In this document: positions 1 to 64,000 of the stretch, piece after piece | How the letters are laid out: the number at the start of each line of letters is the position of its first letter | Numbering within the stretch: the stretch's first letter is position 1 | Source: Somniosus microcephalus | Lineage: Eukaryota | NCBI GenBank assembly: GCA_052327205.1 | Contig: CM126202.1 | Coordinates: 376,464,001-376,528,000, forward strand | Direction of reading: 5' to 3' | DNA length: 64,000 bases | Program-made: the position numbers and the translations under genes | The notes under the pieces: generated by a model | Told to the model about the DNA's origin: nothing | The model's input: only the letters and a program-made list of their open reading frames with translations | The model's database searches: none

Positions 1-425
1 GCTCTGCTGCCCGTGTCCTAACCCGCACTAAGTCCCCTTCACCCACCACCCCTGTGCTCACTGAACTACATTGGCTCCCGGTCTGGCAATGCCTCTATTT
101 AAAATTCTCATCCTCATTTTCAAATCCCTCCATGGCCTCATCCCTCCCTATCTCTGTAACCTCTCACAAACCTTTGAGATCTCTGTGCTCCTCCAATCCT
201 GGCCTCTTGCACATCCCCAATTTTAGTTGCTCCACCATTGGTGGCTGTGCTTTCAGTAGCCTGGGCCCTTCTCTCTGTAATACTGTCCCAAACTTCTTTG
301 CCTCTCTACTCCTTTAAGATGCTCCTTAAAACCCATCTCTTTTCCCCAATCCTACTACAGGTATCTCCTTATGTGGCATGGTGTCAAATTTTGTTTGATA
401 ACACATCTGTGAAACACCTTGGGAA
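1..425 (+). mobile_element. L2-clade LINE 3' fragment (RT C-terminus and tail)
   Basis: Translation PVLTELHWLPV..., then FKILILIFKSLHGL after a frameshift, is typical of the L2 ORF2 C-terminus. The tail GTGAAACACCTTGGGA resembles the L2/Deu-SINE 3' end. Confidence 0.75.
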
Positions 426-2600
426 ATTGTTGTTGATTGCACTGGCAGCTTTCCTTCTATATTTTAAATGATGCCTGGCCATGAAAATCGATGGGGCTTT
501 CCACCAGCATCATCAGGCAGATGCAGCAGATACCTAGCCCACCTAATCTGCAAATACTAACATTTCTGCCATATCTTAGCAAAAAAAAGGAAATATTTTA
601 TGAACACAAAAAGAAGTCAATTGTGTTGAGCTAATTTTTAGTTGGGACAACTTTCAAGTGCTCAATTTAGCCTCTCTGCCCTTGCTAGGATAAATTGGCC
701 TGGGATCTCATTCCTGATTGTTACACGGTGACTCGTGCTGGAAGTGCATATGGTCGGAAAAAATTTGGGGTGATGGCTAAGGTGAAGTATATGACAGCTG
801 TTCATGCCTATGGAACCATATCCTAGTTAGAAGCACGACCTTGACTAGAAATGAGGGCTGTCATTGCTGAGGGCTTCAGTTGCCGTTTGCAGTCTGGTCT
901 TCTGAACCAGTGAGATTATAGTCTCAAATTCACAGTCTGCATTTGCATCATATTTAGTTGTGTGCCACTGTGTAGAATAAAGTTAGTTCATTCATTGTAA
1001 TACTTGTAGATCATGTGTTATGTCGGGGTGGGGGAGGGGCTGGTGGGGAAACGCTCAAATTGATGTGGTAATAACAAGCTGCTTTTATTTCCAGATCATC
1101 TCGAATATTCTGTGAAATAATAACAAGGTAATACAAGGGAATATATTGCTTGCAATGTGCTTACTTCCAAGAACCATGTATATCAATGTGTTAAACCAGT
1201 GGCTGTGCCAGTGCCTGGTGTGAACATACGCTAAGCCATTACTCAGATGCCAGTCTTGTTGCTTGACAAATAGCGCCATCATTAAATATTACATGTGTTT
1301 TTATTAGAACTGTAGCACTTCTTGTCCATTATCTTTGTATTTGCCTTTACATTTGAGCTGGTGACTGGAAGTGACTTTTTTCTTGGGAGGGAAGAGGTCA
1401 GCTTCACTTAGCACCTAACTTTTAGATATTTTTTAATTTAAAAACATCAAAAAGTATCTTTATCCTGCTAATACTCATAAATGCTTTCAGTGATCACCAG
1501 CAAATAGATGCATTTTCCCACAAGCCCACTTAGAATATGCCTGCTTAGACACAGTACACTAGCAATGATTGGATAGAGTTCAAGTGCACTGGCAGTAAAT
1601 GGATCAAGAGGGAGAGACAAGACACCAATGGCTGTAATTGGATAGAGCAAAAGAGAGAAAGGCTTGGCATAAATTGTCTCGATACATTATTAATGCCAAG
1701 TCATATGTATCAGTATGAGTTTATTGTAATATAAAATGCCAACTGAAAGCTTTCTCGCTGGCTCAGTGAATAGCTGGAAGGGTCCAGGTTCAAGCTCTAG
1801 TCTATGTCAAGTTAAATGCTCAAACTAAATTATCAAACAACATACTCTGCCAAAGCTCATATATGATAGTGGGTGAGGAACAGGATGCCAGCAAGGTGTT
1901 GATAATTGTCAGATGTCACCGTAGGCAAACGTATCTGCTCAAAACATCCCAGTAGGGTTTTGATAAAGCTCTGGAATCTAAGGTAATGCACAAGTACTTT
2001 TTAATTGTTAGTGAACTATTGTCTGGGTACATTTATCATTTACAAATGCATTATTTAACATCATTAAACAGTTCAAGAAGTTTAAACATCATTTAATTTT
2101 GCAATGCGTCTTTTAAGATTATGTCATGTCCTACAGCGCACCCAATGCACAATAAGATGACAGTCAGACTTGCAATGCATCGATTCATTTTGAAATTTCC
2201 TGGAACATTGTGCTAGCCATCTAAAGCATGATTGGTCTGCTGAAAATCCAAATGTCACTTTCTTTTTCCTTTTATTTAAGATTAAAACATTCTATTGATT
2301 ATTGAAGTAGAAATTGCCTAAAATTAACCAGTATGAATTCAAAACCTTTCAGGGGAGAAACGCCTTACCAATTTTGTGCCTTCAACATTTCCATTTCACC
2401 TCCTGGCGAAAGGGTGGAATTACACCATGACAAGTTTACTAAGGCAGTTTCCATTATAAGGATTCTTGTTGAAATTTCTAGTGGAAATAAAGAATACGGA
2501 CAGAATGTATGATTTAAAAATGGAAACTGAATTGCGTTTGCACAGCCTGGTTCAAATATCCCCCACTGTCTAAACTGATTTCATCCGAAGACCGCACTTG

Positions 2601-3273
2601 GGGGGGAAAAATTAGTTAGCGAGCATTTTGGAAAATAGTGCCACCGACCACTAATTTTAGTTTTAGTGCCCCAAGTGCTCCACTTCCTTCTTAGAGCGCT
2701 AACCCCAAATATCAGGTTCTGCAGCGCTACACACTGGGCCACATAGCGCTGCCGCATGGAGGGGCTCTTCCCCTCATTAAAGGGGAGGGCCCAAGCCAAC
2801 AAATCTGCGAAGCCCTACCTGGACCACCGGGGAGTGGGGTGCCATGCCAGTAGCCTGGCCAGATCGTGGCACGGACCCCACGTTGAAAGACGCAATGGGC
2901 CATGACAAGTAAGTCAGAAGATTTTTGTCCCCCCGCCCACCACCTCCCCTTTATTTAGCGCCCAGCAAACCTCCTGTCGCACCGTTCCCGCCCTTGAATC
3001 GGCCGCTGTCATCGCCCGGCGCAGATTCAGGGGGTGCAGGCCAATTTTGCAGGTGGGGCGAAAATGGGGCGCTGCGCACAGTGATGACATCGTCATTGCC
3101 TGCGTTGCAGAGCGGGGCCCTACCAGTTACTGTCGCCGCTAAACTCCCTCTGAATTTAGCGGGAGTCGTTAGCAGACCCGCGCCCAGGCGAAAAGTAATT
3201 TGTGCCCCGTTAGTGCCCCCACCCCCCCCCGGAGGCTCTAACGGGAGGCGCAAATGCAATGAGTTTCTAGCCC
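2601..3273. mobile_element. Harbinger-type MITE
   Basis: GC-rich island bounded by degenerate TIRs GGGGGGAAAATT / AGTTTCTAGCCC, with flanks TTG/CTG. Its subterminal sequence is homologous (inverted) to the 38421 element. Confidence 0.7.
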
Positions 3274-3672
3274 CTGGTCTTAAATCCTTGTGTGCAATAA
3301 CAAGGGAGTTGACCAGTATTTTATTTTTGATCTACTACATCAGATTTCTGAACTCTTTGTTTAGAACTTCATAATCTTGATTAAACTAACATAAGATTAA
3401 AATTTGGTGCATCCAACAGTTATTAAAATACTAATTTAAGGGAAAAAAATCACAATTCCTTTTTGTATGCTGCAGAAAGTAAAATATAAAGGTCATAAAT
3501 ATGTATTTTAGCAGAATTAATTTTGAAACAAATGTGGAGTTTTTAAGTTTAATTATTATGGTTTCTAAATTCAAAAGAATAAAAACTGAAACTCAGTATT
3601 TTATTATATTGTCTAACATTTCTGTGAATCTCATTGACCTAGTCAAAAATTCCAATTGCTGTTACAGATAGT

Positions 3673-3827
3673 GGGGGTAATTTTAACCTAACTTGCCGGG
3701 CGGGAAACCCACGGGATTGGGTGGAATGCCGGATTTACAGAGCGAGTAAAATTGGGCGGGGTGTAAAGCTAGCGTTACAGCCGATCCCGTCGGGTTCCTG
3801 ATGGGTGGCTAGGTTAAAATTGCCCCC
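3673..3827. mobile_element. Short palindromic MITE
   Basis: TIRs GGGGGTAATTTTAACCTA / TAGGTTAAAATTGCCCCC. Complementarity extends inward (ACGGGATTGG / CCGATCCCGT). Confidence 0.75.
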
Positions 3828-6024
3828 ACTGTGACCGGTAGCTAGGAACACATTTGGTGTGATTCCTCGCTAGCTTTAAAAAAAAAAATCCACCCACATG
3901 CTTTCTGTGGATGAGAGGACAGACAACCTCATTCCATTCTTCAAGCAGCTGCAAGAGGGTGGGGCAGAGCTTCTCAGTGACTATTTGCCATGTATGTTAG
4001 GCTTTCTCTTTTTTTTGCCTCTTCAATAAACCATCAACATTATTTAGAGTTTCTGCTAGTTTTGGCAATGTCATCCTGTGGCACTTTAAAGCATATTGTT
4101 AATTTATGGCAATGACTGCAGCCATAAAACCACCATAAGGTCTTGGGGGAAAATTCAGAGACAGCAAAACAGCCCTAAAATGTTGCGATGCGATACAGAC
4201 TCGCATTTGGCTGATTCTGCGCAGGAGAAAAGGAAAGGACATTTTCGACAAAGGTGCTGGTGCGAGAGGATGCCTTCTGCTCTGCTTGTTAATAAAGCTC
4301 GTTGCATGCTTCATATACTATAAATTAGTGATTTTACAGTGTTTTATCTGTTAGATGGGTAATTACCAGCTACTAGTTGATGCTGCTATTTGGCAGGATT
4401 CTTGTGTGCATTTTTGCAATGGTACAAATGTTTGAGAACTTCATGAGACACACAATCTGTGTGGTTCCACCTCCACACAGCTTATATTAATATTTATGTC
4501 AATACCATTATTCTGGTCTTTCAGCAAAACGTTGTGTGTTAATGCCACAAAGTGCAATGATATGACACTTGAGGTCTAGAATATAGTAATCGTTGGAGAC
4601 TTGGACAATATTCTTAATGACAGTTATTACTGGACACAGAAACCTAATAGAGGGTAAATTCACATAGCAAAATAAGTGACGTTCAGCAAAATGAAATTGA
4701 AGATGCGTTTCCTGAATTGCCTGGAACATCACAAACAAAGTGCCCAAAATATATCAAGAGCAATAGAAAGCACTGATCCTAATGAAAGCATAATTATCCA
4801 ATTCTGCAATTACTGAAGAACATTCAATGTAATGTCTACCAAATAGAACATCACACACACATTCAAAAATGGCCATACATTCTGATTGCGGTTCATGAGA
4901 AAGCAATTAATGTATCCTCTTGGGGGGTGGAACAAACCAGTGACAGTCCTAAGTTCAATCTCTGTCCTATGCTGAGTTGGCTGAGCTAAGCATGTGTACA
5001 ACATGCCTTGACTTTGCCAGGAGTCCACACTCTCATGCATGCATTGTGCTGTTAATTTATGATATTCTCTCAATAAAAAGCAAGGGATCACTAATGGGAG
5101 TAGAGCGACCCTGATCTTCATAGCAACAGTCAAGGCCCTTTATTAAAACTGTAAGCCCTGCAGCTTTAATAAAGGGCTTTCATAACCATAATGAATACAA
5201 TTAGGCTGCTTCCACAGTGAGCTTTTGAGCAAGAAACAGCAAGAAGAAACACTTGCAAATCTCGCATCCAGGTGGACTTGAAGAGAAAAAGAGAACTTTA
5301 GGAAAGAGTGGCTGTGTGAAAGATAAAAAGGAATGGAAGACGAAACGAGAAGAATACATTCATGCCTCTTGGCTGCCCCAGTATGGCCGATGTGACAGAT
5401 GGTTTTAGTCATTTTTGGCCTATTTGAATACCAAAAATCCTCAGCAGCTGTGGATCTTAGGAAGGGTGGTAATAGGGATGCTCCAATTGACCTCAGTACT
5501 CCTGGGCTACGTAGGGAAAAATTAGGCAAGATTCACACTCCAGATCGCTGTTCAATGGCTTCTGTTGAAAAGTGCTTATGCATGGACACTTAATGAGGAA
5601 AGGACTGGACTTGGCAGTTCATGCCTCCATAGAGGAATACCTGCTGACCCTGTCGAGGTTCAAACATGAAAAATGGCCCTTTATGTGCATTGCCAGAGAC
5701 TGGTCAATGGCCATGGGTCAGATGCTAGGAGGAAAGGGGAGGAAACTTGTTAAACAATGAATGTAATAACACATGATCCAAAAGAAAAAGCCAGCTCCTT
5801 GTTTATGGAAAGAAAAACGTCTTTTTAAAAAAAAGTTAAACTATTCCTATTTTTTTATTCAGTACCTCACACATAAATGCAATTTTAAAATCCAAAAATG
5901 TTGCCTTAACCCTGTCAATCCCCAAAATAGTGCCCTAGCAAATTTCTCTCAGCACGTCAAGCTCTGGGCTTGGAGTGACACAAGCAGGGCAGCACACTTC
6001 ACCTCATCAAATGTAGCATGCATC

Positions 6025-6325
6025 GAAGGAGCTCGGAGGGTGGAGAGGAGAACAGCTCAGAGGGAGGAGAGATGAGGGGATCGGAGCAGGGAGAGGAGCT
6101 CAGAGTGGGGAGACGGGAGAGGAGAGGAGCTCGGAGTGGGGAGAGATGAGGGGATTGGAGCGGGGGGAGGTGAGGAGCTCGGAGGGGGAAGAGAAGCTCA
6201 GGAGCTCATGCGGGGGGAGGTCAGGAACTCGGGGAAAAGGTCAGGAACTGGGGGGTGGAGAAGAATGTCAGATGGTCAGGAACTTGGGGGAGGGGGTGTT
6301 AGAGCAAGGAGAAAACAGTGGGGAT
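6025..6325 (+). repeat. GA-rich degenerate minisatellite (GAGGAGCTCGGAGGG-like units)
   Basis: Repeated GGAGCTC(G/A)G / GGAACT(C/G/T)GG units in a purine-rich tract. Confidence 0.6.
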
Positions 6326-6468
6326 GGGGGAAGAATGTGATCCAGGTCTAAAGGGGGAGGGGATGAGCATGAGAACATGATCCAGATGGGAAGACGGATC
6401 ACGTTCTCCCCCCTCCTTTAGACATGGATCACGTTCTTCCCCCTTTGTTAGGTGTGGATCACATTCTT

Positions 6469-6561
6469 TCAACCGAATGAATTTGTAAATCCCTTTCTAC
6501 ACATGAAGCAGGTGAATGGTCTCTCCCCAGTGTGAACTCTCTGTTGTGTCAGAAGGTTGGA
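6469..6561 (-). pseudogene. Isolated C2H2 zinc-finger fragment
   Basis: Translation [28 protein letters not shown] has the canonical HTGERPF linker and CxxC. It is about 90 bp only, with no flanking fingers. Confidence 0.75.
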
Positions 6562-6710
6562 TACACACACGCATCCCACACACAAATGCAACCCAGATGC
6601 ACCCCACACACACGCACACATATGCACCCACATGCATGCACACACACATGCGCTCCCACACACATGCACATCACACACCTGCAGATCACACACATGGCCC
6701 CCAGACACAT
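6562..6710. repeat. Degenerate (CA)n microsatellite
   Basis: CACA/CATG-rich low-complexity tract. Confidence 0.85.
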
Positions 6711-7620
6711 GCCCCTTCATTCTGAATTAAAGAATTTTTAGCAGTTCCAGAGGAAAAATAAACATAAAACTCCAAAGAAGTAACAAACCCACTAATTAGA
6801 GTACAGAGTCTTTTATTTTCCAGCAAAGGACAACTATAATTACAATTGTAGAACACTAGATAACAGAAGATCTTCACAAAGATAACTACAAGTCCACTTT
6901 CTGCATGCTGCCTGACAAGAGTGGATCAAATTACACATTGCAGGTACTCTGCAGCAGACAAGATCAAATTACACATTCCAGACAAACTGTTGGATGTGTT
7001 ATGTCCTCCAAAGGGACCAATTAAAAACCTGGTCCAATCCACTGGTGTTGCAAATAAACATAGCCAATAAAGATTGTCCCATGATCCATTCCCCAATCCT
7101 TGTCTTTGAGGATTGGCTCTCTGAGTTTCCAATCAACATGGCTACCATGAATGAAATGTCATCCTCCTTGATGGGGTAGCTTATGGCACCAACAGTGCCT
7201 TTTCAGCTAAGAATCTCTAACGGGCCAATTGAATGATAACCCATTCTCACCTCAGTGCAAACTGTTATGGGATGTAATTATCAATGTTGCATTGTCTCAA
7301 AGCTGATTCAAAATGCAAAATACACATTTTAAAGGATGTATCTTGTGGGATACTACCAAATCATCCTAATCCACATTCTAAATTTTCTGTGTCTCTCTGG
7401 GAGTTAATCCTTTATAGCTGACTTAATATCAATAATATAGCATTAACCAAGATCCTTTCTAAACCATAGGTAAAAGTCCAGTAATGCTTTAACATGTTAA
7501 TCTATGAACAGTCAATTCACTAACAACAAAGTCATTGTAGTCCATTTCCGGCCTATTGTTTTGGAAATTGTTTCCACTTCAAAAATAACAGGTGGGAGCC
7601 AAAAGGGAGAAAAACACAAT

Positions 7621-8351
7621 GGCCCAGAAATTCGGGTCTCCACGGGTGGAAGTGCCGGTTTCCTGCATGCACTGCGCATGTGCGGGAAACCGGCACTTCC
7701 ATTCCCCTGAACAAAAGGGTTCAGAGTTCGAACGCGTGCTTGGGAGAGGCTGCACGTGCGCATCGAGCTTAGTTTTTTTTTACAGGTTTTCCCAAGAGGG
7801 TAAGTCTGCAGAATTTACACATTTAAAAAGCAGGCGTAAGGCCTGCTTTTTACAAGGTAAGTGGTGAATTAATTCAAATTAAAACATTTTTTCCACAAGT
7901 TTATTATTTTTAAATACTTTAAAGCAAGGTAAGTTTATTTTTAGCCCTGTTAGAAAATAAAATTACTTTTTTCAAAAATTTAAATTATTGTTTAAAATAG
8001 TTATTTCATGTAATTTATTGTTTATTTAAAAAATGTGATGTTTTTAAAAAATTTATTTGAAGATTTAGTGCTGTTTTGGGGCCGTAGCATTTATAAGTTT
8101 TGACAGCTCTTCCTGTCAATCTTATGAATGGAGCATTCCCTGCTCCGATTGGCTCTCCATGGCCCACGTGATCCCAGGGGATGCATCAAACTAACTGCGC
8201 CCCTGGGATACGCAAGCACTGCGCGCCGGCAGCTGGAGCAGGCCCCGGATCGGAATTCCACACGGGCCCACAGCTCAACGGCTGTCACGCAAGGTAAGTG
8301 CAGGTCGGGGGCTTGCACCCGCGGGAAGCCCCCGACCCGAATTTCTGGGCC
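7621..8351. mobile_element. Harbinger-type MITE
   Basis: Perfect TIR GGCCCAGAAATTCGGGTC / GACCCGAATTTCTGGGCC with an AT-rich core. Flanks are AAT/ATT. Confidence 0.85.
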
Positions 8352-9496
8352 ATTAAGTAAAGTGTTTTTTAAAATTAGAGTTTAGAGAAGAAAATATACA
8401 GAATAGATAGATTTGGTTAGAAAAGTGAAAACAATAAAAGCAGGAGAGAGATTTGAGGGAAGAAATAACAGCACACGGAGAATTAAAATGTTTTGCATAT
8501 CTTTTAATGCATTTTCAGTTGTGTATTTTCATTGTGTGGGGCTATTACAGGAAAAAATGTAGCACCAATCATATCTGAGTTTTGGTCTCTCTAAGTTCAA
8601 TTGACCTCATTAATATTACATCTGTTGCTTATTAAATACCCGTCTGTCACAATCTGTGTATTCTTGCTGTATCTAGGACCACACACATTCAAATTTGGCC
8701 AGCCCTGTCAAGTCTCACTGATTTGAAGTGATAGTCAGTCATCGTGCTTTAAAATTTTAACCTATTTTGATACATGTTGTAATGAAAAATAAACACGGCT
8801 AAATAGCCATAAATGGGTTTGCAATGTCTGTCACATTATCCAAAATCTAATTCTTACCATTTTCTCAGTGTTGGCACCTGTATGTGGCCATAAGTCAGTC
8901 AGTAAATACAATGAAATTCAAAAACAATATACCCAATCCACTCAGATTTCACAATCTCTTAAAGCTCGCAAGGTTAAAAGAACAGCAGATATGGAGTGAC
9001 CAACTTGCTCTAATAGAGGTCAGTAGCTTCAGCAGGTCAGGATAACAACTAGAGGGAAAGCTTTTATCCTGCTTAACCCTACAGAACCCTTAACTGTTCT
9101 GAACTAGTCTTGCAGCTCCTACAATCTTCTTCAATCTCACTGTTACATCATGCATGTACACAAACAGATACATTGAGCATAGTAACAGATAACCATCATT
9201 TGTTCTAAACTCGCAACTGTAGTCTTCTAAATCTGCCTTGGAAAACAATGAAAGTCTCTTTGCCTTTACAGCTTTTCCCAGCTTTCATTCAGCAGATCCT
9301 TATTGCCTCAATGGAACAGACAGCTTCCTTCTTTTCCAGGAAACTACTTTTTTTTTGTCGTTGTTTATTCCTCTCCTTTACTTGCACACCCTCACTCTGT
9401 CAGGGGTCACTGCTTTGAGGGATTCCTAGCTTCTCGCTTTCATTCTCCTTTTTCAAATTTTCACCAGGTTTAATTATAGATCTTGGCTGCATCAGT

Positions 9497-10274
9497 GGCC
9501 CTGAATTTTCTGGATCACAGTAACACAGATATTGCAGTGGTTTCTGTGCCGATGTTGCCAATGGGATCGTATGCCGAAATTTACTGCAGAGCTCATTTGC
9601 CTACACTGGAATGTAAAAACTGGTGTTAAGCAAGTGCAAATGCGACACCACCAATAGAGGTAATAGTGAGTGTCTTGCTGTCTTCAGCTGCTCCTCTTCT
9701 TCCGTTATTATGCAGAACAGGGTCTTGTCCATTGGGAAGGCCATTCCATTCCATCTGAACCTGTGGAGGTGGGGGGGGGGCAAGGTCTGAAAAAATTTGA
9801 GTGCAATGTGACTGATGGCACTTTGATTAAATATAATGCAGGTCTCAGTAAGAAAAATTCAAAAAAATTCACTATCAAACTTTAGGGATCGCAGTTACAC
9901 TGATATCTAGTGAGTTTGGGCTGTAATACAGAGGCATAGGTCTACGTCAGCATATTACTGGCATAAATACAGGAAACTCTTGTGAACTAGTCTTTTGCAT
10001 GGGGGTGTGGTGGGTTGGAGCTATATAAATGAGTGGCGGGGGTTTTGGGGGACAGATCTCGGTGCAAACAAACGAGGCAATTCGTGTATCCTTGTTGTCT
10101 TGATGGAGCAGACAGCTTTCCTTTTTTTTCTGCCATGGTCGGAAACTATGTATAATTTATGTGTCGATGTAAAACCAGCATAAATCAGTTACATGCAATT
10201 TTCTTTTGCATAAAATGATGTAACTCTGCTGTTATGCCGTAGTTGTGCAGGAAAGTTGCAGGAAATTCCAGGCC
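9497..10274. mobile_element. Old Harbinger-type MITE
   Basis: Degenerate TIRs GGCCCTGAATTTTCTG / CAGGAAATTCCAGGCC. Confidence 0.55.
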
Positions 10275-11019
10275 GATGTCTCCTTGTTGCGGAGTCTAAT
10301 TTGTTTGGAAATGGTATCCACATTTGAAAAGCCCCTGGTTTTATAAGCCCATGTATGCGTGGTTGGATTTGGATTGCTAGTACTCTTCATGGTCTTGCTG
10401 AAATTTTAGATACAAGTACCACCATTTTGAGCAGTACTAGGCCTTACTGCCATCCATTTTGTACTTCTATAATCGGGAAGATGCGTGACTGGGTGGCAGT
10501 ACTTATTAGCATAGGTGTGACTGCTCTAATAGAGGAATGTCACCTGTGCTAAAGAATTCAGCTTAATCTGAGAATCTATACCACCTTTCCACGACAGTAT
10601 TATATTCCTCAAATATATGTGCAGGTATCTCACTCTGCACTTGACTACAGTTGGACAGTCATCAGGATGGCATATTTCCTATTTGCCAATAGCCTACCAG
10701 GAATTAATAAAAATGAATGAACACCAGTCAATTTATGTATCAATAATTTGGGTTTTTAATCTCATTTAGAGCAATATTGATTTAGCATTTTATCCTTAAA
10801 ATGCAGGCCTTCTCTAGCAATGTAGTAGATGCATTTGAACCATACAGTTCAGTTTAGTGACCTCCAGCTTTTAAAATATAAGGTTGCTGATATGTGAAAC
10901 ACTAATTATACCACGTTGCCTATCTTGAAGATTAAACACAGCATTGTAAAAAGTACTGTATTTTGTACAACTACATTTTATCAGATTAATAATTTGGCAC
11001 ATGAATATAGGTTAGGATG

Positions 11020-14000
11020 TGTGATAAATCCATGTAGGGAAACAAGGAACTCGAAGAGGCGAGATATTAGAATTAGTCCGTGTACTTTATTAAACAGCTG
11101 CGTAACAAACATACAGGCCTGCATCCTCTCATTCCACCTCCGCTGACCTTAACCAGTAGCAGCACTAGCTACAGCACCACCTGGTGGATAACCTTAATCA
11201 TAACATCCCAGATTACTATATTCCTCCCCCCTTAGGATTTCAGTATGAATTTCTTAACAAACAACCATTCCTAAGGGTCACATAAGAAGTCTCCATTCAC
11301 TATGTTCAATACTTGATGAATCTAACAGGTCAGTACTAATCTCTCTGGTGGCTTGCGAGGCCTTTGTGAACGTCTAACAGTAAAGTCCCTGCTTGTTTGT
11401 GGTGAAGCCACCAGCTGCTCCTGAACAGTGCACAGAGTATCTGACTCGGCAACGATGGTTCCCTCTTGACGAATGGGTTCCTGTGGAATTGTCTCTGTCC
11501 ATGGTGGTGGCACCACAGATGCACTTGGATAACTGGGGGCAAACCTGTCCTCAGCCATTGCATCTGGAACCTCAATTTCAATTTCCTCTTGTCTGGTAAG
11601 TATCTGATCTACATGTCTGCGTACTACCCTACCATCTCCCAACATGATCTTGTATGATACTGGACCTGTCATTGAGTCTATGAAGCCAGGAATCCACTTT
11701 GGTCCATAAATGAAATTCCTGGTAAGGACCGCATCTCCTTCTCCAAAACTTCGGCTCTTTGTTCTTTTGTCATGGTTCTCTTTTTGTTTGTTTTGTCTGT
11801 TTTCCATTTTCCTTTTTAGGCCTGGGTGGACAAGGTCAAGAGTGGAGTGTAGTCTATGATCTAATAACATCTCAGCAGGAGAGACTCCTGTGGTGGATTG
11901 AGGTGTTATTCTGTAGCTGAACAGAACCCGTGACACTTTGGCTGCTAAACTCCCTTCTGCACTTTTTATTCATCATCTCTTTAAATGTTTGTACGGCTCT
12001 CTCCGCAAGTCCATTTGAGGACGGATGATATGGAGCCGAGGCCACCTGCACTATGCCATTGTTTCTCATGAACTCTTTTGTCTCTGTACTCACAAAACAA
12101 GTGGCATTGTCACTTACCACGATCTCCGGTAGCCCTTGATTACTGAAGCTCTGACGCAGGCAGTCTATAGTAGTAGTGGAGGAAGCAGAATTAACAGGAT
12201 AAACATCCATCCATTTGGAATGTGCATCAGTGATTATGAGGAACATCTTCCCCATGAATAGACCCGTATAATCTAAGTGCAATCTTCTCCATGGTTTATC
12301 CGGCCACTCCCAGGGGTGGAGAGGAGCCGCTGCTGGTGCCTTCCTGTGTACCTGACAAGTGCTGCATGTCTTGACTAGATTTTCTATCTCCTCATCTAGC
12401 TTTGGCCACCACAAGTAACTCCTAGCCAAAGCTTTCATACGCAACACCCCAGGATGACACTGATGTAGTTGTTGTAGGATAGACTGTGGTGCTGGCTGTG
12501 GAATAATCACTCGTGCTCCCCACAGCGCGCAACCATCCTGCACACTCAGCTCTGTTTTCCTGACACTGTAGGGTGTGAAGTCAGTCCCTTCCGGATGCTG
12601 TGGCCATCCCCTCACCACATATTCTCGAACTCTAGACGGTACTGGATCTTTACCTGTCCATGTTCTTACTTGCTCTGCAGTCACAAGTGCTGTGTCAGTG
12701 TCCTCCAACATCAAAACTCTGTCCTCTGGAGCTGCACGGATAGGTGTGCCTGGCAGTGGAAGACGGCTCAAGGCATTTGCGTTCCCATGGTCCTTGCCCG
12801 CCTTGTAGACAATGACATACTCATATGCCCTCAATGTCACTGCCCACCTCTGGATCCGGGGTGACACCATCTGTGGAACTGCTTTCATTTCATTGAAAAG
12901 AGAGAGAAGAGGTTTATGATTGGTGCATATGGTGAACTTCCTGCCATATATATACTTGTGTAACCTCTGTAACCCAAACATTACTGCTAACCCCTCTTTG
13001 TCTAACTGGGAATAGTTTTTTTCTGCTGGTGTTAGGGTTCAGGACATAAACCCTATTGGTCTTTCTGTTCCACCTTTCATGCAATGTGAAAGAACTGCCC
13101 CCATCCCGTAAGGTGAAGCATCACAAGAGAGAATGATGTCTTCCTCTTCATTGTAGTGAACCAGCACATCCGATGACAGCATCAGTTTCTTGGACTGTTC
13201 AAATGAAACCCTCTGCTCCTCTCCCCACTGCCACTGTGTCTCCTTGTGCAGTAGTTTGTGAAGAGATGCTAACACTGTTGACAGGTTTGGTAAAAACCTG
13301 TTACAATAGTTCAGCAGTCCCAGTTAAGCTTTTAACTCAGCCACATTGGTAGGAGCAGGGGCGTCCTGCAGTGCTTGTACCTTCTCCTTGATTGGATGGA
13401 GCCTGGTGGCATCCACTCTGTGTCCCAGGAACACTGCCTCATTCCCAAGAAAGTGCACTTACTCCTCTTGAGCCGGAACCCTGCCCTCTCCAATCTCTGT
13501 AGTACCTCTCTCAGAGTGCTCAGATGCTCCTGGTTGGTTCTTCCCGTCACCAGAATGTCATCCAGATAGATGGAAACATGTGGAATCCCTTGCAGTACAC
13601 CTTCGATTGTCCTCTGGAAGATAGCTGGACTAGATGAGACACCAAACGGTAAGCGGTTATATGTAAACAAGCCCTTGTGTGTATTTATGGTAACATACTT
13701 CTTTGATTCATCATCCAGTGTAATCTGCAAGTATGCATGACTCATATCCAACTTTGTGAATTTCTTTCCTCCAGCCAGGTTTGCAAAGAGATCCTGTGTT
13801 TTGGAAATAGGATACTGCTCTAGTTTGGACACCCGATTGACTGTCAATTTATAATCTACACAGAGTCTTCCTGAATTGTCCGGTTTTAAAACAGGTACTA
13901 TGGGAGCTGCCCATTCTGAACATTTCACTGGCTCCAGTATGTTCTCTCTCAATAGATGGTCAAGCTCACCCTCTACCTTTGGTTTCATGGCCTAAGGCAC

Positions 14001-15658
14001 AGGTCGTTGTTTAAAAAACCTTGGCGGTGCCTCCTTTTCTACATAAATCTTAGCTGGGGGGCCATTAAATGTGCCAAGTTCCTCCTTGAACACATTCTCA
14101 TGTTCACTCAACACTTCTTGCAAAGTCAACTGTTTGCCCTCATCTATTTGATTTACTGCTCCCCAGTCTAATTTAAGTTCTTTTATCCAGCCCCGACCTA
14201 ACAGGTTTGGTCCGGTACCCGATACTGTAACTACAGGTAGCTGTTCCACTGTGTCCCTGTGTTGCACAGTTACATTAGCTGCACGTAATGTCACTACTCG
14301 TTCAGCTGTATATGTTTTAAGATGCAGAGAGCAAGACATTAACTCTGGAACTTTTGCACGGTTCCACAATTTTGAGTATTCTGCCCTGTTCATTATGGTT
14401 ACACCGCACCCTGTATCAACTTCAAAGTTGACCTCAGAGTCATTTACTGTCAGTTGCAAGGTGATAGGAGCCAATTTTGGAATGTTCTCTAACATGCTAT
14501 ACATTATGAACATGTCCTCTTCTTCCTCAGCTTCCCCGCTGATGTGGTGTGTGCCATGTTTTTTCACTTCTCTTCCTTGGTTTTGCTTTCCTCCCCCTTT
14601 TGGTTTGGATTCCTCCACAGGTGATTTTGCCCTGCATGCTCGTTTTATGTGTCCTTGTTTCCCACACTTGTGGCACTTTTCCTCCAGAAACCGGCATTCA
14701 CTTGCCAGGTGATCGTCCTTGCATCTATAACATGCCTTCACATGCTCACGTTGTGGTTTCTGATGCATGTTTAACTTGTGCACAATAACCTGACCTGCAA
14801 CTTGCTTAGCATTAGCCCTGTCTGAACGCTGTATTTCTTTTACATCTCGGTTCGCTGTCTCTATGGCTTGAGCAAGTTCCAATGCTTTTTCATAAGTAAG
14901 TCCAGTCTCGGAAAATAATCTACGCTGCATTCGGTCATCCATTATTCTGCAAACTAGCCTATCTCTCAGCATTTCCTTCAGGTTGTTCCCATAATTGCAA
15001 TCTTGTGCTAATTTACGCAACACCGCTACATAGTCCATTACACTCTCCTCCTCTTTTCTGTTCCTTGAATTAAACTTGAACCGCTGTACAATCTCACTAG
15101 GCTTAGGGTTAAAATGTTCTTTTAGCAAGGCCACTAATTCAACAATTGATTTGTCTCCAGGCTTTTCAGGACTGAGCAGATTCTTCATCAAACTGTAGGT
15201 TTGGCTTCCCACTGAACTAAGCAGAATGGCTTTCCTTTTTCTGGCATCATTTATTTCATTTGCTTCGAAGAAATAACCCAACACTTCACAGTATTCCTCC
15301 CAGGTTTGTGCTTGAATATCAAAAGCAGAGACCGTACCTATCGTGGCAGCCATGCTCTCGTCCAATTGGTAGCTAACTTTGGCTCGTGAGTTTGTTTTTT
15401 TAAAAGTCCCGGCAGACTTCTCTTCTTTATTCAGTGCCCTTTTACCTCATCGCCAAATGTGATAAATCCATGTAGGGAAACAAGGAACTCGAAGAGGCGA
15501 GATATTAGAATTAGTCCGTGTACTTTTTTAAACAACTGCGTAACAAACATACAGGTCTGCATCCTCTCATTCCACCTCCGCTGACATTAACCAGTAGCAT
15601 CACTAGCTACAGCACCACCTGGTGGATAACCTTAATCATAACATCCCAGATTACTATA
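11020..15658 (-). mobile_element. Gypsy LTR retrotransposon A (Mag/K02A2.6-like), full length, decayed
   Basis: 201-bp LTRs at 11020-11220 and 15458-15658 differ at about 5 positions. 5-bp TSD GGATG. PBS TGGCGATGAGG (15445-15455, tRNA-Ser(GCU)-like). PPT at 11221-11236. Confidence 0.95.
11322..15353 (-). pseudogene. gag-pol of Gypsy A (stops and frameshifts)
   Basis: Two zinc knuckles, protease VDTGC, RT YLDD, RNaseH CDASPYG, integrase HHCC and DDE (HLDY, SDNA, GLAER), split across at least 5 ORFs. Confidence 0.92.
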
Positions 15659-16559
15659 GGATGGATTGATACAAGTATGTTAGTGGAAAGCATTAATACG
15701 AATAGGAATGTCACATTTCAGAGACCAAATCAATGAATTTTATTCAACATTTTACTGCCTTCATGGGATACCATTCTCTTGCCATTTCATATCCTGTGTA
15801 GCTGTCAAGAGATAGTGTAGCTATATGGATATTTCATTCTGTAATCAAATATTGTCTTCTCAAAGAAAACTGTGAAAAGTCATGGGGTCAATGCTTCAAT
15901 TTTCAAACCGGTTGTCTTCTAAAGTAGACAAATCAGCTGGAGGGCCAGCTGTTAATAAATGATTATGGTTCCAACTCTGCCCCCTGCATATTGCACTTAT
16001 TCTTTTACAGCTGTATAGCCAACACTATTTTGACCACTCGTATAAACAATATCCTGCAACTTCACAAAATTTCAACTACTTTTCAAAATAGATAATCGGG
16101 TTGAGTCTCAGCCGTAAATTATTTCCTCACTCACTTCCTTCCCCCTCAACCCCACCCCCACAATTTTTTTTTTAAAGAGGGAAATTCACAAGAGAAACTA
16201 ACCAAAGAGCTCATAAAACTCAAAGGCTGTACGCTATTCCGTACAAAGCGAAGCATGAAGCTAGGCCTGGGACTAAACGGGAAATTTTGTGATGGTGCTC
16301 ATGTCAGGATCACCAGGATCACGCAGGCCAGGTTTTTCCGATGGGATGGTGCTGCTGCCACTTGAGGTCCCTGGTGGTGGTGCATTGCAAACACATTACA
16401 GGCTTGAAGAATGTGTCGAGGAAAGTGGGGCTTCCCTACCCCTCATTTTGTGTGGTTGTCCCCAGAGAAGTAACAACTTGACACTGAACAGATAAAAAGC
16501 AGCAAGTGCATTTCAAACCTTATGTCACAATAAGTTTTCTTAAAGGTGCTTATGGTGAC

Positions 16560-17260
16560 AGACATTGTTTCAGCCTTTATAAAGCTTTCAAGATGCCTAT
16601 GATGTGTTTGATCATGATTGATTGCAGGAGCTGCATGAACCTCATTATATCTGTGCTTGAAAGCTTTTTGTAGCTGTTATAGTGGTGTCATAAGCTTAGG
16701 CTCAAGAGAGCAGCCTTGGCCTCAGAGAAGCTAACCTTTCAGTCTTTCGTGTGAGTCAAATAATGGGGCAGAATGGATTGCCTTAAAATAAGCACATCAT
16801 GACTCCTGTCTGGAATCCAGGCATTAAGCATGATCCAGAGCTAGCAGTCACAGATGATATATATGTTGACAGAGTTGTAACCTTTGCAGTTTAGGAATGG
16901 ATAGCTGTTGTGAGCAAGAACCATAAGGCCACATGGGTGTCATCAATAATGCCCTGGATGTTGAGGAATTAATGCCCTGTCAAGCTTTTTCTGGTTATTT
17001 GTGGGAAATATGATTTATTAGCTTGCCCTGACAAAAAGACAACAATCATTTGCTTGATACATCTATGCACTGCAAATTGATATTTCTGATGTCTCCTGCA
17101 GTGCCCTGGAATGAAGGCATATAAGTTGAGTGCCATTGTGACATTGGCAGCCATGAGGAGTGCTGTGCCCATGTTGGTGATTGGCTGGAAGTCGGGTTCC
17201 AACATGGAGCACAACTATATCACAGTTTCTCTTGTGAATTGCAGTCTGCCAAGATCGGAG
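16560..17260 (-). pseudogene. Ancient Harbinger (HARBI1-like) transposase remnant
   Basis: Translations TALLMAANVTMALNLYA, QFAVHRCIKQ, IQGIIDDTHVAL and FLNCKGYNSVNI match PIF/Harbinger transposase motifs. Heavily frameshifted. Confidence 0.75.
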
Positions 17261-18628
17261 AAAAAACAGAGGAATAAAGAAAGGATATTAGGCAAGTGTG
17301 TGATTTGTTCAGTTATGTGTATGACTGACGATTCCTTTAGAATTTTTCTGACAGTTATTCAAATCCACAAAGCCACATTAACAGTTTCAGTGATACAGCC
17401 ACCACCACTTAAACCGCCCATGTTTAAATCAGCCAAACAGCGCTAACCATTTCAATTTATATTATAGTCAATTGGAAAGTTGCCACTTATAGTGTATTAA
17501 GTACTCCATGTTTCTTGGGTAGAAACAGTGTGAAGGAATAAGCCATATTTCAGAAAAAGACACCATCATATGAACAGAATTCTGATTTTATTAATACATG
17601 ATACACTGGGTTTAAAAATCTAAAGTCTCAACGGAACAAGCTGTGTCAATACAGCCTTCTGAGATGGGATGGTTTGATAACGCAAAAGTTGTAAAACACC
17701 ATACAAGCTTTGAAATGGGAATTGGTTAAAAATACTAAAACAATGGCCCTATTGAAATAGTAGTTTGGCGCTTCCAGAAGGCCTGGAGTTTGGGAGAAAC
17801 ACAATGGAATGACCCATATAAAGTGTTATAAACTAACACATTGAACAGAAACACAGAAACATTAAAAGAGGCATGTGCCTTTGAAAAGGTGACATCAAGT
17901 AAAAGAAACACCTGCTGGTCAAATAGTTTTTATTTTAAACTTGGAAGACAGGAGGCATAATTCTTAATACAACCATTGAGATAGCTAGAAAACAAGCAAA
18001 CACCCTAGTTGAAGTGTTTTTAATTTACATGTTGTATATATGATACCAACATAACACTTTGAAGATATGACTTCAATAGATGCACCAAGCAATTACATTG
18101 TGTTTGTATTGAACTTGGAACACCATGGAGACAGGAGCCTGCTAATAACCAGTTAAGCCAGTATTAAGAATTGAATGAAAGTCCTTTGATAAGAATGACA
18201 TCAAATAAATATTACTGTCATATTGTTGTTTTTGATAAGTTTTTGGAGCACCTAAAGGTAGAGACATAATTATGCATGCAGCAGCTTAATTGACAGTAAG
18301 AATAGAAAAAAGTCAACAGAGAGATGACTAGAGATAATTAGCTTACATCAGCAGAAAACTTCAAAGGATAAACCACTAAAAATAGGTATAAAGTAGAGCT
18401 TTTTCAGATAGACAGTCAAAAGTCGCTGGAAATGGGCAAGCAATTCTTGGCTTCAGAACCACTCTGTAAGCCTACAACTCTGAGTCTCGGGTAATTATGT
18501 ATTTGATTTTGGTGGATATCCTGGATTAGAATTAAGAATAAGAAATGTAAAAATGTACGAAGTTAAGATTTGAGAATAAGGATCTCTGAGGATAAGAAAT
18601 GTAAGCTATTTGTTTTTGAACTGTTAAT

Positions 18629-18700
18629 CACAGAATCACAGAATCACAGAAACCCCACAGTGCAGATAGAGGCCATTTCGGCCCATCAAGCCTGCACCGG
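18629..18700 (-). mobile_element. CR1/HE1-type 3' tail fragment
   Basis: (CACAGAAT)n terminal microsatellite next to GAGGCCATTTCGGCCCATC, the reverse complement of the CR1 3' stem-loop. Confidence 0.7.
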
Positions 18701-19205
18701 TTAATGTTGTGATTGACTCAAAAGCTGTTAACTGCATGTCAGTTCTTAAATAAATCTATATATTTTTAGAATTGTCTCAAGTAGTATTTCTGTATCAATC
18801 TCGCGACCTCAATTTCTGTACACTCTTTTGTGAGGAGTTGTAGAATTCTAGGTGTATTCTGGACCCTTATAATATCCGGAAGGTTACAGTCTAGTTAAAC
18901 TTACTAAAAGTGCTATCCGGAGGATGGTAACATCTTCACATCGTTCCTTTCCTTTCGGGAGAGATAGTCTGAAACTTTAGACCCAATTAAGCGTCTTATA
19001 GAATTCAGCTATCTTTAACTTTAGTTGAAGGTGAACGTCTGGGGAATACGCCTGATCTGGGGTAGCCCGAAAAGAGCTAGGACTGGTAATTATCCCTTCA
19101 GCAGGTGCTTGTTCAGCAGCTTGCACTGTGTTAAGGTGCAATTCCCTTGTATACTTAACCACCTATAGCTGGTGTTGGTTACAGCTTGCACTACTCAGCA
19201 TTGAC

Positions 19206-20608
19206 TTTTTCTTTATTCATTTACGAGTTGTGGGCATCACTGGCAAGGCCAGCATTTATTGCCCACCCCCAATTGCCCTCGAGAAGGTGGTGGTGAGCCG
19301 CCTTCTTGAACCGCTGGTGTCCCTGTGGTGAAGGTACTACCACAGTGCTGTTAGGGAGGAAGTTCCTGCATTTTGACCCAGTGACGATGAAGAAACGACA
19401 GTATATTTCCAAGTCAGGATGGTATGTGACTTGGAGGGGAACATGGAGGTGATGGTGTTTCCATGCACCTGCTGTGTTTGCCCTGCTAGGTGATAAAGGT
19501 TGCGGGTTTGGGAGGTGCTGTCGAAGAAACCTTGGTGAGTTGCTGCAGTGCACCTTGTAGATGGTACACACTGCAGACATGGTGTGCCGGTGGTGGAGGG
19601 AGTGAATGTTTAAGGTGGTGGATGGGGTGCCAATCAAGCAGGCTGTTTTGTTCTGGATGTTGTCGAGCTTCTTGACTGTTGATGGAGCTGCACTCATCCA
19701 GGCAAGTGGAGAGTATGCCATCACACTCCTGACTTGTGCCTTGTAGATGAAACTGGACACTGTGCAATCATCAGCAAACATCCCCACTTTTGACCTTATG
19801 TTGGAGGGAAAGTCATTGATGAAGCAGTTGAAGATGGTTGGGCCTAGGACATTGCCCTGAGGAACTCCTGCAGCGATGTCCTGGGACTGAGATGATTGGC
19901 CTCCAAGAACCACAACCGTCTTTCTTTGTGCTGGTTATGACTCCAGCCAGTGGAGGGTTAACCCCCTGATTCCCATTGACTTCAATTTTACTAGGACTCC
20001 TTGATGCCATACTCGGTCAAATGCTGCCTTGATGTCAAGGGCAGTCACCCTCGCCTCACCTCTGGCATTCAGCTCTTTTGTCCATGTTTGGAACAAGGCT
20101 ATAATGAGGTCTGGAGCCGAGTGGTCCTGGCAGAATCCAAACTGAGCATCGGTGAGCAGGTTATTGGTGAGGAAGTAATGCTTGATAGCACTGTTGATGA
20201 CACCTTCCATCACTTTGTTGATGATTGCGAGTAGGCTGATGGGGCAGTAATTGGCTGGATTGGATTTGTCCTACTTTTTGTGGACAGGACATACCTGGGC
20301 AATTGTCCACTTTGTCAGGTAGATGCCAGTGTTGTAGCTGTACTGGAACAGCTTGGCTAGAGGTGCAGCTAGTTCTGGAGCACAAGTCTTCAGCACTACA
20401 GCCAGGAATGTTTTCAGGGGCCGTAGCCTTTGCTGTATCCAGTGTGCTCAACCATTTCTTGATATCACGTGGAGTGAATCGAATTGGCTAAAGACTGGCT
20501 TCTGTGATGGTGGGGACCTCAGGAGGAGGCTGAGATAGATCATGCACTCGACACTTCTGGCTGAAGATGATTGCAAACACTTCAGCCTTGTCTTTTGCAC
20601 TCATGTGC
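19206..20608 (-). mobile_element. CR1/L2-group LINE, 5'-truncated with internal deletion
   Basis: RT motifs QFGF, ALDIKAAFDRVWH, GVPQG.VLGP and MFADD are joined directly to YKAQVRSVMAYSPLAW, which implies an internal deletion. 3' tail AATAAAGAAAAA. Confidence 0.85.
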
Positions 20609-21588
20609 GAAATACAAGACAACAATAATAAACATGTTCAATAAGTAAATAGCACCTCATTAAAGTCCAATTACCATGTGTATTTAATACCCTCTAAGTT
20701 GTATAGAGGTACAGCTTCAATAGTGATTTGCTACAGACTAGTTCAATAATAATAGCGCTACCACTTTAAATGGTCTGATGTGTATAGTGTGTGAATGACA
20801 TTAACACCAACACGCCTGTTATAAACGGTGGGGATTGTGCACAGGAGAACTTACTTGATCAATATATCTCCAGTCCAACAAGAAAGGAAGCAGTGTTGCA
20901 TCTGGTTCTGGTAAATAAAGTAGTGCAACTGGAGTGTGTTACTGGAGGAGATCATCTAGCTAAGAGTGACCAGAACATAATTCAGTATAAAGTAATTGCA
21001 GAAAGAGACCAGAAAATTTCAAAAGTAAAAATGCTCAACTGGGGAAGGGCTAATTTCAGTAATTGAAGAAGGGACCTAGCACAGGTCGATTGGAAAAGGC
21101 GATTGCAAGGTAAAGCAGTAATGGAGGTCATTCAGGGAAGAGGGAAGAGATAGTTCAGGTGCAAACTAGGCATATTCCTTTGAAGAGAAGAGGTGGAGCA
21201 TCCAAAGCTAATGTGCCCTGGATAACAAAGAAAATAAAAGTTAAAATAAAACAGAAAATGGAGGCTTATGACAAATGTCAGGAGCAAGATTCAGTTAATA
21301 ACCAGGAAGATTATGGAAAGTACAGGAAGGAATTGAGTAAGTTAATACGGGAGGCAAAGCGAGATTACGAGAAAAGATTACCAGACAACATTAAATTGAA
21401 TCATAAAACATTTTATAAACATATAGGCCCAGAAATTGGAGGGTTTAGCGCTGGCGGTTAAGACCCATTTAGCTGAAAAAAATGGCAGCTGCATCACTGC
21501 TGCTCACATCTGGCGGGTCTCGCAGCGACCACCATTTTCATCAGGTCGGCATCGCTGCTGATGCCCGTGCTCGCTGGAGATATTTATT

Positions 21589-24025
21589 AGGCATCGCTTA
21601 CATCTCCCAGTTCGCCATCCATTGCTGCATCCAAGAGGTCATAGAGGCTCTCTACACCAGGAGAAGGGAGTACGTTGTCTTCTCTCTGAACAGAGAGAAG
21701 CAGGAGGAGTGCACATGTGGCTTTGCCAGGATAGCGGGCTTCCCCATGGTGTAGGGCACCATTGACTGCACATACGTGGCTTTGCGGGTGCCATATGCCA
21801 ATCCTAAGATGTTCCGTAACCGCAAAGACTACCTCTCACTTAATATGCAGTTGTTGTGCAACCACGCTCAGCGCATCCTGATGGTCAATGACCGCTATCC
21901 TGGCAGCAGTCATGATTTCTTTATCCTGCTGCAGTCCACTGTGCTGTAAGGGGGGGTGGTGGGTGTGGCGCGTGTGCCCAGTCAGTTATGCCCCTGACTG
22001 TTTTGTGAGCGGTTCGAAATCGCTCCCACGCCCCTTGGGTTCTAGACACCGGACATAGGTACAGGCGGCAATACAGAAAGGCTCGAGTAGACAGGTGGTT
22101 TAGATGTAAGAAAACCAGGATTTTATTAAAATAGAAATTAACACAGTCTTACGAGAAATTACTAGCATAAAATACAGGCAAATACAAAATAACTATACTT
22201 ATACAGGGAATGGGGAACACACGGCACATCGAGGGAAAACAAACTATATTAACAATCCCCTTATCCTTATCCCACCCCCTACACCTAACTAGATTAAGCT
22301 ATGAGGGGCCAGAATTCATGCTCACCAATCCAAAGCAAAGCCAACTGCTAACGAAATGCAGATTTTGAGGTCTGGTTCTCTGTCCTCTTAGGTACTCCGC
22401 TGCCACGTGGTCTTCAGGGGCGCAGTGCTGGAGATGCTACTGTGACACACCTTCTTCTCCTCCACTACCGTCGTCGTCTCGTCCCGATGGGTACTCCTCT
22501 TCTTCTCCCTCGGGCAGTCGTCGGCGGTAACATTATGTTTATCGGACAGTTAACAGTCTTTGCCATTTAGATTTTGTTACCCATGCGTCAAATGACAGTA
22601 TATTCGTGGTGGCGTAGACACCTGCATTACAGGTTACAGTGTTCAACAAGATGTTCGTCTTCCCAAGTGCTAGCTTATAACGCGGCGCTTGGTCTTTATC
22701 GATACATTTTTCGCTGCCCTGCTCTGCCCTTATTGAGTTTTATCGTCTTCTTCGTCTCTATTCGTGTCGTCTCGGGCTACCTGCTCGAATTCGTCTCGCC
22801 CCCTTTTTGCAGCCTGGGCGTCCCAGATGACGAGGGACTGAGGTTTCGTTCCCCTCCCCGGCTGTTGGTATGGTGTCCTTTTCTGCTGAAAACTCACCGC
22901 AGGGAGCGAGGAGAGACCCGCCACGAGGCCAGGGCACAAGTGAGCCAGGAACCAAGAGCAAGGGCCAAGCGCAAGAGAGAGCAGAGAGAGAAATTGCTAC
23001 CCGGGGCCTGCAGTTATACCCGTTGTTTCATCCCCTATCTGCGCGCCAAATCAGGTTAGTTCATTGTTCCAATTTTGGCAGGCTGTTTTAAATAATTACA
23101 GCAATCTAAACTAACTGTTTTTAGATGGCCGTTTATCGCACCTAATGGGCTGATGTCCAAGCTGTATTGTTATTAATACATTCTAATCGGCCTGTCCGGC
23201 CTTGATGGCTTCCTTAAGCTGCTTCCAATTATTTATGCCGACAACTTGATGGCCTCAAGTATAGGCCCAACTAGTTCTGATCTGTCTACGATCTGGCTTA
23301 ATGCATATTCAATGTTTGCTGTCTGCTTTTCCAAAACACAAAGTCCTTTTCACAGAAACTGCATTTTAGGTTTCGATTTCCCCACAAGCTGCTTGTGCTG
23401 CCACAGAGTCCAAGCTTTAAAAATCTTGCAGACCTTTGGCCACGAGGTGCGGACGCCATCTTTTGGGTACCCTTTTTAAAATGTCCATGCAGGGTCCCTT
23501 TTATTAATAACTTTGGGGAAATGTGGAAATTTTGCGAATCCTACAGTGCCAGTGCCACGTCAAACCCGAGGGTGTCTGCTCGGAAACCTGGGCTATTCAC
23601 TCTGCACCTGGCTGATGACTCCCCTCCACAACCCCACCACGCCTGCCCAGCACTCTTATAATGACAGCCCTGCTACCACCAGGAACATCATCGAGCAGAC
23701 CATCGGGCTGCTGAAGTAACGTTTCCTCTTCCTTGACCACTCGGGATGAGCCCTCCTGAACTCGCCAGAGTGGGTGTTCCATTTAGTGGTGGTCTGCTGC
23801 ATGCTTCACAACTTAGTCATCATGAGAGCGCAGCCCTTGCTACCAGGGATTACAGGACCAACTCAGGGGGAGGACTAGGGAGAGGATGAGGAGGAGGAGG
23901 AGGAGGAAGAGGAAGAGGAGCAAGAGGAAGAGGAAGAGGAGGAGGACGAGGAGGAAGAGACTGGCAGCAAATCCCCCTTCCGGATGGACTGTTCATGATG
24001 CCTCATCAGACTCCAATTTGAGTGA
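21589..24025 (+). pseudogene. Harbinger transposase (5'-deleted, split by a solo LTR)
   Basis: GFPMV*GTIDCTYV, RNRKDYLSLNMQ, YPGSSHD, LLGNLGY, RNIIEQTIGLLK*RF, CCMLHN, and an acidic (GAR)n tail at 23882-23959. Confidence 0.9.
21945..23545 (-). mobile_element. Long solo LTR (1601 bp)
   Basis: TGTAAG...CTACA termini and 4-bp TSD GTGC. The transposase frame resumes after it. AATAAA on the minus strand near 22125. Confidence 0.85.
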
Positions 24026-24240
24026 ATGAAACCCCAGATCCCCATTGCTCACCACACCCCTATCTTACCATCCCTGTGGAACATCACAGCGTCCTCCTGG
24101 GCACAAAGCTGAAATGAGAGCCACCACAAAACAAACATTCCAAACAAAAGTAATGAATTCATCAGTATTCATTTAACATTACATTATGAACGAATCACCC
24201 TTGCGCAATCCCTTTGTGCCTGTTGTTTGTGTGCCTATTC

Positions 24241-25530
24241 CTACTCTAGTACTCCAACACAGTGCTCCCCCAGTGGCTGCAGCATGGCTGCTGGAAGGCT
24301 GCTGAGTTTCCCTGGGAGAGACTTCAGATGGCATTGCAGGGCGACCTCAACCAGCTGTGGGCCTAGAAGACCCAGCTGTAGACTGCACCACCTCGGCATG
24401 GGTGGCATAAGAGCAGTCTGAGCTTGCATAGCAGCAAGCTGAGCCTGCAGGGGATCAGTCAGCGCTTCCACTGCAGCAATGAGACACTGGGCTGCTTCCA
24501 CCTGTGCTGCAATGGAAGCCGCGACATCGCCCATCACTACCAGTATCATGGCTGGGTTCACAAGGTCTCTCCTGGAGTTGTCCATCATTGCCAGCCTGAA
24601 AATCATGGGCTCCAAGCTCTGCGGAAAACCCCGTCTAATGTTGGAGCCAGACTCCTCCATGATCCTTGACATTGCGAAGAGGCTCTCTGGCAGGCTTACC
24701 ATTAGCATTTTGCTGTGCATGCCCATCACCCTTCTTCTGAAGGCCGCCCCATTGAGGTCATCATCTGAGTCGTGTGCAGCAAAACTCATGCGCAAACTCG
24801 TCCACCGGGGAACTGGCCCCCGAGATACCCTTTCCCCCGGCCTTGCTGCAGCCCACTCATGACCGGTGCCTCACCATGTGCAGATACCGCCTCTAAACTA
24901 TCCTCTACATTGTTAGCTGCAATGGCAAGCCTGCCAGTTTCTGAGCTGGTGTCTGCGAGTGTCATATGCAGGGACGGTGTGTCTTTTTCTTCTTCACTCT
25001 CCTCTATTGCATGAGGGACAGGCTGGCCTGCTGGCAGTTCTTGGTTTTCTGAAAGCAGAAAGGCACAAGAGTCAGGTTGTGGTGAGGGGAGGGGGTGAAG
25101 CAAGATATCTATGCATACAGCATCAGCAGCTTGTAAGTGAGAAAATATTGTGGGACGAGGGGGAAGTGGGATGTGAGAAGAAGGATTAGGAATGACCATA
25201 CCGTCATTGTCAGCAGGGGCTTCAACTTCTCCCATTGCCACAGCCTCGGTGATTTCCCCTCCAATGATGTTTAGCATGGACTCCTCCAGTTGGCTCATGG
25301 TCTGTACAGCGGTTTGGCTGTCTCCCATCTGCTGTCCTTGGCACACCACAGTTGGCCATGATCTAGGTAGCTATCTCCTGTCAGAGCCTTCTACTGATAG
25401 CCTTTGATGGCTTCCTGCCACTCTGCAGGAACAGGACACCCCGCCTTCTCTCCACTGCCACTGCCAAAGCCTCGAGTGCAGCATCCGAAAACCTTCTGGC
25501 CTTCTCTCTGGGTTGTTGTTGCTGTGCCAT
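24241..25530 (-). pseudogene. Harbinger Myb/SANT-like DNA-binding protein (NAIF1/MSANTD-like)
   Basis: ATG at 25530 gives MAQQQQPREKARRFSDAALEALAVAVERRRGVLF. Probable GT-AG intron at about 25200-25050. Ala/Gln-rich coiled-coil C-terminal part. Confidence 0.8.
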
Positions 25531-26105
25531 GGCTTCAGTCTACAATGACAATGAGGTGCTGCTGCATCAAAGCACCTCCCCTTTAAGTAGGGCAGAGAGC
25601 CTTGACCAAACATTATCGGCCATTTGACTGTACCCACTATTGGGCCACCTGTTCAGTGCTAAGCCAATCAGCAGCATGTTTAGTGTTGAGCTCAGTGCTA
25701 CAATCATTATCATGAGCAGGCAGCACGAATATAGCTTGCTGCCTGGACCACTTTCAACAGGTGCAGGCAAATAGTGCTGTTCCTTGACACCGCCCGTTTC
25801 TGGGCCTAATCTAATTTATAGCCCATAAAGTGCAAGCGGTTTGCTCGGGAAAAAGTTGGGCCTATTAGGGATCTAAAGTAAAATTTTCATATAGCGACAG
25901 AGGAAAAGCAAAATATTAAATAAATACTTTACATCTCTCTTCACAAAGGAAGCGGATGATGTGAAGGTTACACTAAAAGAGGAGCGGGAAGTTATGGACA
26001 GGATAATAATAGATAGAGAAGACACACTAAAAAGATTAGCATTACCGAAAGTTGGTACGTCACCTGGTCCAGATGGTATGCACCCTAGGTTGCTGAAAGA
26101 ACCAA

Positions 26106-26169
26106 AGAAAGAAAGACTTGCATTTATGCAGCGCTTTTCATGACCACCGGACATCCCAAAGTGCTTACT
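26106..26169 (-). mobile_element. Deu-SINE/L2 3' tail fragment inserted in the CR1
   Basis: Reverse complement of GCACTTTGGGATGTCCGGTGGTCATGAAAAGCGC...ATAAATGCAAGTCTTTC, which matches the tail of the 48383 SINE. Confidence 0.75.
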
Positions 26170-27092
26170 AAAGGTAGAAATAGCAGAGACATTGGTCACA
26201 ATCTTTCAATCCTCATTGGATACAGGTGTAGTGCCGGAGGACTGGAGGGTTGCTAATGCTATACCACTATTCAAGAAAAGGGAGAGGGATAAACCAGGAA
26301 ACTACAGTCCAGTCAGCCTAACATTGGTGGTGGGGAAGTTATTTTAAACCATTATCAGGGAAAAAATACACTTTCATTTGGAAAGGCATGGGTTAATCAC
26401 AGAGAGCCAGCTTCGATTTGTTAAAGGTAAATCATGTTTGACTAACTTGATTGAATTCTTTGATGAGGTAACACTGAAGGTTGATCAAGATAATGCAGTA
26501 AATGTAGTATATCTGGACTTTCAGAAGGCATTCAACAAACTGTCACACAGGAGGCTTATTAAGAAGATGGAAGCCCAAGGAATTGAGGTGAAAGTGGCGG
26601 TATTGATACAAAATTGCCTCAGTGACAGGAAGCAATGGGTGGTGGTGGATGGTAGTTTTTCAGACTGGGAGGTGGTTTGCAGTGATGTTCCCCAAGAGTC
26701 AGTTTTGGGTCCATTGCTCTTTGCAATTTTTCTAAACCACCTAGACTCAGGTGTAGGGAGCAGCATTATAAAGTTTGTGTTAAGTCTGTGTGTTCTAGTT
26801 GTAATTACTAACACAGACTACAAGATTAAAGTTCAACAGGTCTTTACTGGTTGGAGGTCAGGACTATACTAAATACAATATTACTACACAGTGCTTATAT
26901 ACCGGTGGTCACCACCGGTATTATGTATACAGCAGCCAGAGAAAGTAATACATCTCTTAAGGTGGAACAGGCTTAAGTTCTCTTAAGGTGGAACAGGTTA
27001 CATACACCACAATCCTCCCTTTTTAGCTTAACAGTCATATCCCCATTTAACATAACATAATAATAACATATATAACTTCAGGTATAAACAGT

Positions 27093-30000
27093 TCAAAGGT
27101 TCAGTCTCTCAGGAGGCCTTCTGATTCGGTTTGGATAACGCCTTTCAGTGGTCTCTGATTCCTGTTGCTGAGGTGACTCCTCTAGTTGGTCTCCCATGCA
27201 TTGGGTGTTATCATCATCAGGTACATTCCCTGCCGAGGTAGATGCTTCAGGTTCATTAACGTCTTCCACAGTTGTCTCTGTCGCAACCATGGGTTCGACC
27301 CTTGCTCTCGATTCTACCAGTTGATCTGCATGACGCCTTATCACATTGTTACCAATATCTACTGTGTACATCAGAGGTCCTTGTCTGGCCCGAATTGTTC
27401 CGGACTGCCATTTTTCGTTTCCATAGCCCCTTGCCAACACTGGTTGTCCTACGTCGAAACTTCGAGTGGTCTTGTTATTAATATGCCGAAACTGTTTGTT
27501 TTCCACTTCCCTCCGCACATTTGGTTTTAACAAGTCCAACCTGGACCGCAACCTCCTGTTGTAAATCATCATGGCAGGACTTTGGTTAGACACTGCATGA
27601 GCGGCGTTTCGATATGCCATTAGGAAATTGTCCACCTTGTGCTGTAGCGGAATCTGATCATCGTTCATGGCCTTTATTGCCTTTTTGAATGTTTGGACAA
27701 ATCTCTCGGCCAACCCGTTTGTCGCCGGATGATATGGGGCAGAGGTATAATGTTTCACCCCATTCTTCTTTAAGAACTTTTGGAATTCTTCCGACATGAA
27801 CTGTGGTCCATTGTCCGAACAGATCTGTTCTGGCAATCCGTTCCTTGCGAATACTGTTCTTAACACCGCAATTGTCTTTTCTGAAGTAGTGGTATTCATC
27901 TTGATCACTTCTGGCCATTTGGAATGTGCGTCCACCGCAATTAGGAACATGGAGTCCATGAATGGACCAGCAAAGTCAATATGTACGCGTTGCCATGGGG
28001 CTGAAGGCCATTCCCATGGGTGTAGTGGTGCGATCGGAGGTGCATTTTGCACTTTTTGGCACCCAGCGCAGCTTTTCGTCAACTCCTCTATCTGTTGGTC
28101 AATACCCGGCCACCATACATAAGCCCTAGCAAGACTTTTCATCTTAACTCCCCCCAGATGACCTTCATGCAGTTCTTTTAGAACTCTTTCCCTTAACTTG
28201 GGAGGAATAATCACTCTTGTCCCGTACATCAAAGTACCATGGCAGACGGACAGCTGGTCTCGCCTTGCCGAGAATGCCCGTAACAGAGGATCACCACATG
28301 TTGGCCATCATTTCACTGTCACCTCGTAGACTCTGGACAGTGTCGGGTCGTTCCTGGTTTCTCTTTCAATACTTGCATTGGTGACTGGTAAACACTTGAT
28401 GATGGTCGAATGAAATAACTCAACAGGGTCAACTTTCGTCGTTTCTTCTCCTTCAGGTAGTGGCAGGCGCGACAGCCCATCAGCATTGCCATGCTGCTTC
28501 GTACCTTTGAATTCTATTTGATATTGATGTGCCCCTAGGAAAAGGGACCATCTCTGGAGACGCTGTGCTGTCATCACTGAAACACCCTTCTTAGGGTTAA
28601 AAATGGATACCAATGGCTGATGGTCTGTCAGAAGTGTGAATTTTTGGCCCTGCAGGTAATGATTAAACTTCTTCACTCCCCATACAAGGCTGAGAGCCTC
28701 CCTATCGATCTGCGCATAGTTGCGCTCAGCAGAGGTCAATGATCTGGATGCAAACGCGACTGGCCTTTCCATGCCATTTGGCAACTTGTGGAGAGTACTG
28801 CCCCAATACCATATGGAGAAGCATCACAAGCCAACCGAATAGGCAGTGTCGGGTTGAAGTGAGCCAACACTTCCTCTGAGGTGATCAATTCTTTGCTTTT
28901 GCGAAATGCCTTCTTACAGTTTTCGCTCCATTCCCATGGTACCCCCTTCTGTAAAAGAGCGTTCAGCGGGTGCAGTACCGTGGATAGATTTGGTAGAAAT
29001 TTATGGTAATAGTTAATCAATCCTAGAAATGACCTCAACTGAGAGACATTATCCGGAGTGGGAGCCTTTACAACTGCCTCTATCTTGTCAGGAGACTTAT
29101 GAAGCCCCTCCCAGTCAATGACATGACCACAGTACAAGATCCACTTCTGGAAGAACTCACATTTCTGCTGATTAACTCTAAGTCCATACTCTTTCAGTCT
29201 GTTGAGCACCAGTTCCAAGTTTGCGAGGTGTTCTTCATCACCATCACCTGTAATCAGAATATCGTCCAGGTAACATTGTGTGCATGGAATTCCCTGTAAT
29301 ACCTGCTCCATGGCCCTCTGTCAAATTGCTGGAGCCGATGCCACTCCAAAAACCAGCCTATTGTACCAGTACAAACCTTGATGCGTGTTGATCGTGAGGT
29401 ATTGGCGTGACTCTTCTTCAACCTCCATCTGCAAGTACGCCTGCGCCATGTCTATCTTGGTGAAGTGTTTCCCGCCAGACAACGAAGCAAAAACATCCTC
29501 AATCCGCGGAAGCGGATACTGCACCGTGTTGTAAGGGTTTCGCAAAATTCCCCTGAAAACAAGAGAAACATTGGTCCACATCGTGGATGAAGATTTATGT
29601 GTTTTTGAATTGCCTCTGGGTCAGATCAATGTTTTGAAGCATGTTCAGAGCCATGAAAGACTGCTGGACTAGACTACAACAGAGTCAAGGAAATTTGGGG
29701 AAGTATTCACACACATTGAGAAGGAACATCTTTTAAGGCTTGTGCTTTGGAGCCCGGTCAAACACAGAGGTTTACAGCTTGTAATGTGTTTGTGTGAAAG
29801 ACCTGTCAATCAAACCAGGGAGGTCAGGAGTTGCCTACCTGACCCGAGGTTGATTATGGCTGGCTATGATTCAACAGCCAATCACAGTCCTTTTTTGTGT
29901 ACTGGTCAGACGGAGCGGCACCAGAATGAAAGACCTGTCAATCAAACCAGGGAGGTCAGGAGTTATCTACTTGACCCGAGGTCGATTATGGCTGGCTATG

Positions 30001-32042
30001 TTTAAACAAGCAATTCAGCAGCCAATCACAGTCCTTTTGTTTGTGTACTGGAACTTTAGGCGGGAATTTTTCCAGACAGAGCGGCAGCAGCAACAAGTAT
30101 AAAAGATAGCTACTGAGAAGCTATCAGGCCTCTTCTCTTTTTACTTCGCTGGATCAGGTGAGCAGAGTGTTTTGACTCCTAAACAAGACAACCTAGCAAG
30201 GACTTTGGGGTGGTGATTTAAGGGAATTGCTAAGATTGTTTAAATAACATTGTAGCCATTGTATCCCTCGCTTTTGCCGTGTGTACCCCCTTGATATATA
30301 CTTTTGTTGCATTTACTATGTTCGTGTGGTATAGTTTATATTTGATTATGGTTCTTTAGTTTAATAAATTTTGACTTTGCTCATATCCAAACAAATTGTC
30401 CGCTTTAACATCATTAATTGTAAGTCCCCCAGTCAGAACTGAAAGGTGGGGTAGCGATTCGGAACCACTGTTAAATTGGTTTACAGTGCAGCAGGCAAAA
30501 GGGCTGCTGGCCAGATATGTTACCATAAACCAGGTAATAGATGCCCCCCCCTACAGTGTGAAGCACCGGATTAACGGTGATTTTGAAATCTCCACAGATG
30601 CGAACCTTCCCTGGTTCTCCTGGCTTGTTGCTCGAAGGATGTTTCATAACGGGAACAATGGGCGTAGCCCACTCACTCCAATCTACCTTAGACAGTACAC
30701 CTGAACGTTCTAGCGCTTCCAGTTCTGCTTCTACAGTAGGTCGTATTGCATAGGGTACCGGTCTGGCTTTAAAAAATTTTGGGTGTGCTTGTTCATCAAT
30801 CTTGATGTTTGCCGTAATTCCTCTCAGTGTTCCCAGTCCCTGCTGGAACACCTCTTTAGCGTCATCCAATATTTTGGACAATCGTTTAGGTTTGACATCT
30901 GTTTCCCCGGAATCTACCGTTAGTGCCTTCAAGGAGTGCCAGTCCATATTCATTTTCCTAATCCACTCCCGTCCCAGTAGTGGTGGACCTCCTTCAGGTA
31001 GCACATATAAGTCCATTACTTGGCTTTCTTCGCCCTTGTGGACCACTTTTACCTCTATCTTTCCGATGGGGTACACACTTTGCCCCGTGTATGTTTTCAA
31101 TATAATCTCCGTATCCCGTAGGGGAATATGTTGGAATAACCTTTTGTAATCTTTCTTATTCATGACCGTCAATGCCGATCCAGTGTCCAATTCCATCTTT
31201 ACTTGGACTCCTGCTATCTGAAGGGTGACCCAAATTGTCTGGAGATCTGCATCCTTACCAACGTTGTGTACTCTTAAGCTACCCAGTTCATTACTGCTAG
31301 CGTCTGAATCTGGCTTCTGTTCGGTCGAACTGTTCTTTGTCACCTTGTGTACCTTTATGTATTTTCCTTGCGGTGACTTTTTGTTGCTGGTCTTCTTTCC
31401 TGACCGGCATACTTTAGCTATGTGGCCAAGCCTGCCACACGTTCTGCACTCTTGGTTTTTAAACCAACACTGGTTCTGATCGTGCGTTGTCTTTCCACAA
31501 CGATAACATTTTACAGTACTCAAACCCAATTTATTTGTACTGAGTTCCGGTGACCTAAGCTGCATTACTGCCGTGCCTCTCGCTGCGGCTTCGTGCGCTG
31601 CTGCCATAGTGACTGCTTTCTCAAGCGTCAGCTCATTCTCCTCGAGCAGTCGCTTTTGTGTATCTTCTTTTAATAGTCTCGTTCCAAACTGACAGTACTT
31701 TGCTAGCTTACGCAATTCCATTAAATATTCAGCATTGCTTTCATCCTTCAGCTGCCTTCTGCTGTAAAATTTAAATCGTTCCGCTAGCATCAGCGGCGTG
31801 GGGTTTAGATGATTTTTCAGGACAGTAACAATCTCCTCGAACGTCTTATCCGCCGGTTCATCTGGTGATAAAAGGTGTTTCAATTGCCCGTATGTCTTCG
31901 CACCCATTAAGTTTAATAATGTTAGTGCTTTCTCTTCATCTGGGATTTTATTTGCTTTACAATAATTTTGTATGCGTTCTACATACATGGCCCAATCTTC
32001 GATGTCGCTATCAAAGGTATTAATGTTCCCATGTTTAGGCAT
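27093..32042 (-). pseudogene. gag-pol of Gypsy B
   Basis: Gag knuckles, LDTGS, YLDD, CDASPYG and integrase DDE ending RRPPERLNL. It carries stops, a frameshift, a 12-aa gag deletion and a solo-LTR insertion in RT. Confidence 0.92.
29530..30555 (+). mobile_element. Solo LTR (1026 bp) inserted in the RT of Gypsy B
   Basis: TGTAAG...CCCTACA termini and TSD GTGT. It has a 132-bp-period internal duplication, CCAAT boxes, TATAAAA near 30098 and AATAAA at 30363. Confidence 0.9.
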
Positions 32043-32757
32043 CGTTGCAATTTAATTTATTTTTATTTTTATCCAAGATGGCGGCTTCCCGCTCTTGTCT
32101 TCATCCTCCGCCTACAAAATGGCGGTTTTCCCGCGCTTGGCGGTCTTCACCCATCCCCCGACGCTGTCTCCGCTTCACCGCGGCTCTCGCGCCTTCAGTT
32201 GCCCCAGACGCTGCGCCTTTTTAGCCCGAATGCGGCCCGGCCCTTATCACCAGCCGCGATCGATGTCCCCGCGCTCCGCCTTTCGGCCCGAATGCGGCCC
32301 GGCCCTTATCTCCGGTCGCGATCGATCTCACCGCCCTTATTCCTCCGTCTTCCCTCCCCGTCTGTACAGCCAACGCGGCCGACTTTCTGGTCGCGTCGCT
32401 GCCCGGCTTACCCACCACCGAGGTAGAATGAAGATAGCTGACAGCCGCTGATGGAGGCTTCGAGTTCAGGATGTCTTCTGCACTCTGGTTTCTCGATGTC
32501 TGCCGCGCGACGTGTCTTCCAGCAGGGTGATGAGGGTGGAAGCCTCTCTTCGACGTCCGTTCTGTGGACGAAGCCATCGTGGATATAAACTGCCGCAGGG
32601 TAAGAATCGGACTCGTCGCCACTGTTTAGTCTGTGTGTTCTAGTTGTAATTACTAACACAGACTACAAGATTAAAGTTCAACAGGTCTTTACTGGTTGGA
32701 GGTCAGGACTATACTAAATACAATATTACTACACAGTGCTTATATACCTGTGGTCAC

Positions 32758-35700
32758 TGTTAAGTCTGTGAATTATTTAGTTAATTAAGACACAGACTAA
32801 TGAGTAACAATAAAAACAGGTCTTTACTGGTTGGAGGTAGGGACTATACTGAATACAAGATTACTGCACAGTGCTTATATACCGGTGTGTTCACCCCCGG
32901 TATTACGTCTACAGCAGCCTGAGAAAGTAGTACATCTCTTAAGGTGGAACAGGCTTAAGCTCTCTTAAGGTGGAACAGGTTACATACACAACACTCCTCC
33001 CTTCTTAGCTTTATAGTCATCCCCCCATTTAACATAACGTAATAACATATATACATATATAACTTCATGTTTAACGTAACATATCACAGATTCAGTCTCT
33101 GCGGAAAACAGCTCACAGATTCAATGTCTGTGGTGTAGTCGGTTCACGTTACTCATTCAATAGTCCTTTCATGGATTTAACAGCTTGAACTTCCGAACTG
33201 ATTTGGCTCCGTTCGGAGGGACCACGTGTGTGATCTGCTAGAGGTGATAATGGTTCAGATGGGTCATCTTCTGTTTTTACTTTTCCTTTTCTGCTTCTTG
33301 GAGACTCTCTGGGCTCCATTGTCAGCTGCCACAGCTGCCAGCTGCATGCGCAGTTCCTCCTTCTCTTCCTCCTGTTTCCGTCGTAGAGCCAGCTTCTCCC
33401 GATGTTCCGTAGACTTTTGGTGCTCCTCCATGATTTCTGCACTTTGGGAGTCGAAGTTACAAGCTGGGCAGGACAGGACATCGTAATATTCGGTGTCGTC
33501 CACCAGGTCATGGTAATATTCGGTGTCGTCCTGAGCTAGACCAGTGAGAGGGTCGTCTATTTCCTCCATACCCAGCTGGACGTTAGCCAGCTCTTGTTCC
33601 AAATCCAGACATCTTTCCTGAAGAGACTTCTTCATGTGTACCTCTGCATCCAGCTTTTTCTGGGCTTTCAGCAAGTCGTTTACTAGTGACCTCATTTGTG
33701 ATTTTAATACTTCAACTTCCTTTGGAGATTGATTGATCGGACTATGCAATCCCTCTACCGGAGCAGCCGTTTCAGCGGTCTGTTGTTCTACATTGACGTG
33801 AGTCAGCGTACTTTTGGCATCCAATGGCTGCTCTGTTGCAGTCGTTTCAGTCTGTGTCGTCACATCAGCCATCTCAATGACTTTTGAGAGCTCCAAACCC
33901 TTTTCCTTTGAAGATCGCAGCTCGTGTTCAAGTTTTTCCCATTTCAGAGTCTTGTCCCTCAGCATATGAAGGAGTTGGCTGACCGTTAACTCTTCTGACA
34001 CCAGATTATGGCACGTACCTTCAGAACCTGAATCAGCTTTGATTCGTTCGGCCTCCTCGCGCAGATGGTTGGTGTGCCCCTGCTCCATTTTCTCCATCAG
34101 TTGCTTCTGTTGCCTTTCCAGATTCTCCCACTCTGTAACAAAGAACTTTTTTATTTCATTCATCTCTTGCTCAAAACGGCGAATCATTTGTTCTAATTGC
34201 TGTTGTAGTTTGAAATGGAGTTGAGTTCGAGCCCAGTGTCCCTCAAAAATGTGCATATCAGTAGACTTGACAGACTCGGAATTCTCTGTTAAACTATGTT
34301 GTTGTTGCTCAGTGGAATTCTGTGCTGAAACTTTGTCTTTTGCACATGGGTTGGTCTTACCATCATCAGTTCTAGAGTCTGGGCTGATTATCTGCACCGA
34401 GTTCTCACTCTTTATGGCTTTTAGCGAATGCCAGTCCATATTTATGTTTCTAAACCACTCCCGGCCTAGTAGTGGTGGACCTCCCTCCGGTAGCACATAT
34501 AAGTCCATTATTTGACTTCCTTCGCCCTTGTTGGCCACTGCAACCTTTATTGTCCCGATGGGGTACACTCTCTGCCCCGTGTAGGTTGTCAATATAATCT
34601 CCGTATCCTGTAGGGGAATATGTTGGAATAACCTTCTGTAATCTTTCTTATTCATGACCGACAATGCCGATCCAGTGTCCAATTCCATTTTTACTTGGAC
34701 TCCTTCTATCTGAAGAGTAACCCAAATTGTCTGGAGGTCTGCACCCTTACCAACGTTGAGTACCCTTAAGCTAGCCAGTTCAATACTGCTTAAGCCAGCC
34801 AGTTCATTACTGCTAGCATCTGAATCAGACTCCTGTTCGGCCACCTTGTGTACCTTTGCGTATTTCCCTTGCGGTGACTTCTTGTTGCTGGTCTTCTTCC
34901 CTGACCTGCATACTCTAGCTATATGTCCAAGCCTACCACATGTTCTGCATTCTTGGTTTTTAAACCAACACTGGTTCTGATCATGCGTTGTCTTTCCACA
35001 ACGATAACATTTAACAGAACTCACACCCAATTTGTGTGCACTGAGCTCCGGTGACCGTAGCTGCATTACTGCCGTGCCTCTCGCTGCGGCTTCGTGTGCT
35101 GCTGCCATAGTGACCGCCTTCTCAAGCGTCAGCTCATTCTCCTCGAGCAGTCGCTTTTGTGTATCTTGTTTAAATAAACCACACACAAATTTGTCTCGTA
35201 GTGCATCTGTCAGTCCCGTTCCAAACTGACAATATTTCGCTAATTTACGCAATTCCAGCAAATATTCAGCATTGCTTTCATTCTGTAGTTGCCTTCTGTC
35301 ATAAAATTTAAATCGTTCCGCTAGCATCAGCGGCGTGGGGTTTAGATGATCTTTCAGGACAGTAACAATCTCATCGAACGTCTTATCCGCCGGTTCATCT
35401 GGTGATAACAGGTGTTTCAATTGCCCGTATGTCTTCGCACCCATTAAATTTAATAATGTTAGTGCTTTATCTTGCTCACGAATTTTATTGGCCTTACAAT
35501 AATTTTTTACTCGTTCTACATATATGGCCCAATCCTCGATGTCACTATCAAAGGTGCCAATATTCCCGTGTTTAGGCATTGTTACAATTTTGTTGGAATT
35601 TTATGTTACACAAGATGGCGGCTTCCCGCTCTTTGTCGTCGTCCTCCGCTCCCAAGATGGCGGTTTTCCCGCGTTTGGCGGTCTTCACCCGTCCCCCGAC

Positions 35701-36305
35701 GCTGTCTGTAAGCCCGAGTGCGGCCCTTATCTTTTATGCGATCGCTGATCGCGAAGCGGCTCCCGACCGAAGCGGCTCTTGGCCCTTATCTGGAGTGCGA
35801 TCGCTGGCTTGAAACGCCACCCGCTCGAAGCGGCTCTCGCGCCCTTATCGCAGATGCGATCGATTTGAAAGCGGCCCGGCCCTTATCTGCCGATCGCTAT
35901 CGCCCTGTACCTCTGTCTTCCCCAGCCCTGTCTTCTACTCCGGTTCACAAGCTGATGGAGGCTTCAGGGTCCTAATGCCTGTCGCTTCCAGTGGGGTGGT
36001 GAGGTTTGAAACCTCTCTTCAACCGCCGTGGAATAACTGCCGCAGGGTAAGAACCTGACTCGTCGCCAGTGTTAAGTCTGTGAATTATTTAGTTAATTAA
36101 GACACAGACTAATGAGTAACAATAAAAACAGGTCTTTACTGGTTGGAGGTAGGGACTATACTGAATACAAGATTACTGCACAGTGCTTATATACCGGTGT
36201 GTTCACCCCCGGTATTACGTCTACAGCAGCCTGAGAAAGTAGTACATCTCTTAAGGTGGAACAGGCTTAAGCTCTCTTAAGGTGGAACAGGTTACATACA
36301 CAACA
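32758..36305 (-). mobile_element. Non-autonomous Gypsy-derived element C carrying a chimeric ORF
   Basis: Identical 236-bp LTRs (32758-32993, 36070-36305), TSD GTCAC, PBS TGGCGACGAG (36059-36068), PPT at 32994-33006. No RT, RNaseH or integrase core. Confidence 0.95.
33264..35579 (-). CDS. 771-aa Gag-protease fused to STK10/SLK-like, optineurin-like and DNAJC21-like segments
   Basis: Uninterrupted ORF. Residues 1-388 are collinear with Gypsy B Gag-PR. Residues 446-515 resemble the STK10/SLK PKK coiled coil, 529-673 the OPTN coiled coil, and 694-771 the DNAJC21 zinc finger plus its basic patch. Recognised from memory. Confidence 0.85.
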
Positions 36306-38420
36306 GTCACCACCGGTATTACATATACAGCAGCCAGAGAAAGTAGTACATCTCTTAAGGTGGAACAGGCTTAAGTTCTCTTAAGGTGGAACAGGTTACA
36401 TACACCACAGTTTGTAGATGAGACAAAACTTGGCAAAGTAGTAGATAGTGATGAGGATCGTTATAGGCTTTAGGATAACAGACAGGATGGTGAAATGGGC
36501 AGAAGTATGGCAGATGGAGTTCAATGCAGAGAAGTGTGAAGTGATGCACTTTGGGAGGACTAATATGGAAAGACAGTAAGACAGTATACTATAAATGGCA
36601 CAATTTTGAAAAGTGTAGATGAGCAGAGAGACCTTGGTGTCCTGATACACAAATCCGTAAAGGTGGCAGGGCAAGTTGATAAGGTGGTTAAAAAAGCATA
36701 TGGGTTACTTGGCTTTATAAATAGAGGAATAGAACTTTATAGATCACTGGTTAGGCCTCGGCTGGAGTATTGTGAAAACTCTGTGCACAACAGTCAGGAA
36801 AGATGTAAAGGCCTTAGAAAGGGTACAGAGCAGATTTATCAGGATGTTACCAGGGATGAGGGACTTCAGTTATGAAGAGAGGTTGAAAAAGTTAGGACTC
36901 TTCTCCTTGGAACAGAAAAGGTTAAGAGGTGACCTCATAGATGTTACCAAGATGATGAGAGGTTTTATAGAGTAAATAGAGAAAAGCTATTCCCTCTGGC
37001 GAGTGGTCCAATAACCAGAATTCATAGATTCAAAATCATTGGCAAAAGATCTAGAGGGGAGATGAGGAGAATTTTTTTCACTCCCAGTTGTCGGGATCTG
37101 GAACACTCTACCTGAAATGGTGGTGGAAGCTGATTCCATAAATAATTTTAAAAGGGAGCTGGACAGGTACTTGAGGATGAGGAACTTCCAGGGTTATGGA
37201 CAAAAAGCGGGAATAAGCACAACTGCTCTTTCAAAGAGCCAGCACAGGCACGATGGGTCGAATGGCCTCCTTCTGTGCTGTAAGTTTCTATGATTCTATA
37301 TGGACTGTTCAAATCAGCGAGAGTTGGTCTGGTACATTGGAAAAGATTAGTTCGACCAGTTAACTTCTGTAGTTGTTAAGGTCATAAGAAAAAAACAACT
37401 ATGTATACAGGAAAGTTATTTACAAAATTATAGTTTAGCATAAAGCAAATTTGTTTGGCTTTTACAAGGTCTGTTGTTAGTGTTGTTCTACCACGTTTCA
37501 AGGTTAGAACCCTGTGGAGGTACAGGCTAGATCCAATAGCTAAAGGCAAGTTTTCTGCTTGTTATTCTGGGCATGCTAGCAAAACTTACCTGGAAACCAC
37601 AGCAAATGAAATAGTCTCAAAGTTGTAGGGGAGTAAGACTCATTATAAGAGCAGTTTAAAATATGGAAGGCAAAATATCTAGACCAAAAAAGGCAGCGAG
37701 GCACAAAAATATAACAGCTGCTGGCCCAGGGAAACTACAATTTCCTTGGAAATGCAAAGGGTTAAATAACAAACTGCAAATGCACTGAAATAAATTGATG
37801 CAAATAAACAAGACAAATTTATGGTATATAAATAGTAATTCAAGTCTAAAGATTGATTGGGGTTTGTTGCTGTTGAGAGATCAGTAATGAAGCATAATGC
37901 ACATCCTGAGATGTCAACCACGACAGACCAGACATTCAATTTTCAAACGTCCTTAAAGAGAAACAAGGCCTGATTTTGCTCTCTAGCTGCAATCTTGGCC
38001 AAGTTCAGTAGAAGTGCACTCTGCTGGGACCAAGGCCACACCAACCGAACTTCCTCTTGGCCTGAATTAAAGTAATGCAGCTGCATGTGGGGATGCTCTA
38101 TTGGGTACAGGCAAGAAAGGAAGACAAATTGAGGCTGCTTTTTGTTAATTCAAAATGGGATGCAGTCGCGTATCTTGAAGGAGAGGGACGATTTTCCCCC
38201 TCTGGTAGGGAAACAGTGGTGAGATGCTCAGGAGAGATGCAGGCACATTTCCCCAGCAGTTGTCAAGGGAGCTTGTGGTATTTTTCCCTCGTATGTTCCA
38301 AATAAGCCGTATCACAAAAGGGGATGGGAAAAGTTGGAACAATACTGAACACTGCCTCTATTGCGAAGTGTAAGAGGCAGAGAGCATTCAGCATCAAGTC
38401 CTGAAGCAGCAAAACTATAT

Positions 38421-39126
38421 GGGGCAGAAATTCGGTGGTTTAGCACCTCCCGTTAGTGCTCCCAGGGGGCGATAACAGGGCACTAATGACTTACGGCCTG
38501 GGCGCGGGCGCGATGAACGACTCCCGTGAACTTCGGTGCGAGATTTGCAGTGCCGGTAATACTTTGCACCATGATCTCCTTTGCCCGGAGGTTGTGACAT
38601 CATTGCTGTACACATCACCCTGGTGGCACCCCGGACCCGAACTTCGGATCCGCCCCCTACAGCAGCACTGGGCGATGACACCGACAGTTGCAGGAGGCGT
38701 TGATCGGGAGGCCGGGTGCTTCGGGGGTGAAAGTTAAAGGGAAGGTTGCCGAGGTAAGTACCTAAATTTCCGAAATGTTTTTGGTCAATTTTTTTTACTT
38801 CTCCTGGTCCACGATCGATCAGCCCGGCAGTCTGCTGGAGTGCATGGGGCTGATCGACCCGGATTGCAGCCACCATTGGGGACCAGCTAACTGGTCCCAA
38901 TGCAGAGCCTGCAGCAATGGCCCTTCCCTTTAAAGGAGGGAAGGAGCCTCGGAACGTGACAGCGCTGCACAACTACCGCCCCACCTGCGTCCTTTAGCAC
39001 TCCACTTCCTTCCTGGTGTGCTAAACCCAATTTGGTGAAAGCTGGGAATCATTAGCGCCTGGCACTAAGTTTCCCAGCTTTCAAAAGTTACCGCCCCCAA
39101 ATGGGGTGATAATGAATTTCTCCCCC
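38421..39126. mobile_element. Harbinger-type MITE
   Basis: TIRs GGGGCAGAAATTC / GAATTTCTCCCCC with flanks TAT/TTT. Homologous to the 2601 element. Confidence 0.8.
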
Positions 39127-39282
39127 TTTTATTTTTTAATTTAAGAAACCAAAGATAAAGTTCCGTGTTGACAATGCCAGCCTGTCACGTTAAGGCTAAA
39201 AATGACTAAATCGCAGTTGAGGAAGCAGTACTGCCGGGATATTATGCCGCCAATCTTCCTTGCCTAGATCTGCTATCAGAGG

Positions 39283-39340
39283 AAATAAAAACAGAAAATG
39301 CTGCAAACAAGTCAGCATGTCAGGCGACAGCATTGGGGGC
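39283..39340. mobile_element. Possible Penelope-like terminal remnant
   Basis: AAATAAAAACAGAAAATGCTG...TCAGCATGTCAGGC resembles the pseudo-LTR of shark Penelope elements. Short and degenerate. Confidence 0.35.
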
Positions 39341-39803
39341 AACACAGGAGATGACATCTTGAGTGTGGCCCCTTTGCCAAATGGAAGACATTACAGATGA
39401 ACACCATGTAACAAGCAACAGAACAAATGGAAGAGGGAGGGGAAACACACATACACACACATGACAAAAGAAATAGAATTAACTGTAAAGTGGAACACGG
39501 CAGATGGTTAAATAGGAGAAGTGATACTGAAATGAGAAGGCATAATGAGAGAAATTAAAGTCAATTATGAGTAGCTGGGAGGTGCAGGATAAGGCAGGTA
39601 GAAAGGTGTTGGATTGCAAAAATAGGCCTGTGAACCAAAGCCTGAATCCTCTAGCCTTTAAATATATTAACCAAAGCTGTAGGGAGGGCTGTAGTACTAG
39701 AAATCATATTCAAAGGATATTTAGCTTCACGTATTAGGAAATATATATAAAACGTACATGTAGCATTTAGGTAGCTGTGAAGCATGATGGGATATTTGAC
39801 CAT

Positions 39804-41297
39804 TGTAAGATTCGAAATTTTCAGTAATTAATCACGCAAGAAAATAGGGTTAATAAGACAGTTTATTGACCAAAAGAGGCTTGTACAGAAAAACCTTTGA
39901 TAAAAGGGCATACAAAATGGCCGCCGGACCTCGTGATCAGTTTCTGGGACCATTTGATTTCTGTTACTGCAAGCCAGACAGGCTTGTGGATTGAGGACAG
40001 TAAGCCCGCGAAAGCCAGTATCGGGGAACCGAAACTCATGGAACTGAGCATACATACTAATTAGATTCTAAGTACAGGACAGTTTTGGGTAACAGGAGGA
40101 GGCCCATCAAGAAATGGGTGGACAATTGAATGAACACTTAAACCCATTTACTGTACAAAGGAAAACCGTTTAACAGCCATCAAGGGCAATCTCCAGACTG
40201 ATCAATATACGAACCGAGTTACGGTGACAAAGTAAAAAACATTATCGGCCCAGGAAGGCCAGTTAAGCTATCACCGGCTCCCGTTACAAAGACAAAGCGC
40301 CCCTGCAGAGATTTCTGCCCGCCAAAAATATTACAAAGACTGGACTATGATTTGGCGGGAGATAAGACTGTCCCAAAAAGGTATAACTGGATTGAAAGGT
40401 CCATCAGGATGCTACGCTTCACTTCACGATTCACTTCGGTACGCTTCGTAGCTTGGCTTCACGCTTCGCTTCAGAACTTCTACGACTCTTCGGTTAAGGC
40501 AGCACTTCGGTTTCGGAACGTGGTCGGTGTTCGGCCAGGCAAGGCTCAGCCACGATGGGAAGACGACGAGGGTGGCCCGGGTACTTTTGTCGGGAGATCA
40601 TCGATGACCCAGGCCGAAGAAGAAGACACCCTCAGAAGGACAATCATTATGACTGTATAAGAGGACACTCAGGGCCCGGCACTCCAGCGTCTCAACATCA
40701 CATCGGTAATGGACTCACCCATGTGCATCCAGTTCTTAAAGTCACGTCGGTAACGGATTCATCCGTGGCGAGCGCTCACCAAGGCTGTTTCGGCAGCCTC
40801 ATCGCGGGAGAACCAAGAGGAAAACAAGCTGCGCCAGAAGTTTCCAAATCCACGTGACGACGGAAAGCTGTGCCAAAAAGGCTGCGAACCCCCTTTTCGC
40901 GAATCTGAAAGTGGTGAGCATGATCCCGAGTTCCTCAAGTCGAAACTTAGTTTAGGTCTAGGGGAGGGGGTTAAGGGTAATCGTAATGTGTTTCCCCTTT
41001 TACGATGTGCCGTGTGTTCCCCATTTCCATAGAGTTAAGTTTATAGATATGTGCATGCTTGTAGTTACTTTAATCTGTGCTTATGACATGTATTTTATAA
41101 TGCTGCAAACTGTTTAATAATAAAAGCATCCATTTCGTGCTATTCAACCTGGTCTATTGAGTTTTTCTCTGCACTACAGTTCCCTGCACCTAAGTCCAAG
41201 GTCTAGAACCGTAGGGAAGAGTGGGTCGAACCACTCAAGGGTAATTATTGCACGAAGCCTGGTAGGAGACCAGAACGAGCAAGAGAAACCCCCTACA
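39804..41297 (+). mobile_element. Long solo LTR (1494 bp)
   Basis: TGTAAG...CCCCCTACA termini, TSD CCAT, TATA-like at about 40381, AATAAA at about 41118. Shares terminal motifs with the 21945 LTR. Confidence 0.85.
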
Positions 41298-41357
41298 CCA
41301 TCATATTAACCCTCTTTAACTTAGTACTGTAGAAAAAGCATATTTACGGGATTCTTA

Positions 41358-42198
41358 GGGCTGGATTTTCATTCAGAAGTCGGGAAGGAGGCGGGACTAT
41401 AACTTTTGGGTTGTAGGCCCGCCTCCATCGAGATGCAGCCAATCCACGTGATTTTAACTTGATTGAGCTTGTTGAGCCCGCCCAGCGGGCTCAGCAGGCC
41501 AATTAAGGGCCACCCGGCAACAGGTGACGTCACAGACTGAAATTTCATCTGTCAAGATGTGTTGACAGATGAAATATCAGTGTTTCACAGCTGTTTGAAG
41601 CTGTCAAACACTGACAGTCTTACTTTTAACCTGAGTCCTTCTATGCAGACTCAGTTAGAAATCTCACCGGCACTGAAAGCTGCAGACTGTCACTTTTGAC
41701 AAATCGCAGCCATTCTGCTTTCTGTGCCGGCTGAATGATGGACTCCCGAAACCTAGAGGAAGGAAGGCTGTAAAGATATGTACAGGTAATTTAAACATCT
41801 TTACACACTTTAGACACACCAAACACAGTTAACTTTGCACTCATGCACCCATCACTCACCTGAACACTGACATCTCGACCCCTCCAAGTCCTTCAACCCG
41901 ACGGCCCAACTCCTCTAACTTGGCGTGGTTTGGAGTCTTCGGGAATCCCACATGACAACCTTCAAAATAGGGATTGGGCTAAAAACTGCCTGTTAACTAC
42001 CTGTTAACAGGCAGTTAATTGGCACTAATCCCTTCCCGCCTCGGGTCGGCGGGTCCCAGTGTGGGGCAGGTACCCGCCTCCTTTGAAACTTACATGGAGG
42101 CGGGTTTTGGGCGGGATGGTGTCGGGACCCCGAATTCAGGAATTTAACCCTCCGCAAGCCTCCAATCCTGACTCCACGGCACACTGAAAATCGACCCC
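41358..42198. mobile_element. Harbinger-type MITE
   Basis: TIRs GGGCTGGATTTTCA / TGAAAATCGACCCC and TSD TTA. Confidence 0.85.
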
Positions 42199-42417
42199 TT
42201 AGTCTATGTCTTTGTTGTTATCAGTGTTACAGAAGCAGTGTTTAATGCAGCTGGCCTTCTGAGAGATAAGGGAAACTGAACTTCATAGGGAGTCGGCCAT
42301 TTCTATCTCTACCTCAAACACCTTATCTTCCTTTGTAATGTCTGCTCGCAACCAAAAGCGGACATTGTTTATCATCTCAAGAATTAAGCGACCTTGCTCA
42401 CAGAAGCTAGAAACTAG

Positions 42418-43347
42418 GGGGGAGAAATTGGGTATAGCCCCGTTTGTGGCGCTAGTTCTGGCGAAGCGCAAAGCCTAGCGCCAGTTGCGATTTAGTGCCA
42501 CCTGGCACGATATTGGGTCGTTGCGCCCCTGAGGGTGATTGCGGCGCTAAATCAGGTGCTGCACGAGGCTCTTAATGCGCTAACCCGGGGGCGCAACCCA
42601 ATTTAGCGGCGGCGGGGCGCAGCACAGGTGCTTTCAATAATCACTTTCCCTGAGACACACTGGCGCCGGCCAGCTTTTAAAGGGGCAGGTCAATTGGCAT
42701 CACCAGACACACTCACTGCCTTGTAGGCCTTCAAAGCGGTGGGAGCCTACCTGCGGTGCACCAGCCTAGCAAGAAATGGAAAGAGTGAGGCAGAGGGTGG
42801 AATGCCTCACTGATGGGGCATTGGATGCTTTGGTTGGCGCAGTGGAATCAAGGCCAAGGAAGATGGTCGGAATGTGATTTATGTTTTGGACAGTCTCCCG
42901 GGTGTGAGAGCCAGTTATGTGTCAGTGTATTAGTTTTGCTTTCTGTTGCCATAGCTTTCTCATGTTTGAAGGAACCACGTTTTGTGTAATGAAACACTTT
43001 CTTCATTTACAATGGCCATGCCTTCTATTTACATGCATCTTACCCTTCACAGGCTTGGGGGTATCAGACCGGTTCCATTCCTGTTCTTGGAATGGCAGCA
43101 AGCATTCCATGAGAGGGGCCTAGAAGCAACTTCTGATCAGCCTCTGACGTGCAGCCTGAGAAGAGCCGCTCGCGCAGAAGTTCAGGCCAGCAGTCATCAT
43201 TTCAGCCACCGACAGAGATGTCCTGCACCTTATCTGAGGCTGCAGATCTGGCTAGGCACCTTGCGCCCACCCGGAAATTGGCTAACGCCCCACTTCTCGG
43301 CCTCTTTAGGCGTTAATCGGTGGCGCAACCAACCGAATTTCTCCCCC
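42418..43347 (+). mobile_element. Harbinger deletion derivative (MITE)
   Basis: Perfect TIR GGGGGAGAAATT and TSD TAG. Retains the Myb-like N-terminus MERVRQRVECLTDGALDALVGAVESR at about 42776. Confidence 0.88.
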
Positions 43348-43665
43348 TAGATGTTTTGCTGTATGTCAGAACACATCAGGGCGGCTACCGACATTGAGTG
43401 ACTAATCATGCCAACCAATAAGGGAGTAACGGTAGTGACGCCGTTTGTATGTGTACGCCTACTTTTGCAACCTAATGGGCATTACCTATCGAAAGGTATA
43501 TCCAGGCTTGTAGATTGTATTTCGTTGAGAGATAGGTGCGAGTCTGAGGAGGCTCCCTCCTCTCCCTTGTGCACAAGGCCTTCTGGCCGTTTTCTAATAA
43601 ACTTTAACTTTGTCAGCAGTTCCGTCTCTCTGTCTGGTTTTACTCCAAAATTCGGATCTAACAGT

Positions 43666-43683
43666 TGGTGTCAGAAGTGGGAT
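43666..43683 (+). promoter_or_regulatory. Primer-binding site, tRNA-Leu(CAA)
   Basis: TGGTGTCAGAAGTGGGAT is the 18-nt complement of the vertebrate tRNA-Leu(CAA) 3' end, separated from the LTR terminal CA by 2 nt. Confidence 0.85.
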
Positions 43684-44552
43684 ACTGGATTGCAGGCTGC
43701 AGATAGGATGTAGCTTGGTCCACGATGGAGGGCAGCGCCGAGACTGGAGTCTCAGTAAAGGTCTCGGTAAGAGACGGTTGAGTCAGGTTTGTCCTGTGTA
43801 ACTTGAAGCAGGAGTGGACCCAAAAATAAAGGGCCCCTGGTCAAGTCCCTCGAGAGCGAGTCGCACTCGCCACAGAAGCACCTGCCACAGTATTAAAATT
43901 ATCCACGTAGTTAAATTACTCCTCACGGAGACCACGGATTGACGGAATTGACTAGACCTGCATGTGTATTTCAAATTTAGTGTATAAGCTGATTTAGAGT
44001 ATAAGGTGTCACGTTTGTGCGGATTAAAGTATAAGATTAAAGTGAAGTAATTTAAAGCATAAGCTAGAGCATAAGGATATATGTAATAATTAGACATGAG
44101 TGACGAGGGGAAATCCCTTTCACCGGACATTCCGGCTATGGCCACCAGTGTCACTGTTGTAAAAATGGGTCCAAGAGGCAAATTTGAAATATCAAAGTGA
44201 AATGATTAAGAATGGGTGGAAAGAAACAAGTCCGTTAGTTGATCAAATTGTTAAGGCCATGGAAGCCCAACAAAAAAAGACCCCACATCCTATGTGCCAC
44301 CCCCCCCCCGAATATAACTTATCTGCCCTTCAGCACCGCCTCAATCTGGGGCAACCTTGAGGTGGGTTGGAAAGTGTGCTCACCTACGAGCAGCAGATAT
44401 AACATGCTGGGAAAACAAGAGCGTGGGCAATAAACTTTTGATCTGATGGGTGCAAGGGCAAGTCTTAACTAATGGCAGATGCCTTTAGATGTTCTACTAC
44501 TGCAAATTCTGGCCTATTACCTGCTTTGGCTCAGCTTCCATTTTATCTGATT

Positions 44553-44620
44553 ATGCTTCTGTGAAGTGCCTTGGGTCACTTTTCTACATTAAAGGGGCTA
44601 TATAAGTACAAGTTGTTGTT
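44553..44620 (+). mobile_element. L2/SINE 3' tail fragment
   Basis: GTGAAGTGCCTTGGG...CTACATTAAAGGGGCTATATAAGTACAAG followed by (TTG)n. Confidence 0.6.
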
Positions 44621-45232
44621 GGGCTGAAGTATATTGTTAGGTCACAGTAGAAGGACTGTGCTATATTTGATCTTGGAATGCTTGATGCAGACATTGGGTT
44701 ATTTAAAGAGAACATCTGTCACCTTGATGAGCACAAAAAAATTAAAGAAAAAATAAATTTCTTGTGCATCTTTAATAGCAAAACACATATCTAGACTTCC
44801 CTGTAGTGACCAGTGGGTACAACTTGTCCAGGTCATCTGGTTCCAAAAGTACCTGTTATTATAGGGTCAATATGGATTTAGTATCAGGTTGGGAATGATG
44901 ACAGTTTTTTCTTGGACTCTATTCATTAGAGCCAAATGTAAAAACAATGAAGCATATTGGTCTATCTGATTGTCTACTGGTTTCTTTTTTGATGGCCAAA
45001 CACTCACACAGGGTTAAGGTCAATTATTGCTAGCTATTTCCTGCAAGCTGGATGAAGTTTACATTTCAATATGGCTAATAGTCACATCTCAAGGTAAGGC
45101 ATAAATTTGTTCTGGAAGTTATTGTTATTCATTGTTTGATCATTTGCATTATACCTGGAAGGGACCAGTCTAGCAGGGAATCCAAAGTACTTGGCACAGA
45201 TAAATGACTTAAATAATCTCATTTAATTCCAA

Positions 45233-47165
45233 AAAAGGGAAATCGTGTTTGAAAAATGTATTAGAGTTTTCGGAGGATGTAACTAGCAGGGTAGATAAAG
45301 GGGAACCAGTGGATGTAGTATATTTGAACTTTCAAAAGGCATTCGATAAGGTAGCACATAAAAGGTTGCAAAGCAAGATAAGGGCTCAAGGGGTTGGGGA
45401 AAATGTATTAGCATGGATGGAGGATTGGTTAACAGACAGAAAACAGAGAATAGGGAGAAACGGGTCAGGTTGGCAGGCTGTAACTAGTGGGGTGCTGCAA
45501 AGATCAGTGCTGGGGCCTCAGCTATTTACAATTTATATTAATGACTTGGATGAAAGGACCAAGTGTAATGTATCCAAGTTTGCTGACGATACAAAGCTAG
45601 GTGGGAAGGTAAGCTGTGAGGAAAACACAAAAAACATGCAAAGGGCTATAGACAGATTAAGTGAGTGGACAATAAGGTGGCAGATGCAGTATAATGTGAG
45701 GAAATGTGAGGTTATTCACTTTGGTAGGAAGAATAGGAAAACAGAATATTTTTTAAATAGTGAGAAACTATTAAATGTTGATGTTCAGAGAGATTTAGGT
45801 GTCCTCATACAAGAAACACAGAGAGTTAACAATAAGGTACAGCAAGCAATTCGGAAGGCAAATGGCATCTTGGCTTTTATTGCAAGGGGGTTGGAGTACA
45901 AGAGTAAAGGGGGGAAAAATTCAGTATCGACCCCTTTGGGGCGCCATTATCGGCCGTGCGCAAAGTTTAGCGCCTGACGCTAATTATTGCCTCCGACTGC
46001 AAACTTGGCTTCTATCGCCCCTGGAGGTGATTGGTGCGCTAAATCAGGTGCTTCACACCTGCCTTAAGGTGCAAAGGCCGAGGAGCGAGGCACTACCTCA
46101 GAGCGCTGGCGAAGCAAGGAAGGGCAAATCAAAATGAACCTGCAAAGTGCTTCTCAGTACCCAAAACTCCTTCACACAGCATTGAATCTCTCCAGAAGTT
46201 TCTCTCTCAGAATGCGTGGTGCAAAAATGTCACCAACAAAAAAAGGCAGGAAGCGGTCGCCTATAATAGTGCTCCCCCAGTCCCTTTCTGACTGCAAAAC
46301 ACTCCCCTCAACCTGTCGTTGCTAGCGGCAGGCGGTAAGGCAGGGGGTGTCACTCAATATCCGGTCCGGGACGCTACTGGGGCGTTGCGCACTCGACTGA
46401 TGTCACGATCTGCCGGCGCAGGAGGTCGTGGCGGTAGTGTTTAGCGCTACCACAAAATGTCTAGTTAATTTTGCGAGCGACGCAAACATCGCCGCGCCTG
46501 GGCACCAGTTGCTTTGCATCCCATTAGCGCCCTCTTAAGGCGCTAATGGGAAGCGCAGACAACTGAATTTTTTCCCCAAGAAGTCTTGCTACAATTGTAC
46601 AGGGCTTTGGTGAGACCACACCTGGAGTACTGGGCACAGTTTTGGTCTCCTTATCTAAGGAAGGATCTACTTACCGTAGAAGTGGTGGAATGAAGGCTCA
46701 CTAGATTGATTCCTGGGAGGAGAGGGTTGTCCTATGATGAGCGATTGTGTAGATTGGGCCTATACTCTCTGGAGTTTAGAAGAATGAGAGGTGATCTCAT
46801 TGAAACAGGGTAGATGCTGAGAGATGGTTTCCCCTGGCTGGAGATTCTATAACTAGAGGGCATAGTCTCAGGATTAGGGGTAGGCCATTTAAGACCGAGA
46901 TGAGGAGGAATTTCTTCACTCAGAGGGTTGTGAATCTTTGGAAATCTCTGCCTCAGAGGGTTATGGATGTTGAATCATTGAGTATATTCAAGATAATTAG
47001 AAAATTAGATTTTTGGGACTCCAGTGGAATCAAGGGATATGGGGATCAGGCGGGAAAGTGGACCCGAGGTCGAAGATCAGCCATGATATTATTGAATGGC
47101 GGAGCAGGCTCGAAGGCTGTAAGGCCTAGTCCTGCTCCTAATTCTTATTTTTTTATGTTCTTATG
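45233..47165 (+). mobile_element. CR1 (HER1-like) LINE, 5'-truncated
   Basis: YLNFQKAFDKV, SVLGPQLF, KFADDTKL, RRNFFTQRVV and a TTATGTTCTTATG tail. The frame EYKSK|EVLLQLY is split by a MITE. Confidence 0.92.
45910..46577. mobile_element. Harbinger-type MITE inside the CR1
   Basis: TIRs GGGGGAAAAATTCAGT / ACTGAATTTTTTCCCC. TSD AAG, confirmed by the restored CR1 frame. Confidence 0.9.
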
Positions 47166-48382
47166 TAGGCCTGTGTTGGGGAGATGGGGCCAATGATTCT
47201 ATACAGTTCCTGAGGACAGCTTTGTCGTCATGAGCTTCCGATTCTGGGCCTATATTTTGTTGCCTGTGCTCAGGGAGTCGGTGAGCAAATTCAGTGCCTC
47301 TGTGATAGTGTTTTGCTATGCAAGAAGGGAAAGATCATGTTTCAAGGATCCCTTTTATGTTGAGAAGTAGCATGGGAGAAGTGTCTTTGTTGTTCTTGAC
47401 ATTTTGATGAGAATGGTAAAGGTTTTAACTACTACAAACAAACCATATGTACCGACGGCAGTGCAGTGGTTTAGCGGCAGATGCACGTGTTGCCTTCTTT
47501 CTGGATGTCAGCAGGTCCACTCCCTCGCCATCCGCTCAACCAATACCAGCTATGGCACCAGAACGCCACCTGGGCCAGCCTGACGTGGGAGCAGCTGAAA
47601 TCCTGAAGTAGTAGCCGGCCTTCCTGATCCATATCAGCTCTGGAGTTAAAATGGCTGCCGGCGCATTTCTGGTGGGAATGGGGAGGCGTGTGGACTTGTA
47701 GTATTTTAACCACCCACCCATCCCAGGTGGGCTGATTTAAAATCGGGGTCACTGTTTTGATTTTTACAGTTTGAAATACTGGCTGACGAAATGTGGATTG
47801 TGCTTGCATTTCATTCCGTTTTAAATATGCAGTTTTACAATCGACTGAATAATATTCTTCCAGCTTTGGAGCAGTGGAAAAGATCTTTGGATGTACAAAC
47901 TGCAGTATGTGCATAACGCAATGCTCCAAAGAGTAAATCATTCAGTCCTCACTACTCTGCCATGGAATCAGCATAATTTTTTAATGTTAATCTTTTCTTT
48001 AGCATTCGGGTTTTGAGCCGAATTTCCCAGCAAGGTGGCAATTTTTCATTCTCCTGCAGGCCAGAAGGGCCTCATAAAAACCAACCTGAACTATTTCACT
48101 GCAGCGCCTGCCTGCACAGAGACAGGATCCTATCTATTTCTGTCATAAAATGCCACATTGGTGCTGCACTGTTAATTATGCTGCTAATTAATGGGACACG
48201 TTTAAAGCCTTTCCACTCCATCTCCCTGTGCTCATTAATGCCATTTATGAGTTATTTGTCCTCAGCTTATTGCTTCCACCAAGTCCTGGTGTTCGTTCAT
48301 GCTGATGTAATATGAGGATATGAAAACTCGTTTTATCACATTTTCTAGGGTGCATTTTTAAAACATACACTTCATTTTAATC

Positions 48383-48828
48383 CAGTTGCTGTGGCTCAGT
48401 GGGTAGCGCTCTCATCTCTGAGTCAGACGGTTGAGGGTTCAAATCCCGCTCCAGAGACTTGAGCGCAAAAATCTAGGCTGACACTCCAGGGAAGTGCTAC
48501 ACTGTCAGAGGTGCTGTCTTTTGGATGAGACGTTAAACCAAGGCCCTGTCTGCTCTCTCAGGTGCACATAAAAGATCCTATGGCACTATTTTGAAGAAAA
48601 GCAAGGGAGTTATCCCCGGTGCCCTGGCCAATATTTATACCTCAATCAACATAACAAGAACAGATTATCTGGTCATTATCACATTGCTGTTTGTGGGAGC
48701 TTGCTGTGTGAAAAAATGGCTGCCGTCATTCGTACATTACAACAGTGACTGCACTTCAAAAGTTATTCATTGGCACTTTGGGACGCCCAGTGGTCGTGAA
48801 AGGCGCTATATAAATGCAAGCCTTTCTT
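48383..48828 (+). mobile_element. tRNA-derived Deu-domain SINE (SacSINE1-like)
   Basis: A box TGGCTCAGTGGG, B box GGTTCAAATCC, Deu core (...CCTGGCCAATATTTAT...) and an L2-like tail GGCGCTATATAAATGCAAG. Confidence 0.85.
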
Positions 48829-48890
48829 AATTTTCTTTGTGGTTGTTAGGATTTTTTTTCTAGACGTCAGCAAGAAATATAGTCACCATT

Positions 48891-51800
48891 TGTGGTGATT
48901 ATTCTTTATGTTTAGTAAGAAGTATTGTGATTGGTTGTTTGTTTCCTGCCTTGGGATATATGTTGTAATCTCATTGGTAGTTGATGTCATGTGATTTGTG
49001 GTGGCCATCTTAAATTCAGTTCTTTCCAGCCTTTTGTTGGGACTGGGTGTTGAAGATGTGCTACAGGATTTTTAAGTTAATAAAGCCTAGATTAGAAAGG
49101 CAAATCTATTCTTTATTTCAATTTATTAACTTTATGTCAGAATGGAGCGATATCTTCAACCAGAACGATTCAATGCTGACCCTAATTCTGCAGGAGTGGA
49201 TGATAAATGGAAACACTAGTATTGTACATTTAAAAACTTTTTGGGCGTGTTGGATCAAGAGTCTCTAAATAAGCTGAATATGCTGATCAACTACATTGCT
49301 CCGGATGTGTATAAGTATATTTTGGACTGTAAAACTTACGAAGTGGCTATTTCTACATTGGAAAAGATTTTTGTTAAACCAAAGAATGAGGTATTTGCAC
49401 GTCACCTTCTATCTGCCCGTAGGCAGCAGGTGGGAGAATCTTTGGATACTTATTTACAAGCACTTCGGTGCCTTAGTGTTAACTGTAATTATAAGGCCAT
49501 GACGGCTGAAGAATATAAGGAAGAATCGGCACGGGATGCTTTTATTAATGGATTACTGTCTAGATCAATTAGTCAGCGGTTGTTAGAAAATAAGACTTTG
49601 GATCTTAAGAGTGCTTTTGAGCAAGCTTCTACATTGGATGTGGCTCAGAGAAGTTCGGATTCTTATGCTCTTTTTAATCGGCCTGTGACTGTGGTTTCGG
49701 CAGTTCCGGATGAAAAGGAATTATGTGGACTTAATAGGAGTGGTTTACTAGATTCTGAAACAGTTTCTACTTCAGCGGCTGTTGCCTCTAGGATTCAGAA
49801 GTGTTATTTTTGTGGGAACGTCCGGCACCCTCGTCTGAAGTGTCCTGCTCGGGAGGCTGTGTGTAGTAAATGCGGCAAGAGAGGTCATTACGCACGTGTG
49901 TGTAAATCATCAGGTTCAATTACCTCCTCTGTGACTATTCAGCCTTTAGATAGGGCGTTTATTGCATCAATTTCTGCTGCATTTGCTCATGGCCTAAACA
50001 AAGCTATAGTTACGGCCCAAGTTAATGGGTTGGAAGTGAAGGCCCTTATAGATACGGGCAGTACCGAGAGTTTTATAAGTCTTCAGTTTGCAAAGGAGAA
50101 GCATTTGAAAATTTTGCCTGTTTCCTATCAGGTGTGTATGGCTCAGACGACTCTCACTTCACAAGTAGCTGGTTGTTGCCTTGTGAAATTGATTCTTCTA
50201 GGTAATACGTATACTGATATATGCCTATCTGTTTTGCCTAATCTCTGTGCGGATATTTTGATTGGTCATGATGTGCTTCAGTTACACGAGTCTCTCAATC
50301 TTTCATTTGGAGGGACTAAGCCACCTTTATCTATTTGTGGATTAACCTCTTTATCCATTTCTCCATTATCACTTTTTTCCAATTTGATGCCAGATTGTAA
50401 GCCAATTGCTACCAAGTCAAGAAGGTATAGCAGTCAGGATAGAGAATTTATTAATTCTGAAGTTCAACGTCTCTTATTGGAAGGAATCATTGAACCTAGT
50501 TGTTCGCCTTGGCGGGCACAGGTAGTTGTCACGACTAACGAGAGACATAAGAAACGAATGGTGATAGACTATTCCCAAACTATTAATAGGTATACTCAAT
50601 TAGATGCGTACCCTTTGCCTAAGATTGATGAGCTTATCAATAAAGTATCTCAGTATAAGGTTTTTAGCACTATTGACCTAAAGAGTGCTTATCATCAGAT
50701 TCCTATTGTTAAGAAGGATCAACCATATACGGCCTTTGAGGCTGGTGGAAAGCTGTATCAGTTTTGCCGAATACCATTTGGTGTTACTAATGGTGTTGCT
50801 TGTTTTCAATGGGCAATGGATGCTTTTATAAGTGATAACTCTCTCTCTGACACCTTTTCATACTTAGATGACATCACGGTGTGTGGCAAATCAAGGGTGG
50901 AGCATGATTCTAATTTAGAAAGATTCCTTGAAGCTGCTGAAAAAGTTAGTTTAACTTTCAATAAAGAGAAGTGTACCTTTTCGACCACTGAGGTAAATCT
51001 ACTGGGGTATATTATCTCGGGAAACAAGATTAAACCAGACCCAGAATGTCTGCGACCATTGATTGATTTACCCTGTCCTACTAATTCTAAGGCTTTGCAA
51101 CGAGTTGTTGGACTGTTTTCTTACTATTCTAATTGGATTGCAATTTTTTCACAGAAGATCTGGCCTCTTATTCGGGTTACGACATATCCTCTATCATGGG
51201 AGGCCAGGACGTGTTTTGATAATTTTAAAAAGGATATCCTTGGAGCAGTTGTGCATTCTATTGATGAGCAGGTTCCTTTTGTGATTGAGACGGACGCTTC
51301 TGATTTTGCAATTGGGGCTACTCTGAACCAAAATGGAAGACCTGTGGCTTTTTTCTCACGTACCTTGAACAATAGTGAAAAAAGGCATTCTTCAATAGAG
51401 AAAGAGGCGTATGCAATAGTAGAAGCACTGCGTAAATGGAGACATAATTTATCTGGGTGACATTTTACGTTGGTAACTGATCAAAAGTCTGTGTCCTTTA
51501 TGTTTGATGTCAAACATTTTGGAAAGATTAAGAATGATAAAATAATGAGGTGGAGGATTGAGTTGGCATGTTACCATTTTGATATAGTTTATCGTCCGGG
51601 GAAGGATAATGTTGCTGCTGATGCGCTGTCGAGGGCTTATTGTTCTGTGATTCACGGAGATACGCTTATTAATCTTCACAATGCCTTATGCCATCCTGGG
51701 GTTACGAGGATGATACACTTCGTACGCAGTAAGAATTTGCCCTTTTCAGTTGAAGACGTCAAGCGGATGACTTCATCATGTTCTATCTGTGCTCAGTGTA

Positions 51801-53297
51801 AACCGAATTTCTTTAAGCCTCAATGAGCTCATCTTATAAAGGCTGCTTCTCCTTTTGAACATTTGAGCGTCGATTTTAAGGGGTCTCTTCCTTCAACTAC
51901 TCAAAACCGATATATATTTACTGTTGTGGATGAGTTTTCAAGGTTCCCTTTTGCTTTTCCTTGCGCAGATGTATCAGCTGCTACAGTTATCAAATGTCTG
52001 ACTCAACTTTTTGTCATCTTTGGGATGCCTGCGTATATCCATTCGGATCAGGGAAGTTCTTTTATGTCTTCCCAGTTGAAGGAATACCTTCAGAGTTGGG
52101 GAATTTCTACTAGCAGAACTACCCCGTATAATCCCCAGGGTAATGGACAGTGCGAACGATACAATGGGGTGATCTGGAAGGCAGTTATGTTGGCTTTGAC
52201 ATCCCGGAACCTTAAGAATACACAGTGGGAAATGGTACTGCCTGATGCCCTGCATTCCATTAGATCATTGCTTTCAACGGCTACTAATGTGACCCCCCAT
52301 GAAAGGCTCTTTAACTATCCGCAGAGATCTACTACGGGATATTCGGTACCTTCATGGCTTACTATGCAGGGACCTGTGCTGCTTCGACGCCATGTTAGAT
52401 TGTCAAAATATGATCCATTAGTGGAGGAGGTGGAGCTGTTGGAGGCAAATTCCCAATATGCTCATATTCGATTCCAAGATGGGAAAGAAAGTACCGTTTC
52501 AATTAAAGACTTGGCTCCTTGTGGTGGCCAGCCCTCTTCTGAGGATATTAACAATAGTCATGATTCAGGTAATGTGGATGCTGTTACAGATACTACGAAT
52601 ATTTCCAATCCGACTGCAGATAATTATACTTCTATTAGTCAGCCCTCGATAGATGTTCATGACCGTCCCAGTTTACCTCCTGATGGGATTTCTAATCCGG
52701 AAACCGTTGAAAATCGGGATATGGATAGCCTTCCGGCAGAAGATACTTCTGTGTCTCCTGGTGTGGGAGGGCAAGGAATTTCACCAAGGTTAAGAAGGTC
52801 GACACGAACAAGATATCCGGTCGACCGATTGAAAATGGACTTTTAAATTGATAGTAATGTTTTAAAATTGTTGAAATATTATATTATATTGTTTTAGTTG
52901 AGAGATATTTAATACTTATGTGCAATGTTACTATTTGTTGTTGCTCACTTAGTATTGTGTCATGTTGAATAGTTTTATTTTGTCTGTGCATAGTTTTAGT
53001 TGTAAATAATTAATTATAAATTGTAAAGGTTATTTAGGTTGGAGTATATTTTAAAAGGAGGGGTGAATGTGGTGATTATTCTTTATGTTTAGTAAGAAGT
53101 ATTGTGATTGGTTGTTTGTTTCCTGCCTTGGGATATATGTTGTAATCTCATTGGTAGTTGATGTCATGTGATTTGTGGTGGCCATCTTAAATTCAGTTCT
53201 TTCCAGCCTTTAGTTGGGACTGAGTGTTGAAGATGTGCTACAGGATTTTTAAGTTAATAAAGCCTGGATTAGAAAGGCAAATCTATTCTTTATTTCA
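48891..53297 (+). mobile_element. Gypsy LTR retrotransposon D, full length, mildly decayed
   Basis: 230-bp LTRs (48891-49120, 53068-53297) with 3 differences. PPT AAAAGGAGGGGTGAA. The TSD is imperfect (CCATT/ATATT) and there is no clear tRNA PBS. Confidence 0.92.
49142..52846 (+). pseudogene. Single-frame gag-pol of Gypsy D with three in-frame stops
   Basis: MERYLQPERF..., zinc knuckles, IDTGS, YLDD, TDASD, HHCC and DDE. Stops at about 49216, 51458 and 51824, all in one frame. Confidence 0.92.
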
Positions 53298-53380
53298 ATA
53301 TTCTAAGCATGAATACATAGTTAAATTATGGCCATATTTCCCTCTATTAGCAAAAAAAAGTTTAATTCACTTAACATCTA

Positions 53381-54779
53381 GGCCTAGAAATTGAGTTGAC
53401 GCCGCGCCAGGGCTTTAGCGCCGGAAATTTAGCGCCGGCGCTAATTCCCTTGCGCGCGCCAAAAATTCAGTAGCGCCGCGCCCAGACGGCTGCCGGCGCT
53501 ACTGGCGGGCGTGAGCGCCTCCCAATGGGCGCTGAGTGCCGTATTGCGGCGCTAATCCGGCGCTGCGGCACCCGATGCGGTGCGGCAGGCTGGGGAAGTG
53601 CAGGCCTCCTCCTTCAGTTAAGGAGGAGCTGCCTGCACCCGCCCGCTGTCCGTTCAAATATTGAAAAAATGAGCCCGGCACCACGGACAAGTGCCGGGCT
53701 TGCAGGCCAGACGCATCTGTTCCACGGGGGGGGGGGTGGAGGAGTCCGGGGAGGGAGGTGCGGGCAGGCAGCCGACGGGAAAGCGGCCGGCCGCAGCGCG
53801 ACCTTAATGCGCCGGCGCAAACTCGGGGAAGACTCTGTTGCCAGAGTCTTAGGCCTAGAAATTGAGTGCCCTTAGCGCCGATTTTGCGGCGCTAGAGGGC
53901 CTAGCGCTGCATTTGGCGCCGGCGCCGAAATTGCCTGGGGCCCTTACGCCGCGGTAGACCGGTAGCGCTGCGCCGGCACCGATGACGTCATCGGTGTGCG
54001 CAGCGTCCCGGTTGCCATGACGACGGGCCCCAGCGCCGAAATTCAGTTGCGGCCGCCTCGCCCGTGGCAGCCGCAACTAAGACTCTGGCAACAGAGTCTT
54101 CCCCGAGTTTGCGCCGGCGCATTAAGGTCGCGCTGCGGCCGGCCGCTTTCCTGTCGGCTGCCTGCCCGCACCTCCCTCCCCGGACTCCTCCACCCCCCCC
54201 CCCCCGCGGAACAGATGCGTCTGGCCTGCAAGCCCGGCACTTGTCCGAGGTGCCGGGCTCATTTTTTCAATATTTGAACGGACAGCGGGCGGGTGCAGGC
54301 AGCTCCTCCTTAACTGAAGGAGGAGGCCTGCACTTCCCCAGCCTGCCGCACCGCATCGGGTGCCGCAGCGCCGGATTAGCGCCGCAATACGGCACTCAGC
54401 GCCCATTGGGAGGCGCTCACGCCCGCCAGTAGCGCCGGCAGCCGTCTGGGCGCGGCGCTACTGAATTTTTGGCGCGCGCAAGGGAATTAGCGCCGGCGCT
54501 AAATTTCCGGCGCTAAAGCCCTGGCGCGGCGTCAACTCAATTTCTAGGCCTTAGTTGCGGCTGCCACGGGCGAGGCGGCCGCAACTGAATTTCGGCGCTG
54601 GGGCCCGTCGTCATGGCAACCGGGACGCTGCGCACACCGATGACGTCATCGGTGCCGGCGCAGCGCTACCGGTCTACCGCGGCGTAAGGGCCCCAGGCAA
54701 TTTCGGCGCCGGCGCCAAATGCAGCGCTAGGCCCTCTAGCGCCGCAAAATCGGCGCTAAGGGCACTCAATTTCTAGGCC
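53381..54779 (+). mobile_element. Harbinger-type MITE, outer copy (53381-53851 plus 54554-54779)
   Basis: Perfect TIR GGCCTAGAAATTGAGT and TSD CTA. Confidence 0.93.
53852..54550 (-). mobile_element. Same MITE, inner inverted copy (699 bp)
   Basis: Perfect TIR and TSD TTA (53849-53851 / 54551-54553). It contains the intact version of the site it interrupts. Confidence 0.93.
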
Positions 54780-55004
54780 CTAGAATTTAACAAAGCCAAA
54801 TCAAAATGGCAGGTACCCATGACTTTGCGCAGATCATTTTCTGCAATACAATTTTGGTGGTGGGAATGGAAGCAAATGGCCTATCATGACACGTCAATAT
54901 TAATGCTTATTTCATATGTATCAAGCAGCTAAATTGCTACATAGCCAGCATAAATGGTCAATATTTCATTCATCCAGTTGTCAAAATGGGAAAACTTTTG
55001 AAAA

Positions 55005-57909
55005 ATGGCACAATGGGACTAACAAATCTAGAGCCCCCTGGATGTCTAGAGACATACAGGGTAGGATAAAGAAAAAAAGGGAGCGTATGACAGACACCGA
55101 GGGCTAAATACTCCAGAATCTTTAGAGGAGTACAGAAAGTGCAAGGGTGCAATTAAAAATGATATTAGGAAAGCAAAGAGAGAGCATGAAAAATTCTCGG
55201 CAAGTAAAATCAAGGAAAACCCAAAGATGTTTTATAAATATATTAAGAGTAAGAGGATAACTAAAGAAAGGGTAGGGCCTATTAGAGATCATGAGCGTAA
55301 TCTGTGTGTGGAGGCGGGAGATGTCGGTAGGGTTCTTAATGAATACTTTGCATCTGTTTTCACAAAGGAGAGGGGTGTACCAGACATTGCTATCAGGGGG
55401 GAGGAGTGTGAAATATTAAATGAAATAAACATAGTGAGAGAGGAAGTATTAAGGGGTTTAGCAGCTTTAAAAGTGAATAAATCCCCAGGCCCGGATGAAA
55501 TGTATCCCAGGCTGTTAAGTGAAGCAAAAGGTGAAATAGCAGAGGCCCTGGCCATCATTTTTCAATCCTCTCTGGCTTCAGGTGTAGTGCTGGAGGACTG
55601 GAGGACTGCTAATGTGGTACCCTTGTTTAAAAAGAGAGAAAAGGATGGACCGAGTAATTACAGGCCAGTCAGCCTAACCTCAGTGGTGGGAAAATTATTG
55701 GAAAGAATTCTGAAGGACAGGATAAATCTTCATTTAGAAAGACATGGATTAATCAAGGATAGTCAGCACAGATTTGTTAAGGGAAGGTCGTGTAGGATAG
55801 GGCATATCTATATGATTTAGTAAACATCATTAAGATTCTATAACCATTTTTGTATAACTATAATATGTGAAATGGTATGTTAAAAACCTAAAAGCCTGTA
55901 TAAAATGGCAAATGGCTGAGAGCAAAGCAGGATGAGAAATTATGCCAACCTGCCTAAAAACCTCTGTTTTAGATTATTGAAGTAATGGAATGTTGTGCTG
56001 GATCAACAGGGAGACTGGTGGAGACGAGGAATTCGGTAATTTTTTTAAGAAGGGACACGAATTAGAGAGAGAGATAGGAGTTGGAGACGTCCTTCATTGG
56101 TACAGCTATAGGATGGACAGACTGTTTAGAAAACATTTTAAGAAATGTTCTGTGAAAAGTGAACATCTAAGATAAGGGTACTTTGTTGTGCACAGAAAGA
56201 GACCTAGTGGGATTAACAAGGTCATAAGATGGATAACGAGGGAAGCAAGACTTTTACCAGGTGTCAGAGGGTTAATTACTGCCACGTAGGCAAAACGAGA
56301 GGATAAAAGGTTTAAAGATACAGGTTTTGAACATTGAAAGTAGCGCACCATGTAACCAGAGTTTGAGAAGCTTCAGTCAACAGAACACAGCAAGAACCCA
56401 GAGAAGCGAGCTGCAGTCAACAGAACACAGCAAGACACATCAAGAGACTTGCACCCCAGTCACTCGGAAGGAACGCCGGGGTTTGAACGAACAGACTGTG
56501 ACTATCTTCTTGTTAAGTATTACTTCTTTGTACTGGATGTTTAATGCTTAATAAACCTGTTTTACTGATACACAATATACCTGGACCCAGAGTGGTTTGT
56601 GTAGTCACAGACAAATTATTATAAGAGCTTTTGAAAGCTACAGTCGTGTCTGACAAACTTGATTGAATTTTTTGAGGAGGTAACAAGGAGGGTAGATGAG
56701 GGTAGTGCATTTGATGTAGTGTATATGGACTTTAGCAAGGCTATTGATAAGGTTCCACGTGGCAGACTGGTCACGAAGTTAAAAGCCCATGGGATCCAGG
56801 GCAATGTGTCAAGTTGGATTCAAAACTGGCTCGGAGACAGGAAGCAGAAGGTAATGGCTGATGGGTGTTTTTGTGACTGGAAGGCTGTTTCCAGTAGGAC
56901 TCCGCAGGTCTCAGTACTAGGTCCCTTACTTTTTGTGGTATATAATAACGATCTTGACTTGAATATAGGGGGTATGATTAAGAAGTTTGCAGATGATACT
57001 AAAATCGGCTGTGTGGTTGATACTGAAGAAGGAAGCTGTAGACTGCAGGAAAATATCAATAAATTGGTCAGGTGGACAGAACAATGGCAAATGGAATTCA
57101 ATCCGGTGAAGTGTGAGTTAATGCATCTGGGGAGGGCTATCAAGGAAAGGGAATACACATTAAATGGTAGGACACTGAGTAGTGTAAAGGAACAAAGGGA
57201 CCTTGGAGTGCATGCCCACAGATCCCTGAAGGTAGCAGGCCTAGTAGATAAGGTGATTAAGAAGGCATAAGGAATGCTTGTCTTTATTAGCTGTGGCATA
57301 GAATACAAGAGCAGGGGGGTTATGCTTCAACTGTATAAAACACTAGTTAGACCTCAGCTAGAGCACTGCGTGCGGTTCTGGTCACCACATTACAGGAAAT
57401 ATGTGATTGCACTAGAGAGGGTACAGAGGAGATTTACAAGGATGTGGCCAGGAGTAGAGAATCTTAGCTATGAGGAAAGACTGGATAGGCTGGGCCTGTT
57501 TTCCTTGGAACAGAGGCGGCTGAGGGGAGACCTTATTGAGGTGTACAAAATTATGAGGGGCCTAGATAAAGTGGATAGAAAGGATCTATTTCCCTTAGCA
57601 GAGGGGTTAAGAACCAGGGGACACAGATTTAAAGTAATTGGGGGAAGTTTTAGAGGGGATTTGAGGGGAAATTTCTTGACCCAGAGGGTTATGGGGGTCT
57701 GGAACTCACCGCCTGAAAGGGTGGTAGAGGCAGGAACCCTAACCACATTTAAATAGTATTTGGATGTGCACTTGGGATGCTCTAGCCTGCAGGGCTGCAG
57801 ACCAAGAGCTGGGAAGTGGGATTAGGCTGGATAGCTCTTTGTTGGCCAGCACGGACACAATGGGCTGAAATGGCCTCATTCCGTGATGTAACTTTCTATG
57901 ATTCTAAGA
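55005..57909 (+). mobile_element. CR1 LINE, 5'-truncated, split by a solo LTR
   Basis: SPGPDEMYPRLL, NYRPVSLTS, VKGRS|CLTNLIEFF, KFADDTK, RRLRGDL and a TTCTATGATTCTA tail. Confidence 0.93.
55791..56642 (+). mobile_element. Solo LTR (852 bp)
   Basis: TGTAG...CTACA termini. TSD GTCG, confirmed by the CR1 frame. AATAAA at about 56550 and a short internal direct repeat CAGTCAACAGAACACAGCAAGA. Confidence 0.88.
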
Positions 57910-58115
57910 AATGCTTAGGAAAGCCCTTTTCACTGATTGGGGCCTAAGTGTCACAAGTGAACATTTTTTTGGGCTGGGATGGGTTAGTGCAGCTCATAAA
58001 TTTTCACTGGGTGCAAAGAACATGGCAGCACATCACAGACCATATGAACTCAAGGTCACTCTACTAAGAGTATCTGAGATGAGATCTGCAAGAAGTTCAT
58101 GACTGGAGAAATAGG

Positions 58116-58376
58116 GGGCGATTTTCCTAATGGAGGCGAGTTGAAGGTGGGTTTCGGTTTGGGTGGGTTCCAAACTCGCCCCCACTGAGAGGTTTGAAAA
58201 AATTGCGATTTTCTCCTAATTGGTCAGTTGATTTCAGAGGTGTGGGTTGCCCTGGGCCAATTAGCATTTTAGGACTGAAAGTTGCCTCTGTTGACATCAC
58301 TTATCCAGCTTCATTTAAGGGCTGCTTGCTGCCTTGGCTAATTCCACTGGATTTTGATCGATGGTACACCACCTCC
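58116..58376. mobile_element. Left end of a Harbinger-type MITE
   Basis: GGGGCGATTTTCC terminus and a subterminal hairpin (GGCGAGTT / AACTCGCC). The other end is not visible. Confidence 0.45.
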
Positions 58377-59065
58377 TGTCAGGGCGAGGCTGGTTCTGGA
58401 CCCAAGTGCAGAGACGAGGCTTGAGGCTGGTATAAAGTTCAAACAAAGTACTTTACTTAATAAACACAAAGATACAATTACACTTTAGAAGCTCTGACAA
58501 GCAACCACTTGGCACAAAGGCTTGTCAAGACTGAGCACAAAGAAGGGGAAAAACAGAACTAATATACTACAAATCACAGGTGAAACTAATAAGCCCAATA
58601 ACAGTCAATTAGGGATTTAACACAGGGGTAACCACTCATCACCCCGTGCGGAGGGGAGCGGGCGGGTCGGAGGACCTCCTCGTGGGCCTGCTCCTGGGCC
58701 TGGCCAAGAAAGCCATTAATTGGTCCTGGCAGCGGGCGGGCGAGGGGATCGTCCGACCGGATTGCCTCCCCCTCTTCCGTGGCCATGTTCGCGCCCGGGT
58801 GGCCCTAGAGATGGAGCACGCGGTGTCCGCCGGCACGCTCGAGCTCTTTCGTGACCGGTGGGCGCCGCGGGGACTGGAGTGCATTGTTAATCGGGACAAC
58901 CAAATTTTAATTTGATTGGTGGAGGGTTATTTAAAAGGGTAATTGGGTTGTTGTCACCTTATTTGTGAAATTGTTTCTTTTTTTGGGTCCAATGAAAAGA
59001 GAGGGGTAACCACTCATGAAGGTGCCACCTAGGGGTTACTAGGAGAACTAACCGGCACCCTGACA
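58377..59065 (-). mobile_element. Gypsy-type LTR (about 311 bp net) interrupted by a Tx1 fragment
   Basis: Terminal inverted repeat TGTCAGGG / CCCTGACA, U5-like CTGCACTTGGGTCC and a CCTAGGTGGCAC motif on the minus strand. No TSD match. Confidence 0.6.
58640..59001 (+). mobile_element. 5'-truncated Tx1-clade LINE (ORF2 C-terminus and 3' UTR)
   Basis: 16-bp TSD AGGGGTAACCACTCAT. Translation LLLGLAKKAI...VRARVALE...FRDRWAP...ILI*. Confidence 0.88.
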
Positions 59066-59916
59066 CAAGCTCAGTCTGCTCCTTGCAATCAGAGGAGCAG
59101 GTTGTGTGGCTGAGCTGCTCCTGCTGCTACTGTGGGGAGAGAGTGTGTGGTCCAAAACAACCCATCGACAGAGGTGCCTGGAGAGGAAGGAGTGGAGGAC
59201 AGAGGAGGAGGCCAGCATTAGAACAGGAGAGGCCTCTTTTCCAGCACTGCCTCCCAATTCGGCCTCCAGCCCAGGAGAGGGAGAGAGGGAGAGAGGATAC
59301 CAACAGCTCCACTTGGAAGGAGGGGAGGAGCTGCAACTCCAACATCTGCAGGTGGGTGTCTCTGTGTATTCCCCTAAAGACTTTTTGCATTCTAGGCGGG
59401 GGGAGGAAAAGAAGACGGGCCGAAAGCCTGGCCTGGGTTGGCTGGAGCCTGCCCAGGTGAAGCTGCTTCCCTCATCAAAAAGACCTGGTGTGGGCTGAAC
59501 CTGGGCTGTCTCCAGTCTGCCCAGGCGAAGACATCTTCTCCCCCTGCCCGAAGACCACCAGAAAAGACTTTGCTTTGACCATCGGGGGAGTACACCCTGC
59601 CGACACCCACCCACCGCCTATCATCGTCGAGTGGGGACCCTGCCTTTGCGGCCCCCCCCGCTCCTTCCCACCCCCCTCTCTCTCTCTCTTTGTCCTCTCT
59701 CTGCCTCTCCGATAGGCACCTCCCTTATTAATTTCCCAATTGAGCAGAGGGAAGAAAGGGCCCCCTCCCAATTCATACCATCAAGGGGAGAGGTGGCCCA
59801 GTACATTTACGCTCCCTCTGCTCAGGAAAGACCTTGTTACACCGAGGCCATTTTTAACACCTTCGGGCCTGTGACTTTTGGGGTGTGTGTAGCTCTTTTT
59901 TAAAATCCACCCCACG

Positions 59917-62075
59917 ATGGCATCTACATCTGCGGCGGCGACGGGGCCGGCGAGAACTTATGCGGCAGTGGCGGCCAAAGCTGCGGCCGCTCCCGCTTCC
60001 GCTGCTGCCCCGTCGCCGTTCCGATTGCTGACTGAAAAACTTGGGGTGAAGAGCTACACCCACCCCAACATGACTATTGAGGCGTGCGTAAAGGCTATGG
60101 CCGGGGTTGTCGGCCCTCCGGCCATAGTCGCCGCCTCAAAAATGTATGGGAAGGCTGTCTTTTTCCTGGAGTCCGAGCGGGCGGTGGCCCTGGCCATCGC
60201 TCAGGGGCTCACCGTGGGCGGGACTTTCCTGCCGGTGGACCCGCTGGAGGCCACCGCGCAGAGGGTAGTTTTATCAAACGTCCCGCCCTTTATCACCTGT
60301 GAGCTCCTCCTCCCCCACCTACACCAACTCGGGGAGGTGAGGTCGGGGATTTCCCCGATCCCGCTCGGACTCCGGGAGAGCAGCCTTCGCCATGTCTTCT
60401 CCTTCCGGCGCCAGGCCTTTATCCAGCTGGCGCGGGAGGGGGAGACGGACGGGGCTTTCACGGTCCTCCACGGGGGGACCTCGTACCGCGTCTTCTGGAC
60501 GACGGACGGCGTGCGGTGCCACGCCTGTAGGGAGGTGGGGCACGTGCGCAAAAACTGCCCCGCCTCCAAGGCCGCCAATCATCTGCCGTGGCCAAGGCTG
60601 GCGCCGCCGCCGCTCCTCTCTCCGGGTCTAGCCGCGCCCCCGCTCGATCCAACGCTACCGGGGCGCGGTCGTCGTCGGAGGTCGATGCCATCCTGGCCTC
60701 CGGCGGGGGGGTGGAGGGAGGTCCCGTCCGAAAGAAGGCGCGGGACAAGACGCGAAACCGTGGGGTGGGTCCCCCCGCGGAGGGCGTCCCCCACAACATG
60801 GAGCCCCTGACGCCGGAGAGCGTCGCCGCGCTAATCGCGGAGTGCGGAGGGGGGAGGGCCCTCGTGGCCGAGCCTGTGGCCGCGACCGCCGAGGCGGTAA
60901 TGCCAGAACCTGCGGCCGGGCTCGGGCCCGGGGGACCCCAAGAACTCGCTCCTCCTGAAGGAGCAGGGGAGGCCCCTGAAGAAATGGAGGCCTCCCTTTA
61001 CCCCTCCGCGCTTAAAAGAAGGCGCGACCCCCTGGATGAGGAGGAGGACCGGGAGGAGGAAGGTCCCTCCGGTCAGGGGGAGTCGTCGCCCGCCGCGGGC
61101 GCTGCGCCCCACCCCACCGCTAACACCATTACGGGCGAACGGCAGGGGTCGCCTGTCCCTGAGGAGGCTGAGGCAGAAGCGTCTGCCCAGCTCGTGCCTC
61201 CCGGGGATGGGGACGAGACCCTGCCCGTGGGGGGGGTCGCGGAACAACCCGCGGCGGGTATTCTTCCAGTACTGGTGGCATTGCCCCTCGACGGGTCGGG
61301 CGGCCAGGGGACCGGGTCGGGCGGGTCGTCTGAGGACGAGCCCGCCCGGAGCGACCCGGATTTTTCCCAGGTGCTGCTCGACCTCGTCGAGGTGTGTCAG
61401 AATTTTCCCCCGTCTGCTGGGTCAGAGGCCAGTGGCGTCGCTGAGGAGGGCCCTCGGTCTGTGTCTCCGGCGCCGGGCGACTTGGAGGAGGTCCGGTTTT
61501 TGTATTCTCCGGTCTCTCCGGCCTCTCCGGTCGTTCCGGCGCCTGGGGCGGAGGGGGACTCCGAACCGCCGCCGCCTGCTGGCCCGGCTCCCCTAGAGGA
61601 GCCCGGGGGGGAATCCTCCGCTACCGATCCTGGGGGTGGGATCCGGGCGGAGGCGGGGCCGGCTGTCGCGGCCAGGCCGCCCGATGCGCATTGCGTGGTG
61701 GACGGTTCGGCCGCCGGTGGCAACCCCCCGGAGGAGGACGGGGACTCGGTGGTTGGGGCGGAGGAGGACTTAGAGTCCGTCGCCGACGAGGCGATGGATG
61801 ACCTCGCGCCCCTCGCCGGGACCCCCCTCATTCTTATTCCCATCAGGGAGCTCCGGGAATTTGTGGCCACGAGCCAGGGTCGCCGCAGGACCCAGCAGGC
61901 CCTCGACAGATGGTCGGGGCTGGCGCTGCTCATCGGGTCGGCCCGCGTCGCCTACAAGACCATGGGTGCGGACGCGGGCGTGAGCCCGTCCGAGCTGTGT
62001 CGGTTCCGGGCATTCCTCACCGGGCTGCTAAGGGAGTGGCGGTCGGCTAGCGGCCGCCCTCCCTTCCCCCGTTAG
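59917..62075 (+). pseudogene. Tx1 ORF1 (ZCCHC3-like N-terminus plus long acidic/Pro-rich region), one frameshift near 60580
   Basis: IVAASKMYGKAVFFL, LSNVPPFI, HVFSFRRQ and CHACREVGHVRKNC. It continues in a second frame to 62075. Confidence 0.85.
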
Positions 62076-62105
62076 GTTTAAGTAGGGGTTGGTTGTGCTT
62101 CTGAA

Positions 62106-63998
62106 ATGAAGATAACCATAGCCAGCCTCAACGTCAACGGCAGCAGGGAGGCTAGCCGCAGATTTAATAACTTTTCGGTCCTTCGGGACGGGAAGTATGC
62201 GGTGTGCTTCCTGCAAGAAACCCACACCGTTCCGGGAGACGAGGCCACGTGGCTCCTGGAGTGGCAAGGAGGGGTCAACATGAGTCACCTCTCCAATGTT
62301 TCCAGTGGGGTGGCTATCTTGTTGGCCCCGCATTTTCAGCCGGAGATCTTGGGGGTCAAGGAGCTCGTGCCGGGCCGCTTGCTCCAGGTCACTGTTCGCC
62401 TGGGGGGCGTGCCGTTCCATCTAGTGAATGTGTACGCCCCTGGGGCCGGTGCGCAGCAAGCGCGCTTCTTTGAAGAAGTGTCCACTCTTTTGGGCTCCAT
62501 CGACGCGGGCGAGTGCGTCGTCCTCGGGGGGGATTTTAATTGTACCCTCGAGGCAAGGGACCGCACGGGTACCCAGCCGAGCCCGGCGTCGGTGGGGAAG
62601 TTGAGGGACCTGGTCGGGTCCCTCGACTTGGTGGACGTCTGGCGTAGTCTCCATCCCGACTCCAGCGCCTTCACTTTTGTGAGGTCTGGGGGAGGAGCGT
62701 CCAGGATCGACCGCCTCTACATTTCCCGGGCATACGTCTCCTGCGTTCCGACGGCTTCCGTGCGGCCGGTGCCGTGCACGGACCACCACCTGGTGTGGGC
62801 GGAGCTCGTGCCGCCGCGCGCCGGGGGGCGGTCCGCGTACTGGCACTTTAACAACCTGCTGCTGGAGGACGCGCGGTTCCGGGATTCGTTCGGTCGGTTC
62901 TGGGCCGGCTGGAGAAGGAAGCAGGGGGGCTTCCCCTCCTTGAGGCTATGGTGGGATGTGGGCAAGGCTCACATCCGTCTCTTCTGTCAGGAGTACGCGA
63001 AGGGGTCGACCAAGAGGCGGGAGGCCAGGGTCGGGCAGTTGGAGAAGGAGGTGCTCGACCTGGAGTCCCGTCTCGGTCAAGTCGCCGAGGACCCGGCCCT
63101 GCGGCTGGCGTACGAAGAGAAGAGGGGCGCGCTGAAGGACCTGCAGCTCGTCGGGTCCCGAGGCGCGTACGTGAGGTCGCGGATCCAGTTCCTGCGGGAC
63201 CTGGACCGCGGCTCCCCCTTCTTCTACTCGCTGGAAAAAAGACGGGGGGTCCGTAAGCAGCTTTTGGAGCTGCTGGCCGACGACGGATCTCCGGTCTCGG
63301 ATCCGGAGGGAATCCGCGCGGAGACCCGCGCCTATTACGGGGCTCTGTTCTCTCCGGATCCGTCCAGCGAGGACGCGCGCGGAGTTTTGTGGGAGGACCT
63401 GCCGAAGGTCGGCCTGGAGGGCGCCGAAAAATTGGACGCTCCTCTGAGTTTGGAGGAGCTGTCCGGCGCCCTCCGCCAGCTCTCTAGGGGGAAGTCCCCG
63501 GGGCTGGACGGGCTGACCGTGGAGTTCCACAGGGCGTTCTGGGGCGTCCTGGGGGGCGACTACGTGCGGGTCCTGGGGGAATGTTTGGCGACCGGGGAGA
63601 TGCCCCTCTCGTGGCGCAGGGCGGTGATCGTCCTGCTGCCTAAGAGGGGTGATCTCCGCCTCCTTAAGAACTGGCGCCCGGTCTCCCTCCTCAGCACGGA
63701 TTATAAAATCTTTGCCAGGGCCATGTCTGTTCGCCTTGGCACCGTGCTGGCCCGCATGATCCATCCCGACCAGTCCTACACGGTCCCGGGCCGGACCATT
63801 CACGATAATATCCATCTGGTCCGGGACCTGGTCCACCATTCCCAGAGGGCTGGTCTGTCGGTCGCCTTCCTTTCCCTGGATCAGGAGAAGGCGTTCGACA
63901 GGGTGGATCACGAGTATCTTTTCGGGACTCTGCGCGCTTTCGGGTTCGGGACGCATTTTGTCGCCCGGATCCGACTTCTGTACGCTGCCGCGGAGTGT
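62106..63998 (+). CDS. Tx1 ORF2: APE endonuclease plus reverse transcriptase (partial, open to the window end)
   Basis: MKITIASLNVNG, LQETH, NVYAP, GGDFN, SRIDR, TDHH, KSPGLDG, KNWRPVSLL and DQEKAFDRV. No stop seen. Confidence 0.93.
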   Translation, partial: MKITIASLNVNGSREASRRFNNFSVLRDGKYAVCFLQETHTVPGDEATWLLEWQGGVNMSHLSNVSSGVAILLAPHFQPEILGVKELVPGRLLQVTVRLGGVPFHLVNVYAPGAGAQQARFFEEVSTLLGSIDAGECVVLGGDFNCTLEARDRTGTQPSPASVGKLRDLVGSLDLVDVWRSLHPDSSAFTFVRSGGGASRIDRLYISRAYVSCVPTASVRPVPCTDHHLVWAELVPPRAGGRSAYWHFNNLLLEDARFRDSFGRFWAGWRRKQGGFPSLRLWWDVGKAHIRLFCQEYAKGSTKRREARVGQLEKEVLDLESRLGQVAEDPALRLAYEEKRGALKDLQLVGSRGAYVRSRIQFLRDLDRGSPFFYSLEKRRGVRKQLLELLADDGSPVSDPEGIRAETRAYYGALFSPDPSSEDARGVLWEDLPKVGLEGAEKLDAPLSLEELSGALRQLSRGKSPGLDGLTVEFHRAFWGVLGGDYVRVLGECLATGEMPLSWRRAVIVLLPKRGDLRLLKNWRPVSLLSTDYKIFARAMSVRLGTVLARMIHPDQSYTVPGRTIHDNIHLVRDLVHHSQRAGLSVAFLSLDQEKAFDRVDHEYLFGTLRAFGFGTHFVARIRLLYAAAEC

Positions 63999-64000
63999 CT

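Follow-up and report, generated by a model that had tools for sequence, protein, structure and literature searches.

Gag-onc transducing retroviruses are replication-defective, helper-dependent viruses in which Gag continues in frame into captured, spliced host sequence that stands in place of pol. Related captures are described for retrotransposons. Tan et al. 2016 (PMC5131818) reported LTR-mediated retrocopies in animals, with host RNA lying between the halves of an LTR element and microsimilarity at the switch points. The portion of that paper considered here includes multi-gene chimeras, such as the mouse "Super" retrocopy with four genes; the retrocopies often keep the sense orientation and reading frame of the parent gene, and a few have low KA/KS. 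It also recounts maize Bs1, an LTR element holding exonic pieces of three host genes that was re-transposed with common switch points and numbers one to five copies in each Zea species (PMC5131818). In wheat, as far as the sections consulted describe them, RLG_Sabrina and RLG_WHAM (PMC9744471) are high-copy Gypsy families that encode GAG-protease only, are moved by an autonomous partner, and switch hosts through LTR exchange. From a different direction, Dong et al. 2016 (PMC4897178) described 33 mouse copies of a circRFWD2 pseudogene with LTR-enriched flanks and no poly(A), by a mechanism called "mysterious" in the part of the text used here.

Here we describe an element lying within a window (the whole stretch of DNA analyzed, 64,000 nucleotides) of the genome of the shark Somniosus microcephalus.

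Results

Judged from its LTR ends, PBS, polypurine tract (PPT), target site duplication (TSD), and the domain order of its parent family (PR-RT-RH-IN, read from the neighboring Gypsy copy), the element is a semi-autonomous or non-autonomous derivative of a Ty3/Gypsy LTR retrotransposon. Its features, in the order of its own minus strand, are the following.

36306..36310, no strand: TSD on the 5' side of the element, GTCAC, duplicate of 32753-32757
36070..36305, minus strand: 5' LTR, 236 bp, same sequence as the 3' LTR
36055..36069, minus strand: PBS, from its placement directly inside the 5' LTR and its sequence
34412..35579, minus strand: Gag and aspartyl protease, start of the 771-aa ORF; zinc knuckle aa 210-225, protease aa 287-377
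34234..34411, minus strand: STK10 exon E9 remnants, two pieces with a 75-nt deletion between them, 94% and 89% to the host exon
34033..34244, minus strand: parts of STK10 E11 and E12, spliced, PKK coiled coil; 95% and 87% to the host exons, PF12474 E 1e-11
33559..34032, minus strand: optineurin middle coiled-coil piece, with a spliced exon join inside at about 33612
33266..33558, minus strand: short STK10 E8 linker, then the DNAJC21 piece; C2H2 zinc finger, acidic/basic tail, 30-nt tandem duplication
33152..33272, minus strand: untranslated remnants in which the end of STK10 E8 meets the start of E9, 86-93% to the host exons; they lie past E12 and form the circle's second half
33007..33151, minus strand: integrase C-terminal tail remnant and 3' UTR, 78-79% to Gypsy backbone 3' ends
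32994..33006, minus strand: polypurine tract, before the 3' LTR
32758..32993, minus strand: 3' LTR, 236 bp, same sequence as the 5' LTR
32753..32757, no strand: TSD on the 3' side of the element, GTCAC
26778..36409, minus strand: decayed autonomous Gypsy copy; Gag-PR, RT, RNase H, and integrase in several broken frames

The structural marks named in an earlier sequence-only reading of this DNA (identical 236-bp LTRs, a 5-bp TSD, PBS, PPT, and a 771-aa ORF) were all found again. The LTR pair (32758-32993 and 36070-36305) shows no differences and has TG...CA termini, the PBS is the same in 10 of 10 siblings examined, and the ORF runs uninterrupted from 35579 to 33264 on the minus strand, with its stop codon at 33264-33266. 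Its beginning was correctly described as collinear with the neighboring Gypsy Gag-protease, to which it is 80% identical (326 of 408 aligned columns, gaps counted), and Pfam matches for Gag and protease fall below the curated cut-offs. Gag-PR is intact and constrained, and RT, RH, and IN of the element's own are missing. Among the ORFs examined, neither the element nor the neighboring Gypsy holds an env-sized frame. The insertion target was the 5' LTR of that decayed neighbor (halves at 32623-32757 and 36311-36409), and 203 of 232 aligned bases match between the two elements' LTRs.

Past the protease, the frame extends through pieces of STK10, optineurin (OPTN), and DNAJC21. These three genes had been proposed from the letters alone, and all three match in frame; the donor left there as STK10 or SLK is STK10, and it is present not as a single piece but as permuted, deleted remnants flanking the optineurin and DNAJC21 pieces and reaching beyond the stop codon to 33152. 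The STK10 piece has its best match in shark STK10 (E 1e-28, 77%), and SLK was ruled out as donor by its weaker match (E 1e-9) together with the match to STK10 host exons. The optineurin piece (E 1e-32; 68% over 161 columns) has in the window copy a 258-nt deletion that takes out an SFVEI motif, which we take to be LIR-like, present in sister subfamilies. Its 3' end coincides with an exon end. From the window copy alone, the DNAJC21 piece gives a weak match (E 6e-4); its identity was secured by the host exon at G000:C1:4792918-4792793, which is 82% identical to the window copy (33335-33432) and 98% identical to a sister subfamily. This exon was located with an acceptor-anchored pattern, an earlier pattern having given eight element-type matches and no host exon. 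Domain comparison found the kinase, J-domain, and ubiquitin-binding (UBAN) parts absent from the cargo, and a solved-structure search with the extension returned zero matches. The cargo is mostly coiled coil, with an EKQ content of 31% versus 21% in Gag-PR.

The least-altered subfamily carries host STK10 exons at 97-100% identity in the permuted order mid-E9, E10, E11, E12, E8, E9, with every exon join, including the E12-to-E8 back-splice, at a splice site. This unit corresponds to a five-exon circle of 1,245 nt, or 415 codons without a stop, traversed exactly once. The window copy retains the permuted order, and the order and exact splice joins recur in 12 of 12 top STK10 matches. Entry and exit fall at one host site with a 14-nt overlap; 10 nt are identical with the Gypsy RT start at entry, and identity with the integrase tail at exit is partial, the backbone compared being a relative and not the donor. 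At the OPTN/E8 switch, 9 of 10 nt agree.

Host loci were located through non-captured gene parts, as whole-protein searches were swamped by element copies. The host E12 donor is single in the genome, and so is the E8 acceptor (three exact matches, two of them point-mutated element junctions), which was found with a loosened pattern after a stricter one had matched nothing; the E8 start has 893 genome matches. A tandem duplication of host E8-E12 found no support, since the assembly shows the E12 donor and the E8 acceptor once each. In 29 elements mapped against the five exons, flanking exons lying outside the comparison, STK10 pieces start and finish within E8-E12. A genome search with STK10 aa 705-977 returned only host exons, paralogues, and one separate retrocopy, with no element-like matches.

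Capture at the RNA level is supported, because introns are missing at the STK10, OPTN, and DNAJC21 joins relative to the host exons. Serial capture of host mRNAs by template switching, as the sequence-only reading had it, agrees with this loss of introns and with the microhomology at switch points; the founding cargo, by contrast, was probably not a linear mRNA but a back-spliced, circularly permuted STK10 RNA.

A cargo 35-mer has 8,134 genome matches, and a further, five-gene subfamily has 2,635. The family comprises more than 8,000 copies of 3.5-4.5 kb and probably more than 10,000; first-look candidate figures (1,657; 42,275; 84,198) are not copy numbers. All 40 scored matches are 99-100% identical across the cargo and spread over many contigs. 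Of ten siblings examined for their ends, nine are flanked by a matching 5-bp TSD of their own and have LTR pairs 0-1 base apart. Together these results rule out an assembly chimera and a single-copy accident. The established multi-copy lineage anticipated earlier is borne out by these counts, as is the autonomous family expected to mobilize it: a pol-encoding helper was found, with 26 of 103 scored matches (hand count) falling inside stop-free open frames of 1321 aa.

Further pieces, from optineurin or DNAJC21 or of EVI5-like, ankycorbin/ANKRD24-like, or Ig-domain type, are found in other subfamilies, and at least six host genes are represented across the radiation, host-exon comparison having covered the STK10, OPTN, and DNAJC21 pieces. 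Intermediates survive (L067-L070 with OPTN and without DNAJC21, L034 with DNAJC21 and without OPTN, L031-L042 with both), and they show the three-gene mosaic to have been assembled from separate STK10+OPTN and STK10+DNAJC21 subfamilies via recombination and deletion. The window Gag-PR is 85% identical to the neighboring Gypsy versus 78% to the older backbone; as read from these copies, the mosaic exchanged its Gag-PR for that of a different backbone. The capture joins keep the frame, and length changes upstream of the DNAJC21 tail between compared copies are all multiples of three (-90, +6, -417, -75, -258, +30, -3). Over the last ~25 codons the frame flips between subfamilies.

Selection was gauged by omega-star, obtained from a spectrum-matched permutation, which replaced raw NG86 omega because transitions inflate dS. 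Values were 0.43 (p=0.007) for the STK10 piece, 0.45-0.60 (p 0.006-0.07) for the OPTN piece in five comparisons made non-independent by the window branch common to all, 0.47 (p=0.001) for both pooled, 0.96 for a neutral control, and 0.30 for Gag-PR. The DNAJC21 piece shows no constraint (1.2-1.8), its four C2H2 ligands being retained amid fast change. Among 29 siblings, replacements are not depleted among cargo changes (private 0.75, p=0.28; shared 1.00, from only six changes); their cargo holds zero stops, but the copies were chosen by cargo identity, so this is no evidence of constraint. More generally, copies were drawn from top-scoring matches, a sampling that favors open frames. On these values the STK10+optineurin cargo is under moderate purifying selection; the selection suggested by the earlier reading is supported for these two pieces and not for DNAJC21.

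In RNA run X19, 9,597 reads were placed, covering the entire ORF with a pronounced strand bias, first mates lying mostly on the plus strand, and in X20 both strands are about equal, library strandedness being unrecorded for the two runs and the samples possibly coming from another species. Element transcripts share the E12-E8 junction and would hide a host circle in RNA; the putative circle is read from the DNA copies.

Discussion

The observations favor, with a probability of about 0.7 for the explanation as a whole, a semi-autonomous Ty3/Gypsy family founded by an STK10 circle and shaped by later captures, a backbone switch, and frame-driven constraint. During in-particle reverse transcription, the polymerase would have jumped at short microhomologies to an STK10 circular RNA packaged alongside, copied its way once around it past the back-splice, and then jumped back with the frame kept at both ends, the circle taking the place of RT, RNase H, and most of integrase. 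A single turn is what would be predicted if RNase H destroys the template behind the polymerase. As the intermediates show, the vacated pol slot then tolerated further change: deletions that kept the frame, separate captures of spliced RNA from OPTN and from DNAJC21, and a recombination uniting both, with other branches taking up the EVI5-like, ankycorbin/ANKRD24-like, and Ig-domain pieces. The window branch put this cassette on the Gag-PR/LTR backbone of a presently intact helper family and amplified recently. The element may supply its own Gag-PR-cargo polyprotein and borrow RT/IN in trans. By general reasoning on NMD and cis-packaging, the main reason for keeping the cargo would be the need for a frame open almost as far as the 3' LTR (RNA stability or cis-packaging), and the tail would have to extend Gag as a soluble helix that does not interfere; these needs could produce moderate purifying selection without any host-gene activity.

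Other explanations bear on the constraint and on the permuted exon order. The cargo might be a useful module, a coiled-coil and zinc-finger tail that aids co-assembly with helper Gag-Pol or particle traffic, or a dominant-negative decoy for host proteins, for example the autophagy receptor optineurin, with repeated captures as selected upgrades. Purifying selection on the STK10 and OPTN pieces, the dominance of coiled coil, and the persistence of all four C2H2 ligands fit this idea, as does the abundance of the most derived types (by hand count, 46 window-type versus 8 host-like among the first 100 exact matches, besides the five-gene copies), although abundance may track the backbone swap and not the cargo. 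We nevertheless consider it unlikely: cargo pieces are lost and exchanged freely, the window type has lost its LIR-like motif, one branch has Ig domains instead, the omega of 0.47 is weaker than that of Gag-PR, and Glu/Lys-rich coiled-coil mRNAs offer in-phase microhomologies that would alone be enough to bias captures toward such genes. It is quite improbable that the cargo is a wholly neutral passenger whose low omega and open frames are sampling artefacts, since the same test gives 0.96 for the neutral control and about ten independent joins and indels are all in frame. Top-match sampling does favor intact copies, and the DNAJC21 piece and sibling-level changes look neutral; a cargo frameshift does occur in one five-gene copy but is absent from 37 of 39 other matches. 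Nor is the low omega explained by host-side change, because the least-altered subfamily lies ~1% from the host and the window copy ~10%.

A linear repeated-exon RNA, whether made by trans-splicing, by exon repetition, or from a tandemly duplicated allele that was later lost, would yield the same donor-to-upstream-acceptor join, and the literature covered (subscription journals and supplements of cited papers being beyond its scope) contained no STK10 circle under circSTK10 or circSLK. The single donor and acceptor in the assembly, the confinement of the mapped elements to E8-E12, and the lack of element-like matches to the 3' part of STK10 make such a template very unlikely. Entry and exit at one site, exactly one unit apart, are moreover expected of a circle and otherwise a coincidence, though one microhomology site used twice could also do so. 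More tentatively, the vacated pol slot of a circle-founded family might be a standing gene-capture cassette, repeatedly loaded in frame with host coiled-coil and Ig modules under protein-level selection as the tail improves particle assembly or defeats a host pathway. We regard this as possible, if doubtful; if true, element-level selection would drive exon shuffling across more than 10,000 copies.

On the favored reading, a circular founder with later captures, the family would offer base-resolved evidence on circRNA retrotransposition, which the circRNA-pseudogene paper left open: in-particle template switching, one turn, and microhomology at both ends. It would also be a fossil of one specific STK10 back-splice, formed in germ-line or early embryonic cells of the shark. 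Thousands of copies preserve the intermediates, which makes the sequence of captures, deletions, recombinations, and backbone switch directly readable, a rare, well-preserved record of gene shuffling by such elements, and selection on a captured host protein during transposition, not after domestication, becomes testable. The family will confound annotation and RNA quantification of STK10, OPTN, DNAJC21, and EVI5 in the shark lineage.

The statement in the sequence-only reading that no description of such a system was known proves too strong, given the multi-gene LTR retrocopies (PMC5131818) and LTR-flanked circRNA pseudogenes (PMC4897178) reported in the portions of those papers considered here. 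No account was found of an amplified, in-frame, constrained Gag-fusion family uniting LTR capture with a circRNA pseudogene, and none in which STK10, a retrotransposon, and optineurin occur together; related cases may exist in Repbase/Dfam, in journals behind subscription, or in the supplements to the papers cited, all of which lay beyond the scope. Gene capture mediated by LTR elements has been published, and so have circRNA pseudogenes; it was their union that the literature covered did not contain.

The gag-onc analogy drawn earlier holds for structure, a Gag fusion replacing pol, and fails for activity, as the kinase, J-domain, and ubiquitin-binding parts are missing; the shark element differs from those viruses in being a germ-line retrotransposon that lacks env, with a cargo that lacks catalytic domains and gives no sign of growth-promoting function. 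In the wheat families, the sections of PMC9744471 consulted describe no in-frame host-gene extension past the protease. Maize Bs1 is a plant element of low copy number, and the PMC5131818 passage on it reports no circle. Like the animal retrocopies treated in that paper, the shark element has intronless host sequence (STK10, OPTN, DNAJC21) between discontinuous LTR-element parts, with microsimilarity at switch points; those cases, however, are few or single copies of linear mRNA, with "circ" absent from the main text, whereas the shark family has a back-spliced founder, a constrained Gag-PR fusion, more than 8,000 copies, and graded subfamilies. As in the circRNA pseudogenes described in the part of PMC4897178 used here, a non-colinear back-splice junction at exact splice sites is fixed in DNA, and in the five-exon mapping and the search with STK10 aa 705-977 nothing in the elements came from exons outside the circle. 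The shark family goes beyond these in its much higher copy number, its later captures, and a fusion frame that stays open, and its switch points inside Gypsy pol, resolved to the base, enclose exactly one turn.

Structure and dispersal of the element

The anatomy and the three gene calls of the sequence-only reading were borne out by coordinates, sequence, and protein matches.

Features of the element (32758..36305, minus strand)
32758-32993 and 36070-36305, minus strand: LTR pair, 236 bp each, identical
35579..33264, minus strand: ORF of 771 aa, a single uninterrupted frame

The element has the target site duplication (TSD) GTCAC and both a PBS and a PPT, and it interrupts the 5' LTR of a Gypsy copy that has decayed, with RT, RNase H, and integrase in broken frames. 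Its Gag-protease (Gag-PR) is 80% identical to that of this neighbouring Gypsy. The ORF extension, or cargo, matched shark STK10 (E = 1e-28), optineurin (OPTN; E = 1e-32), and DNAJC21 (E = 6e-4), and sharks were the source of the closest named proteins. None of the pieces includes the kinase of STK10, the N-terminus or UBAN of OPTN, or the J domain.

Two further young LTR elements with Gag/PR/RT/IN remnants and LTR pairs 97-98% alike lie at 11020-15658 and 48891-53306 of the window. Nested long inverted repeats at 53380-54793 (arms of 357, 244, and 127 nt, 98-99% complementary) are either a local fold-back duplication or an assembly artefact. At 59893-63483 each strand carries long frames that overlap one another; one of them gave no match in a Pfam scan, and the region is probably GC-rich low-complexity sequence.

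A copy count across the 6.45-Gb genome bore out multiple insertions: all 40 scored cargo matches were dispersed and 99-100% identical, and of ten siblings (other window-type copies) fetched at both ends, all except L004 had a matching 5-bp TSD. The LTR pairs of ten siblings showed no differences in six cases and one base in four. TSDs start with G in 9 of 10 cases (the window and nine siblings), which suggests a target preference; one 5-mer was seen twice, at different loci. Among 29 siblings picked by cargo identity, 20 had an ORF free of stops and frameshifts, and all nine disruptions fell in Gag-PR. A 35-mer from STK10 exon E12 had 8,134 genome matches (≤2 mismatches), the host exon being one; the first 100 listed (exact, contig 1, hand count) comprised 46 window-type, 42 intermediate, 8 host-like, and 4 other. 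Public runs with three species labels yielded contigs that contained 0.46-0.68 of the sampled words.

Two public RNA runs with the same species label, X19 and X20, were mapped at 95% likeness; their species may differ from that of the window, and their reads pool signal over thousands of copies. They covered all 30 bins. X19 contributed 9,597 of 16.7 million reads, covering the whole element mostly in one direction, with first mates largely on the plus strand (e.g., 1,071 versus 43 at 33568-33691), while X20 was roughly equal in both directions. First mates on the plus strand correspond, in common stranded libraries, to the element's sense strand; the strandedness of X19 is not on record. No splice joint was listed within the cargo in X19. 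At five cargo sites where the window differs from nearly all siblings, the reads carried the family-majority base.

A probable back-spliced STK10 founder

A genome search with STK10 returned elements in which residues 376-704 are followed directly by residues 290-389. The host gene lies on contig C8, minus strand; the sole host E12 donor in the genome follows residue 704, and the sole host E8 acceptor precedes residue 290. (We take the exon labels, E8 to E12, from the human gene.) Two other exact E8-acceptor matches proved to be element junctions with a point change. All 12 such copies compared with the host locus had the permuted order E9[146-675]-E10-E11-E12-E8-E9[1-159], with exon identities to the host of 97-100% and all joins coinciding with splice sites. 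Together these five exons amount to 1,245 nt, or 415 codons with no stop, so that one turn of the circle preserves frame, and the full-circle ORF stays open from Gag, across the circle, as far as the integrase stop. Entry and exit points share a 14-nt overlap at a single host site; on the backbone used for comparison, which is related to the donor, the Gypsy RT start has 10 nt in common with this site and the integrase tail has part of it.

This arrangement points to a back-spliced circular STK10 RNA, with E12 joined to E8, as the most likely founding cargo. A linear donor produced by trans-splicing or exon repetition would also place E12 before E8 at splice sites, and we regard it as a minor and very improbable rival. 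The host exons are not tandemly duplicated in this assembly.

The intron after host exon E10 (L073) is of the GC-AG kind, and the captured RNA was spliced correctly at this GC donor. Outside the element family, L055 (G000:C3:354658271-354658948) is a separate intronless STK10 3'-end retrocopy with 97% identity, an uninterrupted frame up to the stop codon, and a 3' UTR.

Subfamily series and further cargo

A series was built from 28 mapped loci besides the window, top hits that form a non-random sample.

Subfamily types among the mapped loci
Type A: full circle; 12 loci
Type D: 417-nt deletion and OPTN residues 131-428, without DNAJC21; 4 loci
Type B: 417-nt and 90-nt deletions, DNAJC21 inserted in E8, back-splice kept, without OPTN; 1 locus
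Type C: both OPTN and DNAJC21; 10 loci
Short derivative: L038, G000:C10:209616233-209619439; 1 locus

Type C is most plausibly a recombinant, since it has the 90-nt deletion and DNAJC21 join of B and the OPTN join of D. The window type arose from C through 75-nt and 258-nt deletions, a 30-nt duplication, and an altered tail; it has lost the back-splice point and still has E9, E11, and E12 upstream, and the end of E8 and start of E9 downstream, of the later inserts. It has also switched backbone: Gag-PR identity is 85% with the neighbouring Gypsy, compared with 78% for the older backbone. The neighbouring family, with 26 of 103 scored matches within 1321-aa open frames, is a plausible helper. 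In L038 the Gag N-terminus is joined to the OPTN end and a longer form of the DNAJC21 piece, and the protease and STK10 5' half are missing.

An intron is absent at one OPTN exon join and introns are absent at both ends of the 126-nt DNAJC21 exon, showing that both genes were captured as spliced RNA. The serial capture of host mRNAs inferred earlier stands as capture at the RNA level but not for its founder, which was most likely back-spliced rather than linear. The first DNAJC21 exons (G000:C1:2653208-2675274) and the captured exon (L085, C1:4792793-4792918), all on the minus strand, lie 2.1 Mb apart and in an order that does not suit a single gene; either the scaffold is misordered or there is a second locus.

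The radiation carries at least six host genes. L086 (G000:C1:9056500-9058900) joins five: STK10, EVI5/EVI5L-like, ankycorbin/ANKRD24-like, OPTN, and DNAJC21, the EVI5-like and ankycorbin/ANKRD24-like additions being coiled coils. Its subfamily was first noticed in X19 and X20, as loose ends of RNA reads. A junction-side 30-mer of this subfamily gave 2,635 matches, which probably add to the 8,134. Another branch (L084, L087; G000:C1:29080800-29083400) has I-set Ig domains inserted into E8 and stays in frame as far as the integrase tail; the back-splice junction is retained, with 363 junction matches. The Ig piece is of the titin/obscurin/MyBP-C class, with obscurin a possible source gene. In the copy at G000:C1:29080800-29083400, E12 is interrupted by an insertion of ~360 bp, and an integrase-region piece of another element lies downstream. 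RNA reads exiting into other sequence at window 34157 and 33607 mark further putative variants.

Selection on the cargo

Substitutions were re-dealt among sites sharing base and CpG context, giving a spectrum-matched omega (omega*). Between the window and host STK10, 17 of 36 changes were silent against 10.0 expected (omega* 0.43, p = 0.007); host-side evolution cannot account for this, as type A is ~1% from the host and the window ~10%. OPTN gave 0.45-0.60 against five C/D copies (p = 0.006-0.07, comparisons non-independent), Gag-PR 0.30, and a neutral control, private sibling changes in Gag-PR, 0.96. The suggestion of a possibly selected lineage is supported for STK10 and OPTN (pooled 0.47, p = 0.001) but not for DNAJC21, where the test detected no constraint (1.2-1.8). 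Cargo changes among siblings likewise gave no signal (0.75, p = 0.28; 1.00, 6 changes). In the DNAJC21 zinc-finger piece (33335-33470) replacements exceed the silent rate, not significantly, with several Lys-to-Glu changes; both Cys and both His are kept.

Upstream of the DNAJC21 tail every join and indel is in frame, and over the last ~25 codons the frame differs among B, C, and the window. The cargo frameshift of the one five-gene copy examined was missing from 37 of 39 other matches. This pattern is consistent with selection that keeps the frame open almost as far as the 3' LTR, plus mild constraint on the helical part, and is no demonstration of host-like function for the cargo.

Proposed mechanism

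From the observed structure, exon order, intermediates, microhomology, helper-like family, and recent dispersal, we propose that an STK10 circle was co-packaged in a particle and that reverse transcription would have switched template twice, onto the circle and back, RNase H removal of the template limiting it to a single turn. Later captures would fall in the cargo, as no other part of the element is dispensable, and Glu/Lys-rich coiled-coil mRNAs may supply in-phase microhomologies (EKQ content of the cargo is 31%). This whole account, with the cargo retained for frame maintenance and as a harmless soluble tail, is the most likely (probability roughly 0.7). An active role for the cargo, which the STK10 and OPTN constraint would allow, is less likely; a purely neutral cargo, compatible with the sibling values and set against the pooled omega*, is less likely still. 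These readings, and that of a linear donor, are not fully exclusive.

Comparison with known systems

In literature excluding subscription journals, repeat databases, and supplements, we found no report of this STK10-cargo Gypsy family, nor of in-frame capture of a circle into a Gag fusion with amplification. Component processes are already published. In animals, LTR-mediated capture is known, with microsimilarity and with chimeras of several genes, and maize Bs1 carries three genes in one to five copies (PMC5131818); circRNA-derived pseudogenes have LTR-rich flanks, with 33 circRFWD2 copies and the mechanism left open (PMC4897178); wheat has semi-autonomous Gypsy families with Gag-protease only (PMC9744471); and a review of plant gene capture names template switching (PMC13317346). 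Beyond the earlier anatomy and gene calls, the present analysis adds a probable circular origin, scale, recombinational assembly, and further cargo genes.

Follow-up and report, generated by a model that had tools for sequence, protein, structure and literature searches.

Transducing retroviruses carry gag-onc fusions, in which host coding sequence is usually gained at the cost of pol. Crocodilian endogenous retroviruses (ERVs) are another case of host coding sequence within a retroelement, having captured a KIT-ligand or nectin3 (PMC4299795). The domains found in retroviruses of these kinds are more or less whole and functional. LTR-mediated retroposition places a spliced retrocopy internally, between the discontinuous halves of an element (Tan et al. 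2016, PMC5131818). In the cases taken from that paper both switches show microsimilarity, some retrocopies are chimeras of several genes, and copies have spread secondarily as non-autonomous elements; in the sections consulted they occupy few insertion sites and sharks are not covered, and the word 'circular' is absent from the main text. Maize Bs1 is a non-autonomous LTR element that joins pieces of three host genes in one chimeric frame. As far as the consulted sections of its descriptions go (PMC5131818, PMC13317346), it is present in 1-5 copies per genome and has linear mRNA donors, one of them out of frame.

Host sequence can also derive from circular RNA. In mouse, 33 high-confidence copies of circRFWD2 pseudogenes have been described with LTR-enriched flanks, and a legend marks MMERVK10C-int (Dong et al. 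2016, PMC4897178). These copies have a non-colinear junction at the back-splice site, contain only circle-resident exons and lack poly(A), and an LTR route is hinted for them too. The main text calls the mechanism mysterious and describes no switch points, single full turn or in-frame gag fusion. The route by which a circRNA, with no poly(A) and no free ends, is reverse transcribed was left open (PMC4897178).

Here we describe a family of LTR retrotransposons in Somniosus microcephalus that carries spliced pieces of the host gene STK10. It was followed up from one copy in a 64,000-nucleotide stretch of the genome (the window). The family shares with circRFWD2 the three features above, and differs in having both switch points, what is best read as one exact turn, an open Gag-protease fusion, 1,120 junctions and serial captures. 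It resembles the retrocopies of Tan et al. in structure, with thousands of insertions instead of few. Compared with Bs1 it has four donors across its branches, the first apparently circular, and at least about 5,300 copies. Unlike the crocodilian ERVs it is an env-less gypsy element, and its cargo is fragmentary and mostly drifting. Searches of the open-access literature turned up neither an STK10-bearing family nor a circRNA captured by an LTR element in frame and for one turn, and the term 'circSTK10' was absent. LTR gene capture and circRNA-derived pseudogenes are both known; the clean one-turn capture, the in-frame fusion and the scale did not come up in these searches, and the clarity of the mechanism and the scale are the notable aspects.

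The carrier element and its STK10 piece

The carrier is a young non-autonomous Ty3/gypsy LTR retrotransposon, presumably of the Mag-like clade. This inner element is inserted within the 5' LTR of a related outer element, which is itself surrounded by a LINE that we take to be CR1-like. The TG...CA LTRs of the inner element are flanked by a target duplication of 5 bp and enclose a primer-binding site and a polypurine tract; its relatives show the order PR-RT-RH-IN. A Pfam search found Gag and protease in its frame, with two CCHC knuckles in the Gag part, and RT, RNase H and integrase absent. The features, in window coordinates, are as follows.

26778..36409, minus strand: outer Ty3/gypsy element, gag-PR-RT-RH-IN, broken; LTRs 229/234 identical, target-site duplication GTTTG
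36306..36310, second copy 32753-32757: target-site duplication GTCAC of the inner element, from the sequence
36070..36305, minus strand: 5' LTR of the inner element, 236 bp, TG...CA, 236/236 identical to the 3' LTR
36059..36068, minus strand: primer-binding site adjoining the 5' LTR, from the sequence; presumably matching a tRNA-Ser 3' end
33264..35579, minus strand: 771-codon open frame with Gag, aspartic protease, STK10, optineurin and DNAJC21 pieces
34412..35579, minus strand: gag-protease part; Pfam zf-CCHC and gag-asp_proteas, both below curated cut-offs; omega about 0.3 against relatives
34234..34411, minus strand: STK10 exon B remnants (exon positions 191-269 and 335-436), separated by an in-frame deletion; 74/79 and 92/103 bases as in the host
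34033..34244, minus strand: PKK coiled coil of STK10, made of exon D (38-124) joined by splicing to exon E (1-125); host DNA identity and PF12474
34158/34157, minus strand: exon D/exon E junction, from the alignment to host STK10
33559..34041, minus strand: optineurin piece, several host exons spliced; 68% to shark optineurin, 87-94% to host exons
33280..33554, minus strand: DNAJC21-derived C2H2 zinc finger and acidic/basic tail, diverged; from its L090 homologue by window-to-L090 alignment, with limits taken from the survey of the first 30 D-E junction loci
33152..33272, minus strand: end of STK10 exon A spliced to start of exon B (86-93% identity to the host exons), corresponding to the other end of the captured circle; mostly past the stop and no longer in frame
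32994..33005, minus strand: polypurine tract, from the sequence
32758..32993, minus strand: 3' LTR of the inner element, from the LTR comparison

The outer element represents the likely helper type of the inner one. Its RT is interrupted at 29530-30555 by a TG...CA insertion of about 1 kb with a 4-bp target duplication (GTGT), which looks like a solo LTR of a different family.

An earlier note, made from the sequence alone, had recognised a coiled-coil piece of the PKK region of STK10 or SLK, and this identification is borne out. Positions 34035-34244 of the minus strand translate into 70 residues without a stop, and these score 52.1 bits with Pfam PKK (PF12474; cut-off 25, E 9.5e-14). All 49 database matches to residues 400-771 of the frame were to optineurin or to kinase proteins of the STK10 type, shark sequences ranking first; the kinase proteins with a name were STK10, and identity over the PKK piece reached 77%. 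The genome's own STK10 is identical at 58 of the 70 residues, and its DNA at 83/87 bases of exon D and 104/119 of exon E. The similarity is far above chance and is not that of a generic coiled coil. Exons D and E are joined without the intervening intron of about 1 kb, so the piece came via RNA. A PDB sequence search with the cargo gave no matches.

The choice between the two candidate donors falls to STK10 and against SLK. The host STK10 gene lies at C8:167.17-167.28 Mb. Its kinase exons match a shark STK10 at 89-96% identity, and element DNA is 87-95% identical to exons of this gene. Two paralogues (C8:2.3 Mb and C30:27.4 Mb), compared in the kinase region only, are more distant. The absence of a kinase domain was rightly noted, since the frame has no kinase match and the captured unit begins at about residue 291. 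The claim that only about 70 amino acids were taken does not stand: the window copy has a second STK10 piece at 34234-34411 and two remnants at 33152-33272, and relatives show 415 codons. The capture itself also lends no support to the implied picking-out of an interaction domain, because it comprised what appears to be a whole five-exon circle and the 70 residues are the survivors of deletions and replacements. Elsewhere in the genome, an intronless 3' end of STK10 (L031, C3:354658186-354658961; residues 753-977, open, 98-100% to five host exons) stands beside a CR1-like LINE; it is an ordinary 5'-truncated processed pseudogene outside the LTR family.

A rotated set of five STK10 exons

The captured host exons, termed A to E, measure 135, 675, 131, 124 and 180 nt. 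Together they make 1,245 nt that are open in frame. Their host splice sites are canonical apart from one GC donor, that of exon C (C8:167193813-167193683). A 93-nt alternative exon downstream of exon E is outside the circle.

A PKK profile search of the 6.45-Gb assembly gave 150 scored candidates, all above the cut-off and most within long frames. Several of these have STK10 residues 385-704 followed by residues 290-388. In the three full-form copies aligned (L085, L086 and L087) the insert runs from exon B position 146 through C, D, E and A to exon B position 159, and agrees with the exons in this rotated order at 1244, 1243 and 1246 of 1259 positions, respectively. The captured sequence amounts to 415 codons (1,245 nt), in frame at both ends, and takes the place of RT-RNase H-integrase behind Gag-protease. 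The E-to-A join falls exactly at the exon E donor and the exon A acceptor in 7/7 copies inspected. A genome-wide count that allowed one mismatch at most gave 1,120 occurrences of this junction and none of the control. No match to STK10 exon 7 or to exons beyond E was found in the 10 elements compared.

The insert starts and ends within one and the same stretch of 14 bases of the host gene. This site shares 10 identical bases with pol just after the protease in the neighbouring autonomous-type element, and 7/8 with the integrase tail of that element. The 5' switch point is common to 7/7 and the 3' switch point to 6/6 of the copies displayed. In the window copy the back-splice join has been replaced by optineurin, yet exons A and B still follow exon E.

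The inserts thus have a non-colinear junction at true splice sites and only circle-resident exons, as in circRNA-derived pseudogenes. They also have lost introns, discontinuous element halves, microsimilarity at the switches and spread with shared switch points, as in LTR-mediated retrocopies. The structure of the capture, its junctions, frames and microhomologies are direct observations. Judged from this arrangement of the DNA, the best reading of the original insert is one full turn of a back-spliced STK10 circle, the putative circSTK10. RNA reads cannot easily tell such a circle from the element because element transcripts share the E-to-A junction.

A rotated order could also arise by chance, through two or more independent switches on a linear STK10 mRNA or through DNA rearrangement, and template switching is indeed frequent in this element family. 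However, the join coincides precisely with both splice sites, the only overlap being 2 bases (AG), and the lengths of the two pieces sum to exactly exons A-E plus about 14 bases; by our rough estimate the odds of this are about 1 in 10,000, and a chance origin is very improbable. A linear RNA with repeated exons A-E, produced by trans-splicing, exon repetition or a tandem duplication since lost, is a less remote source, although still an unlikely one. On such a template the enzyme would use one motif, present in consecutive copies of exon B, both to enter and to leave and would give the same product, and the shared motif alone could set the exact unit length. A common driver of back-splicing is also missing, as no inverted repeat was found between the two introns flanking A-E (BLAST E 1e-5, low-complexity filter on). 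Against the linear template, exons A-E each occur once in the 37-kb host region. Long flanking introns are typical of circle-forming exons, and the intron upstream of exon A, at 15.5 kb, fits this rule. RNAs with exon repetition are rare compared with back-spliced circles of internal exons.

We therefore return to the circle, and consider it likely that circSTK10 was captured by a Ty3/gypsy element through template switching and that the cargo was kept as open-frame filler. The packaging and switching steps proposed are those of known retroelement replication. A circular RNA formed by back-splicing of five internal STK10 exons (1,245 nt) would have been packaged together with the RNA of the element. 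While the minus strand was being made, the reverse transcriptase may have left the integrase tail and jumped to the circle at the short shared motif. The circle would then have been copied once round, with a switch back just past the protease at the same motif. Return to the entry point, already cut by RNase H, could have forced the exit after one turn; alternatively, the shared motif alone could have fixed the exit point. The product would make its own Gag-protease, borrow RT and integrase from autonomous relatives, and multiply. According to the abstract of a preprint, Gag alone packages host circRNAs in retroviruses (10.64898/2026.01.21.700838).

If so, the family preserves to the base an event of the kind left open for mouse. 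It also suggests a testable rule, that the insert has the length of the circle and is bounded by a duplicated microhomology, which may be applied to mouse circRFWD2 and to any genome.

Later captures, forms and copy number

Further switches would have removed the middle of the cargo and added obscurin-like pieces in one branch, and optineurin and then DNAJC21 in the branch of the window. The first 30 D-E junction loci on contig C1 all stand behind gag-protease. One is a full circle, 3 have an in-frame B-to-D deletion, 3 have an Ig-domain insert, 8 carry optineurin and DNAJC21, 1 has lost optineurin but kept DNAJC21, and the other 14 belong to the window's type, with a frame open along the whole length in 8 cases. 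A single frame spans every form (859, 734, 1055, 1018, 973 and 778 codons).

The optineurin capture consists of parts of six spliced exons and has displaced the back-splice join, with microhomologies of 9 nt on entry and 10/11 nt on exit. The host optineurin exons lie at C17:85.88-85.89 Mb. One of them (C17:85884655-85884793) is one base longer than the element copy, which shifts the frame of the joined exons; the extra base is probably a homopolymer assembly slip. The optineurin piece carries what we take to be an LC3-interacting motif, and an internal deletion has taken this motif out of the window copy.

The zinc-finger piece of L090 is DNAJC21 in 9/9 protein matches. Its Pfam E value is 7.7e-07 against 0.33 in the window, where the finger appears to have degenerated. 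Host DNAJC21 donor exons were not found: the PF21884 loci at C17:58.36 Mb gave no match, and at C1:2.65 Mb one upstream exon matches only, with nothing in the following 80 kb. The Ig insert has obscurin or obscurin-like proteins as its top matches, in searches whose length limits excluded full-length titin and obscurin, so that its donor is narrowed only to obscurin-like. The label 'titin' for this insert was rejected on these matches.

The D-E junction occurs 4,542 times in the genome by a pattern that recovered 51/59 test loci, and the STK10-to-optineurin junction 4,157 times. The optineurin and back-splice sets are mutually exclusive, which gives at least about 5,300 copies; a rough estimate of the family total at 5,000+ copies is about 20 Mb. 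The window's type made up 31 of the first 100 D-E matches listed. In the 15 fetched copies showing both LTRs, the pairs are 97-100% identical in 14 and 93% in one, and all forms have therefore moved recently. Two copies, L087 and L097, are inserted in tandem-repeat arrays (units of 35 nt and about 39 nt).

The full-circle copies are about 1% from the host and the pieces in the window 5-13%; across the family the descendants are 10-15% from the donor. The gag-protease of the window's type shows 101 differences in 347 codons from the neighbouring helper, and its dS (without transition correction) is 0.31 to this helper and 0.68 to L085. Being nearer to the neighbouring helper, the window's type has probably recombined with another helper lineage. 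A gag-fused relative was not found among 111 database proteins; annotation masks repeats, so other sharks may have it.

The long open frame and its transcription (below) could be taken for a domesticated host gene, or the whole arrangement for an assembly artefact. Both readings are countered by the identical LTRs of the window copy and by the dispersal of the element in thousands of copies that have LTRs and target-site duplications of their own. In addition, 58-73% of the element words are present in independent DNA runs that bear three organism labels. Either explanation is highly improbable.

Host-like copies still exist alongside diverged descendants, and the family thus offers a gene-capture series with its intermediates present. 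It may also be regarded as a fossil record of circRNA in cartilaginous fish. For practical work, the copies will cause errors when STK10, optineurin, DNAJC21 and obscurin are annotated in the Somniosus microcephalus genome and when their RNA is quantified.

Selection, expression and the role of the cargo

Omega was tested by permutation, with substitutions shuffled among positions of the same base; the pairs have a common history, so the tests are not independent. Purifying selection acts on the gag-protease, with omega 0.29-0.34 in 4/5 pairs (P <= 0.002) and 0.77 in the fifth. The whole cargo gave omega 0.56-1.25 in 5 pairs, only one of them significant (L089 against the window, 0.61, P 0.007). 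Optineurin cargo gave 0.61-0.97 in 5 copies, none significant, and STK10 cargo 0.92 in L090 and 0.82 in L098. The STK10 piece of the window has omega 0.44, with 17 synonymous changes where 9.7 would be expected (P 0.003, without correction for the roughly 30 tests made). A weaker synonymous excess is seen in the STK10 cargo of the least diverged copies, and may partly reflect change on the host side. Stops in the cargo number 0 against 4.1 expected (P 0.015) and 1 against 6.4 expected (P 0.012); the copies were picked in part by searches with a preference for open frames, which biases these counts. For the most part the cargo drifts, yet it avoids stops.

The cargo most likely acts as frame filler rather than as an STK10 domain. 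Its most likely role would be to let the frame run without a stop almost to the 3' end of the genomic RNA, for stability and avoidance of decay. Three observations count against pure filler: the omega of 0.44 for STK10 in the window's branch, the value of 0.61 for L089 against the window, and the frame of this branch, which ends about 270 bases short of the LTR with the last STK10 piece out of frame. On the whole, what the element requires is a Gag-protease of its own and an open frame; a role of the cargo protein is conceivable in that branch, though these values do not establish it.

The subfamily of the window is present in RNA. At 94% likeness on 33013-36067, run X7 has 10,709 reads and X8 has 8,391, covering 30/30 bins with the fusion-junction bins included; the runs are tied to the element-holding DNA run by species label only, and the reads sum the whole subfamily. 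The strand bias is about 12:1 toward sense in X7 and weak in X8.

Transcription also agrees with a different role for the cargo, that of a selected effector. The STK10, optineurin and DNAJC21 pieces would act as decoys or adaptors in autophagy, the cortex and the ribosome and so help replication, either once the protease has freed them from Gag or by display on the particle, by analogy with oncogenes in defective retroviruses. The PKK piece is retained in all derived forms sampled, with omega 0.40-0.44 in the window's branch; optineurin-bearing forms (4,157) outnumber back-splice-bearing ones (1,120), and 10/30 optineurin-junction loci have the LC3-interacting motif. However, the L090 and L098 branches have omega values of 0.8-0.9 in STK10 and of about 0.9 in optineurin, the large subfamily of the window is without the motif, and the zinc finger of the window copy has degenerated. 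The common retention of the PKK piece may be plain inheritance from one early deletion. We regard an effector role as doubtful and prefer the filler.

An extension of the effector idea is equally tentative. A circRNA would have founded a mobile-element lineage that serves as a platform for host-gene shuffling, and the Gag-fused cargo (the STK10 coiled coil, the LC3-binding region of optineurin, the DNAJC21 finger and the obscurin Ig domains) would have been selected as decoys against autophagy or restriction. If true, this would explain the dominance of the optineurin forms, and shark cells would make abundant dominant-interfering fragments of their own proteins.

The window contains several other insertions. 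Two further gypsy-type LTR elements lie at 11020-15658 and 48891-53306, with LTRs 97-98% identical and broken pol frames. The GC-rich segment at 59893-64000 has an ORF1-like frame of a non-LTR element, presumably Tx1/L1-like; the 514-codon frame at 60531 had no Pfam match. Nested long inverted repeats at 53380-54793 (357, 244 and 127 nt, 98-99% complementary) form a young palindromic MITE-like insertion.

What the first reader, a model, noticed from the sequence alone, without database searches (positions are those of the whole stretch)
33561..34010. Captured segment 2: central coiled coil of optineurin
[13 protein letters not shown]...[11 protein letters not shown]...TTQTE and [41 protein letters not shown] match my recollection of OPTN ([32 protein letters not shown]...ETQTE; [41 protein letters not shown]). 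The piece lies between the LIR and UBAN motifs and lacks both. OPTN is an established selective-autophagy receptor and TBK1/NF-kB adaptor. Speculation: a Gag-tethered fragment could act as a decoy against autophagic or innate clearance of retrotransposon particles.
Basis: partly seen in the sequence, partly recalled or inferred. Interest (0 to 1): 0.85.

Follow-up and report, generated by a model that had tools for sequence, protein, structure and literature searches.

The report
Shark retrotransposon shuffling captured host exons
A shark jumping gene that lost its own copying enzymes has filled the gap with spliced pieces of host genes, among them optineurin, joined in one reading frame behind its capsid protein and spread to thousands of copies; the optineurin piece looks like decaying, replaceable filler rather than a weapon against the host.

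Summary
The OPTN match is real: 68% identity to sawshark optineurin 224-384. It matches four host OPTN exons with their introns removed, plus a stub of exon 3. It lies in a 3,548-bp Gypsy LTR element lacking RT and integrase, whose single 771-aa frame reads Gag, protease, STK10 pieces, OPTN, zinc finger. 1,741 places in the genome carry its diagnostic joint. Sister families show the history. First, pol was replaced by one full turn of an STK10 circular RNA (back-splice joint at the true GT/AG). Then OPTN exons 3-8, LIR included, were inserted. Then the LIR stretch was deleted at a microhomology. Other families carry other cargo or no OPTN. The decoy idea is not supported: TBK1 site, leucine zipper, LIR and UBAN are absent, changes hit conserved OPTN residues as often as variable ones (6/34 vs 18/108), and one family reads part of OPTN out of frame. 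Gag and protease are under purifying selection. Best reading: the open frame is kept, the cargo is interchangeable. Each ingredient is known; I found no report of the combination at this scale.

The parts
33559..34005 (-). OPTN exons 5-8 (exon 5 from its middle, exon 8 to its middle), introns absent, in frame with Gag-PR; exon numbers count coding exons of the host gene
   Evidence: blastn to host gene 77-94%; spliced joints at 33899, 33729, 33613; AG/GT at all six host exons
33999..34041 (-). Stub of OPTN exon 3, joined to exon 5 by an internal skip of about 87 codons that removes the leucine-zipper and LIR region
   Evidence: 88% nt to C17:85879057-99; 6/7-nt microhomology at the skip; 1,741 genome matches to this joint, control 0
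34033..34411 (-). STK10 (LOK) pieces including the start of the PKK coiled coil; remnant of a captured STK10 circular RNA with two in-frame internal deletions
   Evidence: PF12474 E 3e-12; STK10 best hits; 87-95% nt to host exons at C8:167.19 Mb
33264..33558 (-). C-terminal C2H2 zinc finger and basic tail with a 33-nt duplication; source gene not verified (DNAJC21-like is recalled, from no call)
   Evidence: PF12171 weak here (E 0.046), E 1e-8 in sister copy L077; no match in 130 kb of the DNAJC21-like locus
34845..35579 (-). Gag with two CCHC knuckles
   Evidence: Pfam zf-CCHC and weak Retrotrans_gag; dN/dS 0.21 vs partner, p 8e-9
34410..34733 (-). Aspartic protease with intact DTG motif
   Evidence: PF13975 E 5.5e-5, below the family cut-off; dN/dS 0.28 vs partner, p 6e-4
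33152..33272 (-). End of the STK10 circle (exon 8 end, exon 9 pieces), now mostly 3' UTR
   Evidence: 86-93% nt to host exons
36070..36305 (-). 5' LTR, TG...CA, followed by a primer-binding-site-like TGGCGACGAG at 36068-36059
   Evidence: 99% identical to the 3' LTR; ends read; a tRNA-Ser primer is recalled, not tested
32758..32993 (-). 3' LTR, preceded by a polypurine tract at about 33006-32994
32753..32757 (.). 5-bp target-site duplication GTCAC (second copy 36306-36310)
26778..36409 (-). Related gag-pol Gypsy element (PR-RT-RH-IN order; this copy's pol is broken) into whose 5' LTR the cargo element has inserted; representative of the likely helper family
   Evidence: split LTR 32623-32757 + 36306-36409 matches 26778-27011 at 97-98%; own GTTTG duplication; RT, RNase H, integrase domains; 85% nt over gag-PR

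Best explanation
The OPTN segment is one module in the variable tail of a semi-autonomous Gypsy element (Gag + protease, no RT or IN). SHOWN: (1) the founder had pol replaced by STK10 exons in circular order, one full turn; (2) OPTN exons 3-8 were later swapped into that backbone from spliced RNA; (3) the window's family then lost the LIR stretch and the 3' part of OPTN and gained a zinc finger; (4) joints sit on short shared sequences; (5) the family spread recently to more than a thousand sites. INFERRED: the joints are reverse-transcriptase template switches between co-packaged RNAs inside particles; RT and IN come from the related gag-pol family; the element pays its way with working Gag and protease. 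The tail is kept because the frame must stay open almost to the 3' LTR, most likely so that the genomic RNA, which is also the mRNA, has no long 3' UTR and escapes nonsense-mediated decay. Any in-frame, stop-free host coding sequence will do, so the OPTN piece is translated filler drifting away from OPTN function. Confidence: about 0.95 for the origin, about 0.6 for the filler reading.
For: Intron-less OPTN. Back-splice joint exactly at the host donor and acceptor; circle 1,245 nt, no stop in two turns; 1,110 genome matches to that joint. LIR-bearing OPTN copies, 95-100% nt to host exons 3, 4, 5, 7, 8 in the 6 of 12 loci that the plus-strand comparison aligned; 2,129 matches to the LIR probe. 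Microhomology 9/9, 6/7 and 10/11 nt at the three OPTN joints; a random joint reaches 9 nt with p 1e-4. Gag dN/dS 0.21, PR 0.28 against OPTN 0.52-0.62, not different from neutral (N23/S15, p 0.06-0.15). Changes at conserved OPTN columns 6/34 vs variable 18/108, p 1.0; in 14 sharks and rays only 1-3 of 35-37 conserved columns change. L164 reads about 13 codons of OPTN exon 6 out of frame yet keeps a 991-aa frame; the frame-restoring deletion is in 2,039 places. Cargo is interchangeable: Ig arrays, longer STK10, other coiled coils, no OPTN. Recurrent indels among 20 copies picked by the joint alone are -24 (12/20), -33 (7/20) and net +3 (3/20). Stop lies 17-347 nt before the 3' LTR in 22 of 25 loci.
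Against: OPTN dN/dS is below 1 and only marginally different from Gag (Fisher p 0.067), so mild constraint on the tail is not excluded; one short STK10 piece shows dN/dS 0.13 (p about 0.01, uncorrected for four segments); shared OPTN variants among the 20 copies are N1/S3 (p 0.07). Microhomology joints are in frame 54-67% of the time by codon bias alone, and the 25 loci were chosen for long ORFs or protein similarity. No direct evidence for decay of stop-bearing copies, for translation, or for the helper relationship. The compensated frameshift was read in one copy; the probe covers only its restoring end.
Confidence: 0.6

Rival explanations
1. The tail protein has a generic job for the element: a soluble coiled-coil or Ig spacer standing in for Pol during particle assembly, promoting Gag self-association or co-assembly with helper Gag-Pol. 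Shape and charge are selected, not OPTN identity.
For: Coiled-coil cargo recurs (STK10 PKK, OPTN, others); the STK10 PKK start is kept in every family examined; OPTN dN/dS 0.52-0.62.
Against: All families were found through STK10 or OPTN queries, so retention of STK10 is partly built in; E/K/Q-rich coding sequence favours in-frame switches by itself; Ig arrays are not coiled coils; an out-of-frame patch is tolerated.
Confidence: 0.22
2. No selection on the tail at all: in-frame joints come from microhomology bias plus ascertainment, and the cargo hitchhikes on successful Gag-PR and LTR variants.
For: In-frame share of long microhomologies 54-67%; OPTN and zinc-finger tail not significantly different from neutral; the copies are very young (14 differences in 4,073 LTR sites), so open frames are expected.
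Against: Eight rearrangement joints plus two recurrent indels in the window lineage all keep the frame, roughly 0.6^8 = 0.02 under bias alone (my estimate); a compensated frameshift fixed in a large family; no fixed stop across 38 family-level substitutions in the OPTN piece.
Confidence: 0.11
3. One reading: the OPTN coiled coil is a decoy that pairs with host OPTN and shields particles from autophagy or TBK1 signalling.
For: OPTN-bearing families are abundant (1,741, 2,129 and about 1,900-2,000 probe matches) and the window's family is transcribed in two runs; OPTN can oligomerise (PMC6018216, passages).
Against: TBK1 binding needs residues 1-127, ATG9A binding the 143-164 zipper, ubiquitin binding 445-577 of human OPTN (PMC7480101, passages); by alignment none is in the window's piece. 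Conserved residues are not spared. Families without OPTN also spread. A tail behind the nucleocapsid and protease should face the particle interior and be cut off (own knowledge).
Confidence: 0.07

Closest known systems
LTR-mediated retrocopies in metazoans (Tan et al. 2016, PMC5131818; abstract, outline and passages read)
   Same: Intron-less host fragments inside LTR elements, microsimilarity at switch points, multi-gene chimeras, often in frame with the parent gene, re-mobilised as non-autonomous elements.
   Different: In the passages read these are young, few-copy loci. Here the cargo is fused to a Gag-protease under purifying selection, has gone through many rounds of gain and loss, and forms families of thousands.
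Maize Bs1 (as described in PMC5131818, passages; original papers not read)
   Same: LTR element carrying fragments of three unlinked host genes with shared switch points among copies.
   Different: 1-5 copies, one fragment out of frame, a plant element; no circular-RNA origin mentioned in those passages.
Semi-autonomous Gypsy elements of wheat: RLG_Sabrina_SA, RLG_WHAM (PMC9744471) and RLG_Quinta (PMC11302176); passages read
   Same: Gag (+ protease, or + a domain of unknown function), no RT or IN, high copy number, shared LTR/PBS with an autonomous partner, gag swapped by recombination.
   Different: No host-exon mosaic fused to Gag is described in those passages; the shark tail is traceable exon by exon to host genes.
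circRNA-derived pseudogenes (Dong et al. 2016, PMC4897178; first of two parts of the text read)
   Same: Non-colinear back-splice joint fixed in DNA; 33 circRFWD2 copies in mouse, enriched for flanking LTR sequence.
   Different: There they are pseudogenes and the mechanism is called mysterious. Here both switch points into Gypsy pol are visible, the capture is one full turn, the circle is an endless open frame read on from Gag-PR, and 1,110 places keep the joint.
Acutely transforming retroviruses with gag-onc fusions (recalled, no call)
   Same: Defective, helper-dependent genome with spliced host sequence fused to gag.
   Different: No env, no sign of infection, germline amplification, and the cargo shows decay rather than gain of function.

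Membership tests
Semi-autonomous (Gag-PR) Ty3/Gypsy LTR retrotransposon | Paired LTRs TG...CA, PBS, PPT, short target-site duplication | tested here: met
   perfect 5-bp duplications in 15 of 20 further copies
Semi-autonomous (Gag-PR) Ty3/Gypsy LTR retrotransposon | Intact Gag and protease, no RT or integrase | tested here: met
   dN/dS 0.21 and 0.28
Semi-autonomous (Gag-PR) Ty3/Gypsy LTR retrotransposon | Related family with PR-RT-RH-IN order sharing LTR ends and PBS | tested here: met
   partner at 26778-36409, LTRs 84-86% alike; that copy is broken
Semi-autonomous (Gag-PR) Ty3/Gypsy LTR retrotransposon | Mobilised in trans by that family | not testable with these tools
   inferred from shared ends only
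LTR-mediated retrocopy | Introns of the parent gene absent | tested here: met
   3 introns here, 5 in older families
LTR-mediated retrocopy | Microsimilarity at switch points | tested here: met
LTR-mediated retrocopy | Co-transcribed with the element | tested here: inconclusive
   reads cover all 30 bins in two RNA runs; one run 23:1 strand-biased over the cargo, the other 1:1; short reads, species match to G000 not shown
circRNA-derived retrocopy (STK10 backbone) | Non-colinear joint exactly at a splice donor and an upstream acceptor | tested here: met
   sister copy L070 vs host; in the window's family the joint itself has been overwritten by OPTN, only both flanks remain
circRNA-derived retrocopy (STK10 backbone) | The circular RNA exists in the host | not tested
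   needs RNase R-treated RNA; trans-splicing could give the same joint
OPTN decoy / dominant negative | Keeps a mapped OPTN binding site (TBK1 site, leucine zipper, LIR, UBAN) | tested here: not met
   older families do keep zipper and LIR
OPTN decoy / dominant negative | OPTN-conserved residues preserved | tested here: not met
   6/34 vs 18/108
OPTN decoy / dominant negative | Binds host OPTN | not tested

The most novel reading that the evidence does not exclude
These elements are a self-propagating exon-shuffling platform founded on a captured circular RNA, in which host modules are tried out on Gag and kept when they help the element. On this reading the roughly 2,000 copies that still carry OPTN's leucine zipper and LIR make a Gag-linked protein that engages ATG9A and ATG8 (as decoy, or as a liability), and the window's family spread because it dropped that autophagy handle.
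Probability: 0.15. Interest if true: 0.88.

Novelty: new variant of a known kind. Interest (0 to 1): 0.72.

Why it matters
It gives a step-by-step natural record of how a reverse transcriptase captures a circular RNA, with both switch points preserved, which the circRNA-pseudogene paper left open. It shows serial, in-frame exon shuffling on a vertebrate Gypsy Gag at a scale of thousands of copies, and offers a testable rule (keep the frame, not the protein) for why defective elements carry cargo. It is also a practical warning: thousands of intact, transcribed STK10, OPTN and Ig-domain fragments in long ORFs could be mis-called as gene-family expansions in shark genome annotation.

Tried and rejected
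Chance coiled-coil similarity: rejected by nucleotide matches to host exons. Assembly chimera: rejected by 109 of 109 scored matches at 99%, 1,741 joint matches and reads or contigs from four runs. A tandem three-LTR element: rejected; the 15 ten-kb loci show a stand-alone 3.5-kb element, and the window copy is nested in another element's LTR. PDB search with the tail: 0 hits. Source of the zinc finger: protein search found none among 33 candidates, Atlas gave only generic C2H2 clusters, PF21884 led to another gene, and 130 kb of the DNAJC21-like locus held no match; left unverified. Top representative hit P0033 is an unrelated repetitive coiled-coil protein by its sequence. One apparent compensated frameshift in L164 was an artefact of two extra bases in the host assembly and a 1-nt slip in my exon end; withdrawn. 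The same slip inflates host-versus-element nonsynonymous counts by about six codons, so I rely on the older-family-to-window comparison. Independent loss of the LIR in the L164 family is not claimed: it shares a derived residue with the window's family. No RNA holder was listed by the run index; the RNA runs were added by species label. Earlier scan findings: none.

Full report
Observation. Its 150 codons hit optineurins of sharks and rays first (best 70%, E 1e-46; 29 hits among 516 candidates), so the host is a shark. BLASTP aligns it to residues 224-384 of sawshark OPTN. The host gene lies at G000:C17:85.87-85.91 Mb. The element matches four consecutive exons end to end with the introns gone, plus a 43-nt stub of exon 3. 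All six host exons concerned have AG/GT ends. Capture from spliced RNA is therefore shown.

Anatomy. The ORF reads Gag, aspartic protease, STK10 pieces, OPTN, zinc finger. It sits between 236-bp LTRs at 36305-36070 and 32993-32758 with a 5-bp target duplication, a PBS-like site and a polypurine tract. There is no RT or integrase. In the window it has inserted into the 5' LTR of a related gag-pol element whose pol is broken; the 15 other copies fetched at 10 kb show the same 3.5-kb unit in other surroundings. A protein search of the genome scored 109 of 24,245 candidates, all 99-100% identical and without stops in the match (this picks the best). A 30-nt probe of the LIR-skip joint matches 1,741 places, reversed control 0. 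I fetched 20 of these, the first 20 plus-strand places taken from the C1 list, skipping a few: 15 have no stop or frameshift over the aligned ORF, 15 have perfect 5-bp duplications, and 18 LTR pairs differ at 14 of 4,073 sites. The family is very young.

History. A PKK search gave 16,569 candidates, 150 scored; of 20 fetched, 19 are Gag-PR-STK10 fusions or fragments of them and one is a processed STK10 3' end (part's output was cut, six loci re-printed in 42). In L070 the host STK10 exons run 9-10-11-12-8-9 at 97-100% identity (numbering by my count of coding exons). The 12-to-8 joint falls exactly on the host GT donor and AG acceptor. The five-exon circle is 1,245 nt with no stop in two turns, and the insert enters and leaves Gypsy pol at nearly the same point of the circle. 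This is one full turn of a circular RNA; 1,110 places keep the joint. Searching with whole OPTN scored 66 of 23,837 candidates; the 12 best loci carry OPTN exons 3-8 with zipper and LIR inside the STK10 backbone, and a LIR probe matches 2,129 places at up to 2 mismatches. The window's family derives from these by skipping about 87 codons and losing the 3' part. Each joint lies on a shared sequence: 9/9 nt STK10-to-OPTN, 6/7 at the skip, 10/11 OPTN-to-STK10 exon 8; 9 nt arises at random with p 1e-4. Other families carry titin/obscurin-type Ig arrays or further coiled coils whose gene names I only recall. A third OPTN family (1,894 probe matches; one copy read, L164) has a long extra coiled coil ahead of the OPTN piece. 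Probe counts use different mismatch limits and are not additive; the shared exon-5 probe gave 2,837 at 1 mismatch.

Selection. Against the partner, Gag has dN/dS 0.21 (p 8e-9) and protease 0.28 (p 6e-4); among the 20 copies plus the window, shared Gag variants give 0.44 (p 0.02) and singletons 1.0. On the branch from the LIR-bearing copies to the window's family the OPTN piece has 23 nonsynonymous and 15 synonymous changes, 0.52-0.62, p 0.06-0.15; the contrast with Gag is marginal (p 0.067). The sharper test: those changes hit 6 of 34 columns conserved in 18 OPTNs and 18 of 108 variable ones (p 1.0), whereas 14 sharks and rays differ from sawshark at 1-3 of 35-37 conserved columns and 23-47% of variable ones (the control is partly circular, as the columns are defined from related hosts). 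L164 reads about 13 codons of exon 6 in another frame and returns; the restoring deletion is in 2,039 places. Against this reading stand the sub-neutral point estimates, one STK10 piece at 0.13 and shared OPTN variants N1/S3. The frame is what is kept: eight joints and the recurrent indels all preserve it, and the stop lies within 350 nt of the 3' LTR in 22 of 25 loci (one at 3,065 nt, two without an LTR found; loci chosen for long ORFs or protein similarity). Codon bias alone makes 54-67% of long microhomologies in frame, so part of this is mutational.

Expression. Two RNA runs, listed by the species label of a holder, lay 9,597 of 16.65 M and 7,787 of 14.40 M reads at 95% or better, over all 30 bins. 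Over the cargo bins the first-mate ratio is 23:1 in X18, the ORF's sense if the library is of the usual stranded type, and 1:1 in X19. Contigs under three organism labels in four studies hold half or more of the words. Whether these are the species of G000 is not shown. Translation is not shown.

Mechanism. Shown: order and nature of the captures, recent spread, constraint on Gag-PR, erosion of OPTN. Inferred: template switching by the helper's RT among co-packaged RNAs; Gag and protease supplied by the element; an open frame to near the 3' LTR favoured because long 3' UTRs behind gag draw nonsense-mediated decay (PMC5580461, abstract, for RSV). I give the filler reading 0.6, a generic structural role 0.22, pure hitchhiking 0.11 and the OPTN decoy 0.07. 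Human OPTN binds TBK1 through 1-127, ATG9A through the 143-164 zipper and ubiquitin through 445-577 (PMC7480101, passages); the window's piece covers none of these by alignment. The LIR-bearing families are the place where an autophagy link remains open; their intact FVEI in 12 of 12 copies is weak evidence, since they were picked for likeness to OPTN.

Known and new. LTR-mediated retrocopies with microsimilarity and multi-gene chimeras, Bs1, Gag-PR semi-autonomous Gypsy families and circRNA pseudogenes are all described. Ten full-text searches showed no paper on this shark family; (shark genome, Gypsy, STK10, optineurin, retrocopies; 3 of 5 terms) returned 0. The library lacks most subscription journals, I saw only listings for most hits, I read no supplements, and repeat databases were not searchable, so the family may already be catalogued as a repeat. 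No Gag-STK10-OPTN fusion appeared among named proteins of other sharks. Verdict: a new variant of known kinds; the OPTN piece is real, the decoy is unlikely, and the system around it is the interesting part. Interest 0.72.

Noticed in passing
L070, L075, L078 (G000:C1:28.03 Mb, C13:67.00 Mb, C14:114.49 Mb): Founder-type elements in which pol is replaced by one full turn of a five-exon STK10 circle, in frame from the protease into the last codons of integrase.
   Followed up: yes
L059-L067, L069, L073, L076: Sister families with three to four I-set Ig domains of a titin/obscurin-type gene inserted in frame into the STK10 backbone; source gene not identified.
   Followed up: partly
L059, L061, L063, L067, after the protease: A further in-frame insert of about 150 aa beginning with a C2HC-like zinc finger; source unknown.
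   Followed up: no
L071, L072: In-frame insert of about 170 aa resembling a BAZ1A-type chromatin protein (recalled, no Pfam hit), plus an extra integrase C-terminal piece.
   Followed up: no
L039:680-3130 and L164: More diverged families with long coiled-coil cargo resembling EVI5 and RAI14/UACA-type proteins (recalled, not tested).
   Followed up: partly
G000:C17:85884780-85885370: The assembled host OPTN gene has two extra single bases near the exon 5/6 joint relative to the four element copies compared, which breaks its frame; probably assembly slips.
   Followed up: partly
L068 (G000:C3:354.658 Mb): Intron-less copy of the 3' end of STK10 (residues 753-977, 97%), a separate processed retrocopy.
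   Followed up: no
G000:C8:2.30-2.42 Mb and C30:27.43-27.47 Mb: Two further STK10/SLK-like kinase genes besides STK10 at C8:167.2 Mb.
   Followed up: no
L034, L039, L043 and window 26778-36409: The cargo element is often nested inside other Gypsy elements; host STK10 introns also hold Gypsy copies.
   Followed up: no
window 11020-15658 (-) and 48891-53306 (+): Two other LTR-bounded Gypsy elements with broken pol genes.
   Followed up: no
window 53380-54793: Nested long inverted repeats, arms 127-357 nt at 98-99%.
   Followed up: no
window 59893-64000: GC-rich (60-70%) stretch with an ORF1-like frame of a non-LTR retrotransposon (recalled resemblance).
   Followed up: no
window 29673-30470: About 0.9 kb of foreign sequence with an 88-nt repeat interrupts the partner's RT region.
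   Followed up: no

Follow-up and report, generated by a model that had tools for sequence, protein, structure and literature searches.

A zinc-finger segment captured from spliced DNAJC21 mRNA in an abundant non-autonomous LTR element family of Somniosus microcephalus

Capture of mRNA pieces by LTR elements, even of pieces from several genes, is already known (PMC5131818). In the LTR-mediated retrocopies of Tan et al. (2016, PMC5131818), as far as the part of that paper drawn on here goes, intronless host pieces from several parental genes replace internal ORFs, junctions carry microsimilarity, and the products are transcribed in sense and re-mobilised as non-autonomous elements, all of which is shared by the shark family described below. 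Unlike it, the retrocopies in that part of the paper are single- or few-copy and most older ones bear disabling mutations, whereas the shark family, with ~10,000 matches, falls into many subfamilies, retains an intact gag-protease fusion and shows apparent constraint on a captured fold; the supplements of PMC5131818 list further retrocopies. Maize Bs1, as summarised in the same portion of PMC5131818, is also an LTR element, its chimeric ORF being assembled from exonic pieces that come from three unlinked genes. It occurs in one to five copies with the same switch points, whereas the shark family adds, swaps and drops pieces. Drosophila telomeric elements (PMC13534243, from the section used here) likewise hold host fragments in successful elements, with conflict proposed; they differ in being non-LTR elements with fragments of piRNA-pathway genes that act via small RNA and not via an in-frame domain. 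DNAJC21/Jjj1, described in the consulted part of PMC6710477 as a J-protein of 60S maturation, is the donor of the finger, helix and KKQKRK cluster found in the element.

In the literature searched, with few subscription journals in scope, no description of the shark family was found, nor any paper joining optineurin, DNAJC21 and a retrotransposon. Nothing in those searches matched the scale, the stepwise shuffling with its surviving intermediates or the constraint on a captured fold, which are new to that extent. Host fragments captured by LTR elements tend to be decaying and present in few copies; here the fragment lies at ~10,000 places, in frame and with ligands kept, and intermediates of each capture step persist in the genome as a stepwise record of what would be template-switch exon shuffling. 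The family opens the testable question of whether non-autonomous elements gain from captured proteins. In such genomes its copies will also mislead gene annotation and the mapping of reads to DNAJC21, OPTN and STK10. No chimeric relative is seen among the best 120 of 343 protein matches or 64 further ones (9 scanned with Pfam, 6 by name look-up). Protein sets frequently omit elements of this kind, and a missing chimeric relative therefore does not show absence in other sharks. P0242 was considered as a relative and rejected as a composition match to a bacterial-type response-regulator coil.

The window, meaning the whole 64,000-nt stretch of contig CM126202.1 that was analysed, holds on its minus strand what is by structure a young non-autonomous Ty3/Gypsy LTR element. 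Its features, in the direction of reading, are as follows.

36306-36310, minus strand: one copy of the 5-bp target-site duplication (same 5-mer at 32753-32757)
36070-36305, minus strand: 5' LTR, 236 bp, TG...CA, 99.2% identical to the 3' LTR
34400-35579, minus strand: gag, capsid-like with CCHC knuckles, followed by a DTG aspartic protease; start codon ATG at 35579, lower limit approximate
34042-34399, minus strand: captured STK10 pieces including the PKK coiled coil (PF12474, E 1e-11); boundaries approximate, named via a sister copy
33559-34041, minus strand: captured OPTN coiled-coil piece with an internal deletion; five host exons without introns, 77-94%, at C17:85879057-85890195
33552-33569, minus strand: OPTN-to-STK10 switch with 11 nt of microsimilarity (one mismatch), followed by a short remnant of STK10
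33282-33551, minus strand: captured DNAJC21 segment, from protein and host-exon matches; left edge probable
33474-33531, minus strand: 30-nt in-frame tandem duplication (DDTEYY twice), from TRF and codon shuffles
33402-33470, minus strand: C2H2 zinc finger, CxxC-x12-H-x5-H, with a host splice junction inside (33433/33432)
33282-33299, minus strand: basic KKQKRK from the next DNAJC21 exon; 28/28 nt identical at 33308-33281
33264-33281, minus strand: SKNRR-stop, DNAJC21-to-STK10 junction, 11-nt microsimilarity, out of the STK10 frame
32994-33263, minus strand: 3' untranslated remnants of STK10 and of an integrase-like tail, plus the polypurine tract
32758-32993, minus strand: 3' LTR, from the LTR comparison
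32753-32757, minus strand: other copy of the 5-bp target-site duplication

The finger peptide is the C-terminal end of a 771-aa ORF (ATG at 35579) in which gag-protease, with CCHC knuckles and a DTG aspartic protease, is joined in frame to spliced pieces of STK10 (with the PKK domain), OPTN and DNAJC21. A Pfam scan of the ORF finds no DnaJ or ZHD domain and only one finger; without J domain, ZHD or second finger, this is a fragment of DNAJC21 and not a gene copy. The finger also differs from that of DNAJC21/Jjj1 in its reversed surface charge. RT and integrase are missing from the domain order of the element, which has the paired 236-bp LTRs, polypurine tract and 5-bp target-site duplication; such 5-bp duplications likewise flank L079, L082, L083, L084 and L086. 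The gag-protease DNA is 85% identical to that of a neighbouring gag-pol element. Since dispersed young copies have neither RT nor IN, we infer that a helper mobilises the element in trans.

The element inserted into an LTR of a related gag-pol element (~26778-36409), and the halves of the split LTR, 32620-32757 and 36306-36409, match the LTR at 26778-27011 at 97-98%. The coding region of the neighbouring gag-pol element is split into several frames. Two more LTR elements, at 11020-15658 and 48891-53306, have LTRs 97-98% identical and broken gag-pol frames. Three overlapping inverted repeats of 127-357 nt (98-99%) at 53380-54793 would be a local inversion or an assembly artefact.

An initial annotation of this DNA had read the end of the ORF as a captured DNAJC21-like zinc finger with a basic tail. 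The peptide it quoted is present as given on the minus strand, with its stop codon at 33264-33266, and all ligands of the CxxC-x12-H-x5-H finger (33470-33402) are retained. Its DNAJC21 origin is confirmed through sister elements with a less altered finger, found by a PF12171 search of the 6.45-Gb genome (29 of 30 loci fetched): one sister finger has shark DNAJC21 as best match (E 2e-17), and the DNA matches exons in the element's own genome. All named proteins among the best 120 of 414 sister-finger matches are DNAJC21 or bear its domains. More generally, the nearest named homologues of the captured pieces are shark proteins, and the names OPTN and STK10 come from a protein search (best 120 of 343 matches). 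Protein and Pfam searches had been proposed as a check, and these succeed with the sisters only. The window tail alone matches nothing among PDB sequences (best E 0.96), none of 140 candidates from the protein collection gained a score, and in a further protein search 0 of 64 matches have their best stretch on the window finger. Against zf-C2H2_jaz (PF12171) the window finger scores 16.3 bits, below the gathering score of 22.6, while keeping the CxxC-x12-H-x5-H spacing; sisters score 35.7 and 38.2. The window finger is too diverged for a blind search to name it, and its identity rests on sister copies and host exons. In a pairwise comparison the window tail is identical to shark DNAJC21 at 23 of 42 residues (E 7e-12).

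The host exons indicate how the piece was acquired. A pattern for a splice acceptor within the finger has a single genome match, the host exon at C1:4792921, and this splice position would agree with human splice variant c.983+1, named in the part of PMC6710477 used here (mapping by inference). Sister L088 agrees with the host exon at 124 of 126 nt and passes directly into the following one, the 2.27-kb host intron being absent. Host-like sisters are 95-98% identical to the host DNAJC21 exon, and the window copy matches host exons at 83 of 101 nt (82%) and then 28 of 28 nt. The host splice acceptor, at position 33432, is missing from the element. OPTN exons are likewise joined without introns, six in sisters and five in the window copy. 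Since introns are absent and host exons joined, capture was from spliced mRNA, and at the sequence level the segment is a piece of spliced DNAJC21 mRNA comprising the first zinc finger, the following helix and the basic exon. The segment had been placed at 33264..33530; judging from copies with STK10 only, the piece probably starts near 33551, and SKNRR-stop is junction sequence.

The first four host DNAJC21 exons lie at C1:2.65-2.68 Mb. No host exon was located for the left end of the segment, and directly upstream of the exon that was located the assembly has an N gap, at C1:4793861-4794360; searches of C1:2.43-2.68 Mb, of 4.76-4.83 Mb and of the genome did not find the middle exons. The host gene is split on the minus strand of C1, where the first exons stand at 2.67 Mb and the last ones at 4.79 Mb. 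This puts them in the wrong order, and the region (C1:2.65-2.68 and 4.77-4.79 Mb) has N gaps. A scaffolding error is likely. A second donor candidate, C17:58.36 Mb, found via PF21884, was dropped, as 120 kb there hold no finger exon; we take this locus to be DNAJC2.

The order of captures can be read from the junctions. STK10 sequence that runs on without the DNAJC21 insert has 624 genome matches, and the two that were read are gag-protease-STK10 elements. The existence of STK10-only copies implies that DNAJC21 was inserted into an earlier-captured STK10 piece. At the right DNAJC21 junction the 11-nt microsimilarity occurs only across a host exon-exon junction, and the OPTN/STK10 junction has 11 nt with one mismatch; both fit the template-switch model as presented in the part of PMC5131818 consulted. 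The frame shifts at the right junction. Host-like sisters reach a basic integrase-like tail by three routes; in the window type and its relatives the DNAJC21 frame is read through and stops after the basic cluster. It follows from this frame change that KKQKRK is host-derived and SKNRR is not. The tail, earlier suggested to be an NLS, is therefore only half derived from DNAJC21 and is a candidate NLS; KKQKRK fits what we take to be the classical pattern, K-K/R-x-K/R. Sisters such as L087 and L089 have dropped the DNAJC21 tail. This loss, with the 624 matches lacking the insert, indicates that the DNAJC21 piece is not essential.

Pieces have also moved between elements. Subfamilies A and B show no fixed difference in the other 1.2 kb compared (B copies L020-L025, L027, L028 and L030), and from the alignments the finger module appears to have been swapped by recombination. 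The two differ by 14 substitutions and a 33-nt indel, all within 33545-33374, and apart from these resemble each other along 1.4 kb. Other backbones bear the B finger too (L079, L186, L187). For gag, dS is 0.7-0.8 to host-like sisters (L088, L097, L112) and 0.27 to the neighbouring gag-pol element; for OPTN it is ~0.16. These distances suggest that the captured cassette was moved onto another gag backbone.

The duplication ahead of the finger was correctly reported: DDTEYY is encoded twice (33483-33500 and 33513-33530) by identical 18-mers with a frame-preserving spacing of 30 nt. TRF gives period 30 at 33474-33531, and in 2000 codon shuffles of 33264-33530 the longest exact repeat is 13 nt. 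That it arose after capture is borne out by the single unit in Carcharodon DNAJC21 and in many host-like sisters; it is, however, not conserved. Some host-like sisters have it, a distinct 27-nt form of it exists, and type B lacks it. Having been gained and lost in frame, it is dispensable. The duplication creates YxxL-x6-YxxL at 33471-33515, a spacing that we regard as ITAM-like and that is probably due to chance. This motif is kept in types A, D and L097 and is absent from B and L182-L185.

The family is abundant. The finger pattern has 10,328 genome matches and its reversed control none; these are pattern matches and not verified full elements. The exact 33-mer of the window has 2,425 matches. 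By eye, the first 100 finger matches comprise 27 of the window type, 38 of type B, 30 of type D and 5 host-like, and the last 98 residues of the window are identical in all 150 scored matches. The element family is transcribed. At 94% likeness, 10,704 of 16.7 million RNA reads match in run X7 and 8,323 of 14.4 million in a second run; these are raw reads from two runs and report the family, not the window locus. Run X7 has a ~10:1 strand bias over the finger, which corresponds to sense transcripts if the library is of the usual stranded type; run X8 has no clear bias. Among the RNA reads, some include 33 nt at the duplication and others lack them.

Constraint on the zinc ligands, at which the initial annotation had hinted, is supported between subfamilies. 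Collection of 123 finger copies, less 8 duplicate fetches, left 115, and variants were counted if present in at least 2 copies. None of the four ligands and 17 of the 19 other positions vary (Fisher P 0.0017), and no ligand change is shared among the 115 copies. About 34 nonsynonymous steps fall elsewhere than on ligands (P 0.0008-0.001; 0.002-0.005 without possible indel codons), against 5 silent steps in the 19 non-ligand codons; per-column counts are rough since copies recombine. Sampling favoured ligands, with 30 loci chosen by Pfam score, 30 by 100% tail identity and 20 by a Cys-fixing pattern. With the Cys codons freed the pattern has 9,661 matches, and among those listed 100 of 100 are Cys-Cys and belong to the same subfamilies; neither finger pattern requires His. 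Within subfamilies the ligand test has no power, as copies are too young and differ by ~1%. Shared length variants before the finger (48, 51, 78 and 81 nt; 111 of 115 copies measured) are all in frame. The 11 host tail codons in 83 in-frame copies have 6 synonymous and 2 nonsynonymous shared changes (P 0.001-0.006), with 4 of the 6 synonymous changes from one lineage and the pattern written after the variants were seen. Thus, among the copies aligned, the four ligands and their spacing persist across subfamilies, as do an open frame and a basic C-terminus, and most other finger residues change. Retention of ligands amid changed intervening residues suggests that the element itself uses the captured piece.

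In the type with the same CPACEKIFQSAKTM as Carcharodon DNAJC21 the finger 23-mer has a net charge of +4, and in the window it has fallen to -4; host-like types range from +3 to +6 and derived types from -4 to 0. With its basic helix turned acidic, RNA binding by the window-type finger is doubtful. The predicted structure is a beta-beta-alpha fold (pLDDT ~90), in a model built with a DNAJC21 alignment and so leaning towards a finger. Foldseek with this model gives matches that all have E above 1, and the top ones include U1 snRNP and spliceosome chains.

Evolutionary rates differ along the ORF. Gag and protease have omega of 0.06-0.30 against host-like sisters, D-type copies and the neighbour, i.e. 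purifying selection; protease against two closer copies has 0.54-0.61, not significant. For OPTN, omega is 0.26-0.49 in comparison with most copies and 0.68-0.79 with type D. For the finger, omega is 1.6-2.3, mostly not significant (P 0.03-0.35 across nine settings, below 0.05 in one), and the pairwise omega test gives P 0.07-1; over 31 codons the window departs from the host exon by 12 nonsynonymous and 2 synonymous changes (P 0.5). These tests do not establish positive selection on the finger, which the ratios at most suggest.

We judge it somewhat probable that the element is copied in trans, that its fusion protein is made, and that element-level selection keeps a folded finger and basic tail, probably for assembly and nuclear entry. 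Capture would have occurred by template switching during reverse transcription. A related gag-pol element would copy the non-autonomous element in trans and the ORF would be translated, with selection acting on the element, not the host, to keep the finger folded. The finger would most likely serve as a folded zinc-finger cap that ends the STK10/OPTN coiled coil. The basic tail, having replaced an integrase-derived basic tail, would most likely act in nuclear import or nucleic-acid binding and help the element's particles. As the finger surface has turned acidic in the window subfamily, protein contact would be likelier than RNA contact, and a ribosome-related role would have been lost. Function of the finger is in each case proposed from sequence. 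Only tentatively can this be extended to a vertebrate Ty3/Gypsy lineage in which RT and integrase were replaced by an evolving cassette of host domains (STK10, OPTN, DNAJC21, other coils) swapped between gags, the finger being an adaptively remodelled binding module with a nuclear-import tail. If true, this would be domestication in reverse, a transposon exapting host domains that are selected across ~10,000 copies.

The captured piece could instead be a passenger under constraint on its fold only, a filler that keeps a long frame and packageable length after loss of RT and integrase, its surface drifting neutrally; we think this rather unlikely, and the same doubt attaches to its corollary that the sole reason for keeping the ligands is the damage an unfolded C-terminus would do to the Gag polyprotein. 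Omega at non-ligand positions is not distinguishable from 1, the duplication is gained and lost, the coil at this place differs between sisters, and the finger-less copies with their 624 matches have spread too, all as expected of a passenger. The synonymous excess in the basic tail is not, nor is a window tail identical to the host over 28 of 28 nt when the preceding exon has 14 changes in 93 nt. Finger-bearing matches also outnumber STK10-only ones, 10,328 to 624, by patterns that differ in strictness.

An arms race, in which finger and OPTN coil are decoys or binding surfaces directed at host restriction or at the helper, would account for charge reversal and module swapping. It could draw on the ~34 amino-acid-changing and 5 silent steps in 19 codons, on net charges of -4 to 0 in derived against +3 to +6 in host-like types, on the 95 derived types among the first 100 matches (by eye), and on the restriction of A-B differences (14 substitutions, 33-nt indel) to 33545-33374 with none fixed in the other 1.2 kb. 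The amino-acid excess is, however, not significant, and the window copy is without the OPTN part, bearing a presumed LIR-like motif, that sisters keep; such a conflict seems improbable. It is very improbable that the captured sequence acts as RNA, through small RNAs against host genes, with divergence as escape from cross-silencing. Fragments of nxf2, piwi and aub in Drosophila telomeric elements are a precedent (PMC13534243, in the part used here) and some RNA reads lie on the other strand, but what is constrained is codons and frame. The host shows no sign of escape: the most frequent copies have diverged from it (82%), whereas host-like sisters retain 95-98% identity to its exon.

Several further features of the family were recorded alongside the preferred reading of an element-selected finger and tail. 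The OPTN stretch deleted from the window copy (window 34005-33999) and present in host-like sisters L097 and L107 bears what we assume to be a LIR-like motif. In the window finger (33447-33458) the core Phe, four residues past the second Cys, is replaced by Ser, with a Phe two residues after that, an arrangement that we take to resemble the 'aromatic swap' of ZFY fingers; in the literature searched, with few subscription journals in scope, no paper on the aromatic swap was found. The type D finger has neither the core nor the shifted Phe. In L169, STK10 pieces are shuffled relative to STK10 protein P0148, residues 375-478 and 616-734 preceding 286-388. Sisters carry other captured coils, myosin-tail-like in L088 (PF01576) and further ones in type D (L188; L141 and L167 at C1:2.428-2.433 Mb), the latter without a PDB match; we read the L088 coil as cingulin-like and the type D coils as EVI5-like and RAI14/ANKRD24-like. 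Near-identical elements may occur under more than one species label. In runs X2-X6, three organism labels contain 0.6-0.7 of the sampled words.
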